In this document: piece by piece, positions 1-64,000 of the stretch
Layout of the letters: every line of letters begins with the position of its first letter
Position numbering within the stretch: position 1 is the first letter of the stretch
NCBI GenBank assembly: GCA_963664815.2
Contig: CAXXHB010000003.1
Span: forward strand, 1,696,001 to 1,760,000
Length of the DNA stretch: 64,000 bases
From: Spirochaetota bacterium
GTDB taxonomy: Bacteria > Spirochaetota > UBA4802 > UBA5550
Direction: 5' to 3'
Notes under the pieces: generated by a model
The model's input: only the letters and a program-made list of their open reading frames with translations
Databases searched by the model: none
Told to the model about the DNA's origin: nothing
Translations under genes and position numbers: made by a program

Positions 1-1
1 T

Positions 2-253
2 GAGCCGGTAATAGACCTCTTATCACAACAAGGGATTCAGGATTTTAACAGCAAAGCGACTGAAAAAGCAGGTATAGATACTTGCAATCACTTCTTTAAA
101 CGCTACATAGACTATTCCGGAGCAATTCCCAACATGAAGCCTGATGATTTGAGAAAGCTGAAGACTGGAATGAAAATTGAGCTTAACACAATGGCCTCGG
201 CAAAAAATGTTTACGAATTTGCCGGAATAAAAAAGGTGGCACACAATGTCTGA
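2..253 (+). CDS. Partial (5'-truncated) hypothetical protein, coupled to the downstream FliN-FliG fusion
   Basis: Frame open from position 2 (EPVIDLLSQQGIQDF...EFAGIKKVAHNV) to TGA at 251-253, overlapping the ATG at 246 (ATGTCTGA). Not in the ORF track because the start lies outside the window. Confidence 0.65.
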   Translation, partial: EPVIDLLSQQGIQDFNSKATEKAGIDTCNHFFKRYIDYSGAIPNMKPDDLRKLKTGMKIELNTMASAKNVYEFAGIKKVAHNV

Positions 254-2312
254 TGGACCGTTGAGCCAGGAAGAGATTGATGCCCTGCTTCAGGGAGCCG
301 GCTCTGTTCTCAAATCTGAGAAAAAAACGGAAGTGAGCGCTGTATCAGAGAATGAACCTGAAGAAAAAGGGGATTTTGATGAATTTCCGTTAACTGATAA
401 TGATACGTTTGAAGAACCGTCGGGCATGAAAAACTGTTCAAAAACTGAGGCACCGCAGGAAGCTGCATCGAGGTTGATTCATATCAGAAGTGAACAACTT
501 TACACCGGGAAACTTACTGTAAGAGAATCATTCAGCAATAAACTGATATCTTATCTGAACGGGAATGGTAAAAAGGCTTTGAAGAGTAAATACCTGTCAA
601 CATTTTACAATGATATTCTTGATCCTGATGAAAAGAAATTTATATCCGGAGATGATTATGGTGATGAGTATGACGGCAGTGTTATGAAAGGGATATTGAA
701 GAGAATCAGGAACTCAATAACTGGGGTTAATAAATTGGTTCCAGATGTATCCTGCGGATATGAGTTGAATCTTGAAAAATTCAGATTCCCTGTAACTGTA
801 AGGGTTGAAGCAGGTACCGTTGTGTATAATGAAATAATCAGGGGAGAAGACCAGGTTCCTGTTTCAGATATATCGGGAAGAAAGGCGTTACTTGTTATTG
901 GAGATATGGAGATCGGAAGCGGGAAGATATCCGCAAAAGATGGCAAAGTGGCATTTATTGAGCTTACTGATACTGTCATGAACAGCAGATCAGGAGCTTT
1001 GCCGTTGACAGATTTGCTTCACGAATACCGCTTTAATATATCGGTTGAGGTGGGGAGAAAGAGTATCCACCCGCTTGAAGCGGAGGAGATTTATAATGGA
1101 ACAGCACTTGTTTTTGATAAATACGCGGGAGAACATCTTGATGTAATTCTTGAAGATTATGATCTGGTTATTGCAAAGGGGGAGGCATGCATTCTTGGTG
1201 AAGTGACGGCTGTACGAATTACAGAAATGGTAAATATTAACCTGCCCGGAGTTCTTAATGGGGAATATGAGAAGAAGAGAGATATCGGGCCGGAGGCTAT
1301 TGTTCCCGTACGATTCGTTTACGGAAGAAGAAAAATGACAATTAAGGAAGTTATTGGTCTTGGAGAGGGGAGTGTTTTGGAACTGGACAGAATATTCCTG
1401 GTTCCTGCCGAGCTTATGTTCGGGGATGAACCGGCAACACGGGCAGAGCTAATTGTTGTTGATGGAAAGCTTGGTGCAAGGGTTCCGGTAGCAAGATTGA
1501 AAAATCTGTATGGTAATAAGCCTGTGAAATCCGTACTGGAATCCTCCTGTGAAAGAGAAGATGTGTCGGTTGGTGAAACTACCGGGCAGGATTATACTTC
1601 TGGAATGGATGGAGCAGATAAACCCTTCAGCTTTTTCAACGAAAACAATATTGAGCATACATTATCAGTTCTTGAAAACGAACATCCTCAGACAATAGCG
1701 CTTGTTCTGTCATATCTTGAAGCTAAACATTGTGCTATGATTCTCTCGTATCTTCCACCTGAAGTCCGTATTGCTGTTACCCGGAGAATTGCATGTATGA
1801 GGGGAGTTTCTGTAACAGTGATCGAGGATTTGGAAAAAGTGCTTCGAAAAAAGCTTTCAAGGATATCATCAGATAGATATCTTTATTCCGGGGGACTTGA
1901 CCATACCATTGAAATAATTAAAAATACCGATCATGGTATGGAAAAGTCTCTTATTGAGGGTCTTGAAGAGACAGATCCACAAACAGCAGCGGAGATAAAA
2001 AATGGAATGTTTTTATTTGAAGATATTGTATTTCTTGAAGACAGATCCGTACAGAAGGTGCTTAGAGAAGTAGATACTCAGGATCTTGTAAAAGCGCTCA
2101 GGGGAGCCAGTAAGGATGTGCATGAGAAAATATTCAGAAATATGTCAAAACGTGCAGTCAGTCTTATAAAAGAGGATATGGATTTCATGGGATCGATTCT
2201 TCTGATAGATGTTCAGAATGCTCAGGAAAAAATAATAAAAATCATTGGAAAACTGAAGGATTCCGGAGAAATATTAGTTCTTCGTCCGGGGGAAGATTAT
2301 CTGGCAAAGTAA
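246..2312 (+). CDS. Flagellar switch-like fusion protein: FliM/FliY N-terminal peptide + 3 SPOA (FliN-like) domains + FliG middle and C-terminal domains
   Basis: N-terminal LSQEEIDALL; SPOA-like segments at about aa 179-242 (degenerate), 261-329 and 353-413 (VEVGRK...GT/GS.L.FD/LD...GE...AVRITE); FliG motifs EHPQ (aa 479), GG linker, MFLFEDI (aa 588) and NMSKRAVSLIKED. Confidence 0.85.
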   Translation: MSDGPLSQEEIDALLQGAGSVLKSEKKTEVSAVSENEPEEKGDFDEFPLTDNDTFEEPSGMKNCSKTEAPQEAASRLIHIRSEQLYTGKLTVRESFSNKLISYLNGNGKKALKSKYLSTFYNDILDPDEKKFISGDDYGDEYDGSVMKGILKRIRNSITGVNKLVPDVSCGYELNLEKFRFPVTVRVEAGTVVYNEIIRGEDQVPVSDISGRKALLVIGDMEIGSGKISAKDGKVAFIELTDTVMNSRSGALPLTDLLHEYRFNISVEVGRKSIHPLEAEEIYNGTALVFDKYAGEHLDVILEDYDLVIAKGEACILGEVTAVRITEMVNINLPGVLNGEYEKKRDIGPEAIVPVRFVYGRRKMTIKEVIGLGEGSVLELDRIFLVPAELMFGDEPATRAELIVVDGKLGARVPVARLKNLYGNKPVKSVLESSCEREDVSVGETTGQDYTSGMDGADKPFSFFNENNIEHTLSVLENEHPQTIALVLSYLEAKHCAMILSYLPPEVRIAVTRRIACMRGVSVTVIEDLEKVLRKKLSRISSDRYLYSGGLDHTIEIIKNTDHGMEKSLIEGLEETDPQTAAEIKNGMFLFEDIVFLEDRSVQKVLREVDTQDLVKALRGASKDVHEKIFRNMSKRAVSLIKEDMDFMGSILLIDVQNAQEKIIKIIGKLKDSGEILVLRPGEDYLAK

Positions 2313-2331
2313 TTATTAAGGAAATTTACAT

Positions 2332-2976
2332 ATGGAACTGATAGACTTTACAGGGATATACCAGACAGGCGGAAAGTTTTTAAAATTTACCGGTTATAGT
2401 GAGCTGGCTGACAAATTGACCGGTATCAGCGAGAAAACCAGGAAAGAGGGATTGCTGGCTATTGAAGATGACCTGGAATATATGGATAATATAATGATGA
2501 AAAAGCAGTTTCAGCTGGTTGTAGATGGAACCGATCCGGAGATTGTTAAAAATATAGGTTCACTGCGGCTCTGTAATCTGCTTTATACCTTGAAGGAGAT
2601 TCTTGCATGTGCAGAATTCACGCTTTTCATGGATGCTGAAATGGAATTTGAATTATATCTGGCAAGTCGTGATGCAGCTTCCAGTGCGGTTCTTATAAAA
2701 GAGATGAGAGAGCAGATACTTTTTCTCAGAAAAGGGAATGAACAGGGAATTGAACTTCCTGAAAGGTTCAGAGCTGTTATTGATACGGTAAACTCCGGTA
2801 TTGACTGTGAAATAAAAAAGAATATTATAGAAAACCACATATGTTCAATACTTAATATAAACAGAATATATAATGAGGTCATAATAGCTGGTGTATTGGG
2901 AGTTCAGGCAGGTGACAACCCCTCGGTTCTCAGGGAGAAGCTTGATGCGATAACAGGTAATATCATTCAGGCATAA
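2332..2976 (+). CDS. MotA-like protein consisting only of cytoplasmic elements (no transmembrane helices)
   Basis: KTRKEGLLAIED, QLVVDGTDPEIV and C-terminal IIAGVLGVQAGDNPSVLREKL are MotA/PomA cytoplasmic motifs. No 18-20 aa uncharged hydrophobic stretch. RBS AAGGA upstream. Confidence 0.75.
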   Translation: MELIDFTGIYQTGGKFLKFTGYSELADKLTGISEKTRKEGLLAIEDDLEYMDNIMMKKQFQLVVDGTDPEIVKNIGSLRLCNLLYTLKEILACAEFTLFMDAEMEFELYLASRDAASSAVLIKEMREQILFLRKGNEQGIELPERFRAVIDTVNSGIDCEIKKNIIENHICSILNINRIYNEVIIAGVLGVQAGDNPSVLREKLDAITGNIIQA

Positions 2977-2981
2977 ATTAC

Positions 2982-3533
2982 TCAATCGAACATAACGTAA
3001 CTCACGGAAGACTCAATTTTTTTCTCTATCTCTTTTCTCTTTAATTTGAGATTTTCGAATTCACTTCGTGCTTCAGAGGTTTTTATCTTCTGCATAAGGA
3101 CGTCGCCAGTGTGTGTGTAGAAAAAAATTTTTCTTGAATTATATCCTCCGAAGTTGTAATTAACTATTGGTATTTTTTCTGTAATGAGAAAATCAACAAC
3201 CATTTCGACGTTTTTCAGCCCCATGGCCAGTTCATGGCTCATGGAGGGAAGCAGCTGAGCACCGCCGAAAATCTTTGCCTTTAGCCTGTATCTGTTCGTT
3301 CCGAGTTTCATCAACTGGTTTATAAGAAGCTCCATTGCATTGATTGCGTATCTTGCATCTCCCGGAGTTGATTTGCCTGATTTCTCTTCAGGGAGTAGTA
3401 TATGATTCATTCCCCCAGTTTTGCTGTATGGCTCAAAAAGACACACAGCAACACATGGACCGAGAATTGTTGTTATAACGGCAGGCTCTGCCGAGGAATA
3501 GTACTCGCCTATATGTATATTTATATTCTTCAT
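2982..3533 (-). CDS. cheD: Chemoreceptor glutamine deamidase CheD
   Basis: IHIGEYY...TILGPCVAVCL...GGMNHILLP...AKIFGGA...KN motifs; catalytic Cys/His present. Confidence 0.92.
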   Translation of the reverse strand: MKNINIHIGEYYSSAEPAVITTILGPCVAVCLFEPYSKTGGMNHILLPEEKSGKSTPGDARYAINAMELLINQLMKLGTNRYRLKAKIFGGAQLLPSMSHELAMGLKNVEMVVDFLITEKIPIVNYNFGGYNSRKIFFYTHTGDVLMQKIKTSEARSEFENLKLKRKEIEKKIESSVSYVMFD

Positions 3534-3577
3534 TTCAATCTCATAAATAATATAGAAAATTGACTCATATATTAGGA

Positions 3578-3616
3578 TAACACGATTGTGTTAGTTTTTT
3601 TAGCACGACTATGTCA
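3578..3616. promoter_or_regulatory. Tandem pair of 16-bp palindromic operator-like sites (consensus TAACACGATCGTGTTA) between cheD and the NarL-type gene
   Basis: TAACACGATTGTGTTA at 3578-3593 and TAGCACGACTATGTCA at 3601-3616; the same motif pair recurs at 4425-4462. Confidence 0.65.
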
Positions 3617-3679
3617 TTGACTGACAGAAAGCATATGGTAATTTAATATCAATTCTTTTTGTTTTCCTTAAGAGGTATT

Positions 3680-4360
3680 ATGGAAAAAATTGTTATTGTT
3701 GATGACCACCCGGTTATTATAAATGGCCTTCGCGTTATTCTTGAGGAAAGCGGCCGTTATACCGTCACAGGTGAAGCCTTAAACGCAGAAGAGGCTATGA
3801 TGATACTTAATAAGGTTAGTGCTGATCTGATGATAATTGATGTAGAGCTTGGATGCGGATTAAACGGTATTGAACTTGTGAAGAAAATTTGCAAAGATTA
3901 TCCCGAAATAAGGATGCTGGTTATGTCAATGGATGACGGGGCTCTATATGCCGAGAGGGCATTAAAGGCCGGCGCGAAAGGATTTATATCCAAGGTTAAT
4001 GTGGCGGATGATATTTTTACGGCGATTGAAACTGTTAAAAAAGGTCAAATATATCTCAGCAGTGAGGTCTGCAATATAATAGCAGGTAATTATTTCAGAA
4101 ACTATATTAACCCGGTTGTGGATAATGATATGGCCAGCCTTACCGACCGTGAACTTGAGGTTTTTCAGCTTATTGGAAGAGGATATAAAAGGATGGAGAT
4201 AGCAGAAAGGTTGAATATAAGTGTAAGTACATTTGAGGCCCACAGGCGTAAAATAAGGAAAAAAATGAGCATAGAGACATCCTCGGAGCTTATTAAAACA
4301 GCAATTAAACACGAAGCTGAGCGATTTCATATCCAGCCATTATCTGAACCACGGCTGTAG
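3680..4360 (+). CDS. NarL/FixJ-family DNA-binding response regulator
   Basis: IVIVDDHPV receiver domain, phosphoacceptor D in IIDVEL, LuxR HTH LTDRELEVFQLIGRG...IAERL. ATG at 3680 after GAGG is preferred over TTG at 3659. Confidence 0.92.
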   Translation: MEKIVIVDDHPVIINGLRVILEESGRYTVTGEALNAEEAMMILNKVSADLMIIDVELGCGLNGIELVKKICKDYPEIRMLVMSMDDGALYAERALKAGAKGFISKVNVADDIFTAIETVKKGQIYLSSEVCNIIAGNYFRNYINPVVDNDMASLTDRELEVFQLIGRGYKRMEIAERLNISVSTFEAHRRKIRKKMSIETSSELIKTAIKHEAERFHIQPLSEPRL

Positions 4361-4424
4361 ACTGTATCTAAATTTGATAAATATGACAATTTAATTATTC
4401 CCTGATTTCCGGTATTATCCCCCC

Positions 4425-4462
4425 TAACACGAACATGTTATATCATTGTCACGATCGTGTTA
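4425..4462. promoter_or_regulatory. Second tandem pair of the TAACACGATCGTGTTA operator-like palindrome, upstream of the che operon
   Basis: TAACACGAACATGTTA at 4425-4440 and TGTCACGATCGTGTTA at 4447-4462. Confidence 0.65.
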
Positions 4463-4680
4463 TCTTTAAAAACATTTAGGTGTTATTGCCGGAGATTCAT
4501 ATTTCTATATTTTAATATTAAGTATAAGAAATTATCTCAGAGTAAAATTCCCAATAAAGCAGGGCAGGAGATAGTTGAACGTATAGCAAAAACAGCAAAA
4601 GAACTCGTCATAATTTTTTAATGTGTATAAACATTTCATTGAATACGAAATCGATGAAATGCAGGGGAGATGATAAGGTT

Positions 4681-5286
4681 ATGGCATTTACATACTTTTT
4701 CAGGGATATGCAGACCCTTGAGATGATAAGGGATTACGCAATACCAGTGCTGAGGACCAAGAGATATATAAATGTATGGGATGCAGGATGTGCCATGGGG
4801 CCTGAACCTTATTCACTTGCTATTATACTCAGGGAAAACATGGGGAACATGATTTTCAGAAATGTAAGAATATATGCCACTGATATAGACGGGAGTAATC
4901 TTTTTCAGGAGATTATAGAATCCGGGGAATACCCGAGGGAACAACTGGACAGAATTCCGTCAGATATATTCAACAGGTATTTTTCTAAAGTGGATGATGG
5001 TGAAAAATACAGGATATCGGAAGACATAATCAGATGCCTGCATTTTATAAGGCACGATCTTCTCTCACTTCATCCGGTAAAGAATGATTTCAGTATGGTT
5101 TTATGCAAGAATGTTCTGCTTCACTTTAAACATGAAGAGAGAGTTAAGGTTATAAAGATGTTTCATGAAAATCTTCTAGAAGGGGGATTCTTTGTTACTG
5201 AACAGACCCAGAAGATGCCTGAGGAACTGGATGGTTTTTTTGAACAAGTAGTATCTAATGCACAGGTGTACAGAAAGGTCGGATAA
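4681..5286 (+). CDS. cheR: Short CheR-type methyltransferase (catalytic domain only)
   Basis: Begins MAFTYFFRD; VWDAGCAMGPEPYSLAI, IYATDID, HDLL and LCKNVLLHF motifs; lacks the N-terminal all-alpha CheR domain. Confidence 0.85.
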   Translation: MAFTYFFRDMQTLEMIRDYAIPVLRTKRYINVWDAGCAMGPEPYSLAIILRENMGNMIFRNVRIYATDIDGSNLFQEIIESGEYPREQLDRIPSDIFNRYFSKVDDGEKYRISEDIIRCLHFIRHDLLSLHPVKNDFSMVLCKNVLLHFKHEERVKVIKMFHENLLEGGFFVTEQTQKMPEELDGFFEQVVSNAQVYRKVG

Positions 5287-5894
5287 TGAGAGCGGATAAT
5301 GTGAAAATATATAATCTCACTGAAAACAGTAAAGTTTATACATCAAATGTTTATCTTATAACAGGAACTTGGAACAGGATTGATGATGTTAATGCACTTA
5401 TTGATGTCGGACGTGATCTTTCTATACTTGAAATGATTCTTGAAATCCCCACCGGCGTTGGTAAAAAACAGGTTGAGAAAGTAGTAATTACTCACAACCA
5501 TTACGATCACACATCAATGCTTCCAAATGTGAAAAAAGTATTTAATTCCAGGGTATGTGCTTTTTCAAATTCAATAGCTGGAGTAGATCGCATACTGAGA
5601 GACGGAGACATGATAAAACTTGGAGACAGGTTATTTGAGGTTATACACACACCTGGTCACAGTAGTGATTCAATATGTCTCTATAACATGGATGATGGTG
5701 CTCTTTTTTCTGGAGATACATCTCTTGTTATACGTAACACTGAATCATACTATGATGATGAATTTATCAGAGCTGTGGAAAAACTGTGCAGACGTGATGT
5801 GCAAATAATATATCCGGGGCATGGAGAAACTATTCGTGAAAAGTGTAATGATAAGATAAGGGAATCATTGAAAAACCTGAGGAAAAATAATTAA
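5286..5894 (+). CDS. MBL-fold metallo-hydrolase
   Basis: THNHYDH, HTPGHSSDS, LFSGD and YPGHG motifs; TAATG overlap with the upstream cheR. Confidence 0.9.
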   Translation: MRADNVKIYNLTENSKVYTSNVYLITGTWNRIDDVNALIDVGRDLSILEMILEIPTGVGKKQVEKVVITHNHYDHTSMLPNVKKVFNSRVCAFSNSIAGVDRILRDGDMIKLGDRLFEVIHTPGHSSDSICLYNMDDGALFSGDTSLVIRNTESYYDDEFIRAVEKLCRRDVQIIYPGHGETIREKCNDKIRESLKNLRKNN

Positions 5895-5999
5895 ACGAAA
5901 TTTATGTTTATCTTATCAGTGGAATTGAACCGGGTATAATGTTATAATCCGGATTTTAATAATTTATTTTATACAATATAGTGCAATGAGGAGGATGTA

Positions 6000-8291
6000 A
6001 TGTTCAGGAATATGAAACTTGGTATTAAAATTCTTACAGGATTTACAGTTCTCACTTTTCTTATAATAGGTGTTGGGGTAATTGGAATTGTTAACATCAG
6101 GCAAATTAATAGCGCAGATACAAAACTATATGAAAAAATGACTCTGCCGCTGGGTGATCTTGGACAGGCGGGAATGGACTTCCACCGTATAAGGGTTAAC
6201 CTCAGGGACGCTATATCGTCAACCAGTATATCTGACAGAGATAATTTTATAAAGAGAGTGGAAGAGCTTGGAAAAGATATGATTAATAATCTTGATGATT
6301 ATGAGAAAACAATACTTACAGATGAAGGAAGGCGGCAGTTTACTGAAATGAAAAAATCCATTGATGATTACACTATTCAGCAGAATGAAATGATACGGTT
6401 AATAAAGGATAATAAAAATGCAGAAGCCTCAGTTATTCTTTATGGTGAGGGCGGGAAATGTGCAAGAAAAATAATTGATCTTGTTGACAAGATGTATGAA
6501 CTGAAGACTTCCATGGCCAAAAAAACATCAGACGAAAATACAGTGCTGGCAAATTCATCTGTGACATTAATGATGATTTTAATTATATTTGCCGCTGTTT
6601 TTTCAGCAATACTAACTTTTGTACTTACCGGAAACATAAAAAAAATTATTAAAAATCTTCTGGATGAAGCCGGGCGTCTTGTTGATGCTGCGGTAAACGG
6701 TAAACTCGATATAAGGGCTGATCCGCAGAAGATAAATTTTGAATTCAGAGATATAGTGGTTGGAGTAAACAATACTCTTGATGCGGTAATAGGACCATTG
6801 AATGTAGCAGCCGAATATGTGGAAAGAATTTCTAGAGGAGATATTCCGCCTAAGATTTCTGATACTTATCATGGAGACTTTAATGAGATAAAGAATAACC
6901 TCAATATGTGTATCGATGCAGTAAATCTGCTTGTGAATGATGCCGGCATGCTCTCAAAAGCTGCAGTTCAAGGGAAACTGGATACCCGTGCAGATGCGAG
7001 CAGACACCAGGGGGACTTCGCAGCGATAGTGAAGGGTGTAAATGATACACTTGATGCGGTAATAGGCCCGCTGAATGTTGCAGCAGAGTATGTTGAGAGG
7101 ATCTCTAAAGGTGATATCCCGCCGAAAATTACTGACAGCTACAATGGAGATTTTAATGAAATTAAGAATAATATAAATATTCTTACCGATGCCATGAACA
7201 AAATTACTGATGTTTCCCAGGAGATTGCAGGAGGAAACCTTATGATTCAGGTGGAGGAAAGGTCGGCACAGGATAAACTGATGATTGCTCTTAAAAAAAT
7301 GGTTAGTGATCTGACGTCAATAGCAGTCGATGTTCAGACAGCGGCCAACCAGGTTGCAACAGGGAGTGGTGAAATGAGCTCATCTGCAGAGGAGATGGCG
7401 CAGAGTGCCAATGAACAGTCCGCCAGTGTTGAGCAGGTGTCCAGCTCAATGGAGGAAATGAACAGTTCGGTTATTCAGAATGCCGATAACGCAAAACAGA
7501 CAGCTGCGATTTCAGACAAGGCGGCGAAAGATGCAAGGGATGGAGGAACCGCCGTTGCTGAAACTGTAAAGGCAATGAAGAGTATAGCGGAAAAGATTTC
7601 CGTAATTGAAGATATAGCAGCACAGACCAATATGCTTGCGCTTAATGCTGCAATTGAGGCAGCCAGGGCGGGCGAACATGGGAAGGGTTTTGCCGTGGTT
7701 GCGGGAGAAGTAAGGACATTGGCAGAGAGGAGCGGCAACGCGGCCAAAGAGATAAATAATCTTTCAATGCAGAGTGTTGAGGTTGCAGAACGTGCGGGAA
7801 AACTCATCGAGGATATAGTACCTCAGATACAAAAGACAGCAGAACTGGTGCAGGAGATAAATGTGTCAAGCTCGGAACAGGCTAACGGAATTGCTCAGGT
7901 AACTCAGGCTGTTGAACAGCTTGATAAAGGGATACAGCAGAGTGCAACTGCAACTGAAGAGATGGCATCAACTACAGAGGAGCTTCTTGGACAGGCGGAA
8001 CAGTTGCAGCGGGCAGCATCATTCTTTAAAGTAAAAGATAATCAGTTTGATGCTGGAGGTGGTAATGGTAACGGAAGACATCCCGGCAGGGAGCATTACA
8101 TTCCCGATAAACGTCAAGGGAAAGCAGGTATTTCAAAGATTTTAAACAGGCAGAATAAACAGATCGAACCTGTCAACAAAGGTTCTGAATTGGAGGCAGT
8201 TAAAAAAAGCTATGGCAACAATGATGTAATAACTGCAGCAGGTGGTGTTGATATAAATCTTGCAAGTGACAGTGAATTTGAAAGATATTAA
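6000..8291 (+). CDS. Methyl-accepting chemotaxis protein with periplasmic helical-bundle sensor and poly-HAMP array
   Basis: Two TM segments; repeated HAMP units; signalling tip [34 protein letters not shown]; C-terminal pentapeptide EFERY; RBS GAGGAGG. Confidence 0.95.
6770..7175 (+). repeat. Intragenic tandem duplication of HAMP units in the MCP
   Basis: [42 protein letters not shown] and [42 protein letters not shown], about 276 nt apart. Confidence 0.8.
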
Positions 8292-8300
8292 AATTCTGTG

Positions 8301-9203
8301 ATGGAGTTGAACATGCTGACAGGAACCGGAGTAAAAACAGATATATCCGTGATGAACAGTGAAACAGTAATGTCAGAGAAGGAGTTTGCGCTTTTCAGCA
8401 GCATGATATATTCAGGAACGGGGATTAAAATGCCCCCTGTAAAAAAACTGATGCTTACTTCAAGACTGATTAAAAGGATGAAGCTGCTTGAAATAAAATC
8501 TTTTAAGCAATATTATGAGTATGTGTGCAGTCCTGAAGGAAAGGTAAATGAATATTTCAGAATGATAGATGCTGTAACAACAAACAAAACCGATTTTTTC
8601 AGAGAGAACGCGCATTTTGAAATTCTTGTAAACATGGTACTGCCGGAGTTGTCCGCCAAGGAAAAATTTGTTAAGGGAAATCCGGTAAATATATGGAGTG
8701 CGGGATGTTCTACGGGAGAGGAGCCTTATACAATTGCTATGGTAACATCGGACTTTTTCAGTAGAGAAAGAATGAAAGGTAAAGAACCTGTTTCGATCCT
8801 TGCAACAGATATTTCTACAAAGGTACTTAATTCTGCAGTTAATGCTGTATATTCAGAAGATTCAATCAAGCCTGTACCGCATACTTTGAGAAAAAAATAT
8901 CTGCTCCGGGGGAAAGGAGAAAAACAGGGGATGTTCCGGATTGCACCGGAGATAAGAAAAATGGTAAATTTCAAAAAACTTAATCTTATGGATGAAAGGT
9001 TTAATCTTGATGTGGAGATAGATATAGTGTTCTGCAGAAACGTGATTATATATTTTGACAGAGATACCCAGAGGGAACTTTTCAACAGGTTTTATGATGT
9101 TATTTCACCCGGTGGTTATCTTTTTATCGGGAGTTCAGAAACACTTCAGGGACTTAATGACAGGTTTGTCCCGGCGGGACCGACTGTCTACAGGAAGCTG
9201 TGA
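8301..9203 (+). CDS. cheR: Chemotaxis methyltransferase CheR (full length)
   Basis: TTNKTDFFRE, IWSAGCSTGEEPYTIAM, ATDIS, FCRNVIIYF and GYLFIGSSE motifs. Confidence 0.95.
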   Translation: MELNMLTGTGVKTDISVMNSETVMSEKEFALFSSMIYSGTGIKMPPVKKLMLTSRLIKRMKLLEIKSFKQYYEYVCSPEGKVNEYFRMIDAVTTNKTDFFRENAHFEILVNMVLPELSAKEKFVKGNPVNIWSAGCSTGEEPYTIAMVTSDFFSRERMKGKEPVSILATDISTKVLNSAVNAVYSEDSIKPVPHTLRKKYLLRGKGEKQGMFRIAPEIRKMVNFKKLNLMDERFNLDVEIDIVFCRNVIIYFDRDTQRELFNRFYDVISPGGYLFIGSSETLQGLNDRFVPAGPTVYRKL

Positions 9204-9242
9204 ATATAAATGGAATCTGTATGTAAATGACCGGGAGAGATT

Positions 9243-10319
9243 ATGGAGAGGAAGATAAAGGTGCTTGTTGTTGATGATTCGGCTGTTGTAAGAAAGGCAA
9301 TGACCGAAATACTTGAATCAGATCCTTCAATTGAAGTAATTGATACTGCTTCAGATCCATATATTGCCGTGGAGAAAATAAGAAAAGTGATCCCTGATGT
9401 TATAACACTTGATGTTGAGATGCCGAGAATGGATGGAGTAACATTTCTTCACCGGATTATGAGTCAGCATCCCATACCGGTGGTGATGTGCTCAAGTCTG
9501 ACTGAAGAGGGTGCCGAAACAACGCTCAGAGCACTTGATTATGGTGCGGTTGATATTATAACAAAACCTAAAATGGGAGTGCAGAAGTTTCTGGAGGAAT
9601 CACAGATAAGGATATGCGATTCTGTAAAAGCGGCGTCACAGGCAAAACTTAAAATACTTACTGCGGGGAAAAAGCATCATCGGACGACGGAAAAACTCAC
9701 AGCTGATGTAATTCTAGCACCGCCCACAGGCAAGTCAATGCTGAGAACAACGGAGAAGATTATTGTAGTAGGGGCATCAACTGGCGGTACAGAAGCATTG
9801 CGTATATTTCTTGAAAGTATGCCGCAGGATGCGCCCGGAATAGTTATAGTGCAGCATATGCCGGAGAATTTCACCAAGGCTTTCGCCAAACGCTTAGACG
9901 GTATATGCAGTATTGGAGTGAAGGAGGCAGAAGACGGAGATACAATAATCCGGGGTAGGGCGTTGATTGCTCCTGGTAATAAACATATGCTGATTAAAAG
10001 AAGCGGGGCGCGCTACTATGTGGAGATCAAAGATGGTCCGCTGGTGTCGCGCCACAGGCCGTCTGTTGATGTACTGTTCAGGTCGGCGGCTGAGTATGCT
10101 GGTGTAAATACGGTCGGTGTTATAATGACAGGAATGGGCGATGACGGCGCAAGGGGGATGCTAGAGATGAAACATGCCGGAGCATTTAACATAGCACAGG
10201 ATGAGAAAAGCTGTGTTGTATTCGGCATGCCTAATGAGGCCATTAAACTTGGTGCTGTTGATTCTGTGCTGCCGTTACTGTCTATAGCGGGGAGTGTACT
10301 TAAAGAGTGCTTGAAATAA
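9243..10319 (+). CDS. cheB: Chemotaxis methylesterase CheB (receiver + esterase)
   Basis: [11 protein letters not shown] receiver; [20 protein letters not shown] and MTGMGDDGA. Confidence 0.97.
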
Positions 10320-10337
10320 AAAAAATGGAGTGAAATT

Positions 10338-10880
10338 ATGGGTGAAACGATAAACTGTATAAGCCCGGATAATAATATCAATTATTCATATGGAACAAAC
10401 TCCGAGACAAAACAAGAAGGAACAGATAGTGTTAAGCTTTATTTTACATTTAAAATAAGGAATGATCTTTTCGGAATACCGGTAAATACAATAAGGGAGG
10501 TTTTGAAATATACAAAAGTATTCAGAACTCCGAGAGTACCTGGTTATATCAAGGGTGTTATAAATCTGCGTGGAGAGGTTGTACCCGTGATAAATCTTCC
10601 CTGCAGGTTTTATGATATGGAAAGCGGGATAACGGAGAATACATCAATAATAATAATTGAGATTACAGAAAATGATGAAAAAATACCAGTGGGGGTTATG
10701 ATCGATTCAGTAAGAGAGGTCACTGAACTTAGCGATGAAAGCATTGAATCTACTCCGGAGGTCGGTAACAGGATAAAGCCGGATTATATCGAAGGGATTG
10801 GAAAGGTTAATGGAGAGTTTGCTATTCTGCTTAAAATTGAAAAGGTTTTGAAGATAGATGAGCTTTCAGATTTTAACTGA
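10338..10880 (+). CDS. cheW: CheW coupling protein
   Basis: IREV...PRVPGYIKGVINLRGEVVPVINL...GVMIDSVREV. Confidence 0.95.
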   Translation: MGETINCISPDNNINYSYGTNSETKQEGTDSVKLYFTFKIRNDLFGIPVNTIREVLKYTKVFRTPRVPGYIKGVINLRGEVVPVINLPCRFYDMESGITENTSIIIIEITENDEKIPVGVMIDSVREVTELSDESIESTPEVGNRIKPDYIEGIGKVNGEFAILLKIEKVLKIDELSDFN

Positions 10881-11055
10881 CAGGAAGTTATAATATTTTG
10901 AAGTTGTCACATAATGTTTGAGTGGAGAGATATATTTATTTTTCAATAAACAGTTTGTGAAGTGAATTTTTATTTATTAGTGGAAGATAAAATATATAAG
11001 TTAAAACAATTATTGTGAGTGTAGGCATAAAGAATTATTAATAGGGAGGATTCTT

Positions 11056-11424
11056 ATGGCAAAGAAGGTTATGGTGATTGATGATTCAAATGCTATCAGA
11101 CAGTCACTTGTTTATACGTTAAAAAGCGCCGGTTATGATGCAATCGAAGCTTCTAACGGTGCTGTAGCGCTTGATCTTATGAAACAGTGTTCAATAGGCC
11201 TTTTTATTTCAGATGTGAATATGCCTGAGATGGACGGGATTACACTGTTAAGAAAAATCAAGGAGGATTCTTCTTATAAACATACGCCGGTTATCATGCT
11301 CACAACAGAGTCATCATCTGATATGATTGAGTCGGGGAAAAAAGCGGGTGCAAAAGCGTGGATTATAAAACCTTTCCAGCCGGAACAGCTTCTCGATGCT
11401 GTTAAAAAACTTTTTGTAAACTGA
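11056..11424 (+). CDS. cheY: CheY-like single-domain response regulator
   Basis: VMVIDDS...SDVNMPEMDG...MLTTES...WIIKPF; lies upstream of STAS-cheA. Confidence 0.92.
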   Translation: MAKKVMVIDDSNAIRQSLVYTLKSAGYDAIEASNGAVALDLMKQCSIGLFISDVNMPEMDGITLLRKIKEDSSYKHTPVIMLTTESSSDMIESGKKAGAKAWIIKPFQPEQLLDAVKKLFVN

Positions 11425-11450
11425 TTCATTTCAGAGATGGAGAAGCGGTT

Positions 11451-11744
11451 ATGAAACTGAGTATAGAAAAGAAGAAAAATGAAAACAATATAGTTTCAAT
11501 GATTATGAAAGGGGAACTGACAGTCTATACAGTTGTGAAGCTTAAGGATATTATCATTAAGGAACTTAACTCTTTTTCAGGGATGGTGTTGAATCTTGCC
11601 GGTATTGATGAGGCTGATTCTGCAGGATTCCAGTTTCTCATTTTTATAAAGCGTGAGGCAGAAAAATCAGGCAAGAGTCTGGTTATAGACAATGCAAGCG
11701 GAAGGATAAAATCAATTTTCTCTCTTTATAATGAGAATCTTTAA
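11451..11744 (+). CDS. STAS-domain protein
   Basis: GELTVYTV...LNLAGIDEADSAGFQFL motif; typical position between cheY and cheA. Confidence 0.85.
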   Translation: MKLSIEKKKNENNIVSMIMKGELTVYTVVKLKDIIIKELNSFSGMVLNLAGIDEADSAGFQFLIFIKREAEKSGKSLVIDNASGRIKSIFSLYNENL

Positions 11745-11758
11745 TCGGGGGTCTCGGG

Positions 11759-13930
11759 ATGTCTATCAGCAGCAGTGACAAAAATTTTAAGAAAGAATAT
11801 TTTACCGAGAGCAGGGAGCTGCTTGATGCAATGGAAATGTCACTTCTGGCTCTTGAGAAAAATAATAAAGATGAGGATTCAATAAATTCAATTTTCAGGA
11901 GCGTTCATACTATCAAGGGGAACTCCGGAATGTTCGGATATGAAAAGATCGGTGAGTTCACGCATCTCCTTGAAAATATACTTGTATGTGTCAGAAGTGG
12001 AAAACTTGACATGAACGGTGATCTGACTGTGATTTTTCTTGAATGCCATGATTTTATAATGAACATGATAGATTTTTTTGAGGATAATAATAATCAAAAG
12101 CTTGATGAAATGAATGAAAAGATTTTCAACGAAATTGCAGGAAGACTGAATTCTTATATTGAAATGCATGATTGTATTCCGGTTGCAGAGAGAGAAGAAT
12201 ATGTTCAGGAGATAACTTCCTGCGTTGATGATGACACGAAAGTCTGTAATGATTGCTGGCATATATCGCTCAGGTTTGGTGAGAGAGTTTTCCAGGACGG
12301 GCTTGATCCGTATTCGTTCATAAGATACCTTGCTGAAAAAGGTGATATAGAAAATATGAGAACTGTCTGTGACCGTATACCAGACGCAGATCATATGAAT
12401 CCGGAGATATGTTATCTTGGTTTTGAAATTGATTTTAAAAGTTCCATAACTAAAAGCGAAATAGAGAATGTTTTCGAATTCGTCAGAGAAGACTGCGAGA
12501 TAAGAATCCTTCCGCCGTTTACAAGCATCTCGGAGTATGTGAAGCTGATAGAAGCCCTGCCGGAAACAAATATGCGGATCGGTGAAATGCTGAAAGAGAT
12601 CGGGTCACTTACCTCGTCTGAACTTGTTCTGGCACTTCAGCTGCAGAGTCTTAACAGCAGTGATTCATTTGATGAAACTGATAAACAGTTTGTAGGGAAA
12701 ATACTTGTAAATGAGAAAATGATTCAGAAGCCGGTACTCGAAGCAGCACTTGAAAAACAGCAGACGGTAAGAAGGAGGGAGGAGAGTGACCGCAAAACAA
12801 TCCGTGTTGAAGCCGGAAAGCTTGATAAACTGATTAACCTGATTGGTGAACTTGTGATAACCGGATCAAACGTAAAGCAGATATCTGAATCGGATGAAAA
12901 AGCCGGTCTCGTAAAAGCTGTCAATGATATGTCGAAGCTTATCGAAGAAATACGCGGAAGTTCAATGGGGATCAGGATGGTACAGATAGGTGAAACTTTC
13001 AGCAGGTTTGAGCGTGTTGTAAGGGATTTGAGCAGGGAGAGGGGCAAAAGAATAAACTTTGTTATTATGGGCGGAGATACTGAACTTGATAAAACTCTGA
13101 TAGATAAATTGTCAGATCCTCTTATACACCTTGTAAGGAACTCTGTTGATCATGGAATAGGGACTCCGGAGGAGAGAACTGCAAACGGAAAATCTGCTGT
13201 CGGTACACTTACACTGAACGCATATCATGAAACCGGGAGTATCGTAATAGAAGTGAAAGATGACGGACACGGGCTGGATAAAGAGAAGATACTTGGAAAG
13301 GCTATTGAACTGGGACTTGCCAAACCTGACCAGGTATATCAGGATTTTGAAATACACCAGTTCATATTTCAGCCCGGATTCTCAACGGCGGCTGAGGTTA
13401 CGAATATTTCCGGCCGCGGCGTTGGTATGGATGTTGTAAAAAGAAATATTGAGTCTCTGCGTGGTAATGTGATGATAGAAAGTGAGACCGGTATGGGTAC
13501 AACAATACGAATACATCTCCCGCTTACACTGGCAATCATAGATGGTTTTATGGTAAGGATTGCCGATTCTTATTATGTTCTGCCGCTGGATATGGTAACT
13601 GAATGTACAGAGGTACATAAAGACGAACTGGAATCAAGAGAGGGGGGTAATTACATAAACCTGCGTGGAGATGTTCTACCTTTTATGAAAATGCGTGAAT
13701 TTTTCATGGAGACAGGTGAAGAACCTGTAAAACATAAGGTTGTAGTTGTAGAACATGCGAGAAGGAGAGTGGGACTCATTGTGGATGAACTTGTCGGTGA
13801 ATTCCAGACGGTTATAAAACCGATGGGAAAAATATTCAGTAGTCTGCAGTGGGCAAGCGGATCAACGATACTTGGTACCGGAGAGGTAGCTTATATTCTT
13901 GATATACCGAAACTTATACAGACGGAATAA
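11759..13930 (+). CDS. cheA: Chemotaxis histidine kinase CheA
   Basis: Hpt IFRSVHTIKGNS; dimerisation domain KLDKLINLIGELVI; HLVRNSVDHG; GFSTA...SGRGVGMDVV; C-terminal CheW-like domain. Confidence 0.97.
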   Translation: MSISSSDKNFKKEYFTESRELLDAMEMSLLALEKNNKDEDSINSIFRSVHTIKGNSGMFGYEKIGEFTHLLENILVCVRSGKLDMNGDLTVIFLECHDFIMNMIDFFEDNNNQKLDEMNEKIFNEIAGRLNSYIEMHDCIPVAEREEYVQEITSCVDDDTKVCNDCWHISLRFGERVFQDGLDPYSFIRYLAEKGDIENMRTVCDRIPDADHMNPEICYLGFEIDFKSSITKSEIENVFEFVREDCEIRILPPFTSISEYVKLIEALPETNMRIGEMLKEIGSLTSSELVLALQLQSLNSSDSFDETDKQFVGKILVNEKMIQKPVLEAALEKQQTVRRREESDRKTIRVEAGKLDKLINLIGELVITGSNVKQISESDEKAGLVKAVNDMSKLIEEIRGSSMGIRMVQIGETFSRFERVVRDLSRERGKRINFVIMGGDTELDKTLIDKLSDPLIHLVRNSVDHGIGTPEERTANGKSAVGTLTLNAYHETGSIVIEVKDDGHGLDKEKILGKAIELGLAKPDQVYQDFEIHQFIFQPGFSTAAEVTNISGRGVGMDVVKRNIESLRGNVMIESETGMGTTIRIHLPLTLAIIDGFMVRIADSYYVLPLDMVTECTEVHKDELESREGGNYINLRGDVLPFMKMREFFMETGEEPVKHKVVVVEHARRRVGLIVDELVGEFQTVIKPMGKIFSSLQWASGSTILGTGEVAYILDIPKLIQTE

Positions 13931-13960
13931 GTTTCTTTTTTTAAATTATGCAGAGGATTT

Positions 13961-15979
13961 ATGCAGAAAGATTCTTCGGGAAATATACTTCTGGTTGAAG
14001 ATGATGATTTTATTTCAATAGCAGAAACAGTCTTTCTCAAATCTAAGGGATATGGGGTAATAACTGCTTCAGATGGAGATAAAGCTCTTAAAATTATCCG
14101 TGAAAATGACAGCATATACCTTGTGCTTATGGATATTGAACTCGGAGAGGGGATGTCCGGCGTGGAAACAGCACGTAGAATTCTTGAAATAAAAGAGATA
14201 CCTGTGGTATTTCTGACATCTTACTCAAACAGGGAGATAGTGGAACAGGTAAACAGCGTTACTAGGTATGGTTATGTTACAAAGAATGTCGGTGATTATG
14301 TACTTATTTCAACAATAGAGATGGCTCTAAAATTGTTTAATACAAACAGGGAACTGAAGGAGAGTGAGGAAAAGTTCAGGAATTTAACTGAGGTTTCACC
14401 GAGCGCCATACTGATTCACCAGAATAATCATTTTGTATACAGCAACCCTGCCGGAGAGTATATTTCCGGTTATAGTGTGAATGAACTGTGCAGCATGAGA
14501 TACTGGGATATTGTAGCTCCGGAATTTCGTGATGATGTCATGGATAGGGCTAAAATGGTAATGGATGATGACAGTTATTCCAGCCTGTATGAAATCAGAA
14601 TAATCACCCGGGATGGTCGTGAAAAATGGGTATCAATGCGGGGAAGGAACATAAATTACCGCGGGAATCCGGCAAGGATGATTACCGTTATGGACAATAC
14701 TGAAATTAAACTTTCCGAGATTAAACTGAAAAAGAACCATGAAATACTTGAAGCTGCTTTAAGGAGATCAGAAGAACTGGCTTGTCGTGCTGAATCGGCC
14801 AACATGGCAAAAAGCCGTTTTCTTGCCAATATGAGTCATGAAATAAGAACTCCAATGAATGGAGTAATAGGAATGCTTGATATTCTTGTTAACACTGTAC
14901 TCGATGAAGAACAGGCAAAATATATAGATATAGCCCGTAAAAGCGGGGATTATCTGCTAAAACTTATTAATGATATTCTTGATCTGGAAAAGATAGAGTC
15001 GGATAAGTTCACACTAAATGAAAAAATTTTCAATCTTGAAGAGGTGGTACAGAGTGTTGTATTACTTTTAAAACCGAAAGCGGATAAAAAGAATATAAAG
15101 CTGGAATATATAATGGAAGGGGATATTCCGCATGTTCTTAAAGGTGATTATGAACGGCTTAGACAGGTGCTTATAAACATTACGGATAACGGTATAAAAT
15201 TTACTGAAGAGGGAGAGGTGCTGATAAAGATTTCTCCGGAAAAGAGAAACGGGAAAAATATATCAGTTTTATTCACTGTAAGCGATACCGGCTCAGGAAT
15301 ACCATCTGGCTTTACGAAAGAGATATTTACTCCGTTTACTCAGGCTGAAAACGGGTATAACCGCATGCATGGCGGAACGGGTCTCGGTCTTGTAATATCA
15401 AAGGAAATTGTAAGCAGAATGGGTGGAAATTTAAGTTTTGAGAGCTACTATGGCCAGGGAACAATATTCAGGTTCAATGCTCTTTTCAACGCTGATAATC
15501 TGAAACATATCAATAAAAATAAAATTAACAGGCCGGAAAATGGAAATAGTATTTTAAAAGGTAATTTCAGGTTTCTGATTGTCGAAGATAACAGGATAAA
15601 CAGTATAGTAACAGGTGAGATGCTCAGAAAGCTGGGTTTCAGGTACGATTTATCTGAAAATGGTTTCCAGTGTATTGAAAAACTGAAAAAAATCCATTAT
15701 GACATGGTATTTATGGATTGCCAGATGCCCGGAATTGATGGTTTTGAAACAACCAGGAAAATACGCATTGGTGATTCCGGAGTAAAAAACAGAGAAATAG
15801 TAATTGTTGCCCTTACAGCCCATGCAATGGAAGGGGACAGGGAGAGGTGTATAGAATCGGGAATGAACGATTATATTTCTAAACCTGTTAAACTGTCAGA
15901 TATAAGTATGACCATAGGGAAATGGCTTCAACCTTACAGAGATATACAGGTACTATATAAAAAAAAAAATAATTCTTAA
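13961..15979 (+). CDS. Soluble hybrid histidine kinase (REC-PAS-HisKA-HATPase-REC)
   Basis: [43 protein letters not shown]; C-terminal [10 protein letters not shown] receiver. Confidence 0.95.
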
Positions 15980-16044
15980 GGGTTGGTATATTTATAAGGT
16001 AGTAGTAATTTAGTTTTACTCTGATATTCTTTACGGAGAAAAAT

Positions 16045-17811
16045 ATGCCTGACGAAAAAAAAACAATACTTATTGTTGAGGATGATGTAATTACATCATT
16101 AGCCGAGAAGATAATGCTTGAGACTAACGGATATATAGTGCTTACAGCCTCAAACGGCAGAAAAGCTGTTGATACCGCCATAAGATCACATGTGGATCTT
16201 GTACTTATGGATATTGAGTTAGGCGGTAATATGGATGGACATAGCGCAGCCAAAAAGATACTTGAGAAAAAAAATATTCCTATAGTATTTCTTACTGCCC
16301 ATATAGAGAAGGAGATGGTTGAAAAAGTCAGAAGTATAACAAGGTACGGTTATGCCCTTAAAAACTCAGGAGATTATGTGCTTTTATCATCAATTGAAAT
16401 GGTGTTGGAACTGTTTGAAGCTCATGAAAAGACAAGAATCAGCGAGGAGAACTTCAGGAGGCTTGTAGAGGACATAAACGATATAATTTTTTCTATTGAT
16501 GGTAACGGTTTTCTGACATACATAAGTCCAAGAGTGGAAGCTGTCAGTGGCTATAGGGTGGAAGAGGTTATAAATCATCATTTCAGTGATTTTACTTATG
16601 GGAATGATATAAAAAAAGTAAAAAAACTCATTTCAACTTTCGGAGAGGAGCGGGAATATAAAAGTGAATTCAGAAAGATCAGGAAAAATGGTGAAATAGC
16701 ATGGATCAGCGCATCTCTTCGCCCAATTTTTACAGATGGGGTTTTCGCAGGCGCAACAGGAATACTCTCGGATATCACAGAAAGGAAAAAAAGCGAAGAG
16801 AAGGTCAAACACCTCCTTGCTGAAAAGGGTGATCTCTTAAATGAAATAAACTGTCTATACAAAATATCCCGTATTGCTGAGGAAAACACTGCTTCAGAAG
16901 ATGCTGTTATTGCAGAGTCTATCATGGAAATACCCAGTGGGTTTAATAAAGCGGATAAAATAACAGTACGGATAAATTGTGATGGTCGGATATTTTTTTC
17001 CGGGAAATCAATTCTCTTTTCCGATTCGGTAAAAAAGAATATAATAGTTAACGGCGGGGTTCATGGCAATATTGAGGCCTTTTATAGTGATGGTCATTCG
17101 TTTACAGAAAGAGAGAAGTTATTTCTTGAAACTGTAGCTGAGAGATTGGGCAGAGTAATAGAACTGATTATTGCAAAGAATGAGCTGAGAGAGCTTGAAA
17201 AAGAAATTATAAGCATAAGTGAGGATGAACGTCAGAAGATTGGACGCGAAATACATGACAGCCTGGGGCAGATACTGACAGGAATAAGCTTTCTGCTTAA
17301 GACAGTCAGTAACAGTAACAATAATGGTCTTATACCTTCAGAAAAGATAGAAGAGATATCAAATCTTGTTTATGACGCAACTATGATCTGCCGGAAAATT
17401 ACAAAGGGGCTTCCTATGAAGAGTATAGGTCATGATAACCTTGTAATAGCAATTGACCAGCTTGCAATTAATATGAGGAATATTTACCAGCTTAATTGTG
17501 AGTTTGCATGTAAAGGCGAAGTAAAGCTGAAAGATGATTTTACATCGTCACAGCTTTATTATATAGCACAGGAGGCAGTTAACAATGCAGCCAAACATAG
17601 CAGCGCAGGGAATATAAAAATCCGCATAACTAAGGAAGATGATGTTATCAAACTTACGGTTCATGATGATGGTAAAGGCAGAGTCGAAAATGATTCGGGT
17701 GGGATCGGACTGAGTATAATGAAATATCGTTCTGATCTTATAGGCGGAACTTTCCGTGCTGAAAATCACTTTGACAGGGGATTTTTTGTATCAGTGGATG
17801 TCCCGTTGTAA
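16045..17811 (+). CDS. Soluble histidine kinase (REC-PAS-GAF-like-HisKA_3-HATPase)
   Basis: N-terminal receiver; PAS domain; ERQKIGREIHDSLGQIL; QEAVNNAAKHS; DDGKG; GIGL. Confidence 0.93.
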   Translation: MPDEKKTILIVEDDVITSLAEKIMLETNGYIVLTASNGRKAVDTAIRSHVDLVLMDIELGGNMDGHSAAKKILEKKNIPIVFLTAHIEKEMVEKVRSITRYGYALKNSGDYVLLSSIEMVLELFEAHEKTRISEENFRRLVEDINDIIFSIDGNGFLTYISPRVEAVSGYRVEEVINHHFSDFTYGNDIKKVKKLISTFGEEREYKSEFRKIRKNGEIAWISASLRPIFTDGVFAGATGILSDITERKKSEEKVKHLLAEKGDLLNEINCLYKISRIAEENTASEDAVIAESIMEIPSGFNKADKITVRINCDGRIFFSGKSILFSDSVKKNIIVNGGVHGNIEAFYSDGHSFTEREKLFLETVAERLGRVIELIIAKNELRELEKEIISISEDERQKIGREIHDSLGQILTGISFLLKTVSNSNNNGLIPSEKIEEISNLVYDATMICRKITKGLPMKSIGHDNLVIAIDQLAINMRNIYQLNCEFACKGEVKLKDDFTSSQLYYIAQEAVNNAAKHSSAGNIKIRITKEDDVIKLTVHDDGKGRVENDSGGIGLSIMKYRSDLIGGTFRAENHFDRGFFVSVDVPL

Positions 17812-17849
17812 AGATTTTAAGATTTATATTCAATGAAAAGGTATACCTG

Positions 17850-18503
17850 TTGAAAATAGTTATAGTTGATGATCACCCGGTAGTCAGAAAAGGATTAAAG
17901 ACAATTCTTGAAGAGAGCGGGTATACGGTTTGCGGCGAGGCAGAGGATGGCAATGGTGCGATTAAGATAGTCGTCGAGACTGAACCTGATCTTATTATAG
18001 TAGACATTGAGCTAAAGGGTAATGTAAACGGCATTGAACTTATTTCAGCTATCAAAAGCAGATTCAGCAGAGTGGTGATACTTGTTATGTCAATGGATGA
18101 CGGCACACTATATGCCGAGAGAGCTATACAGGCCGGGGCTAAAGGTTATCTTACAAAGGCTGAGGCTTCAGAAAATATTATTAATGCAATAGAAACAGTG
18201 ATGAGAGGTAAGCTATATCTCAGCAGGTCTATCTCCGAGAAAATTGCCGGCAAACATATACTTGGTTCAGTCGATGAGAATGAGGTAAACGTCTCGCTTT
18301 TAAGCCCAAAGGAGTTTGAAATATTCAGTCTCCTTGGAAAAGGGTACAAGCGAAATGAGATTAGCAGGCAGCTGAATATGAATATCAATACTATTGAAAG
18401 CCACAGAAGAAATATCAGAGACAAGTTTAATCTGAAGAATTCTTCAGAGATTACCAGAGCTGCCGTTAACTGGGTTATAAGAGAAAGAGGCTTAATCATT
18501 TAG
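17850..18503 (+). CDS. NarL/FixJ-family response regulator, probable partner of the HisKA_3 kinase
   Basis: IVIVDDHPVVRKGL receiver; LSPKEFEIF LuxR HTH; close paralogue of 3680-4360; TTG start. Confidence 0.92.
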   Translation: MKIVIVDDHPVVRKGLKTILEESGYTVCGEAEDGNGAIKIVVETEPDLIIVDIELKGNVNGIELISAIKSRFSRVVILVMSMDDGTLYAERAIQAGAKGYLTKAEASENIINAIETVMRGKLYLSRSISEKIAGKHILGSVDENEVNVSLLSPKEFEIFSLLGKGYKRNEISRQLNMNINTIESHRRNIRDKFNLKNSSEITRAAVNWVIRERGLII

Positions 18504-18810
18504 CTGTTTCTGTTGTGGATTGTTGTAAGAATTCTGAATTATTTTTCTCTTCTTCAATTCCAAACATCAGAACAATTCTTTTATCACAACCGACAAGAAT
18601 CGGTTTCATACTTACAATAAGTTCATCACTTTTCCGGTATGCTTCGCGTAAAATAAGTTCAAAACCTGTAAGTTCATCATCATTTACCCGGTTCATATTT
18701 TTTAACCCGTTAACAGCAAATTTTAAGGCCTGGAATGCTGACATTATATCATATAATTTATATTCCACACCCTCGGTATTGAATGCAAAAATTTCCATAG
18801 CAGTCTCCAT
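18496..18810 (-). CDS. Small hypothetical protein divergent from an XRE regulator
   Basis: 104-aa ORF with ATG and a TTGACG promoter upstream on the minus strand; no recognisable motif. Confidence 0.5.
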   Translation of the reverse strand: METAMEIFAFNTEGVEYKLYDIMSAFQALKFAVNGLKNMNRVNDDELTGFELILREAYRKSDELIVSMKPILVGCDKRIVLMFGIEEEKNNSEFLQQSTTETAK

Positions 18811-18891
18811 AAAATATTAATGTTGCAATTAATAATGCTCTTTAATAGATATGTGATATAATAAGGATTAAAAAACATTTTTAATAAAAAG

Positions 18892-18921
18892 TATAATGAT
18901 TAAGTATACTTAATACGTCAA
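18892..18921. promoter_or_regulatory. Divergent promoter region with perfect 16-bp palindrome (candidate XRE operator)
   Basis: ATTAAGTATACTTAAT at 18899-18914 lies in the spacer of a minus-strand TTGACG-N17-CATTAT and just downstream of a plus-strand TATAAT (18892-18897). Confidence 0.55.
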
Positions 18922-18946
18922 TTATAAATTAAGTAAAATAAATCAT

Positions 18947-19465
18947 TTGCGGAGAAAAGTGCGTGATCGTTTAAAAAAATTAATCCCTGTTTCCGGGTTG
19001 AATCAGAAAGAATTTTCTGCTCGAATTGGTGTTTCTTCATCAGCCCTTACACAGTTTATTAAAGGACAATCAAAAGGTCTTAATTCAGAAACATTGATTT
19101 CGATAATAAATGAATTTGATGTAAATCCATCATGGCTCCTTACCGGAGTTGGAGAGATGTTTAATAAATATTCTCATGTGATTGATGCTGACACTGAAAA
19201 GGTCGGGGAACTGAAAAATAAAAGCTGGAGTAGTCAATCATTATACGATATAAAAGACTTTGAACAGATTTCTAATACAAAATGGTATATGAATCTGTTG
19301 AAAGAGCAGAGAGATCTTATAACTGGTCTCTGCGCTATTAAGGATCCCGATATTTTAAGAAAGTTATCTGAGATAATAAATAGAAGAGTGGTATATGACG
19401 AGACGGAAGAAAAACTTATTAGGGAGCTAAAAGATCTTGAAGACAATATTCATTCGGGGGGTTAA
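18947..19465 (+). CDS. XRE/Cro-CI-family HTH repressor-like protein
   Basis: RLKKL...GLNQKEFSARIGVSSSALTQFIKG...FDVNPSWLLTGVGEMF; no S24 peptidase motif recognised. Confidence 0.85.
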   Translation: MRRKVRDRLKKLIPVSGLNQKEFSARIGVSSSALTQFIKGQSKGLNSETLISIINEFDVNPSWLLTGVGEMFNKYSHVIDADTEKVGELKNKSWSSQSLYDIKDFEQISNTKWYMNLLKEQRDLITGLCAIKDPDILRKLSEIINRRVVYDETEEKLIRELKDLEDNIHSGG

Positions 19466-19545
19466 AAGTATAAATGTTGTTTTAAGGTATCGGCATTTCA
19501 TTCTGACTGAGACTTATCAGGTAATATTTAAAGCAGATTACATTA

Positions 19546-19935
19546 TTATTCACCAAATAGTGCTGTGTATTCAGGCAGGTGCCTGAGATTCTCTTCATCT
19601 TTTGCAAGCGCCATTTTTAAAACGGCAAGAAATATCTTTTTTACTTCAATTCTTGTTACAACATCCATTTTCGCGTTAAGAAGCTTAAGCATGGCTGCAT
19701 CATCCGGTTCGATGAAATTCGGGAGTATATGTTTAATCTGTCCGAAATCGTCTAAAAAAAATTCCCACAGGTTGGTGTTAAAGAACTTACTTATTTTAAT
19801 TATCCCCTCAAGTGATGGGTAGTCGGTCCTTTCCCATGAGGATATAGTTGTCGACGGGATATCAAGTTTTTCGGCAAGCTCTCTCTGGCTATATCCATAA
19901 TGTTCCCGTAATTTTCTTAATTTATCACCATACAT
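19546..19935 (-). CDS. XRE-family HTH transcriptional regulator
   Basis: GDKLRKLREHYGYSQRELAEKLDIPSTTISSWE...PSLEGIIKISKFF. Confidence 0.9.
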   Translation of the reverse strand: MYGDKLRKLREHYGYSQRELAEKLDIPSTTISSWERTDYPSLEGIIKISKFFNTNLWEFFLDDFGQIKHILPNFIEPDDAAMLKLLNAKMDVVTRIEVKKIFLAVLKMALAKDEENLRHLPEYTALFGE

Positions 19936-20055
19936 AATATTTGATATAGAATGATGCGCAAAAAAAGAAAGTTAATTTGCAAAAACGAGCAAAAAATTGT
20001 TGACGAAATGAGCAATATTATAGTATAAAATATTGTAGGTGAGCATTAAAATGCT

Positions 20056-20403
20056 ATGAAAACTTCAACCAATATAGCATCAGTTCTTAATACAATACAT
20101 TTTGAAACCGGTTCTCCGGATGCAACAGAAATTTCAAAACTACTCCGTGAAAAGGGACTAACGCCTTATATATTTATCAGAATGGGATTTAAATACCTCG
20201 TTCATGGGAATTACAGCAAAGCACAGAGGTATATAAATTATGCCATGGAGTTCAGGGGAGAATTTTTCAAGGCCGATACACCTGAGGATCGGGAGTATTG
20301 TGTCGAGATGCAGCTATTAAGCGCTGCATGTATATTTCTTACGCAGAAGTTTAAAAAGCTTCCGCCGGAAGTTGATCCCGAAGGGATAGAGTGGAGGAGG
20401 TGA
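20056..20403 (+). CDS. Hypothetical protein (paralogue of 20497-20841)
   Basis: ATG start downstream of a TTGACG...TATAAA promoter; shares L..KGL(T/S)PYI(F/Y)...L..G....A with the next ORF. Confidence 0.6.
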   Translation: MKTSTNIASVLNTIHFETGSPDATEISKLLREKGLTPYIFIRMGFKYLVHGNYSKAQRYINYAMEFRGEFFKADTPEDREYCVEMQLLSAACIFLTQKFKKLPPEVDPEGIEWRR

Positions 20404-20496
20404 GTACCGGTGCAGAGGTTTGCTTTTTAATATTCCCAGGAACAGCATTCCCTCGCTGTTCGGGGTCTTTAAAATAAAAAGATAAAGAGGAAGCAT

Positions 20497-20841
20497 ATGG
20501 AAATCAATAAAATTGATGGTAAAGCAGACATCACAGGAGGATGCCGGATATCAGGCTCATCAGGTAGAGGGATAACAGCAAAGGTGTTAAAGGGTATAGG
20601 GTTATCACCCTATATTTACCTGGGTTTCGCCTGTGATCTTCTTTCGGCAGGATACAATGAGGCTGCTCTTGAGGTACTTTCATATACGGAATCTCTGTTT
20701 GGAAATAAGATTCCTGTAAGGCCTGAGTATGACAACGATTGTAGAGAATCTATTGAGCTGCTCAGGTTGATTGTTAAAAAGTATCCTGATGAATTCAGGT
20801 ATTTATTAAATAATTATCAAAGCAGTAATTCCTATAAATAG
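20497..20841 (+). CDS. Hypothetical protein (paralogue of 20056-20403)
   Basis: RBS GAGGA; VLKGIGLSPYIYLGFACDLLSAGYNEAALEVLSY. Confidence 0.6.
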   Translation: MEINKIDGKADITGGCRISGSSGRGITAKVLKGIGLSPYIYLGFACDLLSAGYNEAALEVLSYTESLFGNKIPVRPEYDNDCRESIELLRLIVKKYPDEFRYLLNNYQSSNSYK

Positions 20842-20859
20842 AAAGGTGGCTGTATTTCT

Positions 20860-21129
20860 ATGGATCGTGTATCCGTAATAAATCATGAACACAGAACAGA
20901 GCTTGGGTTGTCAGTTGATGAGTATGTCGTATGTCTGGAGGCTGTGAAGTGCATTGATTTTGAAATCATTGAAAGAGCGGAGTATGTTTCCGCTAAATGT
21001 CTTATTCCTCTTGGAAGGGTAATAAATATACTGGCACACCTATCATCAAGGGGAATCATCTCAGCTTGCAGTGTATCTGAGAAATGGATTGATAGTTATG
21101 AAAAGTATTACGGTGTAAAGAGTGTATGA
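20860..21129 (+). CDS. Small hypothetical protein, possible winged-helix
   Basis: RBS AAGGTGG; INHEHRTELGLSVDEYVV...VINILAHLSSRGII resembles wHTH N-termini (inference). Confidence 0.5.
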   Translation: MDRVSVINHEHRTELGLSVDEYVVCLEAVKCIDFEIIERAEYVSAKCLIPLGRVINILAHLSSRGIISACSVSEKWIDSYEKYYGVKSV

Positions 21130-21238
21130 TAAATTAAGGGAATTGCATTAACAGTTCATATTACCACTTGGGAAATGGATTGTTATGAAAATGAAAAAGA
21201 TGAAAGTTTATGAGAGAGAAATTAAATCGGTATAATAA

Positions 21239-22288
21239 TCAATATATCATTGAAACAACCTTTACAAGCAGGTAAACTGTTTTTCCAGCCTTCAAACCAA
21301 GTCGGACAGCAGATGCCTTTGATACCTGGGCTGAAAGTGGTACTCCTATATTACAATGTACCAGTAAACGGACTCCATCAGTTTCTTCAAGGCTTACTAT
21401 TTTCCCTTTGAAAATATTGGTAGTACTGATGTTTTCTGGTTTGTTTAAAGAAATTGTTACGTCTGAAGCTCTGACTGCAGCTCTGATTTCGTTTTCTCCG
21501 GGATATGCGGCTGAGAGAATCCGTATTGTTCCACCTTGAAAACCGGCAGTAATGACACCGAATTCATTATTATATCTTTTAAAATTACAGTTGAAAACCG
21601 AGATATATTCGCCGTTCCCTTCATTAATACCAAGACCGTGGTATTCTCCCCCAAGGCTGCCGCTACTTTTGATGTGTCCCTTTTCTACGTGTATCAGTTT
21701 ATCACTGAGTCTCAGAATCTCACGTATTGAATGGGTGACGTAGAATACCGGGATACCGAACTGTTCCGGAAGCCTGTCTATATATGTCATTAATTCTTCT
21801 CTTCGTTCCGGGTCAAGGGAGGCTAATGGTTCATCCATAAGCAGTATATTGGGGCGCATAATAAGCGCGCGACCTATTGCCACACGTTGTTTTTCACCTC
21901 CTGACAGCTTTGCCGGCATACGTTCAAGAAGCTGTTCTATTCCAAGAAGTGCTACGGTTTCCTTCAGCATCGAGTGATCACTGTGCCTACTGTAGAGAAG
22001 ATTGCGGCGGACGTTAATGTGCGGAAAGAGCCTTCCATCCTGGAAAATGTAACCACAACGCCGTTGTTCAATAGGGCAGTTGATTTTTCTTTCCGAGTCG
22101 AATAAAAGTCTGTTGTTAATGCGGATGTGTCCCTCATCCGGTGTAAGAAGACCGGCTATCATGTTTATAATTGTTGTTTTTCCGGAGCCCGAAGGGCCGG
22201 CAAGTACGGTTATACCGGATACTTCAGAGGAGAATTCAGCATCAACATTAAAAAAGCCCAAACTTTTCTTCAGTTTTACATCAATCAT
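21239..22288 (-). CDS. modC: Molybdate ABC transporter ATPase ModC
   Basis: GPSGSGKT, LSGGEKQRVAIGRAL, LLMDEPLASLD; C-terminal TOBE domain. Confidence 0.95.
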   Translation of the reverse strand: MIDVKLKKSLGFFNVDAEFSSEVSGITVLAGPSGSGKTTIINMIAGLLTPDEGHIRINNRLLFDSERKINCPIEQRRCGYIFQDGRLFPHINVRRNLLYSRHSDHSMLKETVALLGIEQLLERMPAKLSGGEKQRVAIGRALIMRPNILLMDEPLASLDPERREELMTYIDRLPEQFGIPVFYVTHSIREILRLSDKLIHVEKGHIKSSGSLGGEYHGLGINEGNGEYISVFNCNFKRYNNEFGVITAGFQGGTIRILSAAYPGENEIRAAVRASDVTISLNKPENISTTNIFKGKIVSLEETDGVRLLVHCNIGVPLSAQVSKASAVRLGLKAGKTVYLLVKVVSMIY

Positions 22289-22971
22289 ATATTAATTCTT
22301 GCAGAAGCTTTTCTGGCTGTTAACTCTGATATTGCAAGCGCTGCAATTGCAATGATTATGGAAACAGCACAGAGTCGCGCTGCCATCATTTCAGAGCCGG
22401 GTGTCTGCGTATAAGAATAGAGCGCAAGCGGAAGAGTCTGTGTCTCTCCCGGGATATTGGCAACAAAAGTAACAGTGGCGCCGAATTCACCGAGGCTGCG
22501 TGCAAATCCCAATATACTTCCGGATATTATTCCTGGAACAGAAAGAGGAAGAGTAATGGTCATGAATATTCGAAAGCTTCCGGCGCCAAGTGTACGGGCA
22601 GCCTCCTCAAGTTTGATATCAACGGCTTCGATTGACAGGCGTATGGATCGTACCATCAACGGGAAGCTCATTACAAGAGAGGCTATAACTGCCCCTTTCC
22701 AGTTGAAAGCGAATTTTATCCCTATTTTCATAAGTAGATTCCCGATAGGTGTATATCTTCCAAGCGTGATGATAAGGATATAACCTGTAACAACAGGCGG
22801 GACAACAAGTGGGAGATGAATAGCTGCATCAAGCAGTATCTTCCCTCTGAAACTGCGGCGTGCAAGCAGGTGGGCGATGGCGAGAGCAGGTATCAAACCT
22901 GCTATTACTGACCATATACCCACACGGATGCTCAGCAGAATTGCATTAAGTTCATCTCCTGAAAGATACAT
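22285..22971 (-). CDS. modB: Molybdate ABC transporter permease ModB
   Basis: HLPLVVPPVVTGY; EEAARTLGA; FARSLGEFGAT. Confidence 0.96.
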   Translation of the reverse strand: MYLSGDELNAILLSIRVGIWSVIAGLIPALAIAHLLARRSFRGKILLDAAIHLPLVVPPVVTGYILIITLGRYTPIGNLLMKIGIKFAFNWKGAVIASLVMSFPLMVRSIRLSIEAVDIKLEEAARTLGAGSFRIFMTITLPLSVPGIISGSILGFARSLGEFGATVTFVANIPGETQTLPLALYSYTQTPGSEMMAARLCAVSIIIAIAALAISELTARKASARINI

Positions 22972-23760
22972 CTATTTGACGTTAAAACCGTATTTCAGGA
23001 GTATTTCTTTTGAATCCTTGCTATTCAGGTATTTAAGGAAAGCGGCTGCTTCTCCAATGTTCTTGCCGGTCAAGGCGCAAACAGGGTAAGTGATGGGGCT
23101 GTGAGCTTCTTTCTTGAATGTGTATATAGTTTTTATTTTGGATGAAAGCATTGCGTCAGTCTTATATACAATACCGAAATCTGCCTGTGATGTTTCAACT
23201 GCATTCAATGTTTTTCTTACATCGGGGTAGAAGGCGATTCGTTTTGATCCGGAAATTTTTTCCCACAGTTTGTGGTATTCAAGAGCTTCCTGTCCGTATT
23301 TGCCGGCGGGTACCGGTTTGGGGTCTCCCATTGCAAGATAACCTTCTCCTATAGCCTCGAAAAGTTTATCGGGGAATTTAAAACCGGTGTTTGCTTTTGG
23401 TGAAGCTACAATTACAAGAGAATTGGAGGCAAAAGTAAATATAGTTCCCTTTTCTACAAAATTCTTTTCATCAAGGTATTTTGCCCATTTTGTATCGGCC
23501 GAGATGAAGATATCAGCATTGGCGCCATTCTCAATCTGGTGTGCAAGGTCGCCGCTGGAACCGAAGATGGTCACAAACTCTGCTGAAGATTTATTGTTTT
23601 TCCTGTAGCAGTCAATAATATCATTAACAGCTTCTTTTGTCGATGCCGCGGCATAGATATAAATTTTATTAATTGAATAAAGATTATTGCTGCAGAGGAG
23701 CAGAGCAGCGCAGAATATAGAAATAGTAAAACGAGCGATATGCGACATTATATATTTCAT
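22972..23760 (-). CDS. modA: Molybdate-binding protein ModA
   Basis: Signal peptide; YAAAS, FGSSGDLAHQIENGA.ADIFISA, PAGKYG, GIVYKTDA. Confidence 0.95.
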   Translation of the reverse strand: MKYIMSHIARFTISIFCAALLLCSNNLYSINKIYIYAAASTKEAVNDIIDCYRKNNKSSAEFVTIFGSSGDLAHQIENGANADIFISADTKWAKYLDEKNFVEKGTIFTFASNSLVIVASPKANTGFKFPDKLFEAIGEGYLAMGDPKPVPAGKYGQEALEYHKLWEKISGSKRIAFYPDVRKTLNAVETSQADFGIVYKTDAMLSSKIKTIYTFKKEAHSPITYPVCALTGKNIGEAAAFLKYLNSKDSKEILLKYGFNVK

Positions 23761-24306
23761 TTAATCCTCCTGTATAAGATAAATCTCTATTGACCGTACG
23801 ACAGAAAGTTTATTGAAATATATAGAATTGTCAATATGTTTTTAAGATACATTTTGAATTCCTCAGTTCATTCCGGATGTACCGGAATTTTTTATAATAT
23901 TCAATTAAAATGGTATTAAACACTGAAAAATTTATTATAAAAACTGGTAAATAAAATGGATTAACATACTAATCTGATTAAAAAAGTATTATATTGAAGA
24001 AGTAATATTTACCAGACAGAATTTTGACCCATCCCGACAGTTACAAATGAATAAGAAGGATTTAGAACTGCCAATAACAGAGAAAGCATATTATCCATAT
24101 ACATTAATATCAGCTTTCTACAGAACGGGAAGATGAGTTTTTAAATCATTCATCATCATTATCGCATAAAATTTGTAAAACCTGATTTCGGAAGGTGGAT
24201 GAGATTATCATATATAAAGTAATAATTTTAAAAAGTTGATTATATGTTGAATACATTAATAATAAATGAATATGGCGGGGAAGAATTAAATAACAAGTGA
24301 AAAATT

Positions 24307-25530
24307 ATGCTGGAAGTAAAAACAGTTGAAGAGGTTTTTAAAATAACCTGGAATGAATTCAGGGGATATATGATTGAGTCTGAATTTATTTCAATCCTTG
24401 ATGCTGTCGGAAGAATTCTGGCTGAAGATATAATCTCGTCAGAAAATGTTCCGTCATTTACAAGATCCTCTGTTGATGGTTATGCAGTTATTGCCTCCGA
24501 TACTTTCGGAGTATCTGAAACTATGAGCGGACAATTATTGAAGTCAGAACCGGTTGAGATGGGTGTTACTCCCTTGAATATGTTAAAAAAAGGTTATGCC
24601 GCGTATATTCCCACCGGGGGCGAGCTGCCAAAGAATGCAGATGCAGTTGTAATGATAGAATATACAGAGGATAATAACGATGAGTTTATTTATATTAATA
24701 AACCTGTCGCGCCCGGGAATAATGTTGTGTTAACTGGTGATGATATAAAGGTTGGGAGCGTCTTATTCAGATCAGGAAAAAAACTGAAAACAGCCGATAT
24801 CGGTGTTCTTGCTGCGGTCGGTATAGACCGGGTTAGTGTAAAGAGAAAACTGAGAGTAGGTATCATCGCAACCGGTAATGAAATTGTTCAGATTGAAAAT
24901 AAGCCTGAGAATGCACAGGTAAGAGATATCAATTCGAGCTTTCTGTATGCGGCAGTAAAGGAGTATAATGCTGAACCTGTTTTGTATGGTATTATTGAAG
25001 ATGATTATGAAAAGATTAAAACTGTTGCTGCAAGTGCTGTTAATGAATGTGATCTTGTCTGCATATCTGGCGGAAGTTCGGCAGGGGACAAAGATGAGAC
25101 TGCTAGAATTATAGATTCGCTCGGGAATCCTGGAGTGATGGTTCATGGTATTGCAGTAAAACCGGGAAAACCGACAATAATCGGCAGGATTAATAACAAA
25201 CCGGTTGTTGGGTTGCCGGGACATCCTGCTTCTGCCTTCATGATTTACTCTGTCTTTGTCAGAAATATTCTGGATATAATGAGCGGAGTATTGCATGAGT
25301 CTAAAAAAACTGCCGGGGCTGTGTTGTCGCAGAATTATCCGTCAGATACTGGACGCGAGGAATTTCTGCCTGTAAGGCTGGATATTCAGAGTGATATATG
25401 TTTTGCACACCCGGTTTTCGGAAATTCTGGGCAGATCAAAATGCTATCTGATGCGGACGGTTATGTTCATATTAAACGCGGAACTGAAGGGATTATGGCC
25501 GGCAGTACGATTGAAGTAATACTATTTTAA
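24307..25530 (+). CDS. moeA: Molybdopterin molybdotransferase MoeA
   Basis: GRILAEDI, RSSVDGYAV, TGG..P..ADAVVMIE, ISGGSSAG, VKPGKP, GLPGHP. Confidence 0.95.
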   Translation: MLEVKTVEEVFKITWNEFRGYMIESEFISILDAVGRILAEDIISSENVPSFTRSSVDGYAVIASDTFGVSETMSGQLLKSEPVEMGVTPLNMLKKGYAAYIPTGGELPKNADAVVMIEYTEDNNDEFIYINKPVAPGNNVVLTGDDIKVGSVLFRSGKKLKTADIGVLAAVGIDRVSVKRKLRVGIIATGNEIVQIENKPENAQVRDINSSFLYAAVKEYNAEPVLYGIIEDDYEKIKTVAASAVNECDLVCISGGSSAGDKDETARIIDSLGNPGVMVHGIAVKPGKPTIIGRINNKPVVGLPGHPASAFMIYSVFVRNILDIMSGVLHESKKTAGAVLSQNYPSDTGREEFLPVRLDIQSDICFAHPVFGNSGQIKMLSDADGYVHIKRGTEGIMAGSTIEVILF

Positions 25531-25543
25531 AAAAGAGTAAATT

Positions 25544-27448
25544 ATGGGATTCAGTTATCTCGAAAATAAAGATCTTGAATATGTATTAAAAGAGTATATT
25601 TCATTCATTTCGGACAGGATTAATAAATCTGACGAAGAGATTGACGTCTCCTGTTGCAACGGAAGAATAACATCGGAAGCAGTTTATGCCGCAATATCTT
25701 CACCACATTACATTGCAAGCGCCATGGATGGTATTGCGGCAATCGCATCAAAAACATTCGGTGCAACTGAAACCACTCCGGTTATTTTAAAAGAGAATGA
25801 TGATTTTGAAAGAATAGATACCGGCGATCCGATACCTGATAGATTTGACACGGTTATAATGATTGAAGATGTAATTGAGCTGAATGACGGGACTGTGAAG
25901 CTGATTAGCGCCGTTTTTCCGTGGCAGAATATACGACAGATAGGTGAAGACATCTGTCAGGGAGAAATGATTGTTCCCTCGAACACAAAAATAGTACCTG
26001 CTGTAACAGGTGCATTGCTGGCTGGAGGAGTTTCTTCGGTTAAAGTATGGAAGAAACCCGTTGTAGGTATTATACCAACGGGTGATGAAATAATCAGGCC
26101 TGTAAAGAATCCAGAGAAAGGCAAGATGATAGAGTTTAATTCATCTGTATTTTCATCAATGCTTACTGACTGGGGTGCTGATTTCAGAATTTATGATATA
26201 GTTCAGGATAAATATGATCTTATAAAAAGTGCTGTATTGAATGCTGCAGGCGAATGTGATATCGTATTGATAAATGCCGGTTCTTCCGCCGGGAGAGATG
26301 ATTACACTTCCAGTGTTGTAATGGAATTGGGAAGTGTTCTTTTTCACGGTATATCTATAAGGCCAGGTAAGCCTGCGATTCTTGGAGTAGTTGAAAATAA
26401 ACCGGTATTAGGGATTCCGGGATATCCTGTATCCGGGATAATCATAATGGATCAGGTCGTAAAAAAGGTAGTGGAATTATACCTGTCAAATACTTTTGAT
26501 ACACGTCCGGTAGTTAAGGCTTCGTTGTCCAGGAAAATTATTTCTTCCCTGAAATACAAGGAATTCATAAGAGTAAAACTCGGCGATGTCGCAGGTAAAA
26601 TTATTGCGACACCTCTTACTTCAGGATCGGGAGTTATTACTTCATTTATCAGAGCGGACGGGCTTCTTGTAATTCCACAGAACACTGAGGGATATGAAAG
26701 TGGAACTATCGTTGATGTGGAACTGCTGAAGGGTATAGGAGATATAAGAAATACTATTGTTATTACCGGGAGTCATGATCCTCTTATAGATGAGATTTCA
26801 GACATTTTAAGAAGAAACAGTTTTAACTATTTTGTCGCTTCGTCTCATGCCGGCAGTATGGCAGGACTCATGGCGATAAAAAAAAAGGAGACCCATATAG
26901 CGGGAATTCATCTGCTTGATGAAAATACCGGCGAGTATAATATTTCATACATGAAAAAATATCTTAATACAGGTGAGGCAGTACTGGTTAAGGGTGTCAA
27001 GAGAATACAGGGTCTGATTGTAGCAAAAAACAATCCCCTGAATATAAAAAAAATCGGTGATCTGGGAAGGAATAATATCCGTTTTGTAAACAGGCAGAGG
27101 GGATCGGGAACAAGGATATTACTCGATTATCTTTTAAACAGGGAAAAAATAGTTCCTGATGAAATTTACGGTTATAAAAGAGAGGAATATACTCATCTCT
27201 CTGTAGCAGTTCAGATATCACAGGGAAGCGCTGATGCGGGGCTAGGGATATATTCAGCCGCAAAAATATGTGGTCTTGATTTTGTTCCGGTCTGCGAAGA
27301 GGATTATGATTTTATCATTCAAAAAGAAAACATAAACTTTGTTCTGGTGCAGAAATTTATTTCCATTCTGAAATCAGAAGATTTCAGACAACGACTTTCA
27401 GTTGCCGGCGGTTATAAACTTGAAGAGTGCGGCAGAATTATTGCTTAA
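25544..27448 (+). CDS. moeA: MoeA fused to a C-terminal PBP (LysR-substrate-binding-like) domain
   Basis: SAMDGIA, IRPGKP and GIPGYP, then GSHD...GSMAGL...AGIHLLD...FVNRQRGSGTRILLD...ADAGLG. Confidence 0.92.
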   Translation: MGFSYLENKDLEYVLKEYISFISDRINKSDEEIDVSCCNGRITSEAVYAAISSPHYIASAMDGIAAIASKTFGATETTPVILKENDDFERIDTGDPIPDRFDTVIMIEDVIELNDGTVKLISAVFPWQNIRQIGEDICQGEMIVPSNTKIVPAVTGALLAGGVSSVKVWKKPVVGIIPTGDEIIRPVKNPEKGKMIEFNSSVFSSMLTDWGADFRIYDIVQDKYDLIKSAVLNAAGECDIVLINAGSSAGRDDYTSSVVMELGSVLFHGISIRPGKPAILGVVENKPVLGIPGYPVSGIIIMDQVVKKVVELYLSNTFDTRPVVKASLSRKIISSLKYKEFIRVKLGDVAGKIIATPLTSGSGVITSFIRADGLLVIPQNTEGYESGTIVDVELLKGIGDIRNTIVITGSHDPLIDEISDILRRNSFNYFVASSHAGSMAGLMAIKKKETHIAGIHLLDENTGEYNISYMKKYLNTGEAVLVKGVKRIQGLIVAKNNPLNIKKIGDLGRNNIRFVNRQRGSGTRILLDYLLNREKIVPDEIYGYKREEYTHLSVAVQISQGSADAGLGIYSAAKICGLDFVPVCEEDYDFIIQKENINFVLVQKFISILKSEDFRQRLSVAGGYKLEECGRIIA

Positions 27449-27819
27449 CCTGACTAATGTGGATTAAAGTTGATATGCTGATCACAGCAGAAAATCAACT
27501 GATTAAAGATCTCTCTGACATCATCATTTCATCGAGATGAAAAGATAATGTTTTAATTAATAAAATATAAATATTACAAAATAAATAAATAAATAAAGAC
27601 CGTCGTATATTTGTCATACGTGGGAAACAGTACATTTCATTACATTTTTTGCCCCTTCATTGCTATATTATAATACACTTCCGTTTACATAAATTTCTGT
27701 ATAATGGTAATTGTTTAAAAATTATAAATATTATATTTTAAACGAAAATAATTTTATGTGCATACGGCTTCAGCTTGTATAAAAATCTGTTATGTCGTAT
27801 CAATTATATGGAGGAATTT

Positions 27820-29172
27820 ATGTCTGGAATGGCACTTATCAGAGAACGAAAAACAAAATATTACAGCACATGGCAGGAGGAATATCAGGCAAAGCTTACA
27901 TCAGCAGAAGAAGCGGCAAAGGTGGTCCAGTCGGGGGAGAGTATTTTTTTCGGAGGAGGAACCGGAATACCAACGGCATTTGCAACTGCATTGGGGAAAC
28001 GTGCTGATGAACTTGAAAATATAACAATTTCACAGGGATATGCAATGGGACTTTTTGATTACATGAAGCCGGAGAATAAGGAAAGATTTCAGATTGAAAC
28101 GATGTTTGTAGGTCCGATGGAAAGAATATGCATGCAGTGGGGAGTTGCACAGTACAAACCTATGCATTTAAGTGATATACCTGCTGCAGCGCTCCATGCA
28201 AACTGCAGACGTGTTGCTTTCGTGGCAACACCTCCTGATGAAAACGGTTATATGAACAGGTCCTGTTTCGGATCTTTCCTGCCGAATGAGGAATGTGTTA
28301 AACCTGCCGATACAATAATTGTCGAAGTAAACCGCAATGCGCCCAGACTTAACAGCGATGATTTCAAGATACACGTGTCGGATGTTGATTTTATTATTGA
28401 AAACGATTTCCCGTTGTTTGAACTTCCGGATATCCCGATAATGGACGAGGAGAAAAAAATAGCAGAATATATTGCGGATCTTGTTCCGGATGGTTCCTGT
28501 ATACAGATAGGTCTGGGAGGTCTTGCAAATGCGGTAGGATACCTTCTCCATGAGAAAAAAGATCTCGGGATGCATGCTGAGGTTGTTACCCCATCTGTCG
28601 CAGAACTTGTTAAAGCCGGGGTAATTAACGGTTTACGTAAGAATTTTATGCCAGGAAAGGTTGTCAGCGCATTTGCTGTAGGTACAAAAAAGTTTTATAA
28701 TGAAATACATAATAATGACAGCTTTTATTTCAAGGAAGTTGGCTGGGTTAATAATCCTGACATTATAGGACTTAACGATAACCTTGTATCTATAAACAAT
28801 ACATTGATGGTAGACCTTACTGGACAAGCCGCATCGGAGTCAATTGGAATCATGCAGTATAGTGCAACCGGAGGTCAGCTTGATTTCATTCTTGGTGCCA
28901 GAAAATCCAGAGGGGGCAAGAGTATCCTGTCTCTCAATTCAACATATACCGATAAGAACGGAAAACTACAGACTAAAATCATGCCAACTTTTCCAGCAGG
29001 TACGATTGTAACAACACCAAGAACTCTCGTAGAGTATATTATTACTGAATATGGAGTAGCAAATTTAAGGCTCAGAACTGTTAAGGAGAGAGCAAAATCT
29101 CTTATTGGTATTTCACATCCGGAGTTCAGGGATCAGCTGACTTTTGAAGCGAAGAAAAACGGATGGCTGTAA
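27820..29172 (+). CDS. Acetyl-CoA hydrolase/4-hydroxybutyrate CoA-transferase family protein
   Basis: IQIGLGG, LGMHAE (catalytic Glu), VDLTGQAASESIG, GGQLDF, TEYG. ATG at 27820 after GGAGG. Confidence 0.9.
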   Translation: MSGMALIRERKTKYYSTWQEEYQAKLTSAEEAAKVVQSGESIFFGGGTGIPTAFATALGKRADELENITISQGYAMGLFDYMKPENKERFQIETMFVGPMERICMQWGVAQYKPMHLSDIPAAALHANCRRVAFVATPPDENGYMNRSCFGSFLPNEECVKPADTIIVEVNRNAPRLNSDDFKIHVSDVDFIIENDFPLFELPDIPIMDEEKKIAEYIADLVPDGSCIQIGLGGLANAVGYLLHEKKDLGMHAEVVTPSVAELVKAGVINGLRKNFMPGKVVSAFAVGTKKFYNEIHNNDSFYFKEVGWVNNPDIIGLNDNLVSINNTLMVDLTGQAASESIGIMQYSATGGQLDFILGARKSRGGKSILSLNSTYTDKNGKLQTKIMPTFPAGTIVTTPRTLVEYIITEYGVANLRLRTVKERAKSLIGISHPEFRDQLTFEAKKNGWL

Positions 29173-29222
29173 TGATCAATTCCTGGTAAAACCCGCCAGA
29201 TTTCACAAAGATATTATTATTT

Positions 29223-29265
29223 CTGTATAAATAAACCCGAAATAACAGTGGGTTTATTTATACAG
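29223..29265. terminator. Long stem-loop after the CoA-transferase gene
   Basis: CTGTATAAATAAACCC / GGGTTTATTTATACAG, perfect 16-bp stem with 11-nt loop. Confidence 0.6.
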
Positions 29266-29502
29266 GCATGCATTAAACATGAGATGTGATTAAATTAAAA
29301 ACTTTCAAATAAGATAGATAATAATATATGATAATCACAGGTTATTAAAACAACCATTTATACGCAAAAAAATATGTAAATAAGAATAAATTTCTTTTAA
29401 AGCGATTGACTGGAATATTAATATAATTATATATTACTAATGAAAAATCTGGAGTTTCTTAAAATCTGATATTCACTGAAAAACTATTTATGAGGTTATT
29501 AT

Positions 29503-30606
29503 ATGAAGAGAATAGCGCTGGTATTATCATTGTTACTTATATTTACTGTAGCTGCGTTTCCTAAAGCTTCAAAAAAAGCTGTAAAAAATCCAGCCAATAG
29601 TCCCTGTGTTAAAGGGAAATGTACTAATGGACAGGGAACAATGAAATATAGTGATGGCACTGTTTATACGGGTGATTTTAAAGATCAGAAGTATGAGGGG
29701 ACAGGAGTACTCGTCAAAGCGGATGGTACAAAATATGAAGGGGAGTTTAAAAACGGAGTTTATGACGGGAAAGGAACTCTTGCCAGGTCTGATGGGACGA
29801 AGTATGCAGGCGAATTTAAAGATGGTAAATTTAACGGGAAAGGTACCCTGACAATTCGGGACGGATCTCAGTTTATCGGTGAATTTATCAATGATAAATA
29901 TGAGGGAAAGGATATTATTGCTGCAGAAAATGGATCGCTGTATGTTGGTGAAACAAAAGATGGCAAATACGAAGGTAAAGGTTCGCTTGTACAGGCTGAC
30001 GGGAACAAGTATACGGGTGATTTCAAAGAAGGTGTATTCAGTGGTGAGGGTACACTCATAAAGAAAGATGGTACACAATATGCGGGAACATTCGTTAACG
30101 GTAAAGCTGAAGGAAAAGGAGTCGTGACAACTTCTGACGGTAAAAAGCTTGAAGGTCTTTTTAAGGATGGACAGATAGAAGGGAAAGGCATTCTTTCTAC
30201 AGCATCAGGTGTTAAGTTTGAAGGGGATTTTAAAGGCGGCAAGGTTACCGGTTCCGGAGTTATGTTATGGCCAAACGGAGCAAAATATGAAGGAGGCTAT
30301 GCCGATGATTATCGTGACGGCAAAGGTACATATTCATTTTCAAACGGTGATTTCTATTCAGGCGGTTATATGCTGAACATAAAAAACGGTACCGGCGAAT
30401 ATAAATGGAAAGACGGTGATGCATACAGCGGAGGCTGGAAAGATGGTCTCATGGATGGCAATGGTGTATATATATGGTCAGATGGAGTTCAGTATTCCGG
30501 GGAGTGGAAAGCCGGAAAAATTAATGGCAGAGGGAAATTAACCTGGCCAGACAAGAAACGGCTGGAAGGTACATTTGAAAATAACAAACTGATCAAAGCA
30601 AATTAG
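29503..30606 (+). CDS. Exported MORN-repeat protein
   Basis: Signal peptide; C..G.C.NG.G cap; about 14 repeats of the DG..Y.G.FKDG...G.G type. Confidence 0.92.
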   Translation: MKRIALVLSLLLIFTVAAFPKASKKAVKNPANSPCVKGKCTNGQGTMKYSDGTVYTGDFKDQKYEGTGVLVKADGTKYEGEFKNGVYDGKGTLARSDGTKYAGEFKDGKFNGKGTLTIRDGSQFIGEFINDKYEGKDIIAAENGSLYVGETKDGKYEGKGSLVQADGNKYTGDFKEGVFSGEGTLIKKDGTQYAGTFVNGKAEGKGVVTTSDGKKLEGLFKDGQIEGKGILSTASGVKFEGDFKGGKVTGSGVMLWPNGAKYEGGYADDYRDGKGTYSFSNGDFYSGGYMLNIKNGTGEYKWKDGDAYSGGWKDGLMDGNGVYIWSDGVQYSGEWKAGKINGRGKLTWPDKKRLEGTFENNKLIKAN

Positions 30607-30633
30607 ATAAAATCACATCAGTTATAAAGATTG

Positions 30634-30661
30634 AAACCCCTGGAAAATTCAGGGGTTTTTT
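30634..30661 (+). terminator. Rho-independent terminator
   Basis: AAACCCCTG-GAAAATT-CAGGGGTTT followed by a T-run. Confidence 0.75.
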
Positions 30662-30775
30662 ATATCCGGGATGAGTTAAAAATGAGCCTCATATATAAAA
30701 ATATCCCGGATGGATATCATTGCATAATACATCCGGGATTGGTGAATTCATTCAGTTGTTTATTCTTTTTATAAT

Positions 30776-32113
30776 CTATATATATTTAAGTTTTTTGGCT
30801 TCTGAAGTGAGCCACTCCCTGAACTCCGGATGTGCAATTGCTATAAGAGATTTTACTCTATCTCTCAGGTTGAATCCCTTGAGTTGTGCTATTCCATATT
30901 CTGTTACAATATACTGAACATCATTTCTCCCGGTCGTGACATACGAACCGGGTTTGAGCATCGGCATAATACGGGATTTAAGTTCTCCTGTACCTTTCTC
31001 CTGATAAGTCGAGTAGAGGGCAAGTATTGCCTTTCCACCTTTTGAACGCCATGCCCCCTCGACAAAATCTATCTGTCCCCCGGCGCCTGAATACATGGAA
31101 CTTCCGATTGATTCTGATGCGCACTGTCCCGAAAGGTCAACCTCCAGAGTGGAGTTTATCGATATTACATTTTCATTCAGCCCTATATTATAAGGATCAT
31201 TAACTACTTCGCATGAATGCATTTCGACAAGAGGATTTTCTTTCACAAAGTTATAAAGTTTTTTAGTGCCAAGAGCAAAGCATGCAAGCCATTTTCGCGG
31301 CATAAACTGTTTCCTGGAACAGGTAATTATACCCTTCTCGTACAGATCAACCATTGAATCACATAACATTTCAGAGTGTATTCCGAGATCTTTTTTATCG
31401 CATAAATGCTGTGCTACTGCGTTGGGTATGCTTCCAATTCCCAGCTGAAGGCATGCTCCGTCAGGAACAAGATCTGCAATGTATTCGCCGATTCTGCTGT
31501 CTTTTTCATTAACATTTATCTCCGGCAGTTCAACAAGGGGAACATTATTCTCTGTAATAGCTGAAAGTTCTGTAATGTGAAAATGGTTATTCCCGAAGGT
31601 CCGGGGCATGTATTCATTAACCTCGGCAATTATTCTGCATCCGGGACTATGATTAATAAATCCGTATATGTAATCCGGATTTATTCCTGTACTGAAATAC
31701 CCGTGTTCGTCCATCGGAGAGACGGTTATCATAGCGGCTTTCATGTTTGCCACTTCAACCATTTTCGGACCGTCGAAGAGTCTGTGAGGCACGTATGAGA
31801 AAAGACCTGAATTCACAAAGAACCGGTCCAGCGGGCCGTTGTACATAACATCAATTGTATTATTCCGGTTTACTTTTTCAATAATATCACCTTTATGAAG
31901 ATCCAGGATCCGGCAGCTTAGTGCGCAGAGTAATTCGCATCCCTTAAGTTTCTCAGATGCCATTCTTGCAGCCAGTGCGTTTATGAGCGCGGGAGGCTGT
32001 CCATTCGCAAGAGGAACAGCCATAAAAGTATTATCAGGTATATTACTCACCGCTTCATCGGCCGTCATAAGTTTCTTCCTGTAAAGTTCATTCCATTTTT
32101 CCATTGTATTCAC
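30776..32113 (-). CDS. Acetyl-CoA hydrolase/4-hydroxybutyrate CoA-transferase family protein
   Basis: SPMDEHGYFS, LQLGIGSIP, LGIHSEM, EVDLSGQCASESIG, GGQIDF, AHPEFR. Confidence 0.92.
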   Translation of the reverse strand: MNTMEKWNELYRKKLMTADEAVSNIPDNTFMAVPLANGQPPALINALAARMASEKLKGCELLCALSCRILDLHKGDIIEKVNRNNTIDVMYNGPLDRFFVNSGLFSYVPHRLFDGPKMVEVANMKAAMITVSPMDEHGYFSTGINPDYIYGFINHSPGCRIIAEVNEYMPRTFGNNHFHITELSAITENNVPLVELPEINVNEKDSRIGEYIADLVPDGACLQLGIGSIPNAVAQHLCDKKDLGIHSEMLCDSMVDLYEKGIITCSRKQFMPRKWLACFALGTKKLYNFVKENPLVEMHSCEVVNDPYNIGLNENVISINSTLEVDLSGQCASESIGSSMYSGAGGQIDFVEGAWRSKGGKAILALYSTYQEKGTGELKSRIMPMLKPGSYVTTGRNDVQYIVTEYGIAQLKGFNLRDRVKSLIAIAHPEFREWLTSEAKKLKYI

Positions 32114-32115
32114 CT

Positions 32116-33489
32116 TTATATGATTTTATTGCTTTTGCGCCAGATTTTCTGATTTTCCGCAGATTTAATCAGTTCATCTCTGAAATCCGGATGGGCTATA
32201 GAAATTATCTTTTCCGCCCTTGCCCACGTTGAGTCACCCTTGAGCGTTATCCAGCCGTACTCTGTGGCAATTATATTGATCATCTGCCTCGGCACAGTTA
32301 CTATAGTTCCAGGATCTAAAAAAGGTATTATTCTTGATTTAAGTTCTCCGGAAGATGTTTTATAAGTGGATGGAAGGCAAATTATGCTTTTACCCCCTTT
32401 TGACCAGTAAGCTCCCTGAACAAAGTCAAACATCCCTCCGTTGCCGGATATCTGTTTAAAGCCCATACTTTCAGCATTGATCTGCGTATATAGGTCGACC
32501 TGCAGTGCGGAGTTGACAGATATAACATGGTCGTTCATACATATATTCCGCGGGTCATTGATGTATCCCACATTGTACGATGCGATGGCACTGTTATCGT
32601 TCATGAAAGAGTAGAGCCTGGATCCGCCGACTGCGAAAGTGAATGACATTCTTTCTTTGTCGATGTTTTTCTTTTTACCGGTCATTATACCGGCTTCAAA
32701 CAGGTCAACATAAGAATCGACCAGCATCTCAGTGTGACAGCCAAGATCTTTAAAATCGGAATCTGCTATAAGTTTGCCGATAGAATTCGGCACACCCCCT
32801 ATTCCGAACTGGACACATGCACCGTCAGTGATATGATTTATTACGTTAAGAGCGATTTTTCTTTCAGTTTCATCCGGTATGGGTTCAGGCGCTTCCATCA
32901 GATTCGGGCTTCCGCCGTCAACAACATGAGTTACGTCTGATATATGTATTTTTTCAAACTGTCCGCCCGGGCAGACCGGGAGTTTATCATTAACCTCAAC
33001 AATCCTGATTTCGGCATATATCATGGATGTATATGTATGTGAGTTATGAAGACCGAAGTTAAAATAGCCTTCATTGTCCATCGGGGCAGTCTGCACAATA
33101 GATACACTTCGCGGGGGTGTTCCAACAAGATCGGGATTGCTCTTGACATCGGTATAATACCTTTCACATTCGCTGTAGATAATAGGATTATAGAAGACAT
33201 TATCCTTTACCTCCTGCAGAATACGCGTAAGTGGGCTGAAATGAAAATCGTTATATGTAAATTTCCCGTTTCCGCAGTCAATAACTGACGGGACAGGGGG
33301 GAGAGTCACGGCGGAAATAATATATATATTTTCAAGCTCGCAGCTTCTGGCTGCAAGAGCCCTGTCACAGGCCTGTGGCTTTCCGTTAAAAAAGCCATAA
33401 TCGATCCATGATCCCGATTTAATATCCTTAACCGCATTATCGGCACTGCACATTTTTGTGTGCAGGTTGTCTATAAGTCTCTGATTCAT
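32116..33489 (-). CDS. Butyryl-CoA:acetate CoA-transferase-like family I CoA-transferase
   Basis: IKSGSWIDYG, APMDNEGYFNFG, LGCHTEMLVD, QISGNGG..DFV.GAY.S.GGKS, STWARAE, IWRKSNK. Confidence 0.88.
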   Translation of the reverse strand: MNQRLIDNLHTKMCSADNAVKDIKSGSWIDYGFFNGKPQACDRALAARSCELENIYIISAVTLPPVPSVIDCGNGKFTYNDFHFSPLTRILQEVKDNVFYNPIIYSECERYYTDVKSNPDLVGTPPRSVSIVQTAPMDNEGYFNFGLHNSHTYTSMIYAEIRIVEVNDKLPVCPGGQFEKIHISDVTHVVDGGSPNLMEAPEPIPDETERKIALNVINHITDGACVQFGIGGVPNSIGKLIADSDFKDLGCHTEMLVDSYVDLFEAGIMTGKKKNIDKERMSFTFAVGGSRLYSFMNDNSAIASYNVGYINDPRNICMNDHVISVNSALQVDLYTQINAESMGFKQISGNGGMFDFVQGAYWSKGGKSIICLPSTYKTSSGELKSRIIPFLDPGTIVTVPRQMINIIATEYGWITLKGDSTWARAEKIISIAHPDFRDELIKSAENQKIWRKSNKII

Positions 33490-33574
33490 TTCGTATCTCC
33501 TTTCTGAAATTTATTCGAGAAATCACATTTTTGCTTCCAGTTTCAGGAGAGTTATTTTTATATTCAGAAAATAA

Positions 33575-35428
33575 TCAGAAAAGCTCCTCATTAAATTTAA
33601 GAGCGGACATATCGCCAGCTTCAATTGATTCTTTTATTGCAAGTGCCTGAGGGAGCACGTTATTTATGAAGAATGAAGCTGTAAGTATCTTGCTGTTATA
33701 AAACGCGGCATCTTTATCCTTTTCAATGAGAACCTTTAGTTTATCTTTATCTGTAATAAAGAATCCCTCATTCCCTGCCTTTTCAGACAGTTTTTCAGAT
33801 GCAATACCTGCCTGCCAGTAAAGCAGCCAGGCAGACATTACATGCCCGGTGAGATTAAGAAAAGGGTATGAATTTATTACAGGCACCATGAATTTTTTAT
33901 CATTCACACATTTTGTGAAGTATTCAACAGTTTTTGTAAGTACATCTACTGCCGACTCAAACTTTGTACTGAGATCTGTCAGTAGACTGTTTTTGCTGTA
34001 TTTTACAATAGCAGATTTCATCTCAGCCACAAGATTTTTAAAATTCTTACCGCCGTTCTGATTCAGCTTTCGTAAAACAAGATCCATTGACTGGATGCCG
34101 TTAGTACCTTCGTAGATTGAACCTATCTTCATATCCCGTAAGAACTGCTCCATCGGATAGTCCTTGCAGTATCCATAACCGCCGTAAACCTGCATCGCTG
34201 TTTCTGTAATTCTGAATCCGGTGTCTGTGCCGAATGCTTTAAGTACAGGAACCATGAATTCCATTATCCCGCCCCATTTTTCAGATTCTTCACCGGATAA
34301 TGCTTTTTTGCGGTCAATGGCATAAGCACAGAGGTAGACCATTGATCTGAGAGCTTCGACATGGGACTTCATCCATGACAGCATTCGTCTTACATCCGGG
34401 TGGTTGATTATTGTGACAGATTGAGCATCAGGATTCATTGTATTTATAATTGATTTACCCTGTATACGGTCTTTGGCGTACGCAAGAGCGTGGTGATATG
34501 CAGCTGAACCTGTACTGAGTCCCTGCACACCCATATTAATCCTCTCTTCGTTCATCATGTTGAACATGATTTTCATACCCTGACGTTCATTCCCAAGCAG
34601 TTCGGCATAACATTCATCATTATCTCCGAAACTCATGGCACAGGTTGCATTGGCGCGAAGTCCCATCTTGTGTTCTATTCCGGTGATTGTATAATCGTTG
34701 CGTTTACCCAATGATCCATCTTTGTTGAGTAGATATTTCGGAACAAGAAAAATTGATATACCGGAGGTTCCTGCCGGATCACCTTCAATTCTTGCAAGTA
34801 TAGGGTGAACAATATTTTCAAACATGTCACAATCGCCGCCTGAAATAAATATCTTCTGTCCTTTTATTCTGAATGTACCGTCACTCTGCCTGTATGCCTT
34901 GGTTTTAAGGGCGCCGACATCTGATCCGGCGTCAGGTTCAGTAAGAGCCATGGTGCCGCCATATGAACCGTCAAACATTTTGTACATGTATTTATTCTTC
35001 TGCTCTTCCGTTCCGTAATCATACAGAAGGTGTGCAGCTCCGACTGCGCCCCCTGAATACATGAAGTAGCCCATGTGGAAAAGATAATTCTCCTGCACGG
35101 CAACCTCTATAACATAGGGCATACCCTGACCCCCTGCATCCTGTGGAGCCGCAACTGTAAACCATCCCCCGCCGACCATGACTTTCTGAAGGTCATGGAA
35201 ACATTCCGGAACATGAGCTTCTCCATTGACAAGTGTTGCTCCCTCCCTGTCTCCTTCCATATATCTTGACAGAACCTCTTTTTCTCCGAGCTTCTGAGCC
35301 ATATCAAGAGTCATGTCGCATGTATCCCGGGAGAAATCACTGAATTTTTCAGTTTCAAAAAGCGATTCAATACCAAGCATCTCGTAAAGAACAAAGTCCT
35401 GGTCTCTCCTGTTTGTAATTAATGACAT
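33575..35428 (-). CDS. Acyl-CoA dehydrogenase (long, about 600-aa type)
   Basis: GTMALTEPDAGSD, GQKIFIS, IEHKMG, HPDVRRML, QVYGGYG, IYEGTNGIQ. Confidence 0.95.
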   Translation of the reverse strand: MSLITNRRDQDFVLYEMLGIESLFETEKFSDFSRDTCDMTLDMAQKLGEKEVLSRYMEGDREGATLVNGEAHVPECFHDLQKVMVGGGWFTVAAPQDAGGQGMPYVIEVAVQENYLFHMGYFMYSGGAVGAAHLLYDYGTEEQKNKYMYKMFDGSYGGTMALTEPDAGSDVGALKTKAYRQSDGTFRIKGQKIFISGGDCDMFENIVHPILARIEGDPAGTSGISIFLVPKYLLNKDGSLGKRNDYTITGIEHKMGLRANATCAMSFGDNDECYAELLGNERQGMKIMFNMMNEERINMGVQGLSTGSAAYHHALAYAKDRIQGKSIINTMNPDAQSVTIINHPDVRRMLSWMKSHVEALRSMVYLCAYAIDRKKALSGEESEKWGGIMEFMVPVLKAFGTDTGFRITETAMQVYGGYGYCKDYPMEQFLRDMKIGSIYEGTNGIQSMDLVLRKLNQNGGKNFKNLVAEMKSAIVKYSKNSLLTDLSTKFESAVDVLTKTVEYFTKCVNDKKFMVPVINSYPFLNLTGHVMSAWLLYWQAGIASEKLSEKAGNEGFFITDKDKLKVLIEKDKDAAFYNSKILTASFFINNVLPQALAIKESIEAGDMSALKFNEELF

Positions 35429-35536
35429 TTTAATTCACCTCAATATTTCAGTATTATAATTATCCGGAATTAAACATAATTCCGGACTGGACAATTATGA
35501 CAACAGCGCCATTTATGGCAATGGGTAAGTATGATT

Positions 35537-36784
35537 TTATTCATAAACCTTTTCTTCGGATTCATAGGCAGAAACAGCATCGAATTCAACATCCCTCGTC
35601 ATATTCGCTTTTTTATTTCTTTCGTTCTCTTTATACCATTCTGTCTGGATTATATGCTGCATTATTTCATTTGTTCCAACCCAGATCATGGAGAGCCTTA
35701 TATCACGAAGAATTCTCTCTATCGGGAATACATTGGTGTAACCTATTCCCCCCATTACCTGCATACAGTTATTAACAACCTGCCATGAACCCTCTGTGAT
35801 GAATTTCTTCGTCTGTGAAACCATTCTTCTTATTCTTCCGGCGCTTGCTTTCCCTGAATCGATTGCAATAGCGGTAGTATATGCCATGGATCTCATTGCG
35901 TCCATTGTCATTGCGCAATCGGCGACCTTGAATCCAACAGCCTGGAAGTCCATTATAGGCTGTCCGAATGCCTTTCGTCTTGAAGTATATGAAGTAGCTA
36001 TTTCGAGTGCAGGGCGTACGGAACCTATTGTCATTGCCGCTGTACCAAGCCTTTCAGGCACCATGTTTGTCATAAATACATCAAAACCGTTATGCACACC
36101 GTTGAGAGCGTAACGTTCTGGTACGCGGACTTCATCAAGTATAAGCCTGCCGGCTCCACCGCCTCTGACACCCATAAGACCATAGATGTATTTTGATTCA
36201 ACACCCTTTGTGCGTGGAACCATGAAACATGTCATTCTTCTGTGTGGAGGCGCAGATGGATCAGTAACAGCATATACCATGAACCAGTCGGCTCCCTCAG
36301 CGCCAACTATAAAGCGTTTCTGCCCGCTTATAATCCAATCGTCACCATCTTTGCGTGCTTTTGTTGTTGCACCAAAAAAGTCTGAGCCTCCTCTCGGTTC
36401 TGTGAGGCACTCGGCGGCAAATGTATCACCTTTCAGAAGCGGTACGACAATCTCCTGTTTCATCTCCTCTGAGCCGTATTTTATAATGGCTTCACATACT
36501 ATGTCGGCACCCACTCCCCAGATACAGGCGAGTGAATAGCTGGCAACCCCTATCTCCTCAGCGACAATTATATCCTCAGCCCAACCCAGACCTCTTCCAC
36601 CGTACTCCTTCGGCAGCCTTATTCCAAGCAGGTTTCTTTTACCGCACTCCTGCAGGTATTCTCTGGGGAATTGAATCTCCTCCTTATCCATTGCGAGAAT
36701 CATCTCCCTTGGCACCCATTTTGTTAATTCCCTTGCTTCATCTCTCAATTTCTGCTGCTGTTCTGTCATCGCAAAATCAAACAT
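35537..36784 (-). CDS. Acyl-CoA dehydrogenase
   Basis: CLTEPRGGSD, GQKRFI, RKAFGQPI, QVMGGIG, IWVGTNEI. Confidence 0.93.
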   Translation of the reverse strand: MFDFAMTEQQQKLRDEARELTKWVPREMILAMDKEEIQFPREYLQECGKRNLLGIRLPKEYGGRGLGWAEDIIVAEEIGVASYSLACIWGVGADIVCEAIIKYGSEEMKQEIVVPLLKGDTFAAECLTEPRGGSDFFGATTKARKDGDDWIISGQKRFIVGAEGADWFMVYAVTDPSAPPHRRMTCFMVPRTKGVESKYIYGLMGVRGGGAGRLILDEVRVPERYALNGVHNGFDVFMTNMVPERLGTAAMTIGSVRPALEIATSYTSRRKAFGQPIMDFQAVGFKVADCAMTMDAMRSMAYTTAIAIDSGKASAGRIRRMVSQTKKFITEGSWQVVNNCMQVMGGIGYTNVFPIERILRDIRLSMIWVGTNEIMQHIIQTEWYKENERNKKANMTRDVEFDAVSAYESEEKVYE

Positions 36785-36798
36785 AGTATTTCTCCTTG

Positions 36799-36845
36799 AA
36801 AATATACTTAAAGTTGACTTTAACTTTAAGTATATTTTTTGTCAA
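36799..36845 (-). promoter_or_regulatory. Promoter of the acyl-CoA operon overlapped by a perfect 17-bp inverted repeat (candidate MerR/LiuR operator)
   Basis: AAAATATACTTAAAGTT (36799-36815) - GACTTT - AACTTTAAGTATATTTT (36822-36838); minus-strand TTGACA (36845-36840)-N17-TAAAGT. Confidence 0.7.
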
Positions 36846-36964
36846 TAATTTTATAACAAATGCATAAGAGGGATCAGTTTTTATACTATCTTTATTGTAA
36901 TTATATTAATATTGACAATGATGAGAGTATAAATTCAGGTTTGTTTTGAGTTAACAGGAGTATA

Positions 36965-37345
36965 ATGAATAAAGAAACTTATACAATATCAGAACTTGCA
37001 GCTGAGCTGGAAATAAGCGCGTCAACAATAAGGTTTTACGAGGAGAAGGGACTTCTGTCTCCTGAAAGAACGCAGGGAAACCAGCGGATTTATACACACA
37101 GGGAGCGGGGCAGGCTTAAACTTATATTAAGGGGTAAAAGATTCGGAGCTACTCTTGAAGAGATTGCCGAGATGATCGGGATGGCTGATACCGATTTTAA
37201 TGAAAAGATACAGATTGACAAGAGCCTCTATTATCTTGATAAAAAATACCAGGAGATTCAGGATCATAAAAAGGAGATAAAACTTTTTGAGAATGACCTG
37301 ATGACTTTAAAGAAAAAGTTAATTGAGAGGCTTAAACAGATTTAA
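36965..37345 (+). CDS. MerR-family regulator, LiuR-like
   Basis: YTISELAAELEISASTIRFYEEKGLLSPERTQGNQRIY...RLKLILRGKRFGATLEEI; divergent from the acyl-CoA dehydrogenases. Confidence 0.9.
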   Translation: MNKETYTISELAAELEISASTIRFYEEKGLLSPERTQGNQRIYTHRERGRLKLILRGKRFGATLEEIAEMIGMADTDFNEKIQIDKSLYYLDKKYQEIQDHKKEIKLFENDLMTLKKKLIERLKQI

Positions 37346-37972
37346 GAAAATTGAATCATGTGATAATAATTATATTATTAGTATTGAAAAACAGATTTTA
37401 AATATCAGAAAGTTACTATTTACTCCATAAAGCTTCTGCGGGATCAGGATTTGATATAGAAATGGATGGATATATGCCAGCGACAGCTGACAACTGCACA
37501 TATTTTTAAACTGGAGGGATTACAAAAAAAACCAGTTTTGTAAATAAACCTGTTATATCTTTTATTCTGAACACGATTACAGGATTTAAGGATTCTCAAA
37601 ATTTTCTGCTGACAGGAGCACTGTACACTAACTTACATACGTTGTGCATCTACAGGTTAATTATCAATAGCATGGCAGATTTATGATAAAAGCCAGACTC
37701 TCTTTACAGAAAAGTCAATTTCGCCTTGATTTCACTTCAATTCCGTCTCAAACACGCTGCTGACAGTTAAAAACGCGCGATTTTCTCTGCCGGTAACGGT
37801 ATTGAAACGGTATTCAGCAGGGTCTTCATACTTCTGAAACACCGTTTCGGCAGGTTTAGCGTAAATTCACTGCAGGAAAAAATTCAACGTCTCCCTTCTG
37901 TGTTCATTCAGTAAATACGATCCAGCTATCAGAAGCCGGCGGTTTGTTTCTGAATCTGCTCCCTTTTTTATT

Positions 37973-38344
37973 TTAAAGTTTATTATTTACCAGGTGAAGT
38001 CCTCCATCACACTCGATAATTGTTCCGGTCATAAAGGTGTTCCCTATAAGGAATGCTATGGCCCCGGCAATATCAGCAGGCCTGCCAATACGTCCGACAG
38101 GAGTCTGTTCAGCAAACTTCTGAAAAATGGATGTTTTCATTTTATTATCATACATGTCCCACCATGGAGTGTCGACAACTCCCGGAGAGACAGCGTTGAT
38201 ACGTCTCGGCCTGAGTTCGACGGCAAGAGGTCTGATCAGTCCTTCAATCGCTGCGTTGAGCGCAGAAAGTTTCTCATAGTAGTGAATTGTATGAATTGAT
38301 AGACCAGTATATTCAGAAAACTCCCCGATTTTCATTGATTCCAC
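37973..38344 (-). pseudogene. Chimeric remnant: MerR HTH N-terminus fused in frame to the C-terminal part of an SDR oxidoreductase
   Basis: MKIGEFSEYTGLSIHTIHYYEK joined directly to (L)SALNAAIEGLIRPLAVELRPRRINAVSPGVVDTPWW...TPVGRIGRPADIA...MTGTIIECDGG. Confidence 0.8.
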
Positions 38345-38862
38345 CCGGTATTAAATAGTCTCTTTGAGGTAAAACGCTGTCCGCTTGCGGCATGGTGGCT
38401 GATCTAACTGAACAGGGTTATAGACATTTTTGTCAAGAATATTCATCCGGTATTAAATGGAAGAGCCTGTATTGTATCCGTCCGGATGTTTACTGCCGGA
38501 ATTTAATTAATATTGTTAGTTTATAAGAGAGGCTGCCTGCGATGACAGCCACTTTCTGAGTTGAAGGTAAAACCTGAACTTATGGAATAAAATCCTGTCT
38601 ATACGGGAAAATACGATTATCTTCAGAGGGTGTAAACTCAAATTTCTGAAGATAAAGGATCATAAAAAAGTTTTATAGCGATAGTGTAAAACAGGTGCAG
38701 TATTGTTACGAATAACTTGACTTTATATAGAAGAAAGAGTAATTATAGTTTTAACAAATGAATCAGTACTCTTCTGGTCATCATATATTGGTAAAAGAAA
38801 GCTGAATTAAGATCAGTAATTATTCCTAAAGATATATTTTAATGTAAAATAATGAATTATAA

Positions 38863-38889
38863 ACTCCCGCCGCCTTTTGCGGCGGGAGT
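38863..38889. other. GC-rich hairpin upstream of the outer-membrane protein gene
   Basis: ACTCCCGCCGC-CTTTT-GCGGCGGGAGT, perfect 11-bp stem in AT-rich DNA. Confidence 0.6.
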
Positions 38890-38968
38890 AATAGAGCCTT
38901 TTTCACTTTAAAAAAGTTAAGGAATAAATGCTGATAAAAAAAATAATTTTTCAGGGGTGAATCTAAAA

Positions 38969-39895
38969 ATGAAAAAAACATTAATAAATATCATTCGGAT
39001 ATCTTTTTTTACATTATTAATCTGCCCGTATGCAGATGCCGCAACTTCTCCGGATAACGGATTTCCGGGTCTTTCACTTGATTCAATTATAAATTTAAAC
39101 CAGTCACATGTTAATGACATATATACGCCATTGACGCATTTCGGCAAAGGGGATACCGCATTGACTTTCAGTCCGGTATACTTTAATGTAGCGGTTGTAG
39201 TTGACTCGTCAAAGGCTAAAATTACCGGGGATGGGCTAAGCGGATATGGCGGTGGTTTAACATTTTCTTCAGCTTTTACTGACAGGTTCTTTTTTGATTT
39301 AAATTACGCATATTCAACAGTTTCGGGCGACATGCTTGTAAGCTTTCCGGATTACGGGATAAACAACGATGTCTATGTAATAACTGTAAAGAATAAAGCG
39401 CACTACGGAAAAGCCGGATTGGGGTTTGATATTATAAAATCAAAGAGCTGGTCAATGCCGGTAATTGTGGGTGGTTATTTAAAATACCTGGATGCCGATG
39501 TTGTGACTAAACAGTATAAAAGCAGCGGTTATACGGTTAATGAAGATCTGATGAATGGAAAGGGCAGCGGAACAGTCTGGGGCGCTTCTGCTACAGTTGT
39601 ATTGTCATATAAACTGGATGGGATGAAAATTTCACCGTATGTAACGTTTATTAAGGATTTTAATGAACTGGAGATAGAGAATCTTAAACTTCATTCCCCG
39701 AAGGTCAACGGCAGGGATAATCCGTCATCAATACTGCCCGGTTTCAGCCTGGCATATGTTTCAGGAAAAGACTTTGATTTTACATTCAGCTTAAGCGGTG
39801 TACTGTTCACTCAGACAAATTACTATAACGACCTGTTCCTTATGGGGCTTAAAACCCAGAATTATATGTTAAGTATCACTTATAAAAATTTATAA
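38969..39895 (+). CDS. Exported protein, probable outer-membrane beta-barrel
   Basis: Signal peptide ending ADA; alternating amphipathic strands rich in G/Y/F; C-terminal NYMLSITYKNL. Confidence 0.65.
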   Translation: MKKTLINIIRISFFTLLICPYADAATSPDNGFPGLSLDSIINLNQSHVNDIYTPLTHFGKGDTALTFSPVYFNVAVVVDSSKAKITGDGLSGYGGGLTFSSAFTDRFFFDLNYAYSTVSGDMLVSFPDYGINNDVYVITVKNKAHYGKAGLGFDIIKSKSWSMPVIVGGYLKYLDADVVTKQYKSSGYTVNEDLMNGKGSGTVWGASATVVLSYKLDGMKISPYVTFIKDFNELEIENLKLHSPKVNGRDNPSSILPGFSLAYVSGKDFDFTFSLSGVLFTQTNYYNDLFLMGLKTQNYMLSITYKNL

Positions 39896-40221
39896 TCGCA
39901 GGATCTGTATAACATCAAAGGGTGGCCGGTTCTTTTTTTACGCATTGCCTTCACAAAATCACTGGAATATCAATTCAATTCAGAAGAAAATCTTCAGTTC
40001 GGTATAGCAGAGGTAAGAGTGGATAACATTGAAGGTGATTTATTCAGGACAGAGATTATAAGTCATTTTTCTGACACAATAACAATCAGGCATAAGGATG
40101 ACATAGAGTATCTCTGTTTTGATAAGAATAATATTTATGAAATATCATATAACCGGCAGATACCATGATAATACCGGCAATGTGGTTTTTTGTAACCCCT
40201 GATTAAGTCAGAGGTTAAATG

Positions 40222-40294
40222 CGCGCCCGGTAGGAGTCGAACCTACGACGCACGGATTCGAAGTCCGACGCTCTATCCACTGAGCTACGGGCGC
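40222..40294 (-). tRNA. tRNA-Arg (anticodon TCG)
   Basis: GCGCCCG acceptor stem, TAGCTCAGTGGATAGAGC D-arm, loop CT-TCG-AA, GTAGG-TTCGACT-CCTAC T-arm; CCA not encoded. Confidence 0.95.
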
Positions 40295-40347
40295 ATTTTA
40301 ATCTGTTTATTTAGTATACCAAATGTTGTCAAGTCAATAAAGATAAC

Positions 40348-41136
40348 TTATTTTTCCGGGAAAACTTTTATGAATCTTTCTTTAATATCAGAATATCTAT
40401 TGTCGTGCATTGTGTAAAGTCTGCAGTTGCTTTTTTTTAGCTGAGCAATGAAATCCATATTGTTACTGTGGCTGACAACTGAACCATTGCCGGTATTTGT
40501 TGCAACATTTTCAGGGAGATAAATCTCGTCCCCTGTGAAACAGTAATTTTTTTTATTAAAGTTTAAAAAAACCGCCGATGAACCCTTTGTATGACCACCA
40601 GCTTTTTTTATATTGAATATACCATAAAGCACAGTGCTTTCATCAAATACAGTAACATTCGGATTGTTTTTAAAAAATTCCTTAACAGCGTTCATTTTTG
40701 ATGCATTAAGAGCAGAGAGCTCTTCTTTGTTAATATAGAAACGGGCATTTTTAAAAAAAACGGCATTACCTATATGGTCAAAATGTGAATGTGTAATTAT
40801 TACATCGGTTATCTCTTCCGGCTTGATGCTGTTATCTATTAGAATTGACACTGGATCTTTAAAGTCCTGTATCTGAAAAAGTTTTACCATTCCGGGATCA
40901 TTAAAACCTGTATCGATGAGAATTTTTTTATCACCATAGGTTATGTAATACATCAGCCAGCTGAAGGGAACAGATTCCCCCGATGTGTCACCATAAAACA
41001 CGAAGCGTTTCTGGAATGAAGACCTGCCGTATTTAACTGCGAAGACATTAAGGTCATTACCGCCGCTTTTACACTCCGTAACTGAAGCGGTAATGAAAGA
41101 AATTGCGGATATCAGTACGGCAAGCTTCTTCTTCAT
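40348..41136 (-). CDS. Exported MBL-fold hydrolase, N-acyl-homoserine-lactonase-like family
   Basis: Signal peptide; ILIDTG, ITHSHFDHIG, GGHTKG, FTGD, MHD. Confidence 0.8.
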   Translation of the reverse strand: MKKKLAVLISAISFITASVTECKSGGNDLNVFAVKYGRSSFQKRFVFYGDTSGESVPFSWLMYYITYGDKKILIDTGFNDPGMVKLFQIQDFKDPVSILIDNSIKPEEITDVIITHSHFDHIGNAVFFKNARFYINKEELSALNASKMNAVKEFFKNNPNVTVFDESTVLYGIFNIKKAGGHTKGSSAVFLNFNKKNYCFTGDEIYLPENVATNTGNGSVVSHSNNMDFIAQLKKSNCRLYTMHDNRYSDIKERFIKVFPEK

Positions 41137-41144
41137 TATCCGGA

Positions 41145-43928
41145 CTATGATCTCTTGATTAAAATAAAGAGCAGAATCGCTGTGACATATGTTGCGAAAC
41201 CGATCATAAGTGTATAATTCATGCCATAGGCTACGTTAAGAAATATCGTGAGAGAAGCCCCTACAGTTGAAAGTACACCGTTTACTCCGAACATCAGGGT
41301 TGCATACTCGTTGGATACATCCTGCTTAACCTGTTCCATGGCATGCGGGAAGGGTATCCCCATGAGGAATGCAAGAGGGAAGATAAGTCCTGATGCTATA
41401 AAGAGTTTTGAATGGAAACTGTACTTTGCAAACATCTGAAACACGTCACCGATAAAGAAAGACTGGAAAAGAATCAGCAGCGGAATAACACAGATACATG
41501 CAACAAGCGCCTTTTTGCTGAAGTTCCTGCTGAAGAAACTCCCGAGTCCGCTGAAGAAGAGAAGGCCTCCGAATATTACTATTGTTGAGTAAATGGGGGA
41601 GCCGATAAAATTCTGGTATTTCTGCATAAGTACTATTTCTATCAGCATAAACCCGAAGCCGAGAAGACCGAAGAATACAGTATGTCCCAGAAGTCTGAAT
41701 CTCTGTGATCCGTATTTGAACAACGCAAGCAGGAATACCGGCGCGAGCATTATACCGGCAATTTTAAGAATTATATCAAGAGGGTCGCGCACCTCTTTCT
41801 TGTTCTTATAAATATTGAACGGGTAGGGATTGTTGTCTCTTACTGGTGAAAGGTCGAGTTCGTATGGGAAGTTAACTTTGTTAAGAATTGCTTCAAGTCT
41901 TGTGTTGTCCTCCTCCTTCATGCTTTTTTTCTGGAGGTAATATTTATAATAGGTATTGCTGTATTTGTACAGTCCCTCTATGAATTTTCTGTCTTCAGGA
42001 TTGTCAATTTTAGCAAGGATGTCAGATGCATATTCTTTCTTTGATAACCCGTCGGGATAGTCTTTCAGATAGTATACAGGCGGATTGGCTCTGAAGTATT
42101 CTTCAAACTTATGCCCGGTTTTCATTCTTGGATGGAGGAATATTTCAGATCCGTACCTGGGTGCTATCACATTATGGTAACCGGCAAATGTTGAAAGTTC
42201 TCTGTCTGTGAATGGCGCTTTTTTAATTATAACAGTCTGGAACTGTTTCCATGAACCCCAGAAGTCCCATGAATAGATTATTATATGATCATTGGGATTT
42301 TTTATACCTATCTCCAGCATTGACTGCCTGAGTGTATTAAGGAATTTGTAGAAGGCAAACTTTGACCTTTTGGTTTCAAGAATCTCTTCGTATACAACCA
42401 TACCCTTGTCTGAAAGCTTCTTAAGCATCATCTTCGTTGCTTCAACCGTATGGAGGTATTCCGGCGCCAGTGTAGCTATTGCCGGGTACTCGTAGTGGAG
42501 ATTCATAAGGGTTATCATGTCGTATGTTTCATTGTTGCTTGAGAGAAAATATCTTCCCTCCGCATGGTAGGCGTCAAGATCCTTGTATGGGTAGTGTCCG
42601 AATTCGGAGAAATAACCCTCTTTGTTGTTTTCTGTCATGATATCCATGATAATAGGTGAAAACTCAACTCCACTGACCCGTGCTCCGGGAAGCTGCTTTG
42701 CGGATTTGACTATACCGTCGTATGAAAGACCTATTATAAAAACTTTCGGATTGTCTACATGCGGAACGCGTGGATCCCAGTAAGTTCCGTTCGATTTATC
42801 AACTGTATCAAGCGGAATGGCGTTTGTACAGAAAAAGATATTTTTATCATCAACAGCAAAGAGGTCAATTTTACCCATAAGGTCGTCGCCGGAATATACA
42901 AGTTTCCAGTTATGCAGTCTCATCTGCGTGGACCAGGTTTTTCTCTCATCAATCTGGTTCTTTGAGTCAATTTTTATATTGTAGTTTATATCAATTGTAT
43001 TGGTCAGACCGAGATCGGCAATACCGTATTTTTTAAGAATCGGATACTTTTCCGGATCAACTATGCGGGAATAACCTATATCATTGAGAATATACTTAGC
43101 CCTTTTCTTGTCATAGAGAGTTGTTCCTATGACGTATTTGTCGCCGGATAGAGTGAACTTTGAAAGCATAAAGTCCCTGTCGAACTTGCTTTTAATTGAG
43201 GGGATAATCTTCTGTTCAAATTCACTTTTTGTAAACTCGGCCGGGAGTTTAAGGTTTTCTTTTAGAACAAAGTGTACCCCGAGGATGAGGGGTATGGATA
43301 TTGCTGCCGCAATGATTTTAAGAAAAATGTTTCTGAATCCTATAACAAGTGTCAGGATAAAAACTGCCGGGATAAACATCAGTACTATGAGTGAATTCTC
43401 CGATTTAATTGAACTTACGCTTATAATCGGGAATATTACACCTGCTGCTGATGCTACAAGATTTGTGAAATATATTTTGTTTGAATTCCCTCTTGCAAAA
43501 AGGAGGGAGATTATAATAGATGCAAACAGAAACGGCAGAACAAGAAAATATGGATACTGATATTCCCCGATTCTTATTATGTTGTAATATGAAAGTGGAA
43601 TTGATGCAGTAAAGAGAAGAGCGGAGAGGAGCATAACTGCATATCCTTTGATACGTGACAGGTAAAAGCTGAAAAATCCCCCCGCTGCTATGCCGATCAT
43701 GGCGATTGAGATAACAAATGTAGCTGTTATATAATTTGTAATAATAAGGAGCTGGTGCATAAAAATTGTTTCGAGAGCCATAACCGAGAATGAGAAAAGA
43801 AACATGGCGATGTTATTTACTATGCTGTCTCTGAGGCTGTTATTTTCTGCTGCTGATACAGGTGTCACTTCCGGGCTGGAACCGGTTTCCGCCGCAGGCT
43901 TCGCTTTGTAGCTGAATTTTGTTTTCAT
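41145..43928 (-). CDS. Polytopic membrane protein with spermidine-synthase-like methyltransferase domain
   Basis: About 7 N-terminal TMs; VEFSP.I, EGRYFL...YDMI.L, EYLHTVEA...L...G, PVRDNNPYPF; C-terminal FFGLLGFGFMLIEI...GSP...FLMGIPFP...GVNG TM block. Confidence 0.8.
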   Translation of the reverse strand: MKTKFSYKAKPAAETGSSPEVTPVSAAENNSLRDSIVNNIAMFLFSFSVMALETIFMHQLLIITNYITATFVISIAMIGIAAGGFFSFYLSRIKGYAVMLLSALLFTASIPLSYYNIIRIGEYQYPYFLVLPFLFASIIISLLFARGNSNKIYFTNLVASAAGVIFPIISVSSIKSENSLIVLMFIPAVFILTLVIGFRNIFLKIIAAAISIPLILGVHFVLKENLKLPAEFTKSEFEQKIIPSIKSKFDRDFMLSKFTLSGDKYVIGTTLYDKKRAKYILNDIGYSRIVDPEKYPILKKYGIADLGLTNTIDINYNIKIDSKNQIDERKTWSTQMRLHNWKLVYSGDDLMGKIDLFAVDDKNIFFCTNAIPLDTVDKSNGTYWDPRVPHVDNPKVFIIGLSYDGIVKSAKQLPGARVSGVEFSPIIMDIMTENNKEGYFSEFGHYPYKDLDAYHAEGRYFLSSNNETYDMITLMNLHYEYPAIATLAPEYLHTVEATKMMLKKLSDKGMVVYEEILETKRSKFAFYKFLNTLRQSMLEIGIKNPNDHIIIYSWDFWGSWKQFQTVIIKKAPFTDRELSTFAGYHNVIAPRYGSEIFLHPRMKTGHKFEEYFRANPPVYYLKDYPDGLSKKEYASDILAKIDNPEDRKFIEGLYKYSNTYYKYYLQKKSMKEEDNTRLEAILNKVNFPYELDLSPVRDNNPYPFNIYKNKKEVRDPLDIILKIAGIMLAPVFLLALFKYGSQRFRLLGHTVFFGLLGFGFMLIEIVLMQKYQNFIGSPIYSTIVIFGGLLFFSGLGSFFSRNFSKKALVACICVIPLLILFQSFFIGDVFQMFAKYSFHSKLFIASGLIFPLAFLMGIPFPHAMEQVKQDVSNEYATLMFGVNGVLSTVGASLTIFLNVAYGMNYTLMIGFATYVTAILLFILIKRS

Positions 43929-44417
43929 AAAATAGGATTCTTCCAAGTAGTAAAGTAGTAAAACCGTGCAAAATATAAGTCACTATTCTCGAAGTCAATT
44001 CTATTCACAATAAAAAAACATATTTGATAATTAATTTTCCAGTATAATAAGTTAATAAAAATAGATGTAATACATTAAAATGTGAAGTTTTAATAATTTA
44101 ATATTAAAACCTGCAAGGTAAATTTCATGTATGGACTTCTTTACGAACCGGCCGGTATAAAAAAAGAAATAATTTCAGGAGTGATAAGACATGGAAATGC
44201 AGTAAAATCTGCTGAAAATGTTTTTTTAAACAAAGCTTTTCAATTTTCAATTGACTTTACCCGGGAAAATTCATATATAAAATAGAAACTCAAAAAAGAG
44301 TCAGTTGCTGATGTAAGTGCTCTTGTTGGTTCAATGCGTAATAAGCAGATTATAGTGATTATGGCAGTACAGAATGTACTGATGTAATAATATAGAAAAA
44401 AATGTAAGGAGTAATGC

Positions 44418-45569
44418 ATGAAAAAGTTAATTCTTATGCTTACAGCATTTCTTGTTTTCGCTGTAATGGTAACAGGCTGTAAAAAGAAAGCGCCCGAGCT
44501 TTCTGAAGTATCTGTAATCAAGGTTGGTGTTTTTGAGCCTCTTACAGGCGCTAACGCAAGCGGCGGAGAACTTGAAGTCCGCGGTATGAAGCTTGCAAAT
44601 GAAATGTTCCCTACTGTACTCGGGAAAAAAATTGAACTCGTTATCGTTGATAACAAGAGCGATAAGGTTGAATCAGCCAATGCTGCTGAAAGGCTAGTTA
44701 ACAAAGATCAGGTAGCCGCAATTATCGGAAGCTGGGGAAGTTCACTTTCAATGGCTGCCGGACAGGTTACTAAGGGTAAAGTTCCTGTTGTGGCATGTTC
44801 GGCTACTAATCCCCTCGTAACAAAGGGTAATGGCTGGTATTTCAGGGTTTGTTTCCTCGATCCGTTCCAGGGTAAAGTTATGGCCAACTATGCTGTAAAT
44901 AAAGTAAAAGCCAAAACAGCCTGTGTTATTCAGGAGATATCCAACGACTACTCGGTTGGACTTGCAAAGTTTTTTACCGATTCATTCACTGAACTTACAA
45001 AAAACAACAAAGCTGTACTTGCAAAACCATTCAGTTATAATACAGGAGATAATGATTTTACCGCTCAGCTTACAGCTATTGCTCAGCTGAAACCTGATGT
45101 AATTTTTGCTCCAGGTAACTACACCGAGTCTGCTCTGATTATTAAACAGGCAAGAGACCAGGGAATCAAGATTCCTTTCCTTGGCGGAGATACATGGGAA
45201 ACCGGTCCGTTCCTTGAAGTCGGGAAGAAGGCAGTTGAGGGAGCTACTTTCTCAACATTCTTTACTACAGAAGTGCCTATTACAAAAATGTCTGAAAAAT
45301 TCCTGAAGGCATATAAAGAAAAATACAAAGATGATCCGGCAGCAGTAACAGCGCTTGGTTTTGACGCATATCTCGTGATTAAGGCTGCAATTGAAAAAGC
45401 TAATTCAATTGATCCGGAAAAAATCAAAAATGAAATTGCAAAAACCAAGGATTTTGAAGGTGCAGCAGGTATGATCACTCTTGATGAGAATGGAGATGCT
45501 GTTAAAGATGCGGTTATTAAAGTTGTTAAAGACGGCAAATTTAAATATCTAACAACCGTTAAACCATAA
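44418..45569 (+). CDS. livK: Branched-chain amino acid ABC transporter substrate-binding lipoprotein
   Basis: Lipobox VTGC; IKVGVFEPLTG, FRVCFLDPFQG, DFTAQLT, GGDTW; RBS AAGGAG. Confidence 0.9.
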   Translation: MKKLILMLTAFLVFAVMVTGCKKKAPELSEVSVIKVGVFEPLTGANASGGELEVRGMKLANEMFPTVLGKKIELVIVDNKSDKVESANAAERLVNKDQVAAIIGSWGSSLSMAAGQVTKGKVPVVACSATNPLVTKGNGWYFRVCFLDPFQGKVMANYAVNKVKAKTACVIQEISNDYSVGLAKFFTDSFTELTKNNKAVLAKPFSYNTGDNDFTAQLTAIAQLKPDVIFAPGNYTESALIIKQARDQGIKIPFLGGDTWETGPFLEVGKKAVEGATFSTFFTTEVPITKMSEKFLKAYKEKYKDDPAAVTALGFDAYLVIKAAIEKANSIDPEKIKNEIAKTKDFEGAAGMITLDENGDAVKDAVIKVVKDGKFKYLTTVKP

Positions 45570-45633
45570 AACCTGCGGGTTATTTCAGAGGCTGAAGTCT
45601 CTGCACCCCGTTTAAAACAGCAGATACTGTTGT

Positions 45634-45684
45634 ATATGAATATAAAAAGAGGAAGCCAGCAGCTTCCTCTTTTTATATTCATAT
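45634..45684. terminator. Long hairpin after livK (terminator or mRNA stabiliser)
   Basis: Perfect 23-bp stem ATATGAATATAAAAAGAGGAAGC / GCTTCCTCTTTTTATATTCATAT with loop CAGCA. Confidence 0.8.
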
Positions 45685-45830
45685 TTCATACAATTTTATT
45701 GTTTTAATCGGCAAATTAATATACAAGCCTGAATGGCGGGATGATCAATAATAATATTCTTGACATATATTTAACTGAAAGCGAAATTTTATCAGTTTAA
45801 TTTTTTATATTTGCTCAAATGGAGTTTCTC

Positions 45831-46724
45831 ATGACTTTTGAAATATTTCTTCAGCATCTCTCCAATGCAGTTTCTCTGGGAAGCCTTTATGCTTTAATTG
45901 CAATAGGTTATACAATGGTTTATGGTATTCTGAGACTTATTAATTTTGCGCATGGTGATATATTCATGCTTGGCGGATATTTTGCATTTTATGCATTGAC
46001 GATGTTTTTTATGCCATGGTGGGTGGGATTTATCGTGGCAATAGGTTTAACCGCAATGTTGGGTATGGCTATTGAAAAAATTGCATACAGACCTCTGAGG
46101 GATTCACCTAAAGTGTCTGTTCTGATATCCGCAATAGGAGTATCATTCCTGATAGAAAGTCTCGGAGTTGTTATTTTCGGAGGGATTCAGAAGGCTTTCC
46201 CCATACCTGAACTTTTTGGAAAAGTTATAACAATCGGGAATGTTTATATAGTAAGTGTTAACTTTTTTATACCTGTTATTGCGTTGATCTTTCTTGTGGG
46301 GCTTATGTACCTTATAAACAGAACAAAAACAGGTATGGCAATGAGGGCGCTTTCCCGTGATCATGAAACCGCCAGGCTGATGGCAATTGATGTTGATAAA
46401 ATTATATCATATACATTCGGACTCGGATCACTGCTTGCTGCTGTCGGCGGGATAATGTGGGGAATGAAATATCCTCAACTCTATCCTCTGATGGGTGTTA
46501 TGCCGGGACTTAAATGCTTTATAGCAGCGGTTGTCGGAGGTATTGGTAATATAACCGGAGCTGTATTCGGCGGACTGATAATCGGTATCCTTGAGATTAT
46601 GACAGTCGCCTTCCTTCCCGAGTTAACCGGTTATAGAGACGCATTTGCTTTTATTTTACTGATCGTTATACTCCTTGTTAAACCTACCGGTTTAATGGGG
46701 GAAAACCTCGCTGAGAAGGTTTAA
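45831..46724 (+). CDS. livH: BCAA ABC transporter permease LivH
   Basis: LGSLYALIAIGYTMVYGILRLINFAHGD; AAVVGGIG. Confidence 0.95.
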   Translation: MTFEIFLQHLSNAVSLGSLYALIAIGYTMVYGILRLINFAHGDIFMLGGYFAFYALTMFFMPWWVGFIVAIGLTAMLGMAIEKIAYRPLRDSPKVSVLISAIGVSFLIESLGVVIFGGIQKAFPIPELFGKVITIGNVYIVSVNFFIPVIALIFLVGLMYLINRTKTGMAMRALSRDHETARLMAIDVDKIISYTFGLGSLLAAVGGIMWGMKYPQLYPLMGVMPGLKCFIAAVVGGIGNITGAVFGGLIIGILEIMTVAFLPELTGYRDAFAFILLIVILLVKPTGLMGENLAEKV

Positions 46725-46725
46725 G

Positions 46726-47784
46726 ATGGAAAGAGAAAAACTTATAAAAAAAATTCTTACTGTTACTGTGGCGTCTATAGCGATTGGTCTTCTTATATTA
46801 TTTAATTATAATTTTGATTCCTACATATTACGAATAGTCAATCTTTGTGGAATATATGTCACTCTGGCATTAAGTCTTAACCTTATATATGGATTTACGG
46901 GACTGTTTTCACTTGGACATGCAGGATTTATGGCAATTGGCGCATATACAACGGCGCTTTTAACAATGTCTCCGGCGCAGAAATCAATGAATTTCTTCCT
47001 TGAGCCCATAGTACCATGGCTCGCCAATGTGGAGTGGAGTTTTTTACCCGCGCTTATGATGGGTGGTCTTGTTGCGGCAGCTGCAGGTTTCCTTATAGGA
47101 GCGCCCGCATTAAAGCTTAAGGATGATTATCTTGCAATTGCTACGCTCGGTTTTGCGGAAATTATACGGATAATCTTTACAAACACACAGAGTCTGACAA
47201 ACGGTCCTCTGGGGCTAAAAGGTCTTCCACCATATACAAATATATGGTGGAGCTGGGGTATTGCATTTGTTTCAATTTTATTTATGATCAACTTATTTAA
47301 GGGGAGCTACGGGAGAGCATTTAAGGCAATCCGTGAAGATGAAGTCGCAGCGGAGGCTATGGGGATAAATCTCTTCAGGCATAAAATACTTTCATTCACA
47401 ATCGGGTCTTTCATGGCGGGTGTCGGCGGAGGCCTTCTCGGCAATCTTATGGGAACAATTGATCCTTTGATGTTCAGATTCCTTCTTGCGTATAATATTC
47501 TTCTTATTGTTGTATTGGGAGGTATGGGGAGTATAACAGGTACAGTTATATCAGGTATAGTTATTACAGTACTGATGGAGTATCTGCGTTTTCTCGATGG
47601 CCCAATAGATTTTCTGATTTTCAGGACAGACGGGATTCCCGGACTCCGTATGGTGATTTTTTCCATTATGCTGATGGTTGTTATTTTATTTTTCCAGAGG
47701 GGAATTATGGGGAACAAAGAATTTTCCTGGGATTTTCTTTTTAAACCGGGCAGGTTGAAAAAGAACAGTGTGGAAGGTGAATAA
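46726..47784 (+). CDS. livM: BCAA ABC transporter permease LivM
   Basis: SLNLIYGFTGLFSLGHAGFMAIGAY; DYLAIATLGFAEI; AIREDEVAA. Confidence 0.95.
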   Translation: MEREKLIKKILTVTVASIAIGLLILFNYNFDSYILRIVNLCGIYVTLALSLNLIYGFTGLFSLGHAGFMAIGAYTTALLTMSPAQKSMNFFLEPIVPWLANVEWSFLPALMMGGLVAAAAGFLIGAPALKLKDDYLAIATLGFAEIIRIIFTNTQSLTNGPLGLKGLPPYTNIWWSWGIAFVSILFMINLFKGSYGRAFKAIREDEVAAEAMGINLFRHKILSFTIGSFMAGVGGGLLGNLMGTIDPLMFRFLLAYNILLIVVLGGMGSITGTVISGIVITVLMEYLRFLDGPIDFLIFRTDGIPGLRMVIFSIMLMVVILFFQRGIMGNKEFSWDFLFKPGRLKKNSVEGE

Positions 47785-47786
47785 TC

Positions 47787-48548
47787 ATGTATATTCTGCG
47801 AACTGACAATATAACAATGAAATTCGGCGGACTTGTTGCTGTTTCGAATCTGAATCTTGAAATCAAACAAAACGAAATAGTCGGTCTTATCGGCCCAAAC
47901 GGCGCAGGTAAAACAACAGCTTTTAATATGATAACAAGCCAGTACATCCCTACGGAAGGTTCGATTTACTTCAACAATGAAGATATAACAGATTCAAAAC
48001 CGCATGAAATAACCAGGCTCGGTATAGCGCGCACCTTCCAGAATATAAAATTGTTTAAAGAAATGACTGTTCTTGAAAATGTACTTGTGGGGAATCACCT
48101 GCGTGTAAGATCACCTCTGACGTTGTCTGTGCTCCGCTCACCCATGTACAGGCGTGAAGAGAAACATATGATTGAGAAATCGATGAATCTTCTGAGGGAT
48201 CTGGGATTAGAGAAGAGTATAAATGAAAAGGCTTATTCCCTGCCGTATGGTAAGCAGAGAAGGCTTGAAATTGCGAGAGCACTTGCCACCGATCCGAAAC
48301 TCCTTTTGCTTGATGAACCGGCAGCTGGAATGAATCCACATGAATCTATTGAACTGATGAACTTTATCCATGAAATAAGGGAAAAGTTCGATCTTACAAT
48401 TTTTCTTATTGAACATACTATGCAGGTTGTCATGGGCGTATGTGAAAGAATATATGTGCTTGATTACGGTGTTACAATAGCAGAGGGTAATCCTTATGAA
48501 ATACAGAATAATCCAAAAGTAATCGAAGCATATCTGGGGGTTAACTGA
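47787..48548 (+). CDS. livG: BCAA ABC transporter ATPase LivG
   Basis: FGGLVAV, GPNGAGKT, LPYGKQRRLEIARAL, LDEPAAG, VIEAYLG. Confidence 0.95.
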   Translation: MYILRTDNITMKFGGLVAVSNLNLEIKQNEIVGLIGPNGAGKTTAFNMITSQYIPTEGSIYFNNEDITDSKPHEITRLGIARTFQNIKLFKEMTVLENVLVGNHLRVRSPLTLSVLRSPMYRREEKHMIEKSMNLLRDLGLEKSINEKAYSLPYGKQRRLEIARALATDPKLLLLDEPAAGMNPHESIELMNFIHEIREKFDLTIFLIEHTMQVVMGVCERIYVLDYGVTIAEGNPYEIQNNPKVIEAYLGVN

Positions 48549-49255
48549 TGTTAAAAATAAATGACCTGCATGTTAATTATGGAGGAATTAAGGCTCTCAA
48601 GGGAATTAATATAAATGTACCTGACGGTAAGATTATTACGCTTATCGGAGGGAATGGCGCCGGGAAGAGTACAACACTCCGTACATCGATAGGGCTTGTG
48701 AAGCCGGCAGGCGGAACAATTTTCTATAACGATCAGGATATTACCAGTATTAAGACAAAGGATATTGTAAGTAAAGGCCTTGTGCTTGTTCCTGAAGGGA
48801 GAAAGGTTTTTGCCAATTTAACAATTCATGAAAATCTGGTACTTGGTTCATATTCCAGGAAGGATAAATCTGAAATTGAAAAAGACAGGGAAAAGGTGCT
48901 TTATCTGTTTCCAAGACTTGGAGAAAGAATTAAACAGAAAGCCGGAACACTGTCCGGCGGTGAACAGCAGATGCTCGCAGTGGGAAGAGCTCTGATGACC
49001 AAACCAAAGCTCCTTATGATGGATGAACCGTCACTGGGTCTTGCACCTTTAATTGTAAAAAGTATTTTTGAAATAATTCAGAATATAAATAAACTTGGCG
49101 TCACTATACTCCTCATAGAACAGAACGCGAAAGCGGCGCTCGAGATTGCAGATTACGGATATGTAATGGAAACAGGAAATATTGTAATGGAGGGACCGGG
49201 TAAAGATCTCCTTAATGACGAGAATGTGAAGAAGGCGTATCTCGGAATCGCATAG
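48548..49255 (+). CDS. livF: BCAA ABC transporter ATPase LivF
   Basis: GGNGAGKST, VPEGRKVF, LSGGEQQML, MDEPSLGLAP. Confidence 0.95.
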   Translation: MLKINDLHVNYGGIKALKGININVPDGKIITLIGGNGAGKSTTLRTSIGLVKPAGGTIFYNDQDITSIKTKDIVSKGLVLVPEGRKVFANLTIHENLVLGSYSRKDKSEIEKDREKVLYLFPRLGERIKQKAGTLSGGEQQMLAVGRALMTKPKLLMMDEPSLGLAPLIVKSIFEIIQNINKLGVTILLIEQNAKAALEIADYGYVMETGNIVMEGPGKDLLNDENVKKAYLGIA

Positions 49256-49268
49256 ACAGGGATGTCCT

Positions 49269-50312
49269 ATGGGGAAAAACCAGCCTTCAATACTGATAAT
49301 TTATACCGGTGGTACAATAGGGATGATGCAGGATCCTTCAACAGGATCTTACATCCCTTTTAATTTCCAGAACATTATTGATGAAATACCTGAAATAAGG
49401 CGTTTTGGTTATAATTTATCTTCGGTCGAGTTTGAGAAACCGATAGATTCCTCGGACATCACACCATCAGCATGGATTAAACTCGCAGAAATCATTAAAG
49501 AAAACTATAAGCAGTATGATGGATTTGTTATTCTGCATGGGACAGATACAATGGCATTTACCGCTTCTGCTCTGAGCTTCATGATTGAAAATCTCTCAAA
49601 ACCGGTCATTCTTACGGGATCTCAGCTTCCGATAAATATCCTGCGTACTGACGGAAGGGAAAATCTTATATCATCAATTGAGATTGCAGCTGCAAAAATT
49701 AATGGGAGAGCTTCAGTGCCGGAGGTTTGTATTTATTTTGAATTCAGATTATACAGGGGTAACCGCACAAGAAAAAGGAGCGCTGAGAATTTCAAGGCAT
49801 TTGAGTCTCCAAACTATCCACCGCTTGCTGAAGCCGGGATTCATATGGTTTATAACCATACTGCAATAAAAAGGAAAAAAAATCAATACGGTGAACTGAA
49901 GCTGAATCTGAATATTGTCTCTAATATCGCGATACTTAAAATATTTCCCGGGATTCGCATGGAGACTGTCAGGGCGGTAATTAATATACCTGGTCTTAAA
50001 GCTGTAATTCTTGAAACCTACGGTTCCGGTAATGCCCCCGCAGATAACGGGTTTATTGAGATAATTTCCGGAGGGATTGAAAAGGGACTTGTGATTGTAA
50101 ATGTAACGCAGTGCAGCTCCGGGAGTGTCGAAATGGAGAGGTATAGTACCGGAAACAGTCTTAAAAAAGCAGGAGTTATCAGCGGAGCCGATATTACTAC
50201 AGAAGCTGCAGTAACAAAACTGATGATTATGCTGGGTAAGTATAAGAATATAAATAAAGTAAAGGAATCTTTCATTAAAAATATAGCGGGGGAGAAAACA
50301 TGTCACTCCTGA
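49269..50312 (+). CDS. ansA: Type I (cytoplasmic) L-asparaginase
   Basis: IYTGGTIGM, HGTDTMA, TGSQLP, ETYGSGN; no signal peptide. Confidence 0.93.
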   Translation: MGKNQPSILIIYTGGTIGMMQDPSTGSYIPFNFQNIIDEIPEIRRFGYNLSSVEFEKPIDSSDITPSAWIKLAEIIKENYKQYDGFVILHGTDTMAFTASALSFMIENLSKPVILTGSQLPINILRTDGRENLISSIEIAAAKINGRASVPEVCIYFEFRLYRGNRTRKRSAENFKAFESPNYPPLAEAGIHMVYNHTAIKRKKNQYGELKLNLNIVSNIAILKIFPGIRMETVRAVINIPGLKAVILETYGSGNAPADNGFIEIISGGIEKGLVIVNVTQCSSGSVEMERYSTGNSLKKAGVISGADITTEAAVTKLMIMLGKYKNINKVKESFIKNIAGEKTCHS

Positions 50313-50992
50313 AAATGTTTTATTACATCTTCTGACTGTTCAAATCTGCTGAGAAATTCAAGTGTTTTAATAGTCGGCATAACCAGCTTTATTTTATCTT
50401 TTCTGTAATCAATCAATGATTCTGCGGGAGTCATCCACATGAGATCTACAAGTTCATCACCATCGTGTGATGGTTCCTGGTTCTCCGGCGCTATTGCTGT
50501 GAAAAACCTTGTATCATATCTTATATTGGAAAACGGAGGAGTAATCCATCTGTTCATGTAAAAGCAGTTTCCTGCCGCGGGGCTGAGATTTTCCCTTTTA
50601 AGCATCTCTCCAAATGAAATTTTTTTAGTAAACACATCGCGACGGTAAGCATCAAATTTTTTAATAGATTGTTCTGTGCTGATTGCAGGATAATTACCTT
50701 CGTCATCCACAGCAAGAAGAAAACCTGATTCTTCGAATGTTTCCCTGATGCCGCAGATTAGGAAACTGATATATATATCAAGGCTGCCATCAAAATCCTT
50801 CAGATTGAGAGCAGGTTTTACACCGGTAATCCTGTAATCTAAATCCTGCTGATCAACTGCTCCTCCGGGGAATACAAGATAATCCGGAAGAAATCTGTCG
50901 TTGAGATGTCTCCGCATGAGAAGGACTTCCATTTTATCTGAATTATTTTTAACAATTGATATGGTAGAGGCTTTTCTTGGTGTATTAAACAT
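50303..50992 (-). CDS. NUDIX hydrolase (NUDT19-like)
   Basis: VFPGGAVD...IRETFEESG, RWITP...RYDTRFF, PT. Confidence 0.88.
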   Translation of the reverse strand: MFNTPRKASTISIVKNNSDKMEVLLMRRHLNDRFLPDYLVFPGGAVDQQDLDYRITGVKPALNLKDFDGSLDIYISFLICGIRETFEESGFLLAVDDEGNYPAISTEQSIKKFDAYRRDVFTKKISFGEMLKRENLSPAAGNCFYMNRWITPPFSNIRYDTRFFTAIAPENQEPSHDGDELVDLMWMTPAESLIDYRKDKIKLVMPTIKTLEFLSRFEQSEDVIKHFQE

Positions 50993-50995
50993 CTT

Positions 50996-51883
50996 TTATA
51001 ATCTTAATTCCTCAAGTATAATATCAAGATCATAACCGAAGTTTTCCTTTATATGTTTTTTTAATGCAGAAATCCGGTTAAGTTCATCAGCTGCCGTATA
51101 AGCGTTGCTGATGATTCTCCGGATACTGTCTATTGTACAGATATCACTATATGCCATAAAAGTTTTAAAAGCATGATCAAACACAGATATTACTTTGCTG
51201 TACTTCTCTTCAGATGCATAAATTTCACTTATTTCCGTACATGCTTCAAGAATGGTTTTAACATTTGTAGATTCCGATTCAATACTATCTTCATATGGAA
51301 GAATTTTTATTACCCTGAGATAATAACCAAGGGCCTCATTCCTGTCGTTGAGATTGTACTGATAGACATATCCAAGCCTGTAGAGGGCAGATATATACTT
51401 TTCATTAAGACTTACCGCGTTTTTATATGCATCGATTACAAAAAACGGATCTTTGCGGACTGAAAAATTTGCTGCAAGCATATACCATGCTTTCGGAGAG
51501 AGGGGTTTACTGTTCTTTAGTTCTTCGGCTTTCGACTGAGCCTTTTGTTCGTTTTCGTTTAAAGCATAGATATTTTTTATAAAGAGATTTTGAAGCTTAA
51601 GCGCTTTTTTAATTACTCTTCTGCTGCTTGAATATCTGATTATATCATTATATGTTTCAAGAGTGAGCTCTTCATACTCTGCATCAGATGTCAGAATTGT
51701 GAGTCTGTCATAAACTCTTGCGATAAGCAGCATTAATTCGGGATCATTATATCCATGATGCCTGAGATTGGTAAGGATTGTAAGAGCATCATGGAGTCGG
51801 TTTTTTCTGTAAAAATGCTTCGCTTTCCTGAAGCTTCTTTTGAAGTTAAAGCCGATTTTATTCTGAATAATTAGTGTGTTCAT
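50996..51883 (-). CDS. TPR-repeat protein
   Basis: PKAWYMLA...AYKNAVSLN...ALYRLGYVY...EALGYYLRVIKILP. Confidence 0.75.
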   Translation of the reverse strand: MNTLIIQNKIGFNFKRSFRKAKHFYRKNRLHDALTILTNLRHHGYNDPELMLLIARVYDRLTILTSDAEYEELTLETYNDIIRYSSSRRVIKKALKLQNLFIKNIYALNENEQKAQSKAEELKNSKPLSPKAWYMLAANFSVRKDPFFVIDAYKNAVSLNEKYISALYRLGYVYQYNLNDRNEALGYYLRVIKILPYEDSIESESTNVKTILEACTEISEIYASEEKYSKVISVFDHAFKTFMAYSDICTIDSIRRIISNAYTAADELNRISALKKHIKENFGYDLDIILEELRL

Positions 51884-52111
51884 TGTTAAGGATAATCCAT
51901 TTTGTTAACATCAATTATTACTATGCTCAAATGTAAAATATAGATTTACAATAAATATCTCCGAATGTCTTAGCTAAAAAATATTTTTAGATTGTAAAAG
52001 AATAATATTACCTGATATTAAAGTCGGTAAAAATATATTAATACTTAAAAATATACTTTAAATTCTCAAATAAAATATTTTTAAGTATCTCATTGAATAT
52101 TTTATTATTAT

Positions 52112-52543
52112 ATGAGAGCAATAACAGAAAGAACAGATACCATGGAATCGTTTGTGTATTTTAAGCATGTGGAGAATACTGATGAAACCAGTTACTCTCT
52201 GCAGGGTGAAGTGTCCAAAGATGATGAAGATTCCGGTAAAAGATGGATTTTATGCAGGAATTGTTCTAAAAAAATTGCTTTGATTTCAGATAAAATACAT
52301 ATGAATAATACTGATACTTATATATTTGAAAATCCTGCGGGATTATTTTTCCGTGTAATATGTTTCTCAAATGCTCCGGGTACAGTTATTATAACAGACT
52401 ATACCGAAGAGAATACATGGTTTGAGGGGTTTCTCTGGAGTGTATGTTTATGCGGGACTTGCGGTAAGCATCTTGGATGGCATTATAGTAGCGGATCATA
52501 TGGATTTTACGGTTTAATTGCGGACAGACTGACAATGGCATAA
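52112..52543 (+). CDS. Bacterial cereblon (CULT/thalidomide-binding domain) protein
   Basis: CRNC ... FENPAG..F...CFS ... TWFEGFLW ... CGTCGKHLGWHY ... FYGLI. Confidence 0.9.
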   Translation: MRAITERTDTMESFVYFKHVENTDETSYSLQGEVSKDDEDSGKRWILCRNCSKKIALISDKIHMNNTDTYIFENPAGLFFRVICFSNAPGTVIITDYTEENTWFEGFLWSVCLCGTCGKHLGWHYSSGSYGFYGLIADRLTMA

Positions 52544-52826
52544 AAAATACTTTACTCAATATTATAAGTTTAATAGTATATATTTTCTGACAGGGTTTTT
52601 CTTGAAATTTTGTTTTTCAGACATTATTTAGAAAAGCCGATGCAGCAGAAACTGTTTTTAATAAAGAAGCCTTGTGATGAATCTGAACATCGTTTCCCTG
52701 ACATTTTATGTTCTGATAAATATTATTGCTTTTATTAGGTGAGACAGTTTGAGCATGACGGATTTTGGTTGTATGAATGATAAATATAATTTTTTAAGTT
52801 AAATGTATTAAGAGTTATATAAAAGA

Positions 52827-53993
52827 ATGCAAAAGAAAGATGATAGTTTAAAAATACTGATTGTAAATTATGAGTTTCCCCCGCTTGGAGGTGGGGGTGG
52901 TGTGGCGACTTATGATCTTGCACTTGAATGGATAAAGCAGGGGCAGGTAGATGTACTTACATCTCATTTTTCCGGACTTGATTTTTATGAGAATGTTAAT
53001 GGCATCAATGTTTACAGATCAAGAATATTTTTCAGGAAATCCAGGGATGCGGCGACATTTTTATCTATGTTTTTCTTCTTACTGACCGGATTTTTAAAAG
53101 GAATAAGTTTATGCAGAAAAAATCGTTATAGTGTAATAAATACGCATTTCGCAGTACCTTCCGGGCCTCTTGGTTATATTCTCGGGAAGATGTTTAATAT
53201 ACCGAATGTTCTTTCACTGCACGGTGGGGATATTTATGATCCAAGTAAAAAAATGTCACCACATGACAGTTTCATATTCAGCAGGGTTGTAAAGTTTATA
53301 CTTAACAGAGCAGAGAGGATAGTAGCTCAGTCAAGAAATACAAGAGATAATACTGTTAAGTATTATAATCCGGTTAAAGAAGTGGAAATTATTCCGCTGG
53401 CATTTCATCCACCCGTCATTGTCAATAGCAGCAGGGAAAAACTGGGACTTGATAAAAATTCCTTTTACTTTATAACCATTGGACGATTAATTAAAAGAAA
53501 ATCAATAGATACAATGCTTCATGCGCTTTCAGGGATTAATGATAAAAAAATCAGACTTTTAATTGTAGGCGACGGGCCTGAGATGGAACACCTGAAAGAT
53601 TTGACTTCCAACCTCAATCTTAGCGACAGAGTGGTTTTTCCAGGTTATATAGCCGATGAGAAAAAGTACAGCTATCTTAAAAATTCCGATGTGTTCATTC
53701 TTACTTCTCTTCATGAGGGCTTTGGAATAGTATTCATGGAGGCAATGTTTACCGGACTTCCGATTGTCTGTACCAATCATGGTGGACAGGTGGATTTTCT
53801 AAAAGACAGGGAGAATGCTCTTCTGATTGATGTGGGGGATATAGAAGCCTGCCGGAATAGTATGCTGAAAATTTATCAGGATAAAATTATATACGGAGTA
53901 ATATCCAGGAATAACATGGACAAGGTTAAAGATTTCTATGCTGAAAGAGTGGCAGAGCGTTATCTGAAAATATTCAGCGAGATAAAAATATAA
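52827..53993 (+). CDS. Glycosyltransferase family 4
   Basis: NYEFPPLGGGGG, IGRLIKRK, VGDGP, SLHEGFGIVFMEAM. Confidence 0.93.
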   Translation: MQKKDDSLKILIVNYEFPPLGGGGGVATYDLALEWIKQGQVDVLTSHFSGLDFYENVNGINVYRSRIFFRKSRDAATFLSMFFFLLTGFLKGISLCRKNRYSVINTHFAVPSGPLGYILGKMFNIPNVLSLHGGDIYDPSKKMSPHDSFIFSRVVKFILNRAERIVAQSRNTRDNTVKYYNPVKEVEIIPLAFHPPVIVNSSREKLGLDKNSFYFITIGRLIKRKSIDTMLHALSGINDKKIRLLIVGDGPEMEHLKDLTSNLNLSDRVVFPGYIADEKKYSYLKNSDVFILTSLHEGFGIVFMEAMFTGLPIVCTNHGGQVDFLKDRENALLIDVGDIEACRNSMLKIYQDKIIYGVISRNNMDKVKDFYAERVAERYLKIFSEIKI

Positions 53994-53995
53994 CT

Positions 53996-54646
53996 ATGAA
54001 AATAAATATCGGACTGGTTACCAAGAATAGTGAAATCGCGGACGATCTTAAAATCAATATTCCGGAATTTGAAATATCTATTCACAGAAACATTGAATCC
54101 ACGTCAAAAGAGAGCTGCGCATTATATATCATAGATTATGAGGAGATCGGCTCGTCTGATTCAACACAATTTTATCTTTCCCGGTTGAGAAAAAAAATCC
54201 AGGATATTCCTGTTCTGCTTGTGTTGAGAGTCAATACCGTTACAGAACTCGATTCAACATGGTTCTTTAATGATTTTATACTTTATCCATTCCGAAAAGG
54301 TGAAGTCAAAGCCAGGATCGGCAGAATATTAACAGGTATACCTGATGAACAGGAAGAGATATCTATCGGGAATCTTATCGTAAATACAAAAGAATATGCT
54401 GTTTATATGAATGAGGAGAAGCTGGATTTAACGTATAAGGAGTTTGAGCTGTTAAGACTTTTTCTTGAAAACAGAGGAGTTGTTTTTTCCAGAAAAGATG
54501 TTTTAAGCAGAATCTGGGGTATGGAGTATATCGGTGGAACAAGAACTGTGGATGTTCATATAAGAAGATTACGCAGTAAAATAGGGGATGACTTTAATTC
54601 AATTATTGAAACTGTAAGAAATGTCGGTTACAGATGCAGGGAATAA
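53996..54646 (+). CDS. OmpR-family wHTH regulator with atypical receiver (GlnR-like)
   Basis: LDLTYKEFELL...GGTRTVDVHIRRLRSKIG...ETVRNVGY; receiver lacks the acidic pair and has YPF in place of KPF. Confidence 0.85.
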   Translation: MKINIGLVTKNSEIADDLKINIPEFEISIHRNIESTSKESCALYIIDYEEIGSSDSTQFYLSRLRKKIQDIPVLLVLRVNTVTELDSTWFFNDFILYPFRKGEVKARIGRILTGIPDEQEEISIGNLIVNTKEYAVYMNEEKLDLTYKEFELLRLFLENRGVVFSRKDVLSRIWGMEYIGGTRTVDVHIRRLRSKIGDDFNSIIETVRNVGYRCRE

Positions 54647-54726
54647 CTCATGCTGTTTATTAGTATTTGACAAAGTTTGTAATGCTGAAATTATGTCGTG
54701 TTATAAATGGTAAATTATAGAAGAAT

Positions 54727-55740
54727 ATGATCACTTATATATTAAGAAGATTGTTGCTTATAATCCCGACTTTTATCGGGATAACCTTAATGGTATTTGC
54801 CATAACCAGATTTGTTCCGGGAGGTCCTATAGAACGGATGATAGCTGAGGCTCAACAGTCCGCTGTCGGAAAGGGCTATCAACGGATGAATGCTACTCCA
54901 CTGTCAGCGGCGCAGCTTGATCAGCTGAAAAAGTATTATGGTTTTGATAAACCTGTAATAGTCAGCTATTTTAACTGGCTTAAAAATGTACTGGTATTTG
55001 ATCTTGGCAAATCTACAAGGTATTACGAGCCGGTGTGGTCAATAATTAAAAGCAAACTTCCGGTTTCACTTTTTTATGGTATTATGGCGATGATCATAAC
55101 ATATTCAGTATGTATACCTCTGGGGATACTGAAAGCGGTAAAACATAGAACAGGCATCGATAATATAACCTCTGTCCTGATATTTGTAGGATATGCCGTT
55201 CCGAATTATGTTGTTGCTATAATATTGCTTATGGTTTTTTCATCATGGCTTGATGTCTTTCCCCTTGGCGGGTTTACAGGGGAGAATTTTCATGAACTAT
55301 CCACTGCCGGACAGGTGATGGATGTTTTATATCATTCAATACTTCCTCTAGTCGCATATATGGCGGGTAGTTTCGCCGTAATGACGTTTATGATGAAGAA
55401 TGCACTTCTTGATAATATGGCATCCGATTTTATACGCACGGCTATTGCAAAAGGTCAGAGTTATAAAGGTGCGATTTTTCATCATGCATTCCGGAACAGT
55501 CTTATTCCAATGGCCACGCATTTCGGGAATAATGTATCTCTTATACTTACCGGATCGTACCTTATAGAAAAAATTTTTAATATTGACGGAATGGGCCTCC
55601 TTGGACTTGAGTCATTAACAGAAAGGGATTACCCGGTAGTTATGGGTATTCTTGTAGTATCATCACTTCTGTTTATGATAGGGAATATTCTTTCAGATAT
55701 CTGTGTCGCCATTGTTGATCCCCGAGTTAAATTTGAATAG
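54727..55740 (+). CDS. oppB: Oligopeptide (Opp/Yej-type) ABC permease
   Basis: YILRRLLLIIPTFIGIT...VPGGP; TAIAKG...HAFRNSLIP; RDYPVV. Confidence 0.9.
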   Translation: MITYILRRLLLIIPTFIGITLMVFAITRFVPGGPIERMIAEAQQSAVGKGYQRMNATPLSAAQLDQLKKYYGFDKPVIVSYFNWLKNVLVFDLGKSTRYYEPVWSIIKSKLPVSLFYGIMAMIITYSVCIPLGILKAVKHRTGIDNITSVLIFVGYAVPNYVVAIILLMVFSSWLDVFPLGGFTGENFHELSTAGQVMDVLYHSILPLVAYMAGSFAVMTFMMKNALLDNMASDFIRTAIAKGQSYKGAIFHHAFRNSLIPMATHFGNNVSLILTGSYLIEKIFNIDGMGLLGLESLTERDYPVVMGILVVSSLLFMIGNILSDICVAIVDPRVKFE

Positions 55741-55746
55741 GATATT

Positions 55747-56796
55747 ATGATCAGATTTAATCCTCTTACAATTGATATGATTAAAAGATTCAAGCGGATA
55801 AGAAGAGGTTACTACTCTTTCCTGCTGATGGTGATATTAATCATTCTGTCTCTATGTGCGGAACTGCTTGTTAACAGCAGGGCACTTATGGTTAAATATA
55901 ACGGCAGGTACTATTTACCCACATATGGTCCTATTATTCCGGGAACAGAATTTGGTCTTAATTATGAATATGAAACAAACTACAGAGAGCTGAAGAATAA
56001 AATTAAAAGCAGTTCATCTGAAAATTTTGTTATTCTCCCGCTGATTCCATATAATCCTTTTGAAACTGAGTTAAAAGATGGAGAATATCCTCCGCTTGCT
56101 CCATCTTTTGCAAGCCGGCATTATCTGGGAACAGACAAAACCGGAAGAGATGTTGCATCGAGACTTATATACGGTTTCAGAATTTCCATAATCTTTTCAC
56201 TGATTTTGTTATTTTTCAATTATCTTATAGGGATATCAATCGGCTGTCTGATGGGGTATCTCGGAGGGAAATTTGATCTTTTTTTTCAGAGAATTGTCGA
56301 AATCTGGAATAACATTCCTGTACTTTATGCTATTATTATTATCTCATCAATAATTATCCCAAACTTTTTTTCACTTCTTGGCATTATGATATTTTTCGGA
56401 TGGATAGGGATTACATGGTATATGCGAACCGCTACATATAAAGAAAGGGAAAGGGAATATGTACTGGCAGCAATAACCCTTGGTGCCAGCACCTCAAGAA
56501 TTATAAGGTGTCATATTCTGCCTAATACTCTTTCAGTAATAATTACGTTCATACCCTTTTCTGTTGTAGAGGGTATTATATCTTTAACAGCTCTTGATTT
56601 TCTCGGTTTTGGCTTACCCGCTCCAACTCCAAGCTGGGGCCAGCTTCTTTCAGAAGCATGGGAATATAATATAACCGCCTGCTGGATTGGAATATCGGTA
56701 ATAGCTTCAATGATTGCTATTCTTATAATGGTTACATTTATCGGAGAGGCAGTGCGTGAAGCTTTCGATCCGAAACTCTACTCAACATATGAATAA
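55747..56796 (+). CDS. oppC: Oligopeptide (Opp/Yej-type) ABC permease
   Basis: LGTDKTGRDV, REYVLAA, HILPN, LDFLGFGLP.PTPSWG, GEAVREAFDP. Confidence 0.9.
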   Translation: MIRFNPLTIDMIKRFKRIRRGYYSFLLMVILIILSLCAELLVNSRALMVKYNGRYYLPTYGPIIPGTEFGLNYEYETNYRELKNKIKSSSSENFVILPLIPYNPFETELKDGEYPPLAPSFASRHYLGTDKTGRDVASRLIYGFRISIIFSLILLFFNYLIGISIGCLMGYLGGKFDLFFQRIVEIWNNIPVLYAIIIISSIIIPNFFSLLGIMIFFGWIGITWYMRTATYKEREREYVLAAITLGASTSRIIRCHILPNTLSVIITFIPFSVVEGIISLTALDFLGFGLPAPTPSWGQLLSEAWEYNITACWIGISVIASMIAILIMVTFIGEAVREAFDPKLYSTYE

Positions 56797-56812
56797 AACG
56801 GAGGCTTGTTTA

Positions 56813-58678
56813 ATGAAACTTGCAGACTTGAAATACAGTTTAATATGCATCGTCTTTGCAGCGGTGATGTTTTTCTCATGCGGGAAATCCGGTAATCCGG
56901 ACATTTCAGGTAGTTCAGATGAAAATCTGAATATCGATTATTCAGTTCATCAGCTGGATGAAAACCTGAAATGGATTACAAATGATAATGAACCTCTCAT
57001 CGCTTCACCCAATGCAAAAAAGGGTGGAACCTTCAATCTGTATATACCGGGATTTCCACTTACCTTCAGAACAGTCGGTCCAGACGCAAATAATTTTACC
57101 AGATCTTTTTTTACTGATAATCAGATGGGTTTGATCGGATATCATGGAAATACCGATAAAATACTCCCGGAACTCGCTACCCACTGGGCATATGGTAAAG
57201 ATGGTAAAACCATGTATTTTAAAATTAACCCTGAGGCTAAATGGTCGGATGGTGTTCCTGTTACAGCCGATGATTTTATCTTTGCTATGGAGTTTGTGAG
57301 ATCGAAACATATCAATGATCCGTTTTTAAATGAATTTTATTCGAAGGAGATTCAGTGTGTAACAAAATATGGAGATTACCTTATTTCTGTAACTGCTTCA
57401 AAAAAGAAACCGGATCTCTGGTATTATGTTAATTTAAACCCTGTACCAAAACATTTTTACGGAAAACTGAACAGTAACTTTGTGAGTGACTACAACTGGA
57501 AAACAGAACCAAATACAGGTCCCTATATTCTGAAAGATTATTCAAACGGCAAATATCTGCTTTTTGAAAGGAAGAAAGACTGGTGGGCGAAAGATCTCCG
57601 TTATAATAAAAACAGGTTTAATGTTGATTATTTTAAATTAACGGTAATCAGAGATGAGAATGTTGCTTTTGAATATTTCAAGAAAGGTAAACTCGATTTT
57701 TTCAGAGCGACAAGGGCTGCAATATGGTATGAAAAGGCAAATGGTGAAATTTTTGATAATGGTTATGTGGAAAAAATCTGGTTTTACAATCAGGCAACAA
57801 TGCCAACCTGGGGTCTCTATCTGAATCTTGATAAGGAAATTTTTAAAGATAAAAATACCAGATATGCTCTTGCGCATTCAATTAATTTTGAAAAAATAAA
57901 TAAGCAGATTCTGCGTGATGAAGCAACACGCCTGCAGACATTCTATACCGGTTATGGTGCGTATACCAATACTAATGTAAAAGCCAGGAGTTTCGATATT
58001 GCTGCAGCGGAAAAACTGATGAAATCTTCAGGCTGGAGCAGGGGCGATGATGGCATCTGGATTAAGAATGGTGTAAGGTATTCGGTAACCCTTACATATG
58101 GTCAGCCGCTGCTTACTCCTAGAGTTGTGGTGATGAAAGAAGAGGCAAAAAAAGCGGGGATAGAGCTCAATCTTGAACTTCTTGATCCCGGGACATCATA
58201 TAAAAAAACACTGGAAAAGAAGCATGATGTTACGTATATGGCATGGTCAACGGGATTCAGACCTGAGCCGTGGCAGTCATTTCATTCTGAAAATGCTCAT
58301 AAACCCCAGACAAATAATATCAACAATCTTGATGATCCGGAAATGGATAAGCTTATAAACCAGTACAGGGATTCAACTGATGAAAAAGAACTAATCCAGC
58401 TGTCCCACAGGATACAGGAGAAGATAAATGAATCCGGCGGGTGGATTCCACTGGAATCTCTTCCATTCACCAGGGCTCTTTGCTGGAGATGGATCAGGAT
58501 CCCCGATGTTCCGGGATATAAAACAACAACAGAAATATTTGACGATCCTGCTTCGGGTGGATATTTCTGGATTGATGAAAATATAAAAAATGAAACAACT
58601 GAAGCTATGAAATCAAATAAGACATTCAAACCTGTTACTAATATAATAACAAAGTACAAACAGGGAAATTTCAGATAG
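56813..58678 (+). CDS. oppA: Oligopeptide-binding lipoprotein (family 5, YejA-like)
   Basis: RBS GGAGG; lipobox FSC; AKKGG, AKWSDGVPVTADD, TGPY. Confidence 0.88.
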   Translation: MKLADLKYSLICIVFAAVMFFSCGKSGNPDISGSSDENLNIDYSVHQLDENLKWITNDNEPLIASPNAKKGGTFNLYIPGFPLTFRTVGPDANNFTRSFFTDNQMGLIGYHGNTDKILPELATHWAYGKDGKTMYFKINPEAKWSDGVPVTADDFIFAMEFVRSKHINDPFLNEFYSKEIQCVTKYGDYLISVTASKKKPDLWYYVNLNPVPKHFYGKLNSNFVSDYNWKTEPNTGPYILKDYSNGKYLLFERKKDWWAKDLRYNKNRFNVDYFKLTVIRDENVAFEYFKKGKLDFFRATRAAIWYEKANGEIFDNGYVEKIWFYNQATMPTWGLYLNLDKEIFKDKNTRYALAHSINFEKINKQILRDEATRLQTFYTGYGAYTNTNVKARSFDIAAAEKLMKSSGWSRGDDGIWIKNGVRYSVTLTYGQPLLTPRVVVMKEEAKKAGIELNLELLDPGTSYKKTLEKKHDVTYMAWSTGFRPEPWQSFHSENAHKPQTNNINNLDDPEMDKLINQYRDSTDEKELIQLSHRIQEKINESGGWIPLESLPFTRALCWRWIRIPDVPGYKTTTEIFDDPASGGYFWIDENIKNETTEAMKSNKTFKPVTNIITKYKQGNFR

Positions 58679-59665
58679 ATGCAAAAGGAAACAGACATAA
58701 TTTTACAGGTTAAAGATTTTTCAGCCGGATTCATGAAAGACGGGATAATATATCCTGCTGTTGACAGAATAAATTTCAATCTGAGGAAGGGGGAGACTCT
58801 TGGAATTGTCGGCGAGTCGGGTTGTGGTAAAAGCGTAACCGCACTTTCAATTATGAAACTTCTGCCGGTACCGTCAGGAAAGTATTTAGGGGGTGAGATT
58901 ATTTTCAGGGAGAGAGATATTCTCTCTCTTAAACCTGAGGAGATGCGGGAGATAAGAGGCAATTCAATATCCATGATTTTCCAGGAACCAATGACAGCTT
59001 TAAATCCGGTAAAAAAAACCGGAAAACAGATAAGCGAAGTTTTTGAATTACACAGAAAAGATTTAAAAAAAAACGAGATAGAGAGAGAAACCCTTAATCT
59101 GCTTGAAAAAGTTGGAATACCTGATCCAGCTCAGAGAATGAATGAATACCCGCATCAGCTTTCGGGGGGTATGAGGCAGCGTGTTATGATAGCGATTGCC
59201 CTGGCATGTAAGCCTGAAATATTGATTGCGGATGAGCCGACAACTGCGCTCGATGTCACAATTCAGGCACAGATACTTGATCTTATAAAGGAACTTCAGC
59301 AAGAATCCGGAATGTCCGTAATTTTCATTACGCATGATCTTGGTGTAATTGCTGAGCTGTGTGATAATGTTGTAGTAATGTATGCAGGGAGAGTGGCTGA
59401 AAAAGCGGCTGTAGACAAACTGTTTGCAAGACCGATGCATCCTTATTCTTCCGGACTTCTTGATTCAATACCGAAGTTTGAATACACCAGAAAAACCAGG
59501 CTGAAATCTATTGAAGGTATGGTGCCCTCAATAACTGATTATCCGGAGGGGTGCCGGTTTCGTAGCAGGTGTACTTTTGCATTTGAACCATGTTCGGAAA
59601 AGCATCCGGAAGAGTATGCGGTGGACGCAAACCATTTTGTGAATTGTTATAAATACGGAAGATAA
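58679..59665 (+). CDS. oppD: Oligopeptide ABC ATPase
   Basis: [43 protein letters not shown]. Confidence 0.93.
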
Positions 59666-59666
59666 A

Positions 59667-60656
59667 ATGGAAATTATTCTTAAAGTTGAAAATTTAAAAA
59701 AATATTTTCCGATAAAAAAAGGTATTTTTAAAACAGTGGCAGGCAAAGTGTATGCTGTGGATGATGTCAGCCTGTCTGCCGTAAAAGGTGAAACTCTTGG
59801 TATTGTCGGCGAAACAGGTTGCGGGAAAACGACTCTTGGAAGAACAATACTCAATTTATATAAGCCGACCGGAGGATCAGTCTGCTTTGAAAACAGTATG
59901 ATATCGGGTATGACACAGAGAGAACTTCTTCCTTACAGAAGAGATCTGCAGATGATTTTTCAGGATCCATTTGAATCTTTAAACTCAAGACATACGGTGG
60001 GATATATTCTGGAGGAGCCGTTTATTATACATAGGCTGGATAATAAAGAACGGAGAATGGATAAAGTAAAAAGTCTTCTCGACAAGGTCGGTCTTCAGAG
60101 CAATTCACTGGAAAAATTTCCCCATGAATTTTCCGGAGGGCAGAGACAGCGGATCGGAATAGCCCGTGCGATAGCTTTAAATCCGAAACTCATAATATGT
60201 GATGAACCGGTTTCCGCTCTTGATGTATCAATTCAGTCGCAGATATTAAATCTCCTGATGGATCTTCAGAATGAACTTGGTCTTACCTATATATTTATTT
60301 CCCATGATCTTACGGTAGTCAGGCATATTTCCGACCGGGTAGCAGTGATGTACCTCGGCAGGATAGTTGAAATGGCAGATGCTGATGAAATCTATAATGC
60401 TCCTTTGCATCCGTACACAAAAGCCCTGATCTCTGCTATACCAAGACCTTCGGCATTAAACCAGTATAAAAGAATAATACTTAAAGGGAATGTGCCATCG
60501 CCGGTAAATCCGCCGTCAGGTTGCTATTTTCATCCGAGATGCCCGGTTGCAAAAGATATATGCCGTGAAAAATATCCTGAATTTAAAAATTATAATTTAA
60601 ACGGATCAGAACATATGACAGCATGTCACATGGCGGGAGAGGGATATGAGAATTAA
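59667..60656 (+). CDS. oppF: Oligopeptide ABC ATPase
   Basis: GETGCGKTT, FPHEFSGGQRQRIGIARA, CDEPVSALDVS, PPSGCYFHPRCP. Confidence 0.93.
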   Translation: MEIILKVENLKKYFPIKKGIFKTVAGKVYAVDDVSLSAVKGETLGIVGETGCGKTTLGRTILNLYKPTGGSVCFENSMISGMTQRELLPYRRDLQMIFQDPFESLNSRHTVGYILEEPFIIHRLDNKERRMDKVKSLLDKVGLQSNSLEKFPHEFSGGQRQRIGIARAIALNPKLIICDEPVSALDVSIQSQILNLLMDLQNELGLTYIFISHDLTVVRHISDRVAVMYLGRIVEMADADEIYNAPLHPYTKALISAIPRPSALNQYKRIILKGNVPSPVNPPSGCYFHPRCPVAKDICREKYPEFKNYNLNGSEHMTACHMAGEGYEN

Positions 60657-61548
60657 AACAAGACTGTTTTTATTATATATCCTGGTGGTTACTTTTTCTT
60701 CATGCTCTCTTTTTCAGAGTGAAATAAGTACTGTTGTTGATCTGCTTCCGAGGGATTCGGATGTACCTGGATGGGTAAGAATTAATTCTGTAAATTTTTA
60801 TAAAGGCAAAAATATAAAAAAATATAATAGTGAATATCTGGGACTTGGAATAGACAGGATCGCGTCTTCTGTTTATCAGTCAATTGATGATAAAGACGTT
60901 AAAATTAAACTTGAAGTTATAAGTTTTAATTCAGTGTCAGATGCTTATAGTTTCTTCTCCACTGTCAGAGGCCCCGGTATTTTTGACATTTCTGAAGTAA
61001 ACGAATTCTGCAGCGATACTGTAACAATAATTCAATCAGGAGAATATGTCATCAGTTCAACTACCGACAAGGCGGAATTATTTCTTAAAAAAGAACTTAA
61101 AGCATTTGTTCATATACCTCTTCTTTATATAGGGCAGAATTACAATCATGACAAGCTTCCTGCAGGGCTGAATATAATTAAGGGTTCAGACGGATATGGA
61201 GTTTTATACAGCCGAAAACCATATCCGCAGTTTCCATTTTTAAGTAACATTAATTCCACGCGCTGGACATGGAATAAAGAATTGATTGATGTTTTTTTAA
61301 GTGAGAATAATTCATTTTATGATGCGTACGAAATTTTTAAAAATCTTACTCAAAATGATTATATTCTCATTTCATCAGATAATACCTATACAGCATTCAG
61401 AAAAGAGAAAGATGAAAAATATACTTTTATTTCACTCAACGATAAATGGATATTCGGCTGCTGGTCTCTGAAAAATTATAATGATGGGAAAAAAGTTCTT
61501 AATGAACTAAAATCCAGAATTGAAGATTATAATAATAGAAAAAACTGA
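60646..61548 (+). CDS. Hypothetical lipoprotein
   Basis: Signal peptide with FSSC lipobox; overlaps the oppF stop; no catalytic motif recognised. Confidence 0.65.
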   Translation: MRIKTRLFLLYILVVTFSSCSLFQSEISTVVDLLPRDSDVPGWVRINSVNFYKGKNIKKYNSEYLGLGIDRIASSVYQSIDDKDVKIKLEVISFNSVSDAYSFFSTVRGPGIFDISEVNEFCSDTVTIIQSGEYVISSTTDKAELFLKKELKAFVHIPLLYIGQNYNHDKLPAGLNIIKGSDGYGVLYSRKPYPQFPFLSNINSTRWTWNKELIDVFLSENNSFYDAYEIFKNLTQNDYILISSDNTYTAFRKEKDEKYTFISLNDKWIFGCWSLKNYNDGKKVLNELKSRIEDYNNRKN

Positions 61549-61668
61549 ATAGTTGAAACGTCCAGGAAAAAAATATACAGGGAACAGGACGATGCTTAAT
61601 TAAATGATTAATCTGTTGTAAGCTGAATTTTATGAAATAAAAAAAGGGTCTGCGGATATAATTAACGA

Positions 61669-62334
61669 ATGGGAAACAGATATTATATCATCGGGGATAT
61701 TCATGGCCATCTTTTAAAGCTGAAGAAAATTATCACTTATATAAACAATGATATCAAACCTGAAGATTCAATAATATTTCTGGGGGATTATATTGACAGA
61801 GGACCGTCTTCATTTGAAGTAATTGAATTTTTAATTGAGTTAACAAACAGATTTAAAGTTATTTTTTTAACGGGAAATCATGAAGATATGTTTATAAGGT
61901 TTGTAAACATAGGCGATAATTACAGTAACTATTTCAGTAATGGGGGCGGATACACGATAAAGAGTTATGAGGCAAATATGCATGATTTTATTATACCTGA
62001 AAACCATAAAATGTTTTATAATAACCTGAAGCTTTATTTTGAAGGAGATGATTTTATTGCAGTACATGCCGGGCTTAATCCTGGTGTGAAGCAATTAAAT
62101 GAACAGAAAAGAAGTGATCTTATATGGATCCGTGAAAACTTCTATAGATCTCATGTGAAATGGGAGAAAACAGTTATTTTCGGTCATACGCCAACAACAT
62201 ACCTGAATAATTCTGATGCAGTTTATATAGACGAAAAAAGAAATATTATAGGAATTGATACAAATGCCATGTCTTCCGGCTATCCTCTTTCATGTATAAG
62301 ATGGCCTGACAGGAAAATCTACCAGGCGTATTAA
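61669..62334 (+). CDS. PPP-family Ser/Thr metallophosphatase
   Basis: GDIHG, GDYIDRG, GNHE, VHAG, FGHT, IDT. Confidence 0.92.
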   Translation: MGNRYYIIGDIHGHLLKLKKIITYINNDIKPEDSIIFLGDYIDRGPSSFEVIEFLIELTNRFKVIFLTGNHEDMFIRFVNIGDNYSNYFSNGGGYTIKSYEANMHDFIIPENHKMFYNNLKLYFEGDDFIAVHAGLNPGVKQLNEQKRSDLIWIRENFYRSHVKWEKTVIFGHTPTTYLNNSDAVYIDEKRNIIGIDTNAMSSGYPLSCIRWPDRKIYQAY

Positions 62335-62354
62335 GAATATTTTATGAGGGAATA

Positions 62355-63542
62355 ATGCTGTTTAAATTAAAAATTTTCGTTTTAATAATTCTGCTTTATA
62401 CGTCTGTTTTATACGCAGAGTATTCCAGAAAAGGAATAATCGAATCTTTGCGTGAAGATGGATACATTACTGTTCTGCTTGATAGTAAAGCTGACAGAGA
62501 TCTTTATTATATTGCCACAGGTGAAAAAATCATAGGGAATATTTCATCATTAAAACAGATTCCCGATGTTCTCGGAAAAAAGAGGTATATCTGCAGGTAT
62601 TCTCTTATTAATGAAGAATACAGGCAGATTTTACGACCCGGGATTGAGATTGTTGTCACGGATGCAGATAAAGAAATTGACAAAAGAGTGCAGAAAAATC
62701 CATATATAGATACAATAAATTTAAAACCTGAAATAATTTCTCTTATTGATAAAAGAGATATGATGCTGATCTCTGAAGGGAAGTTTCTTATGGGATGTTC
62801 CGATTGTGATGAAGATGAATTTCCCGAGCATATTGTGTTTCTCGGTGATTACTATATAGACAAATACGAAGTTTCAAACAGCGACTATAAAAAATATGCT
62901 GATATAAAGGGTTTACCTTATCCTGATTACTGGAATGATCAGTTGCAGGGGAAAACCGGATTTAAAAGCATCTATTTCGGATCGCTTCCGGTAATTGTTA
63001 CTTATTATGAAGCAGTTGACTATGCTACATGGGCGGGTAAGAGGCTTCCCAGTGAAGAGGAATGGGAAAAGGCATCCAGACCGCCAGCTTCCGGTGAAAC
63101 TCCCGGTAAAGCTTTTTCATACAGCTGGGGAAGCAATTTCAGGGAAGGTATAGCTAATACAGAAGAGTTCTGGACATCTGAAAAAAAAGGTGAAAATTTA
63201 AAGAAAATAATATGTGATAAATATGGGTTTAAATCCCTTGAAAAGGGTTATATACCGGTTGATATATATGAAAAAGAATCCCTGTCATATTATGGAGTTG
63301 CACACCTGGACGGAAATGCACTGGAATGGACTAATAGCTGGTATCTGCCATATACCGGGAATAAAAAAAGTAATAAGAAATATGGGAAACAATACAAAGT
63401 AATAAGGGGCGGTTCTTATTATATGTCCCGGATGGATGCAAGAATTACTGACAGAAAAACCGGAGGAATGCCTGATCTGTATAAAGACAGAATTGCCGGC
63501 TTCAGGTGTGTCAGGAATATTGCAGCAAGTGATAAAAAATAA
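62355..63542 (+). CDS. Exported FGE-sulfatase (SUMF1/PvdO-like) domain protein with N-terminal extension
   Basis: Signal peptide; FLMG, YIDKYEVSN, WAGKRLPSEEEWEKA, GNALEW, RGGSY, GFRCV. Confidence 0.88.
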   Translation: MLFKLKIFVLIILLYTSVLYAEYSRKGIIESLREDGYITVLLDSKADRDLYYIATGEKIIGNISSLKQIPDVLGKKRYICRYSLINEEYRQILRPGIEIVVTDADKEIDKRVQKNPYIDTINLKPEIISLIDKRDMMLISEGKFLMGCSDCDEDEFPEHIVFLGDYYIDKYEVSNSDYKKYADIKGLPYPDYWNDQLQGKTGFKSIYFGSLPVIVTYYEAVDYATWAGKRLPSEEEWEKASRPPASGETPGKAFSYSWGSNFREGIANTEEFWTSEKKGENLKKIICDKYGFKSLEKGYIPVDIYEKESLSYYGVAHLDGNALEWTNSWYLPYTGNKKSNKKYGKQYKVIRGGSYYMSRMDARITDRKTGGMPDLYKDRIAGFRCVRNIAASDKK

Positions 63543-63563
63543 TGGTAATACCAGGGTGTTAAT

Positions 63564-64000
63564 ATGAGAATTTTTTATTTTTTAGCAAGGAATATCAGTT
63601 ACACATTTGCTGTTACTTTTTTTATAAGCTTATTCTCTGTTGTTGAAGGTTTTATATCATATACTGCATCCAGTGCATTTGTTTTAACTTCATATGCCAA
63701 AGTAATGAGAATTTTTATACAATGGCTCCCGCCGGTGTTCCTGTTTGTGATTTTCTTATTCTATATTGCTTTCGGATTCCTGACTCCAATAAAAATACCG
63801 GCATTGATGAAACGCCACAGAAGAATCAACAGAGTTTATAAAAATAATTTAAAGGTTGAAACCGGTTTTTTGAAAGAAACATATGGTGATTTTTCAGACC
63901 TTGTAATGAATAATACGGCCAGTCAGCATATATTTATTTTATTAATAGCAATGATTATGGCAGCGATTGGAGGATGGAAATATTATTTTACTGGTGAAAT
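63564..64000 (+). CDS. Partial (3'-truncated) membrane protein
   Basis: ATG at 63564; frame open to the window end (MRIFYFLARNISYTFAVTFFISLFSVVEG...) with several hydrophobic segments. Confidence 0.6.
   Translation, partial: MRIFYFLARNISYTFAVTFFISLFSVVEGFISYTASSAFVLTSYAKVMRIFIQWLPPVFLFVIFLFYIAFGFLTPIKIPALMKRHRRINRVYKNNLKVETGFLKETYGDFSDLVMNNTASQHIFILLIAMIMAAIGGWKYYFTGE

What the first reader, a model, noticed from the sequence alone, without database searches (positions are those of the whole stretch)
2..2976. Candidate membrane-free rotor/stator module: single-chain C-ring protein plus soluble MotA, next to a chemosensory cluster
Seen: two adjacent co-oriented genes, 19 bp apart and preceded by a coupled unknown ORF, encode the two surfaces that meet in a flagellar motor. 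Both lack their membrane anchors: the FliG part has no N-terminal FliF-binding domain, and the MotA part has no TM helices. No motB, fliF or other flagellar gene is in the window. Known: torque arises between MotA Arg90/Glu98 and FliG Arg281/Asp288/Asp289 (E. coli numbering), and CheY-P docks on the FliM LSQxEIDxLL peptide. Seen: equivalents are retained (MotA-like R37/E45; FliG-like R636/E643/D644; LSQEEIDALL). Inference: this may be a cytoplasmic CheY-P-gated FliG/MotA complex acting as a non-flagellar output of the neighbouring che system, or as a brake, clutch or decoy for the real motor. I know of no characterised system with this layout, but I cannot search for one.
Basis: partly seen in the sequence, partly recalled or inferred. 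Interest (0 to 1): 0.88.

Follow-up and report, generated by a model that had tools for sequence, protein, structure and literature searches.

The report
Anchor-less flagellar switch with soluble MotA
A spirochete that already has normal flagellar motors carries an extra three-gene set encoding a motor switch that cannot attach to the membrane ring and a stator protein with no membrane part, which suggests the rotor-stator contact has been reused as a soluble binding or signalling module.

Summary
The upstream "unknown ORF" is a FliM paralog, so the unit has three genes:
- FliM' (306 aa).
- A fusion of CheY-docking peptide, two FliN domains and FliG middle and C domains (688 aa). It has no FliG_N.
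- A 214-aa MotA with no TM helices. It keeps only the two cytoplasmic pieces of MotA.

The charged pairs map exactly onto E. coli MotA R90/E98 and FliG R281/D288/D289.

Canonical fliF, fliG (two), fliM, fliN/Y and two motAB pairs lie elsewhere in the genome, so this set is an extra one.

The FliG-fusion and soluble-MotA gene pair recurs in two other genomes of the order and in one metagenome contig. The che neighbourhood does not recur.

An exhaustive profile search shows that the soluble MotA domain is a wider family. Of 148 top hits, 86 lack TM segments, and 31 of those 86 also carry a FliG_C domain in the same chain.

I found no paper describing this.

The function is inferred: a cytoplasmic, CheY-P-responsive switch complex whose FliG face is held by soluble MotA. 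It would act as a binding switch, not a motor. Binding itself was not demonstrated.

The parts
2..253 (+). 3' end of FliM' (306 aa). The whole gene is G000:C3:1695333-1696253, which is L010:14333-15253. It has an N-terminal LSQNEIDGLL peptide and a FliM middle domain. Pfam finds no FliN-type C domain.
   Evidence: PF02154 E 3e-61; TIGR01397 positions 1-239 of 320.
246..2312 (+). 688-aa fusion: CheY-docking peptide, two FliN (SpoA) domains, FliG_M and FliG_C. It has no FliG_N.
   Evidence: Contigs from a second study bridge the domain junctions with 0 differences.
261..290 (+). LSQEEIDALL peptide (residues 6-15). It has the form of the FliM/FliY CheY-P docking motif.
   Evidence: Sequence. The role of the motif is recalled knowledge.
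1017..1232 (+). First FliMN_C (FliN-like) domain; the weaker of the two.
   Evidence: E 4e-6, 29.1 bits, over the cut-off.
1299..1484 (+). Second FliMN_C (FliN-like) domain.
   Evidence: E 6e-12.
1662..1871 (+). FliG middle domain. It carries the EHPQT motif (the FliM-binding EHPQR motif of FliG).
   Evidence: (PF14841 E 1.7e-23) and the alignment. The role of the motif is recalled.
1956..2273 (+). FliG C-terminal domain. The MFLFED hinge motif that precedes it lies just upstream of these coordinates.
   Evidence: (125.9 bits).
2151..2177 (+). Torque-helix charges R636, E643 and D644, equivalent to E. coli FliG R281, D288 and D289.
2332..2976 (+). MotA' (214 aa): a soluble MotA with no TM helices. 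TM1 and TM2 are deleted. The TM3-TM4 stretch is replaced by a hydrophilic helical region.
2395..2559 (+). Stretch homologous to the MotA cytoplasmic loop (torque-generating interface; residues 22-76). It holds R37 and E45, equivalent to E. coli R90 and E98.
2581..2841 (+). Family-specific region that takes the place of TM3-TM4 (about residues 84-170). It has its own invariant residues: C93, F96, Y109, S112-R113-D114, R145, S155, D158 and N168-H169.
2866..2964 (+). Stretch homologous to the cytoplasmic C-terminal tail of MotA (residues 179-211).
2982..13930 (.). Neighbouring chemosensory cluster; context only, and a functional link is not shown. Genes in order: CheD (-, 2982-3533), RR-LuxR, CheR, MBL-fold protein, MCP, CheR, CheB, CheW, CheY (11056-11424), STAS, CheA.

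Best explanation
SHOWN. A probable three-gene operon (the genes overlap or lie 19 nt apart) encodes a supernumerary flagellar switch set with both of its anchors removed.
- FliM' has a CheY-docking peptide and a FliM middle domain.
- A single chain joins a second CheY-docking peptide, two FliN domains and the middle and C domains of FliG.
- MotA' consists only of the cytoplasmic torque-interface parts of MotA.

INFERRED.
- The three proteins assemble in the cytoplasm through the interfaces they have kept: FliM' middle domain to the EHPQ motif of FliG'_M, FliN domains to each other, and the FliG'_C torque helix to the R37/E45 face of MotA'.
- The complex cannot make torque. There is no FliG_N to sit on FliF, and MotA' has no TM helices, no MotB partner and hence no ion path.
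- It therefore works as a binding switch. CheY-P docks on the two N-terminal peptides and changes the FliG'_C conformation, as in a real switch. That alters how MotA' is held, and so passes on or buffers a chemosensory signal.

UNKNOWN. What lies downstream of MotA' is not known. In some orthologs MotA' carries a C-terminal piece of a FapA-type beta-solenoid.
For: DOMAINS, AND WHAT IS MISSING.
- Domain content.
- No TM segment.
- MotA' has a confident MotA-like fold.

INTERFACE RESIDUES ARE KEPT ON BOTH SIDES.
- R37/E45 in MotA' and R636/E643/D644 in FliG'.
- EHPQT, the SGG hinge and MFLFED in FliG'.

THE SET IS AN EXTRA ONE.
- One FliF, next to a 338-aa FliG, and a second 338-aa FliG (ORF length).
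- A 350-aa FliM and a 361-aa FliN/Y.
- Two MotA+MotB pairs.

CONSERVATION.
- G020, in another family of the order, has FliM' (315 aa), a FliN-FliG_MC fusion (585 aa) and MotA' (240 aa) with overlapping stops and starts.
- G072 has a FliG_C-ending gene followed by MotA'.
- Metagenome L031 has a FliG_MC-ending gene, a 19-nt gap, then MotA'.
- The four MotA' orthologs are 37-46% identical to the window protein and share invariant residues inside the family-specific region.

ROSETTA-STONE SUPPORT FOR A FliG_C-MotA CONTACT OFF THE MEMBRANE.
- 86 of the 148 listed profile hits I checked have no TM-like window. Of those 86, 31 carry Pfam FliG_C in the same chain.
- One example is G097's 1237-aa protein, with three MotA-cytoplasmic repeats (read by eye from the translation; the genome search matched two) and two FliG_C domains.

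ASSEMBLY.
- The region is confirmed by contigs of a second study with 0 differences.
Against: - No binding has been shown. Both computational attempts gave no answer (see Tried and rejected).
- There are no expression data.
- The module is rare. Full-length MotA' was found in 3 of 122 genomes of the order and in none of the 7 other genomes of the genus. It was found in 2 of 401 sampled genomes of the phylum.
- FliG' evolves far faster than the canonical FliG2: end branches are 0.15-0.88 against 0.004-0.04. This fits a new role, but it also fits loosened constraint.
- One of the five classical charged FliG_C positions (E. coli R297) is L in the window protein.
- G020's fusion lacks the N-terminal CheY peptide.
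- Two related fusions keep a FliG_N domain and could sit on a real MS ring: G021, and P0127. G021 has no MotA'.
- The che neighbourhood is not conserved.
Confidence: 0.45

Rival explanations
1. A regulator that acts in trans on the real motors, as a brake, clutch or decoy. Soluble MotA' caps the torque helix of the real FliG2, or FliG'_C caps the real stators, so motor output falls. FliM' and the fusion hold these inhibitors and release them on CheY-P binding.
For: - FliG'_MC is 55% identical to the genome's own FliG2, the copy next to fliF, and derives from the FliG2 lineage.
- The loop of MotA' is close to that of the genome's own MotAs, so cross-binding is plausible.
- All genomes with the module also have canonical motors.
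- 4 of 86 TM-less relatives carry a FapA (flagellar assembly protein A) piece.
- Soluble proteins that stop motors by binding FliG or MotA are known: EpsE, YcgR and MotI. The YcgR abstracts appeared in the listing; the rest is recalled.
Against: - If trans action were the point, there would be no need to encode a matching FliG', FliM' and FliN in the same operon.
- In 31 of 86 soluble relatives the FliG_C and MotA domains are fused in one chain. That points to the two domains binding each other rather than foreign partners.
- There are no localisation or phenotype data.
Confidence: 0.25
2. An alternative or accessory subunit of the real C-ring. The FliN domains of the fusion co-assemble with canonical FliM/FliN at the base of the periplasmic-flagellar C-ring. 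This adds CheY-P sites and an extra FliG_MC.
For: - Relatives with the same FliN-FliG fusion keep FliG_N (G021 frame of 1106 aa; P0127 of 979 aa) and could bind FliF.
- C-ring composition is known to diversify. The title and abstract of PMC6946799, seen in the listings, report this for Campylobacter.
Against: - The window and G020 fusions lack FliG_N, so they cannot take the FliG position on FliF.
- The genome has a single fliF and a complete canonical switch set.
- This reading gives a TM-less MotA no role.
Confidence: 0.15
3. Decaying duplicates of motor genes with no present function.
For: - Distribution is rare and patchy.
- The FliG' branches are long.
- No RNA data are available.
Against: - Reading frames are intact in at least four independent lineages at 37-57% identity, with conserved order and spacing.
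- The remodelled part of MotA' has invariant family-specific residues.
- The fold is confidently predicted.
- 27 of the 150 listed rows in the 1.84-billion-protein library match the profile end to end. This count includes the window's own protein and two fragments.
Confidence: 0.05

Closest known systems
Canonical flagellar switch complex (FliG/FliM/FliN) with the MotA5B2 stator
   Same: - The domain families are the same: FliM, FliMN_C, FliG_M, FliG_C and the MotA cytoplasmic interface.
- The rotor-stator charge pairs are kept. The EHPQ, Gly-Gly and MFxF motifs and the CheY-docking peptide are kept as well.
   Different: - There is no FliG_N, so no FliF anchor.
- FliN is fused to FliG.
- FliM' has no Pfam-detectable FliN-type C domain.
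- MotA' has no TM helices, no MotA_ExbB channel match and no adjacent MotB.
- No torque generation is possible (inference).
FliY of Bacillus and Thermotoga (CheY peptide + CheC-like phosphatase + FliN)
   Same: - It has an N-terminal CheY-docking peptide followed by a C-terminal FliN domain.
- NCBIfam FliY models hit the FliN part.
- FliY proteins are the next-best full-length database hits.
   Different: - No CheC domain was detected in the window protein.
- A FliG_MC is appended.
Soluble motor brakes and clutches (EpsE, YcgR, MotI/DgrA)
   Same: These are soluble proteins that bind FliG or MotA at the rotor-stator interface, which is a possible mode of action here.
   Different: - Those proteins are a glycosyltransferase and PilZ-domain proteins, unrelated to MotA or FliG.
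- No PilZ or glycosyltransferase domain was found here.
- The comparison rests on recalled knowledge plus the abstracts listed.
Spirochete FliG1/FliG2 paralogs
   Same: - It is an extra FliG copy in a spirochete. The genome has three FlaA genes.
- Each of the five related genomes searched has a strong FliG_C match in a 339-359-aa frame (FliG2 type). The three with a recovered FliG1-type sequence form a separate clade.
   Different: - The module's FliG' is a third copy. It derives from the FliG2 lineage, not from FliG1.
- It lacks FliG_N and is fused to FliN.
Non-flagellar MotA/ExbB/TolQ homologs and Zorya ZorA
   Same: They are relatives of MotA used outside flagellar rotation (passages of PMC12505986 seen).
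   Different: - All of those are membrane ion-channel proteins.
- That survey does not use the word 'soluble' (0 occurrences).
- Here only the flagellar-type torque interface survives, without any membrane part.

Membership tests
FliG | N-terminal domain that binds FliF | tested here: not met
   TIGR00207 matches only positions 110-334 of 338. The Pfam FliG_N hit overlaps FliG_M at E 8e-6.
FliG | Middle and C-terminal domains with the EHPQR, Gly-Gly and MFxF motifs | tested here: met
   PF14841 E 1.7e-23 and PF01706 E 7e-36. The motifs are visible in the alignment.
FliG | Charged torque-helix residues (E. coli K264, R281, D288, D289, R297) | tested here: met
   R281, D288 and D289 correspond to R636, E643 and D644, and K264 to R. 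R297 is L here, so 4 of 5 are kept. The list of five residues is recalled.
FliN / FliY | C-terminal SpoA-type FliMN_C domain | tested here: met
   Two stretches, E 6e-12 and 4e-6, both over the cut-off.
FliN / FliY | CheC-like phosphatase domain (FliY only) | tested here: not met
   No PF04509 hit at E up to 0.1.
FliM (the upstream gene) | FliM middle domain and an N-terminal CheY-docking peptide | tested here: met
   PF02154 E 3e-61. TIGR01397 scores 233.8 bits against a cut-off of 219.6. The peptide LSQNEIDGLL is present.
FliM (the upstream gene) | C-terminal FliN-like domain | tested here: not met
   There is no FliMN_C hit. TIGR01397 is matched only to position 239 of 320.
MotA (stator A subunit) | Four TM helices and the MotA_ExbB channel domain | tested here: not met
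   No Pfam hit. The maximum KD19 is 1.26 against 2.2-2.9 in canonical MotAs.
MotA (stator A subunit) | Cytoplasmic torque-generating interface with equivalents of R90 and E98 | tested here: met
   fold.
MotA (stator A subunit) | Adjacent MotB partner | tested here: not met
   The only MotB_plug matches in the genome lie at C3:2460810 and C3:3524851, each next to a canonical MotA.
PilZ-type or EpsE-type motor brakes | PilZ domain or glycosyltransferase domain | tested here: not met
   No such Pfam family appears in any of the three proteins.

The most novel reading that the evidence does not exclude
The rotor-stator contact of the flagellar motor has been taken out of the membrane and reused as a portable soluble protein-protein module. 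In this spirochete it is wired to a complete CheY-P-binding switch, so a chemosensory pathway can drive a cytoplasmic FliG/MotA binding switch with no rotor, no stator channel and no ion flow. The same domain pair recurs in many uncharacterised TM-less proteins. Some of these carry up to five MotA-cytoplasmic repeats (recalling the MotA pentamer) plus one or two FliG_C domains in a single chain.
Probability: 0.35. Interest if true: 0.9.

Novelty: new variant of a known kind. Interest (0 to 1): 0.8.

Why it matters
MotA and FliG are studied as parts of a membrane machine. A naturally soluble MotA torque-interface domain, encoded next to a FliG that cannot sit on the MS ring, would be useful in three ways.

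1. It would give structural biologists a membrane-free, possibly stable version of the rotor-stator contact.
2. It would show that the CheY-P/FliM/FliG switch can be used as a general signalling device outside rotation.
3. It would open up an undescribed family of soluble MotA-domain proteins. 86 of the 148 top profile hits I checked lack TM segments, and 31 of those 86 are fused to FliG_C.

It also bears on how spirochetes, which here have five CheA kinases, use their surplus chemosensory pathways.

Tried and rejected
COMPUTATIONS THAT GAVE NO ANSWER.
- Complex prediction of FliG'_MC (alignment A4) with MotA' (alignment A2) scored 0.24 and 0.27 against a mark of 0.32. The controls were not run. 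The tool's verdict is "no answer", so this counts neither way.
- AlphaFold2 of P0245, a natural one-chain MotA-cyt + FliG_C protein, with 6 aligned sequences. Most of both domains are confident (10-residue block pLDDT 71-94). The linker at 125-155 is below 50 and pTM is 0.48. There is no confident packing between the domains, and I could not inspect contacts.

SEARCHES THAT FOUND NOTHING.
- The search for related loci in genome contigs with MotA' and with P0161 found no relative.
- The search for homologous proteins with lengths 'longer' found none.
- No RNA holder was listed.

SCANS THAT WERE UNINFORMATIVE.
- The promoter and terminator scan of the operon region found 24 promoter-like sites against 15.6 +/- 4.3 in shuffles. 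It found 2 terminator-like sites against 2.8, neither of them after MotA'.
- I looked for synteny in the same genus through CheD. Each of the 4 genomes has 6 CheD matches. The best ortholog in G119 lies between large PAS sensor kinases, so this is uninformative.
- The ESM Atlas returned as best hits three unnamed 'hypothetical protein' clusters at score 0.90. These are leads only.
- The G070 hit proved to be a canonical MotA cut by a contig end, with MotB following it.

READINGS CONSIDERED AND REJECTED.
- Assembly chimera. In run X1 one 61-kb contig covers 1-3600 with 0 differences, though this may be the source assembly. In a second study, X3 contigs cover 1-2002 and 1997-3600 with 0 differences, and an X4 contig covers 988-1825.
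- Pseudogenes. See the last rival explanation.
- An idea of mine that loss of FliG_N goes together with the presence of MotA'. G021 fits it: FliG_N is present and no MotA' was found. However, P0127 (with FliG_N) and P0161 (MotA' plus an extension) are both recorded on an NCBI contig of 106,976 bp, so the idea is doubtful.

NOT DONE.
- dN/dS was not computed, because at 37-46% protein identity synonymous sites are saturated.
I therefore could not see the 106,976-bp contig or the 28.5-kb contig of P0002.
- Supplementary files of papers were not consulted.

WHAT I SAW OF THE PAPERS.
- For PMC12505986 I saw only the passages returned by 'find'.
- For all other papers I saw only the search listings and abstract openings.
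- The phrase pair 'FliG-like' + 'MotA-like' returned 0 papers.

Full report
WHAT IS THERE.
The window is G000:C3:1696001-1760000 of a 5.2-Mb genome. The genome encodes three FlaA sheath proteins, which is a spirochete trait. One search confirms two co-oriented ORFs, 246..2312 (688 aa) and 2332..2976 (214 aa), 19 nt apart. A third ORF runs off the window's 5' end and overlaps the 688-aa start by 8 nt.

I fetched the upstream DNA. That third ORF is a 306-aa FliM paralog. PF02154 scores E 3e-61, and TIGR01397 scores 233.8 bits against a cut-off of 219.6, matching model positions 1-239 of 320. Its N-terminus has the form of the CheY-docking peptide. Pfam finds no FliN-type C domain in it. The unit therefore has three genes, not two.

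THE FUSION PROTEIN.
Pfam finds two FliMN_C stretches, a FliG_M and a FliG_C. TIGR00207 fliG scores 250.9 bits but covers only model positions 110-334 of 338, so the FliF-binding N domain is absent.

Aligned with E. coli K-12 FliG (E 4e-39), R636, E643 and D644 fall on R281, D288 and D289. K264 is R here, and R297 is L. The EHPQ, Gly-Gly and MFxF motifs are present. The FliG part is 55% identical to the genome's own FliG, the copy next to fliF.

In a tree, the module's FliG' sequences group with the FliG2 lineage rather than with FliG1. Their end branches are 0.15-0.88, against 0.004-0.04 for canonical FliG2 (13 rows; three FliG1-type loci were dropped because my ORF filter found no sequence in them).

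THE MotA-LIKE PROTEIN.
- It has no Pfam hit. NCBIfam stator models hit residues 22-76 only.
- The alignment with canonical MotAs shows four things. Vestiges of the TM1 start and of TM2 remain. The cytoplasmic loop and the C-terminal tail are intact. The TM1 and TM2 bodies are deleted. The TM3-TM4 stretch is replaced by a hydrophilic region.
- That replaced region has its own invariant residues among four orthologs.
- No hydrophobic window reaches the TM threshold.
- A four-sequence profile hits solved MotA chains, including 8UCS (MotAB bound to FliG), in exactly the two cytoplasmic stretches.
- The AlphaFold2 model is confident (pLDDT 92.7, pTM 0.87). Every listed Foldseek PDB match down to rank 19 is a stator A subunit. 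The global TM-scores are only 0.43-0.53 with large rmsd, as expected if the membrane hairpin has been rebuilt.
- R37 and E45 align without gaps on E. coli R90 and E98. The role of these pairs is stated in PMC12505986 (passage seen).

THE MODULE IS AN EXTRA SET.
The genome has one FliF next to a 338-aa FliG, and a second 338-aa FliG (ORF lengths). It also has a 350-aa FliM with its FliN-type domain, a 361-aa FliN/Y, and two MotA+MotB pairs.

IT IS NOT AN ARTEFACT.
Contigs of four runs from two studies carry the region with no differences. They bridge the FliM'/fusion junction, the FliN/FliG_M junction and the fusion/MotA' junction. No RNA run was available.

CONSERVATION.
- Among 5.8 billion proteins the word-indexed search found only one close relative of MotA' and a fragment of it.
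- Whole-genome search of the order's 122 species genomes found full-length soluble homologs in three: G000, G072 and G020. None of the 7 other genomes of the genus has one.
- A sample of 401 genomes of the phylum gave two.
- G020, in another family, has the same three genes with overlapping stops and starts: FliM' of 315 aa, FliN-FliG_MC of 585 aa, and MotA' of 240 aa.
- G072 has a FliG_C-ending gene followed by MotA' with a C-terminal FapA-type piece.
- A metagenome contig has a FliG_MC-ending gene, the same 19-nt gap, then MotA'.
- The FliG-fusion and MotA' pair is therefore conserved. The che neighbourhood is not. G020's module lies between an RND efflux gene and a hydrolase gene.
- In the window, CheD lies convergent between the module and the che genes.

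RELATED FUSIONS.
Other one-chain C-ring proteins exist. Two carry FliN-FliG with FliG_N retained: G021 (frame of 1106 aa) and P0127 (979 aa). One carries FliM-FliG_MC (P0128, 636 aa). One carries FliM-FliN and is cut by a contig end (G030).

A WIDER FAMILY.
The exhaustive profile search of 1.84 billion representatives gave 2321 hits at E up to 1e-3, of which 28 were at E up to 1e-30.
- Of the 150 rows listed, 27 match the profile end to end. This count includes the window's own protein and two fragments.
- Of the 148 listed proteins I checked, 86 have no TM-like window. 12 of those 86 still match Pfam MotA_ExbB and may be fragments of ordinary MotA.
- 31 of the 86 carry Pfam FliG_C in the same chain, and 4 carry FapA.
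- A phmmer map shows chains with one, two, three or about five short MotA-cytoplasmic repeats, in which TM3-TM4 is deleted outright, plus one or two FliG_C domains.
- G097, in the same family as the window's genome, has a 1237-aa protein with two FliG_C domains. I read three MotA-cytoplasmic repeats in its translation; the genome search matched two of them.
- Repeated fusion of the two domains in soluble proteins is the strongest indirect evidence that they bind each other off the membrane.

HOW IT MOST LIKELY WORKS.
- Shown: the domain content, the missing anchors, the retained interface residues, the conservation and the fusion pattern.
- Inferred: the three proteins form a cytoplasmic switch-like complex, CheY-P docks on the two N-terminal peptides, and this changes how FliG'_C holds MotA'.
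- Torque is excluded by the anatomy. There is no ion path, no MotB and no FliF anchor.
- I put this self-contained binding-switch reading at 0.45, a trans-acting brake or decoy on the real motors at 0.25, an accessory C-ring subunit at 0.15, and decay at 0.05. The remainder is for something I have not thought of.

LITERATURE.
Six full-text searches returned nothing on a soluble MotA, a FliN-FliG fusion or a FliG_C-MotA domain pair. The 2025 MotAB survey (PMC12505986) does not contain the word 'soluble'. I could not search InterPro or CDD, subscription journals or supplements, so a database-level annotation cannot be excluded.

VERDICT.
This is a new variant of a known kind, the flagellar switch and stator families in an anchor-less soluble layout. 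There is a fair chance that the function is of a new kind. Interest 0.8.

Noticed in passing
L024:4964-8677 (-), which is G097:C1, protein P0121: A 1237-aa TM-less protein with two FliG_C domains. It also has three MotA-cytoplasmic repeats, in which the loop is joined directly to the C-tail: I read three in the translation, and the genome search matched two. The next gene encodes a 906-aa protein whose start looks like a WD40-type repeat (read by eye, not scanned).
   Followed up: partly
Proteins P0177, P0179, P0184, P0195, P0180: Metagenomic TM-less proteins of 650-1700 aa with about five tandem MotA-cytoplasmic repeats, most with one or two FliG_C domains at the C-terminus. Five repeats recall the MotA pentamer. 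Pfam also found TPR, LRR or WG-repeat domains in a few of the 86 TM-less hits; I did not map which proteins carry them.
   Followed up: partly
L022:1781-2881 (-), which is G072; also P0161, P0162, P0165: Some MotA' orthologs carry a C-terminal extension of about 150 aa. Pfam finds a FapA hit in 4 of the 86 TM-less proteins. In G072's protein it matches only the first 58 positions of the 272-position FapA (flagellar assembly protein A) beta-solenoid model.
   Followed up: partly
Genome C3:3162753-3164879 (outside the window): A CheA in a 1124-aa open frame also gives a weak FliM-family hit (E 1.6e-4, below the cut-off) in the same frame.
   Followed up: no
Genome C3:2339607-2339900 and C3:2350672-2350857 (outside the window): A weak FliG_C match (29.4 bits) with a TGA stop inside it, and a weak FliMN_C match (22.7 bits, below the cut-off) in a 484-aa frame. 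These may be further diverged switch-protein relatives.
   Followed up: no
window 11451-11744: A small STAS-domain gene sits between cheY and cheA in the neighbouring cluster. The cluster also has two CheR genes and an MBL-fold gene.
   Followed up: no
window 41145-43946 (-) and 38957-39895 (+): A 932-aa ORF and a 312-aa ORF with no Pfam family at E up to 1e-5.
   Followed up: no
G072:C42 (1143-aa frame), G072:C9 (670-aa frame), G020:C46 (584-aa frame): Further large proteins with FliG_C domains in related genomes, beyond the FliG1 and FliG2 copies.
   Followed up: no
window 29503-30606: A 367-aa protein made of MORN repeats (E 1.4e-59), lying among acetyl-CoA transferase and acyl-CoA dehydrogenase genes.
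   Followed up: no

Follow-up and report, generated by a model that had tools for sequence, protein, structure and literature searches.

Flagellar switch proteins are usually viewed as separate, FliF-anchored parts. A gene in the window, a 64,000-nucleotide stretch of contig CAXXHB010000003.1 from a Spirochaetota bacterium, joins several such parts in one chain, which raises the question of what such a chain is built to do and whether it serves the motor.

The fusion gene and its parts

The gene (246..2312, + strand, 688 aa) was defined by an uninterrupted open reading frame, domain profile matches and an AlphaFold model. Its product consists, in order, of a FliY-type EIDAL peptide, a four-helix domain, SPOA1, SPOA2 and SPOA3, a FliG middle domain and a FliG C domain. 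This order in one polypeptide, proposed in an earlier note on the DNA, was confirmed by the single open frame and by motifs and Pfam matches lying in that order. The motifs are LSQEEIDALL (aa 6-15), EHPQ (479-482), GG (549-550), MFLFED (588-593), the KR..ED torque helix (635-647) and GSIL (649-652); Pfam found FliMN_C in two stretches (E 7e-19), FliG_M at 473-542 (E 1.7e-23) and FliG_C at 572-676 (E 7.2e-36). The maximum 19-residue hydropathy was 1.3, and there is no membrane-length hydrophobic stretch. Profiles of the FliY and FliM middle domains gave zero matches in the chain, bearing out the earlier note, which could recognise no CheC-like FliM middle domain, and a profile of native spirochaete FliG_N likewise gave zero matches. 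A weak Pfam FliG_N match at 481-560 overlaps FliG_M and was rejected as a cross-match. Of the two linkers described as acidic, the first is so (15 D/E against 6 K/R) but the second only mildly (8 D/E against 5 K/R).

The fusion scored 250.9 bits against NCBIfam fliG (cutoff 226.7) and would be named FliG automatically; because this cutoff is passed, automatic annotation would hide the fusion. The TIGR00207 match covers profile positions 110-334 only, and scores stayed under the cutoffs of TIGR02480 (71.5, cutoff 84.05) and NF005995, the FliY profile (57.1, cutoff 218). The base composition of the locus is that of the remaining window, and a promoter and terminator scan at the locus gave matches at chance level. 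As candidate internal starts of the SctQ kind, two TTG codons (999 and 1005) come after purine-rich sequence, but the gene holds 9 in-frame sites like these. The structural model was made with AlphaFold from an alignment of 27 sequences (pTM 0.38); a single-sequence fold (pLDDT 31) was discarded.

The N-terminal peptide (aa 1-17, 246..296, + strand) was assigned by similarity to spirochaete FliY starts and is the presumed CheY-P binding site. In two loci, L020 and L024, the ORF that follows fliM begins with a nearly identical sequence, and an EIDAL peptide is described as binding CheY (PMC6946799). Residues 92-159 (519..722, + strand) were modelled confidently (pLDDT about 84-95) as a four-helix domain, which is also found in six relatives (P0002, P0042, P0053, P0060, P0080 and P0093). 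Pfam gave zero matches to it at E up to 5, the whole-protein structure search returned generic helical matches alone for this region (Z <=5.2), and the best Atlas score was 0.83, with a FliM hint at 0.81, below the reliable range. The region that the earlier note called unassigned is a domain, conserved and modelled with confidence, for which no family was found.

The earlier note also proposed three SPOA domains and regarded the first as degenerate. SPOA2 (aa 261-330, 1026..1235) and SPOA3 (aa 353-414, 1302..1487), both on the + strand and FliN/FliY-like, are unambiguous: profile-profile comparison with the FliY SPOA gave E 1.8e-28 and 1.3e-24, and the best FliMN_C stretch of Pfam, 353-413, lies in SPOA3. 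The claim holds for SPOA1 (aa 178-243, 777..974, + strand) as well, though more weakly. This degenerate domain gave a 66-column alignment with SPOA2 (E 2.8e-4, probability 41%) and weak matches to the FliY SPOA (E 0.08) and, over 11 columns, to native FliM (E 0.01); its model has the beta-alpha-beta order (pLDDT about 45-83) and matched three T3SS SPOA chains at Z 4.0-4.4 only. A leave-one-out profile found an SPOA1 signature in 22 of 27 members above 8.4 bits, the top control among 7954 sequences.

Taken as a single unit, SPOA2 and SPOA3 of the model (aa 261-416) match the FliM::FliN fusion 4YXB/4YXC by superposition (Z 15.4-15.9, rmsd 3.4-3.5 Å, 136-140 residues). They are predicted to fold together within the chain, and their pairing may follow the solved structures. 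The earlier note had argued that an odd number of SPOA domains leaves one free; because SPOA2 and SPOA3 superpose as one unit, the free domain would be the degenerate SPOA1, which is unpaired in the model.

The FliG middle domain (aa 459-545, 1620..1880, + strand), with EHPQ on its FliM-binding face, was identified by Pfam and by structure, matching 4FQ0 chain C at Z 13.1 (rmsd 1.3 Å, 80 residues). The GG linker, MFxF hinge, FliG C domain and torque helix follow (aa 546-688, 1881..2312, + strand; Pfam, motifs and structure match), and FliG C matched 1QC7 at Z 17.0 (rmsd 0.9 Å, 89 residues). The primary torque charges are kept: by spacing, R636, E643 and D644 correspond to E. coli R281, D288 and D289 (numbering of PMC6079164), and R619 is kept too. 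The usual Arg of GPxR, a secondary charge (E. coli R297) of secondary importance (PMC6079164), is replaced by L652 of GSIL. Its loss, noted earlier, is true of the fusion but not a family trait, and we rejected it as a mark of special function, as the arginine is present in 17 of 27 aligned members.

The genes on either side

The gene upstream is cut by the window edge, and its C-terminal 83 aa (2..253, + strand) were assigned to a FliM paralogue by profile score and alignment to native FliM. They comprise the last helix of the FliM middle domain and then a shortened SPOA. Its stop overlaps the fusion start by 8 nt; the native fliM-fliY overlap is 4 nt. Against a profile built from the corresponding segment of five relatives with FliM in cis, the upstream end scored 22.5 bits (best of 2000 shuffles, 12.6). 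Its best pairwise match among 8157 sequences was P0113 251-286 (E 0.007), and the segments, as a set, aligned to native spirochaete FliM at E 1.8e-5. From helix to stop the gene has 83 aa, against 121 in two native FliM, so that its SPOA is about 38 aa shorter. The paralogue, whose middle domain lies beyond the window, probably supplies the "missing" EHPQ partner. The odd SPOA number would most simply be made four by this paralogue, or in cis in 6 of the 28 family members, rather than by the pairing between chains or with native proteins that the earlier note proposed. The shortened upstream SPOA may, however, fail to complete the dimer, and because it is shortened, SPOA1 may instead pair with itself or with native FliM/FliN.

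Nineteen nucleotides after the fusion lies a gene for a MotA-like protein of 214 aa without membrane helices (2332..2976, + strand; partial matches to NCBIfam MotA/PomA, PDB E 6.5e-10). Its maximum hydropathy is 1.26, whereas three native spirochaete MotA show four peaks apiece, at 1.6-2.6. In the best-matching stretch, R37 and E45 are kept with the spacing of MotA R90/E98, the pair that faces the rotor (PMC6079164), and the C-terminal cytoplasmic helix is also kept. Directly downstream comes not motB but cheD, which is read from the other strand. The locus borders on a chemotaxis cluster that includes cheA and cheY (11056..11424); given the orientation of cheD, this cluster is adjacent but not co-transcribed. 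No injectisome genes were found among the window proteins scanned.

A family of relatives

The SPOA-triplet-plus-FliG layout was found in 27 other proteins, giving a family of 28 with the fusion; the word-index search covered proteins up to 1204 aa. The relatives are 22-42% identical to the fusion, and the three-SPOA order and similar inter-SPOA linker lengths recur. EHPQ, MFxF and GG are near-invariant (E of EHPQ in 27/27 and Q in 26/27 aligned members), and the R281 equivalent is R or K in 22/27. Other parts vary: 13 of the 28 carry an EIDAL-type peptide and 15 are without it, and in 6 the chain also contains a FliM middle domain. A FliY CheC-like domain was detected in P0186 (16.0 bits) and marginally in P0093 (7.6) and P0060 (6.9), the shuffle maximum being 5.2; for P0002 it was rejected (1.2 bits).

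FliG_N is missing from 16 members and kept in 12. The segments before FliG_N in those 12, as a set, aligned to FliF tails (probability 87.7%, score 27.0; controls <=14.9 for 60 shuffles and <=16.4 for 12 other windows); single members reached <=1.6 bits on the native FliF-tail profile, so the match holds for the set. Because FliG_N is either missing or behind a member's own FliF-tail-like helices, no family member appears to need the MS ring, and entry into the C-ring cannot go via FliF.

The family's FliG parts share 33-74% identity with the best native FliG, while seven natives share 80-91% with one another; such divergence fits accessory paralogues. The FliG part is closest to operon-encoded FliG (54% to L068). 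The fusion itself is not in a fliF-fliG operon and has a FliM-like gene upstream; of 47 native loci examined, 41 have a long gene immediately before fliG that is FliF by position and tail sequence. In a quick tree of FliG M+C (98 rows: 26 family members, P0113 and P0215 being omitted as they are without FliG_C; 22 of 80 loci; 43 plain FliG) the family was not one clade. Five changes are needed, at least two of them forced by starred branches, and 56 of 94 inner branches are open. The tree points neither way on a single origin of the FliG part.

The protein clusters of the relatives are small (1-4 member sequences), and similarity in FliG and FliY suggests that the relatives are spirochaetal. 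A first genome scan for their loci matched 19 stretches, none a relative; a second matched at least 595, of which 550 were confirmed, and the 80 kept from these were all ordinary spirochaete fliG. Other rearranged FliG fusions were met (FliM-FliG, FliF tail-FliG, TPR-FliG and MotA repeats-FliG), and in P0120, P0228, P0140 and P0143 membrane-less MotA repeats are fused directly to FliG M/C. No paper was found describing the architecture or a membrane-less MotA, although a supplementary table may mention it, and the literature searched did not present the fusion as a common annotated FliG/FliY paralogue with known motor function. The family is seemingly undescribed.

Readings of the locus and known systems

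Taking gene context from this locus alone, we think it probable that two chains, or one in some relatives, form a pre-assembled, membrane-detached FliG:FliM:3xFliN C-ring block. The three genes would have arisen by duplication and rearrangement of the spirochaete fliM-fliY pair together with fliG and motA, every membrane anchor being lost. The upstream paralogue would use its middle domain to dock on EHPQ and its shortened SPOA to bind SPOA1; that only the first part of this SPOA aligns speaks against the block. More tentatively, and with not quite an even chance, the block and its soluble stator face may be an accessory modulator of the normal spirochaete motor. The block would dock on the native C-ring via self-associating FliG and SPOA surfaces, its EIDAL peptide would read CheY-P, and it would alter stator engagement or switching bias, while the soluble MotA would be a decoy for the stator, a brake or clutch seated on the torque helices of FliG. 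In favour of this reading are the 27 relatives, the match of the SPOA pair to FliM::FliN, the FliM-like end upstream and the FliM middle domain in cis in 6 members, the missing or capped FliG_N, the soluble MotA and the fusions of MotA repeats to FliG M/C, the divergence from native FliG, and the accessory FliG paralogues of Borrelia and T. pallidum. The loss of torque charges in some members counts against it, as do the presence of the EIDAL peptide in only 13 of 28 members, the weak SPOA likeness of SPOA1 and the scatter of the family in the FliG tree.

It is rather doubtful that the module works off the motor. In that case FliM':fusion blocks or SPOA1-SPOA1 dimers would polymerise in the cytoplasm as free arcs or spirals; these would bind CheY-P, either serving as a sink for it or switching cooperatively, and the soluble MotA would be the read-out. 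All membrane links are removed or capped, the equivalent Spa33 1:2 complex is described as forming elongated arrays in vitro (PMC4832279), the cheY/cheA cluster adjoins the locus, and motor coordination over 10 µm is presented as an open question in spirochaetes (PMC7225975). The soluble MotA is, however, the sole output partner identified, the kept torque charges are more simply explained by contact with real stators, the chemotaxis cluster is not co-transcribed, and 15 of 28 members are without the peptide. Drift is an unlikely explanation: shuffled duplicates of spirochaete fli/mot segments would fold but do little. Long branches scattered among native FliG, the many other FliG fusions, variable N-termini, small clusters and a frameshifted database copy favour it; the recurring SPOA order and linker lengths at such low identity, the conserved signature of SPOA1, the near-invariant FliG motifs and the base composition argue against it. 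Quite unlikely is a motor-free switch, in which fused FliG/FliM/FliN blocks would form a cytoplasmic polymer with no membrane ring, change state by conformational spread when CheY-P binds, and be read by the soluble MotA; if true, the rotor-stator interface would have been reused for signalling, and the polymer would be a candidate for coordinating or biasing motors at two poles.

We consider it very improbable that the fusion replaces separate FliG, FliM and FliN as the working switch of a normal or second motor. It passes the fliG cutoff, keeps the primary torque residues and lies in a fliM-fliY-like gene order, but without FliG_N it cannot co-fold with FliF (a role described in PMC6946799), it is not in a fliF-fliG operon, it is far more diverged than native FliG, and the neighbouring MotA lacks membrane helices and is not followed by motB. 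It is scarcely conceivable that separate fliY, fliN and fliG genes were joined artificially by misassembly or a frameshift. The frameshifted copy, P0001, is a 100% identical database protein that stops at 591 aa because a run of six A (near 1995-2000) has gained one more, which shows that the locus is subject to sequence errors or slippage. Yet 688 codons are open, no split form was found among 554 candidates of 30-377 aa (searched with aa 88-330), and the artefact is already refuted because homologues, 27 independent proteins, share the layout.

Some relatives resemble a complete C-ring protomer made as a single chain, with the FliM middle, an SPOA remnant, three SPOA and FliG, and the family has lost the membrane link by two different routes. 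For work on structure and switching, the fusion is a single-chain construct that already exists, and it is consistent with a 1:3 SPOA block. It suggests that motor modulators made from motor parts, membrane-less MotA included, form an unrecognised class, and it would be a candidate answer to how asymmetric rotation at the two far-apart poles of spirochaetes is produced and coordinated.

Among known systems, the Salmonella FliG:FliM:FliN3 protomer is described with the same domain inventory as the fusion plus the upstream gene (PMC11087270), and the FliM:FliN 1:3 dimer of dimers is a known block (PMC4832279; PMC11087270). The SPOA pair matches FliM::FliN 4YXB/4YXC and the FliG M and C folds match; unlike the enteric protomer, the parts are fused, there is no FliG_N/FliF link, a four-helix domain is added, the partner MotA is soluble, and SPOA1 and the upstream FliM SPOA are degenerate. 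T3SS SctQ (Spa33, SpaO, YscQ) is described as a natural FliM-FliN-like fusion with two SPOA in one chain as an intramolecular pseudodimer (PMC4832279), a tandem arrangement that the fusion shares in its model. SctQ has two SPOA, the other two coming from an internal start (PMC4832279), whereas the fusion has three plus FliG and the EIDAL peptide, and it scored 36.1 against TIGR02551 (SctQ; cutoff 100.8). Borrelia FliG1 is reported as dispensable for flagellar synthesis and asymmetrically localised (PMC7225975), and T. pallidum FliG paralogues as interacting with each other in two-hybrid assays (PMC1943423); these are likewise accessory spirochaete FliG paralogues linked to pole asymmetry. They are stand-alone homologues, the portions of both papers drawn on here mention no SPOA fusion (PMC7225975; PMC1943423), and T. 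pallidum FliG-1 is reported to bind FliF in two-hybrid (PMC1943423), unlike the FliG_N-less fusion. FliY of spirochaetes, Bacillota and Campylobacter (PMC6946799) is a further related system; the EIDAL peptide is nearly identical in spirochaete FliY and the fusion. As with fliY, the fusion gene directly follows a fliM-like gene and SPOA2/3 are FliY/FliN-like; unlike FliY, the fusion has no CheC-like domain, three internal SPOA rather than one terminal, and FliG added. EpsE and MotI are soluble brakes or clutches at the FliG-MotA interface. YcgR is described as acting on MotA and FliG (PMC10140304). These brakes and clutches involve unrelated folds and c-di-GMP, whereas the candidate modulators at this locus would be copies of FliG and MotA.

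Domain content and predicted fold of the fusion

The fusion ORF (window 246-2312, + strand) is open over all 688 codons, and motif positions bore out the claim of the earlier note that a FliY-type peptide, SPOA motifs and FliG motifs follow one another in one polypeptide. Pfam matched FliMN_C in two stretches, FliG_M at aa 473-542 and FliG_C at aa 572-676. Residues 1-17 are almost identical to the spirochaete FliY N-terminus, and the nearest native FliG sequences are those of spirochaetes; these two likenesses point to a spirochaete host. The fusion exceeds the NCBIfam fliG cutoff, yet the match spans profile positions 110-334 only, and the closest solved structure is Thermotoga FliG M+C (E 1.3e-59). 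A native spirochaete FliG_N profile did not find FliG_N in the fusion, and FliY and FliM middle-domain profiles gave no match, in agreement with the claim that the CheC-like FliM middle domain is absent.

Two features of the gene itself were also seen. One extra A in the run of six at window 1995-2000 exactly reproduces database protein P0001 (a cluster of 3 member sequences), which shares 585 identical residues, ends at 591 aa and has lost the whole torque domain; this frameshift is either a sequencing error or slippage. In-frame TTG codons at window 999-1007, directly before SPOA2 and preceded by a purine-rich stretch (1 of nine such sites in the gene), could serve as an internal start like those of SctQ and T. 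maritima fliY.

The AlphaFold model, built with 27 family sequences (mean pLDDT 73.7, pTM 0.38), places a four-helix domain at aa 92-159 and, with less certainty, a beta-alpha-beta domain at aa 183-243. Two SPOA domains are modelled confidently, and FliG M and C are also present. Because aa 261-416 of the model superpose as a single unit on the FliM(SPOA)::FliN fusions 4YXC (Z 15.9, rmsd 3.4 A, 136 residues) and 4YXB (Z 15.4, rmsd 3.5 A, 140 residues), SPOA2 and SPOA3 are predicted to pair within the chain, a modelled pairing that could owe something to the resemblance to solved structures. SPOA1 remains unpaired in the model, as had been proposed from the odd number of SPOA domains. In profile comparison SPOA1 aligned with SPOA2 over 66 columns (E 2.8e-4) and also matched the divergent SPOA found in FliM-FliG fusions (E 1.6e-4), with no clear link to FliY SPOA (E 0.08). 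In a structure search of 48,161 chains, the best-50 rows confined to the SPOA1 range were three T3SS SPOA chains, weak at Z 4.0-4.4. With moderate confidence we take SPOA1 to be a degenerate SPOA, which the earlier note had also read it to be.

A family of SPOA-FliG fusions and its apparent lack of a membrane link

A full-length search with the fusion gave 32 matches among 8000 candidates, with P0002 as the sole clear full homologue. When the FliG part was used as query against proteins of 378-1204 aa, there were 61 matches, 11 with SPOA and FliG domains (one a truncated copy of the fusion itself) and 6 with FliM and FliG. A profile of 11 family members, run against 1.84 billion representatives, added 17 members among the best 150 of 3842 matches (E <=1e-30); the family thus holds at least 27 other proteins. 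The 26 aligned members are 22-42% identical to the fusion, and the SPOA2-SPOA3 linker is 16-25 aa long in 26 of 27. With a leave-one-out profile, 22 of 27 rows scored higher for SPOA1 than any of 7954 control sequences (best control 8.4 bits); the profile missed SPOA1 in P0080, P0099, P0118 (which starts inside SPOA2), P0186 and P0211.

EHPQ, the FliM-binding motif of FliG M, is almost invariant, and the equivalents of R281, D288 and D289 (E. coli FliG numbering) are unchanged or conservatively replaced in most members. The GPxR arginine (R297), whose loss had been noted earlier, is indeed lost in the fusion and retained in 17 of 27 members, but its loss says little because R297 is of secondary importance according to the available part of PMC6079164. 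The family FliG parts are 33-74% identical to the best of 7 natives, versus 80-91% among those natives, a divergence expected of putative accessory copies; accessory FliG is known in spirochaetes, as far as the accessible portions of PMC7225975 and PMC1943423 go (Borrelia as cited in the review PMC7225975), a precedent for the family. The FliG tree was poorly resolved and did not place the family in a single clade; long-branch noise would fit this, as would repeated re-copying from resident fliG.

The usual link of FliG to the MS ring is the co-folding of FliG_N with the FliF tail (PMC6946799, in part). FliG_N is absent in 16 of 28 members, including the fusion, and kept in 12. The 46 residues before FliG_N in these 12, taken as a set, align to the C-terminal tails of FliF with a probability of 87.7% and a score of 27.0, where 60 shuffles reached no more than 14.9 and 12 other windows no more than 16.4; a narrow native FliF-tail profile matched none of the 12 singly. 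Since FliG_N is either lacking or lies behind FliF-tail-like segments, the family appears to delete or self-cap the FliF site. In the FliG paralogues P0034, P0070 and P0116 the N-terminus is clearly copied from the C-terminal tail of FliF (19-40 bits).

Other rearrangements were met. Seven proteins (P0003, P0063, P0078, P0081, P0084, P0085, P0086) combine a complete FliM middle domain with a divergent SPOA (a Pfam trace in 3/7) and FliG M+C, lacking FliG_N; such proteins might act as partners of the three-SPOA type. In P0215 a FapA-like beta-solenoid takes the place of FliG_C at the end, and P0075 carries an EIDAL-type peptide at its C-terminus.

Genes flanking the fusion

Upstream, at window 2-253 and overlapping the fusion start by 8 nt, lie 83 C-terminal residues that in profile matches resemble the terminal part of a FliM paralogue (FliM'). 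On a profile built from the post-FliM-middle segment of five FliM-in-cis relatives they reach 22.5 bits, against 12.6 for the best of 2000 shuffles; the same segment in P0113 is their best match among 8157 sequences; and together with these relatives they align to native FliM (E 1.8e-5). In six of 28 family members the FliM middle domain is part of the fusion chain itself, in five of them above the Pfam cutoff. Because the upstream end is FliM-like and overlaps the fusion, and native fliM and fliY also overlap (by 4 nt, at both loci showing the pair), the locus layout appears to mirror fliM-fliY. One FliM SPOA plus three fusion SPOA would match the dimer-of-dimers of SPOA domains described for the C-ring block in the available parts of PMC4832279 and PMC11087270. 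Against this fourth-SPOA reading count an upstream SPOA 38 aa shorter than native, alignable in its first part only, and a middle domain beyond the window edge.

Downstream, the MotA-like ORF (2332-2976) matches both cytoplasmic parts of MotA, retains a pair spaced like the rotor-facing R90/E98, and has no hydrophobic peaks, versus four in each of three native MotA; it is followed by cheD on the opposite strand, not motB. Membrane-less MotA repeats fused to FliG M/C occur in 4 other proteins among 232 fetched, which hints independently at joint use of soluble MotA and FliG. These four, P0120, P0228, P0140 and P0143, have up to about five such cytoplasmic repeats, and one of them additionally carries TPR repeats; P0091 is similar by eye only. 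The accessible part of a recent MotAB survey (PMC12505986) makes no mention of a soluble MotA of this kind.

A chemotaxis cluster adjoins the locus (window 2982-13930), in the order cheD (-), LuxR-type regulator, cheR, metallo-beta-lactamase-fold protein, MCP, cheR, cheB, cheW, cheY, STAS protein and cheA; the second cheR, cheB, cheW, cheY and cheA were named from sequence alone, without a family scan. The cheY-STAS-cheA order resembles that of the F8 class. Three acetyl-CoA hydrolase/transferase paralogues, two acyl-CoA dehydrogenases and a MORN-repeat protein cluster at 27775-36784. The short ORF 37973-38344 (-), in which a MerR-like start runs into the C-terminal portion of a short-chain dehydrogenase, is probably a rearranged remnant. 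Pfam gave no match above cutoff for the 933-aa ORF 41145-43946 (-) or the 312-aa ORF 38957-39895 (+).

Proposed role and comparison with known systems

The domain content, the absence of anchors and the conservation across the family are established. We propose that FliM' binds the fusion at EHPQ and SPOA1, so that the two form a pre-assembled C-ring block, that the EIDAL peptide of the fusion would bind CheY-P, that the block could join the native C-ring via FliG and SPOA self-contacts, and that block and soluble MotA may together change stator engagement or bias. Taken whole, this reading is tentative, and we place it a little short of an even chance. A motor-free polymer serving as a CheY-P sink or relay is a distinctly less probable account, and drifting duplicates are less probable still. 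That the fusion is the real switch of the organism seems improbable, and an artefact is scarcely credible.

Within the literature searched, which lay outside subscription papers and supplements, we found no description of SPOA-FliG fusions or of membrane-less MotA. Every part of the fusion is already known except the four-helix domain. On defining features it fails membership of FliG, FliY, FliM and SctQ alike; in its proposed working, it is like a C-ring protomer.
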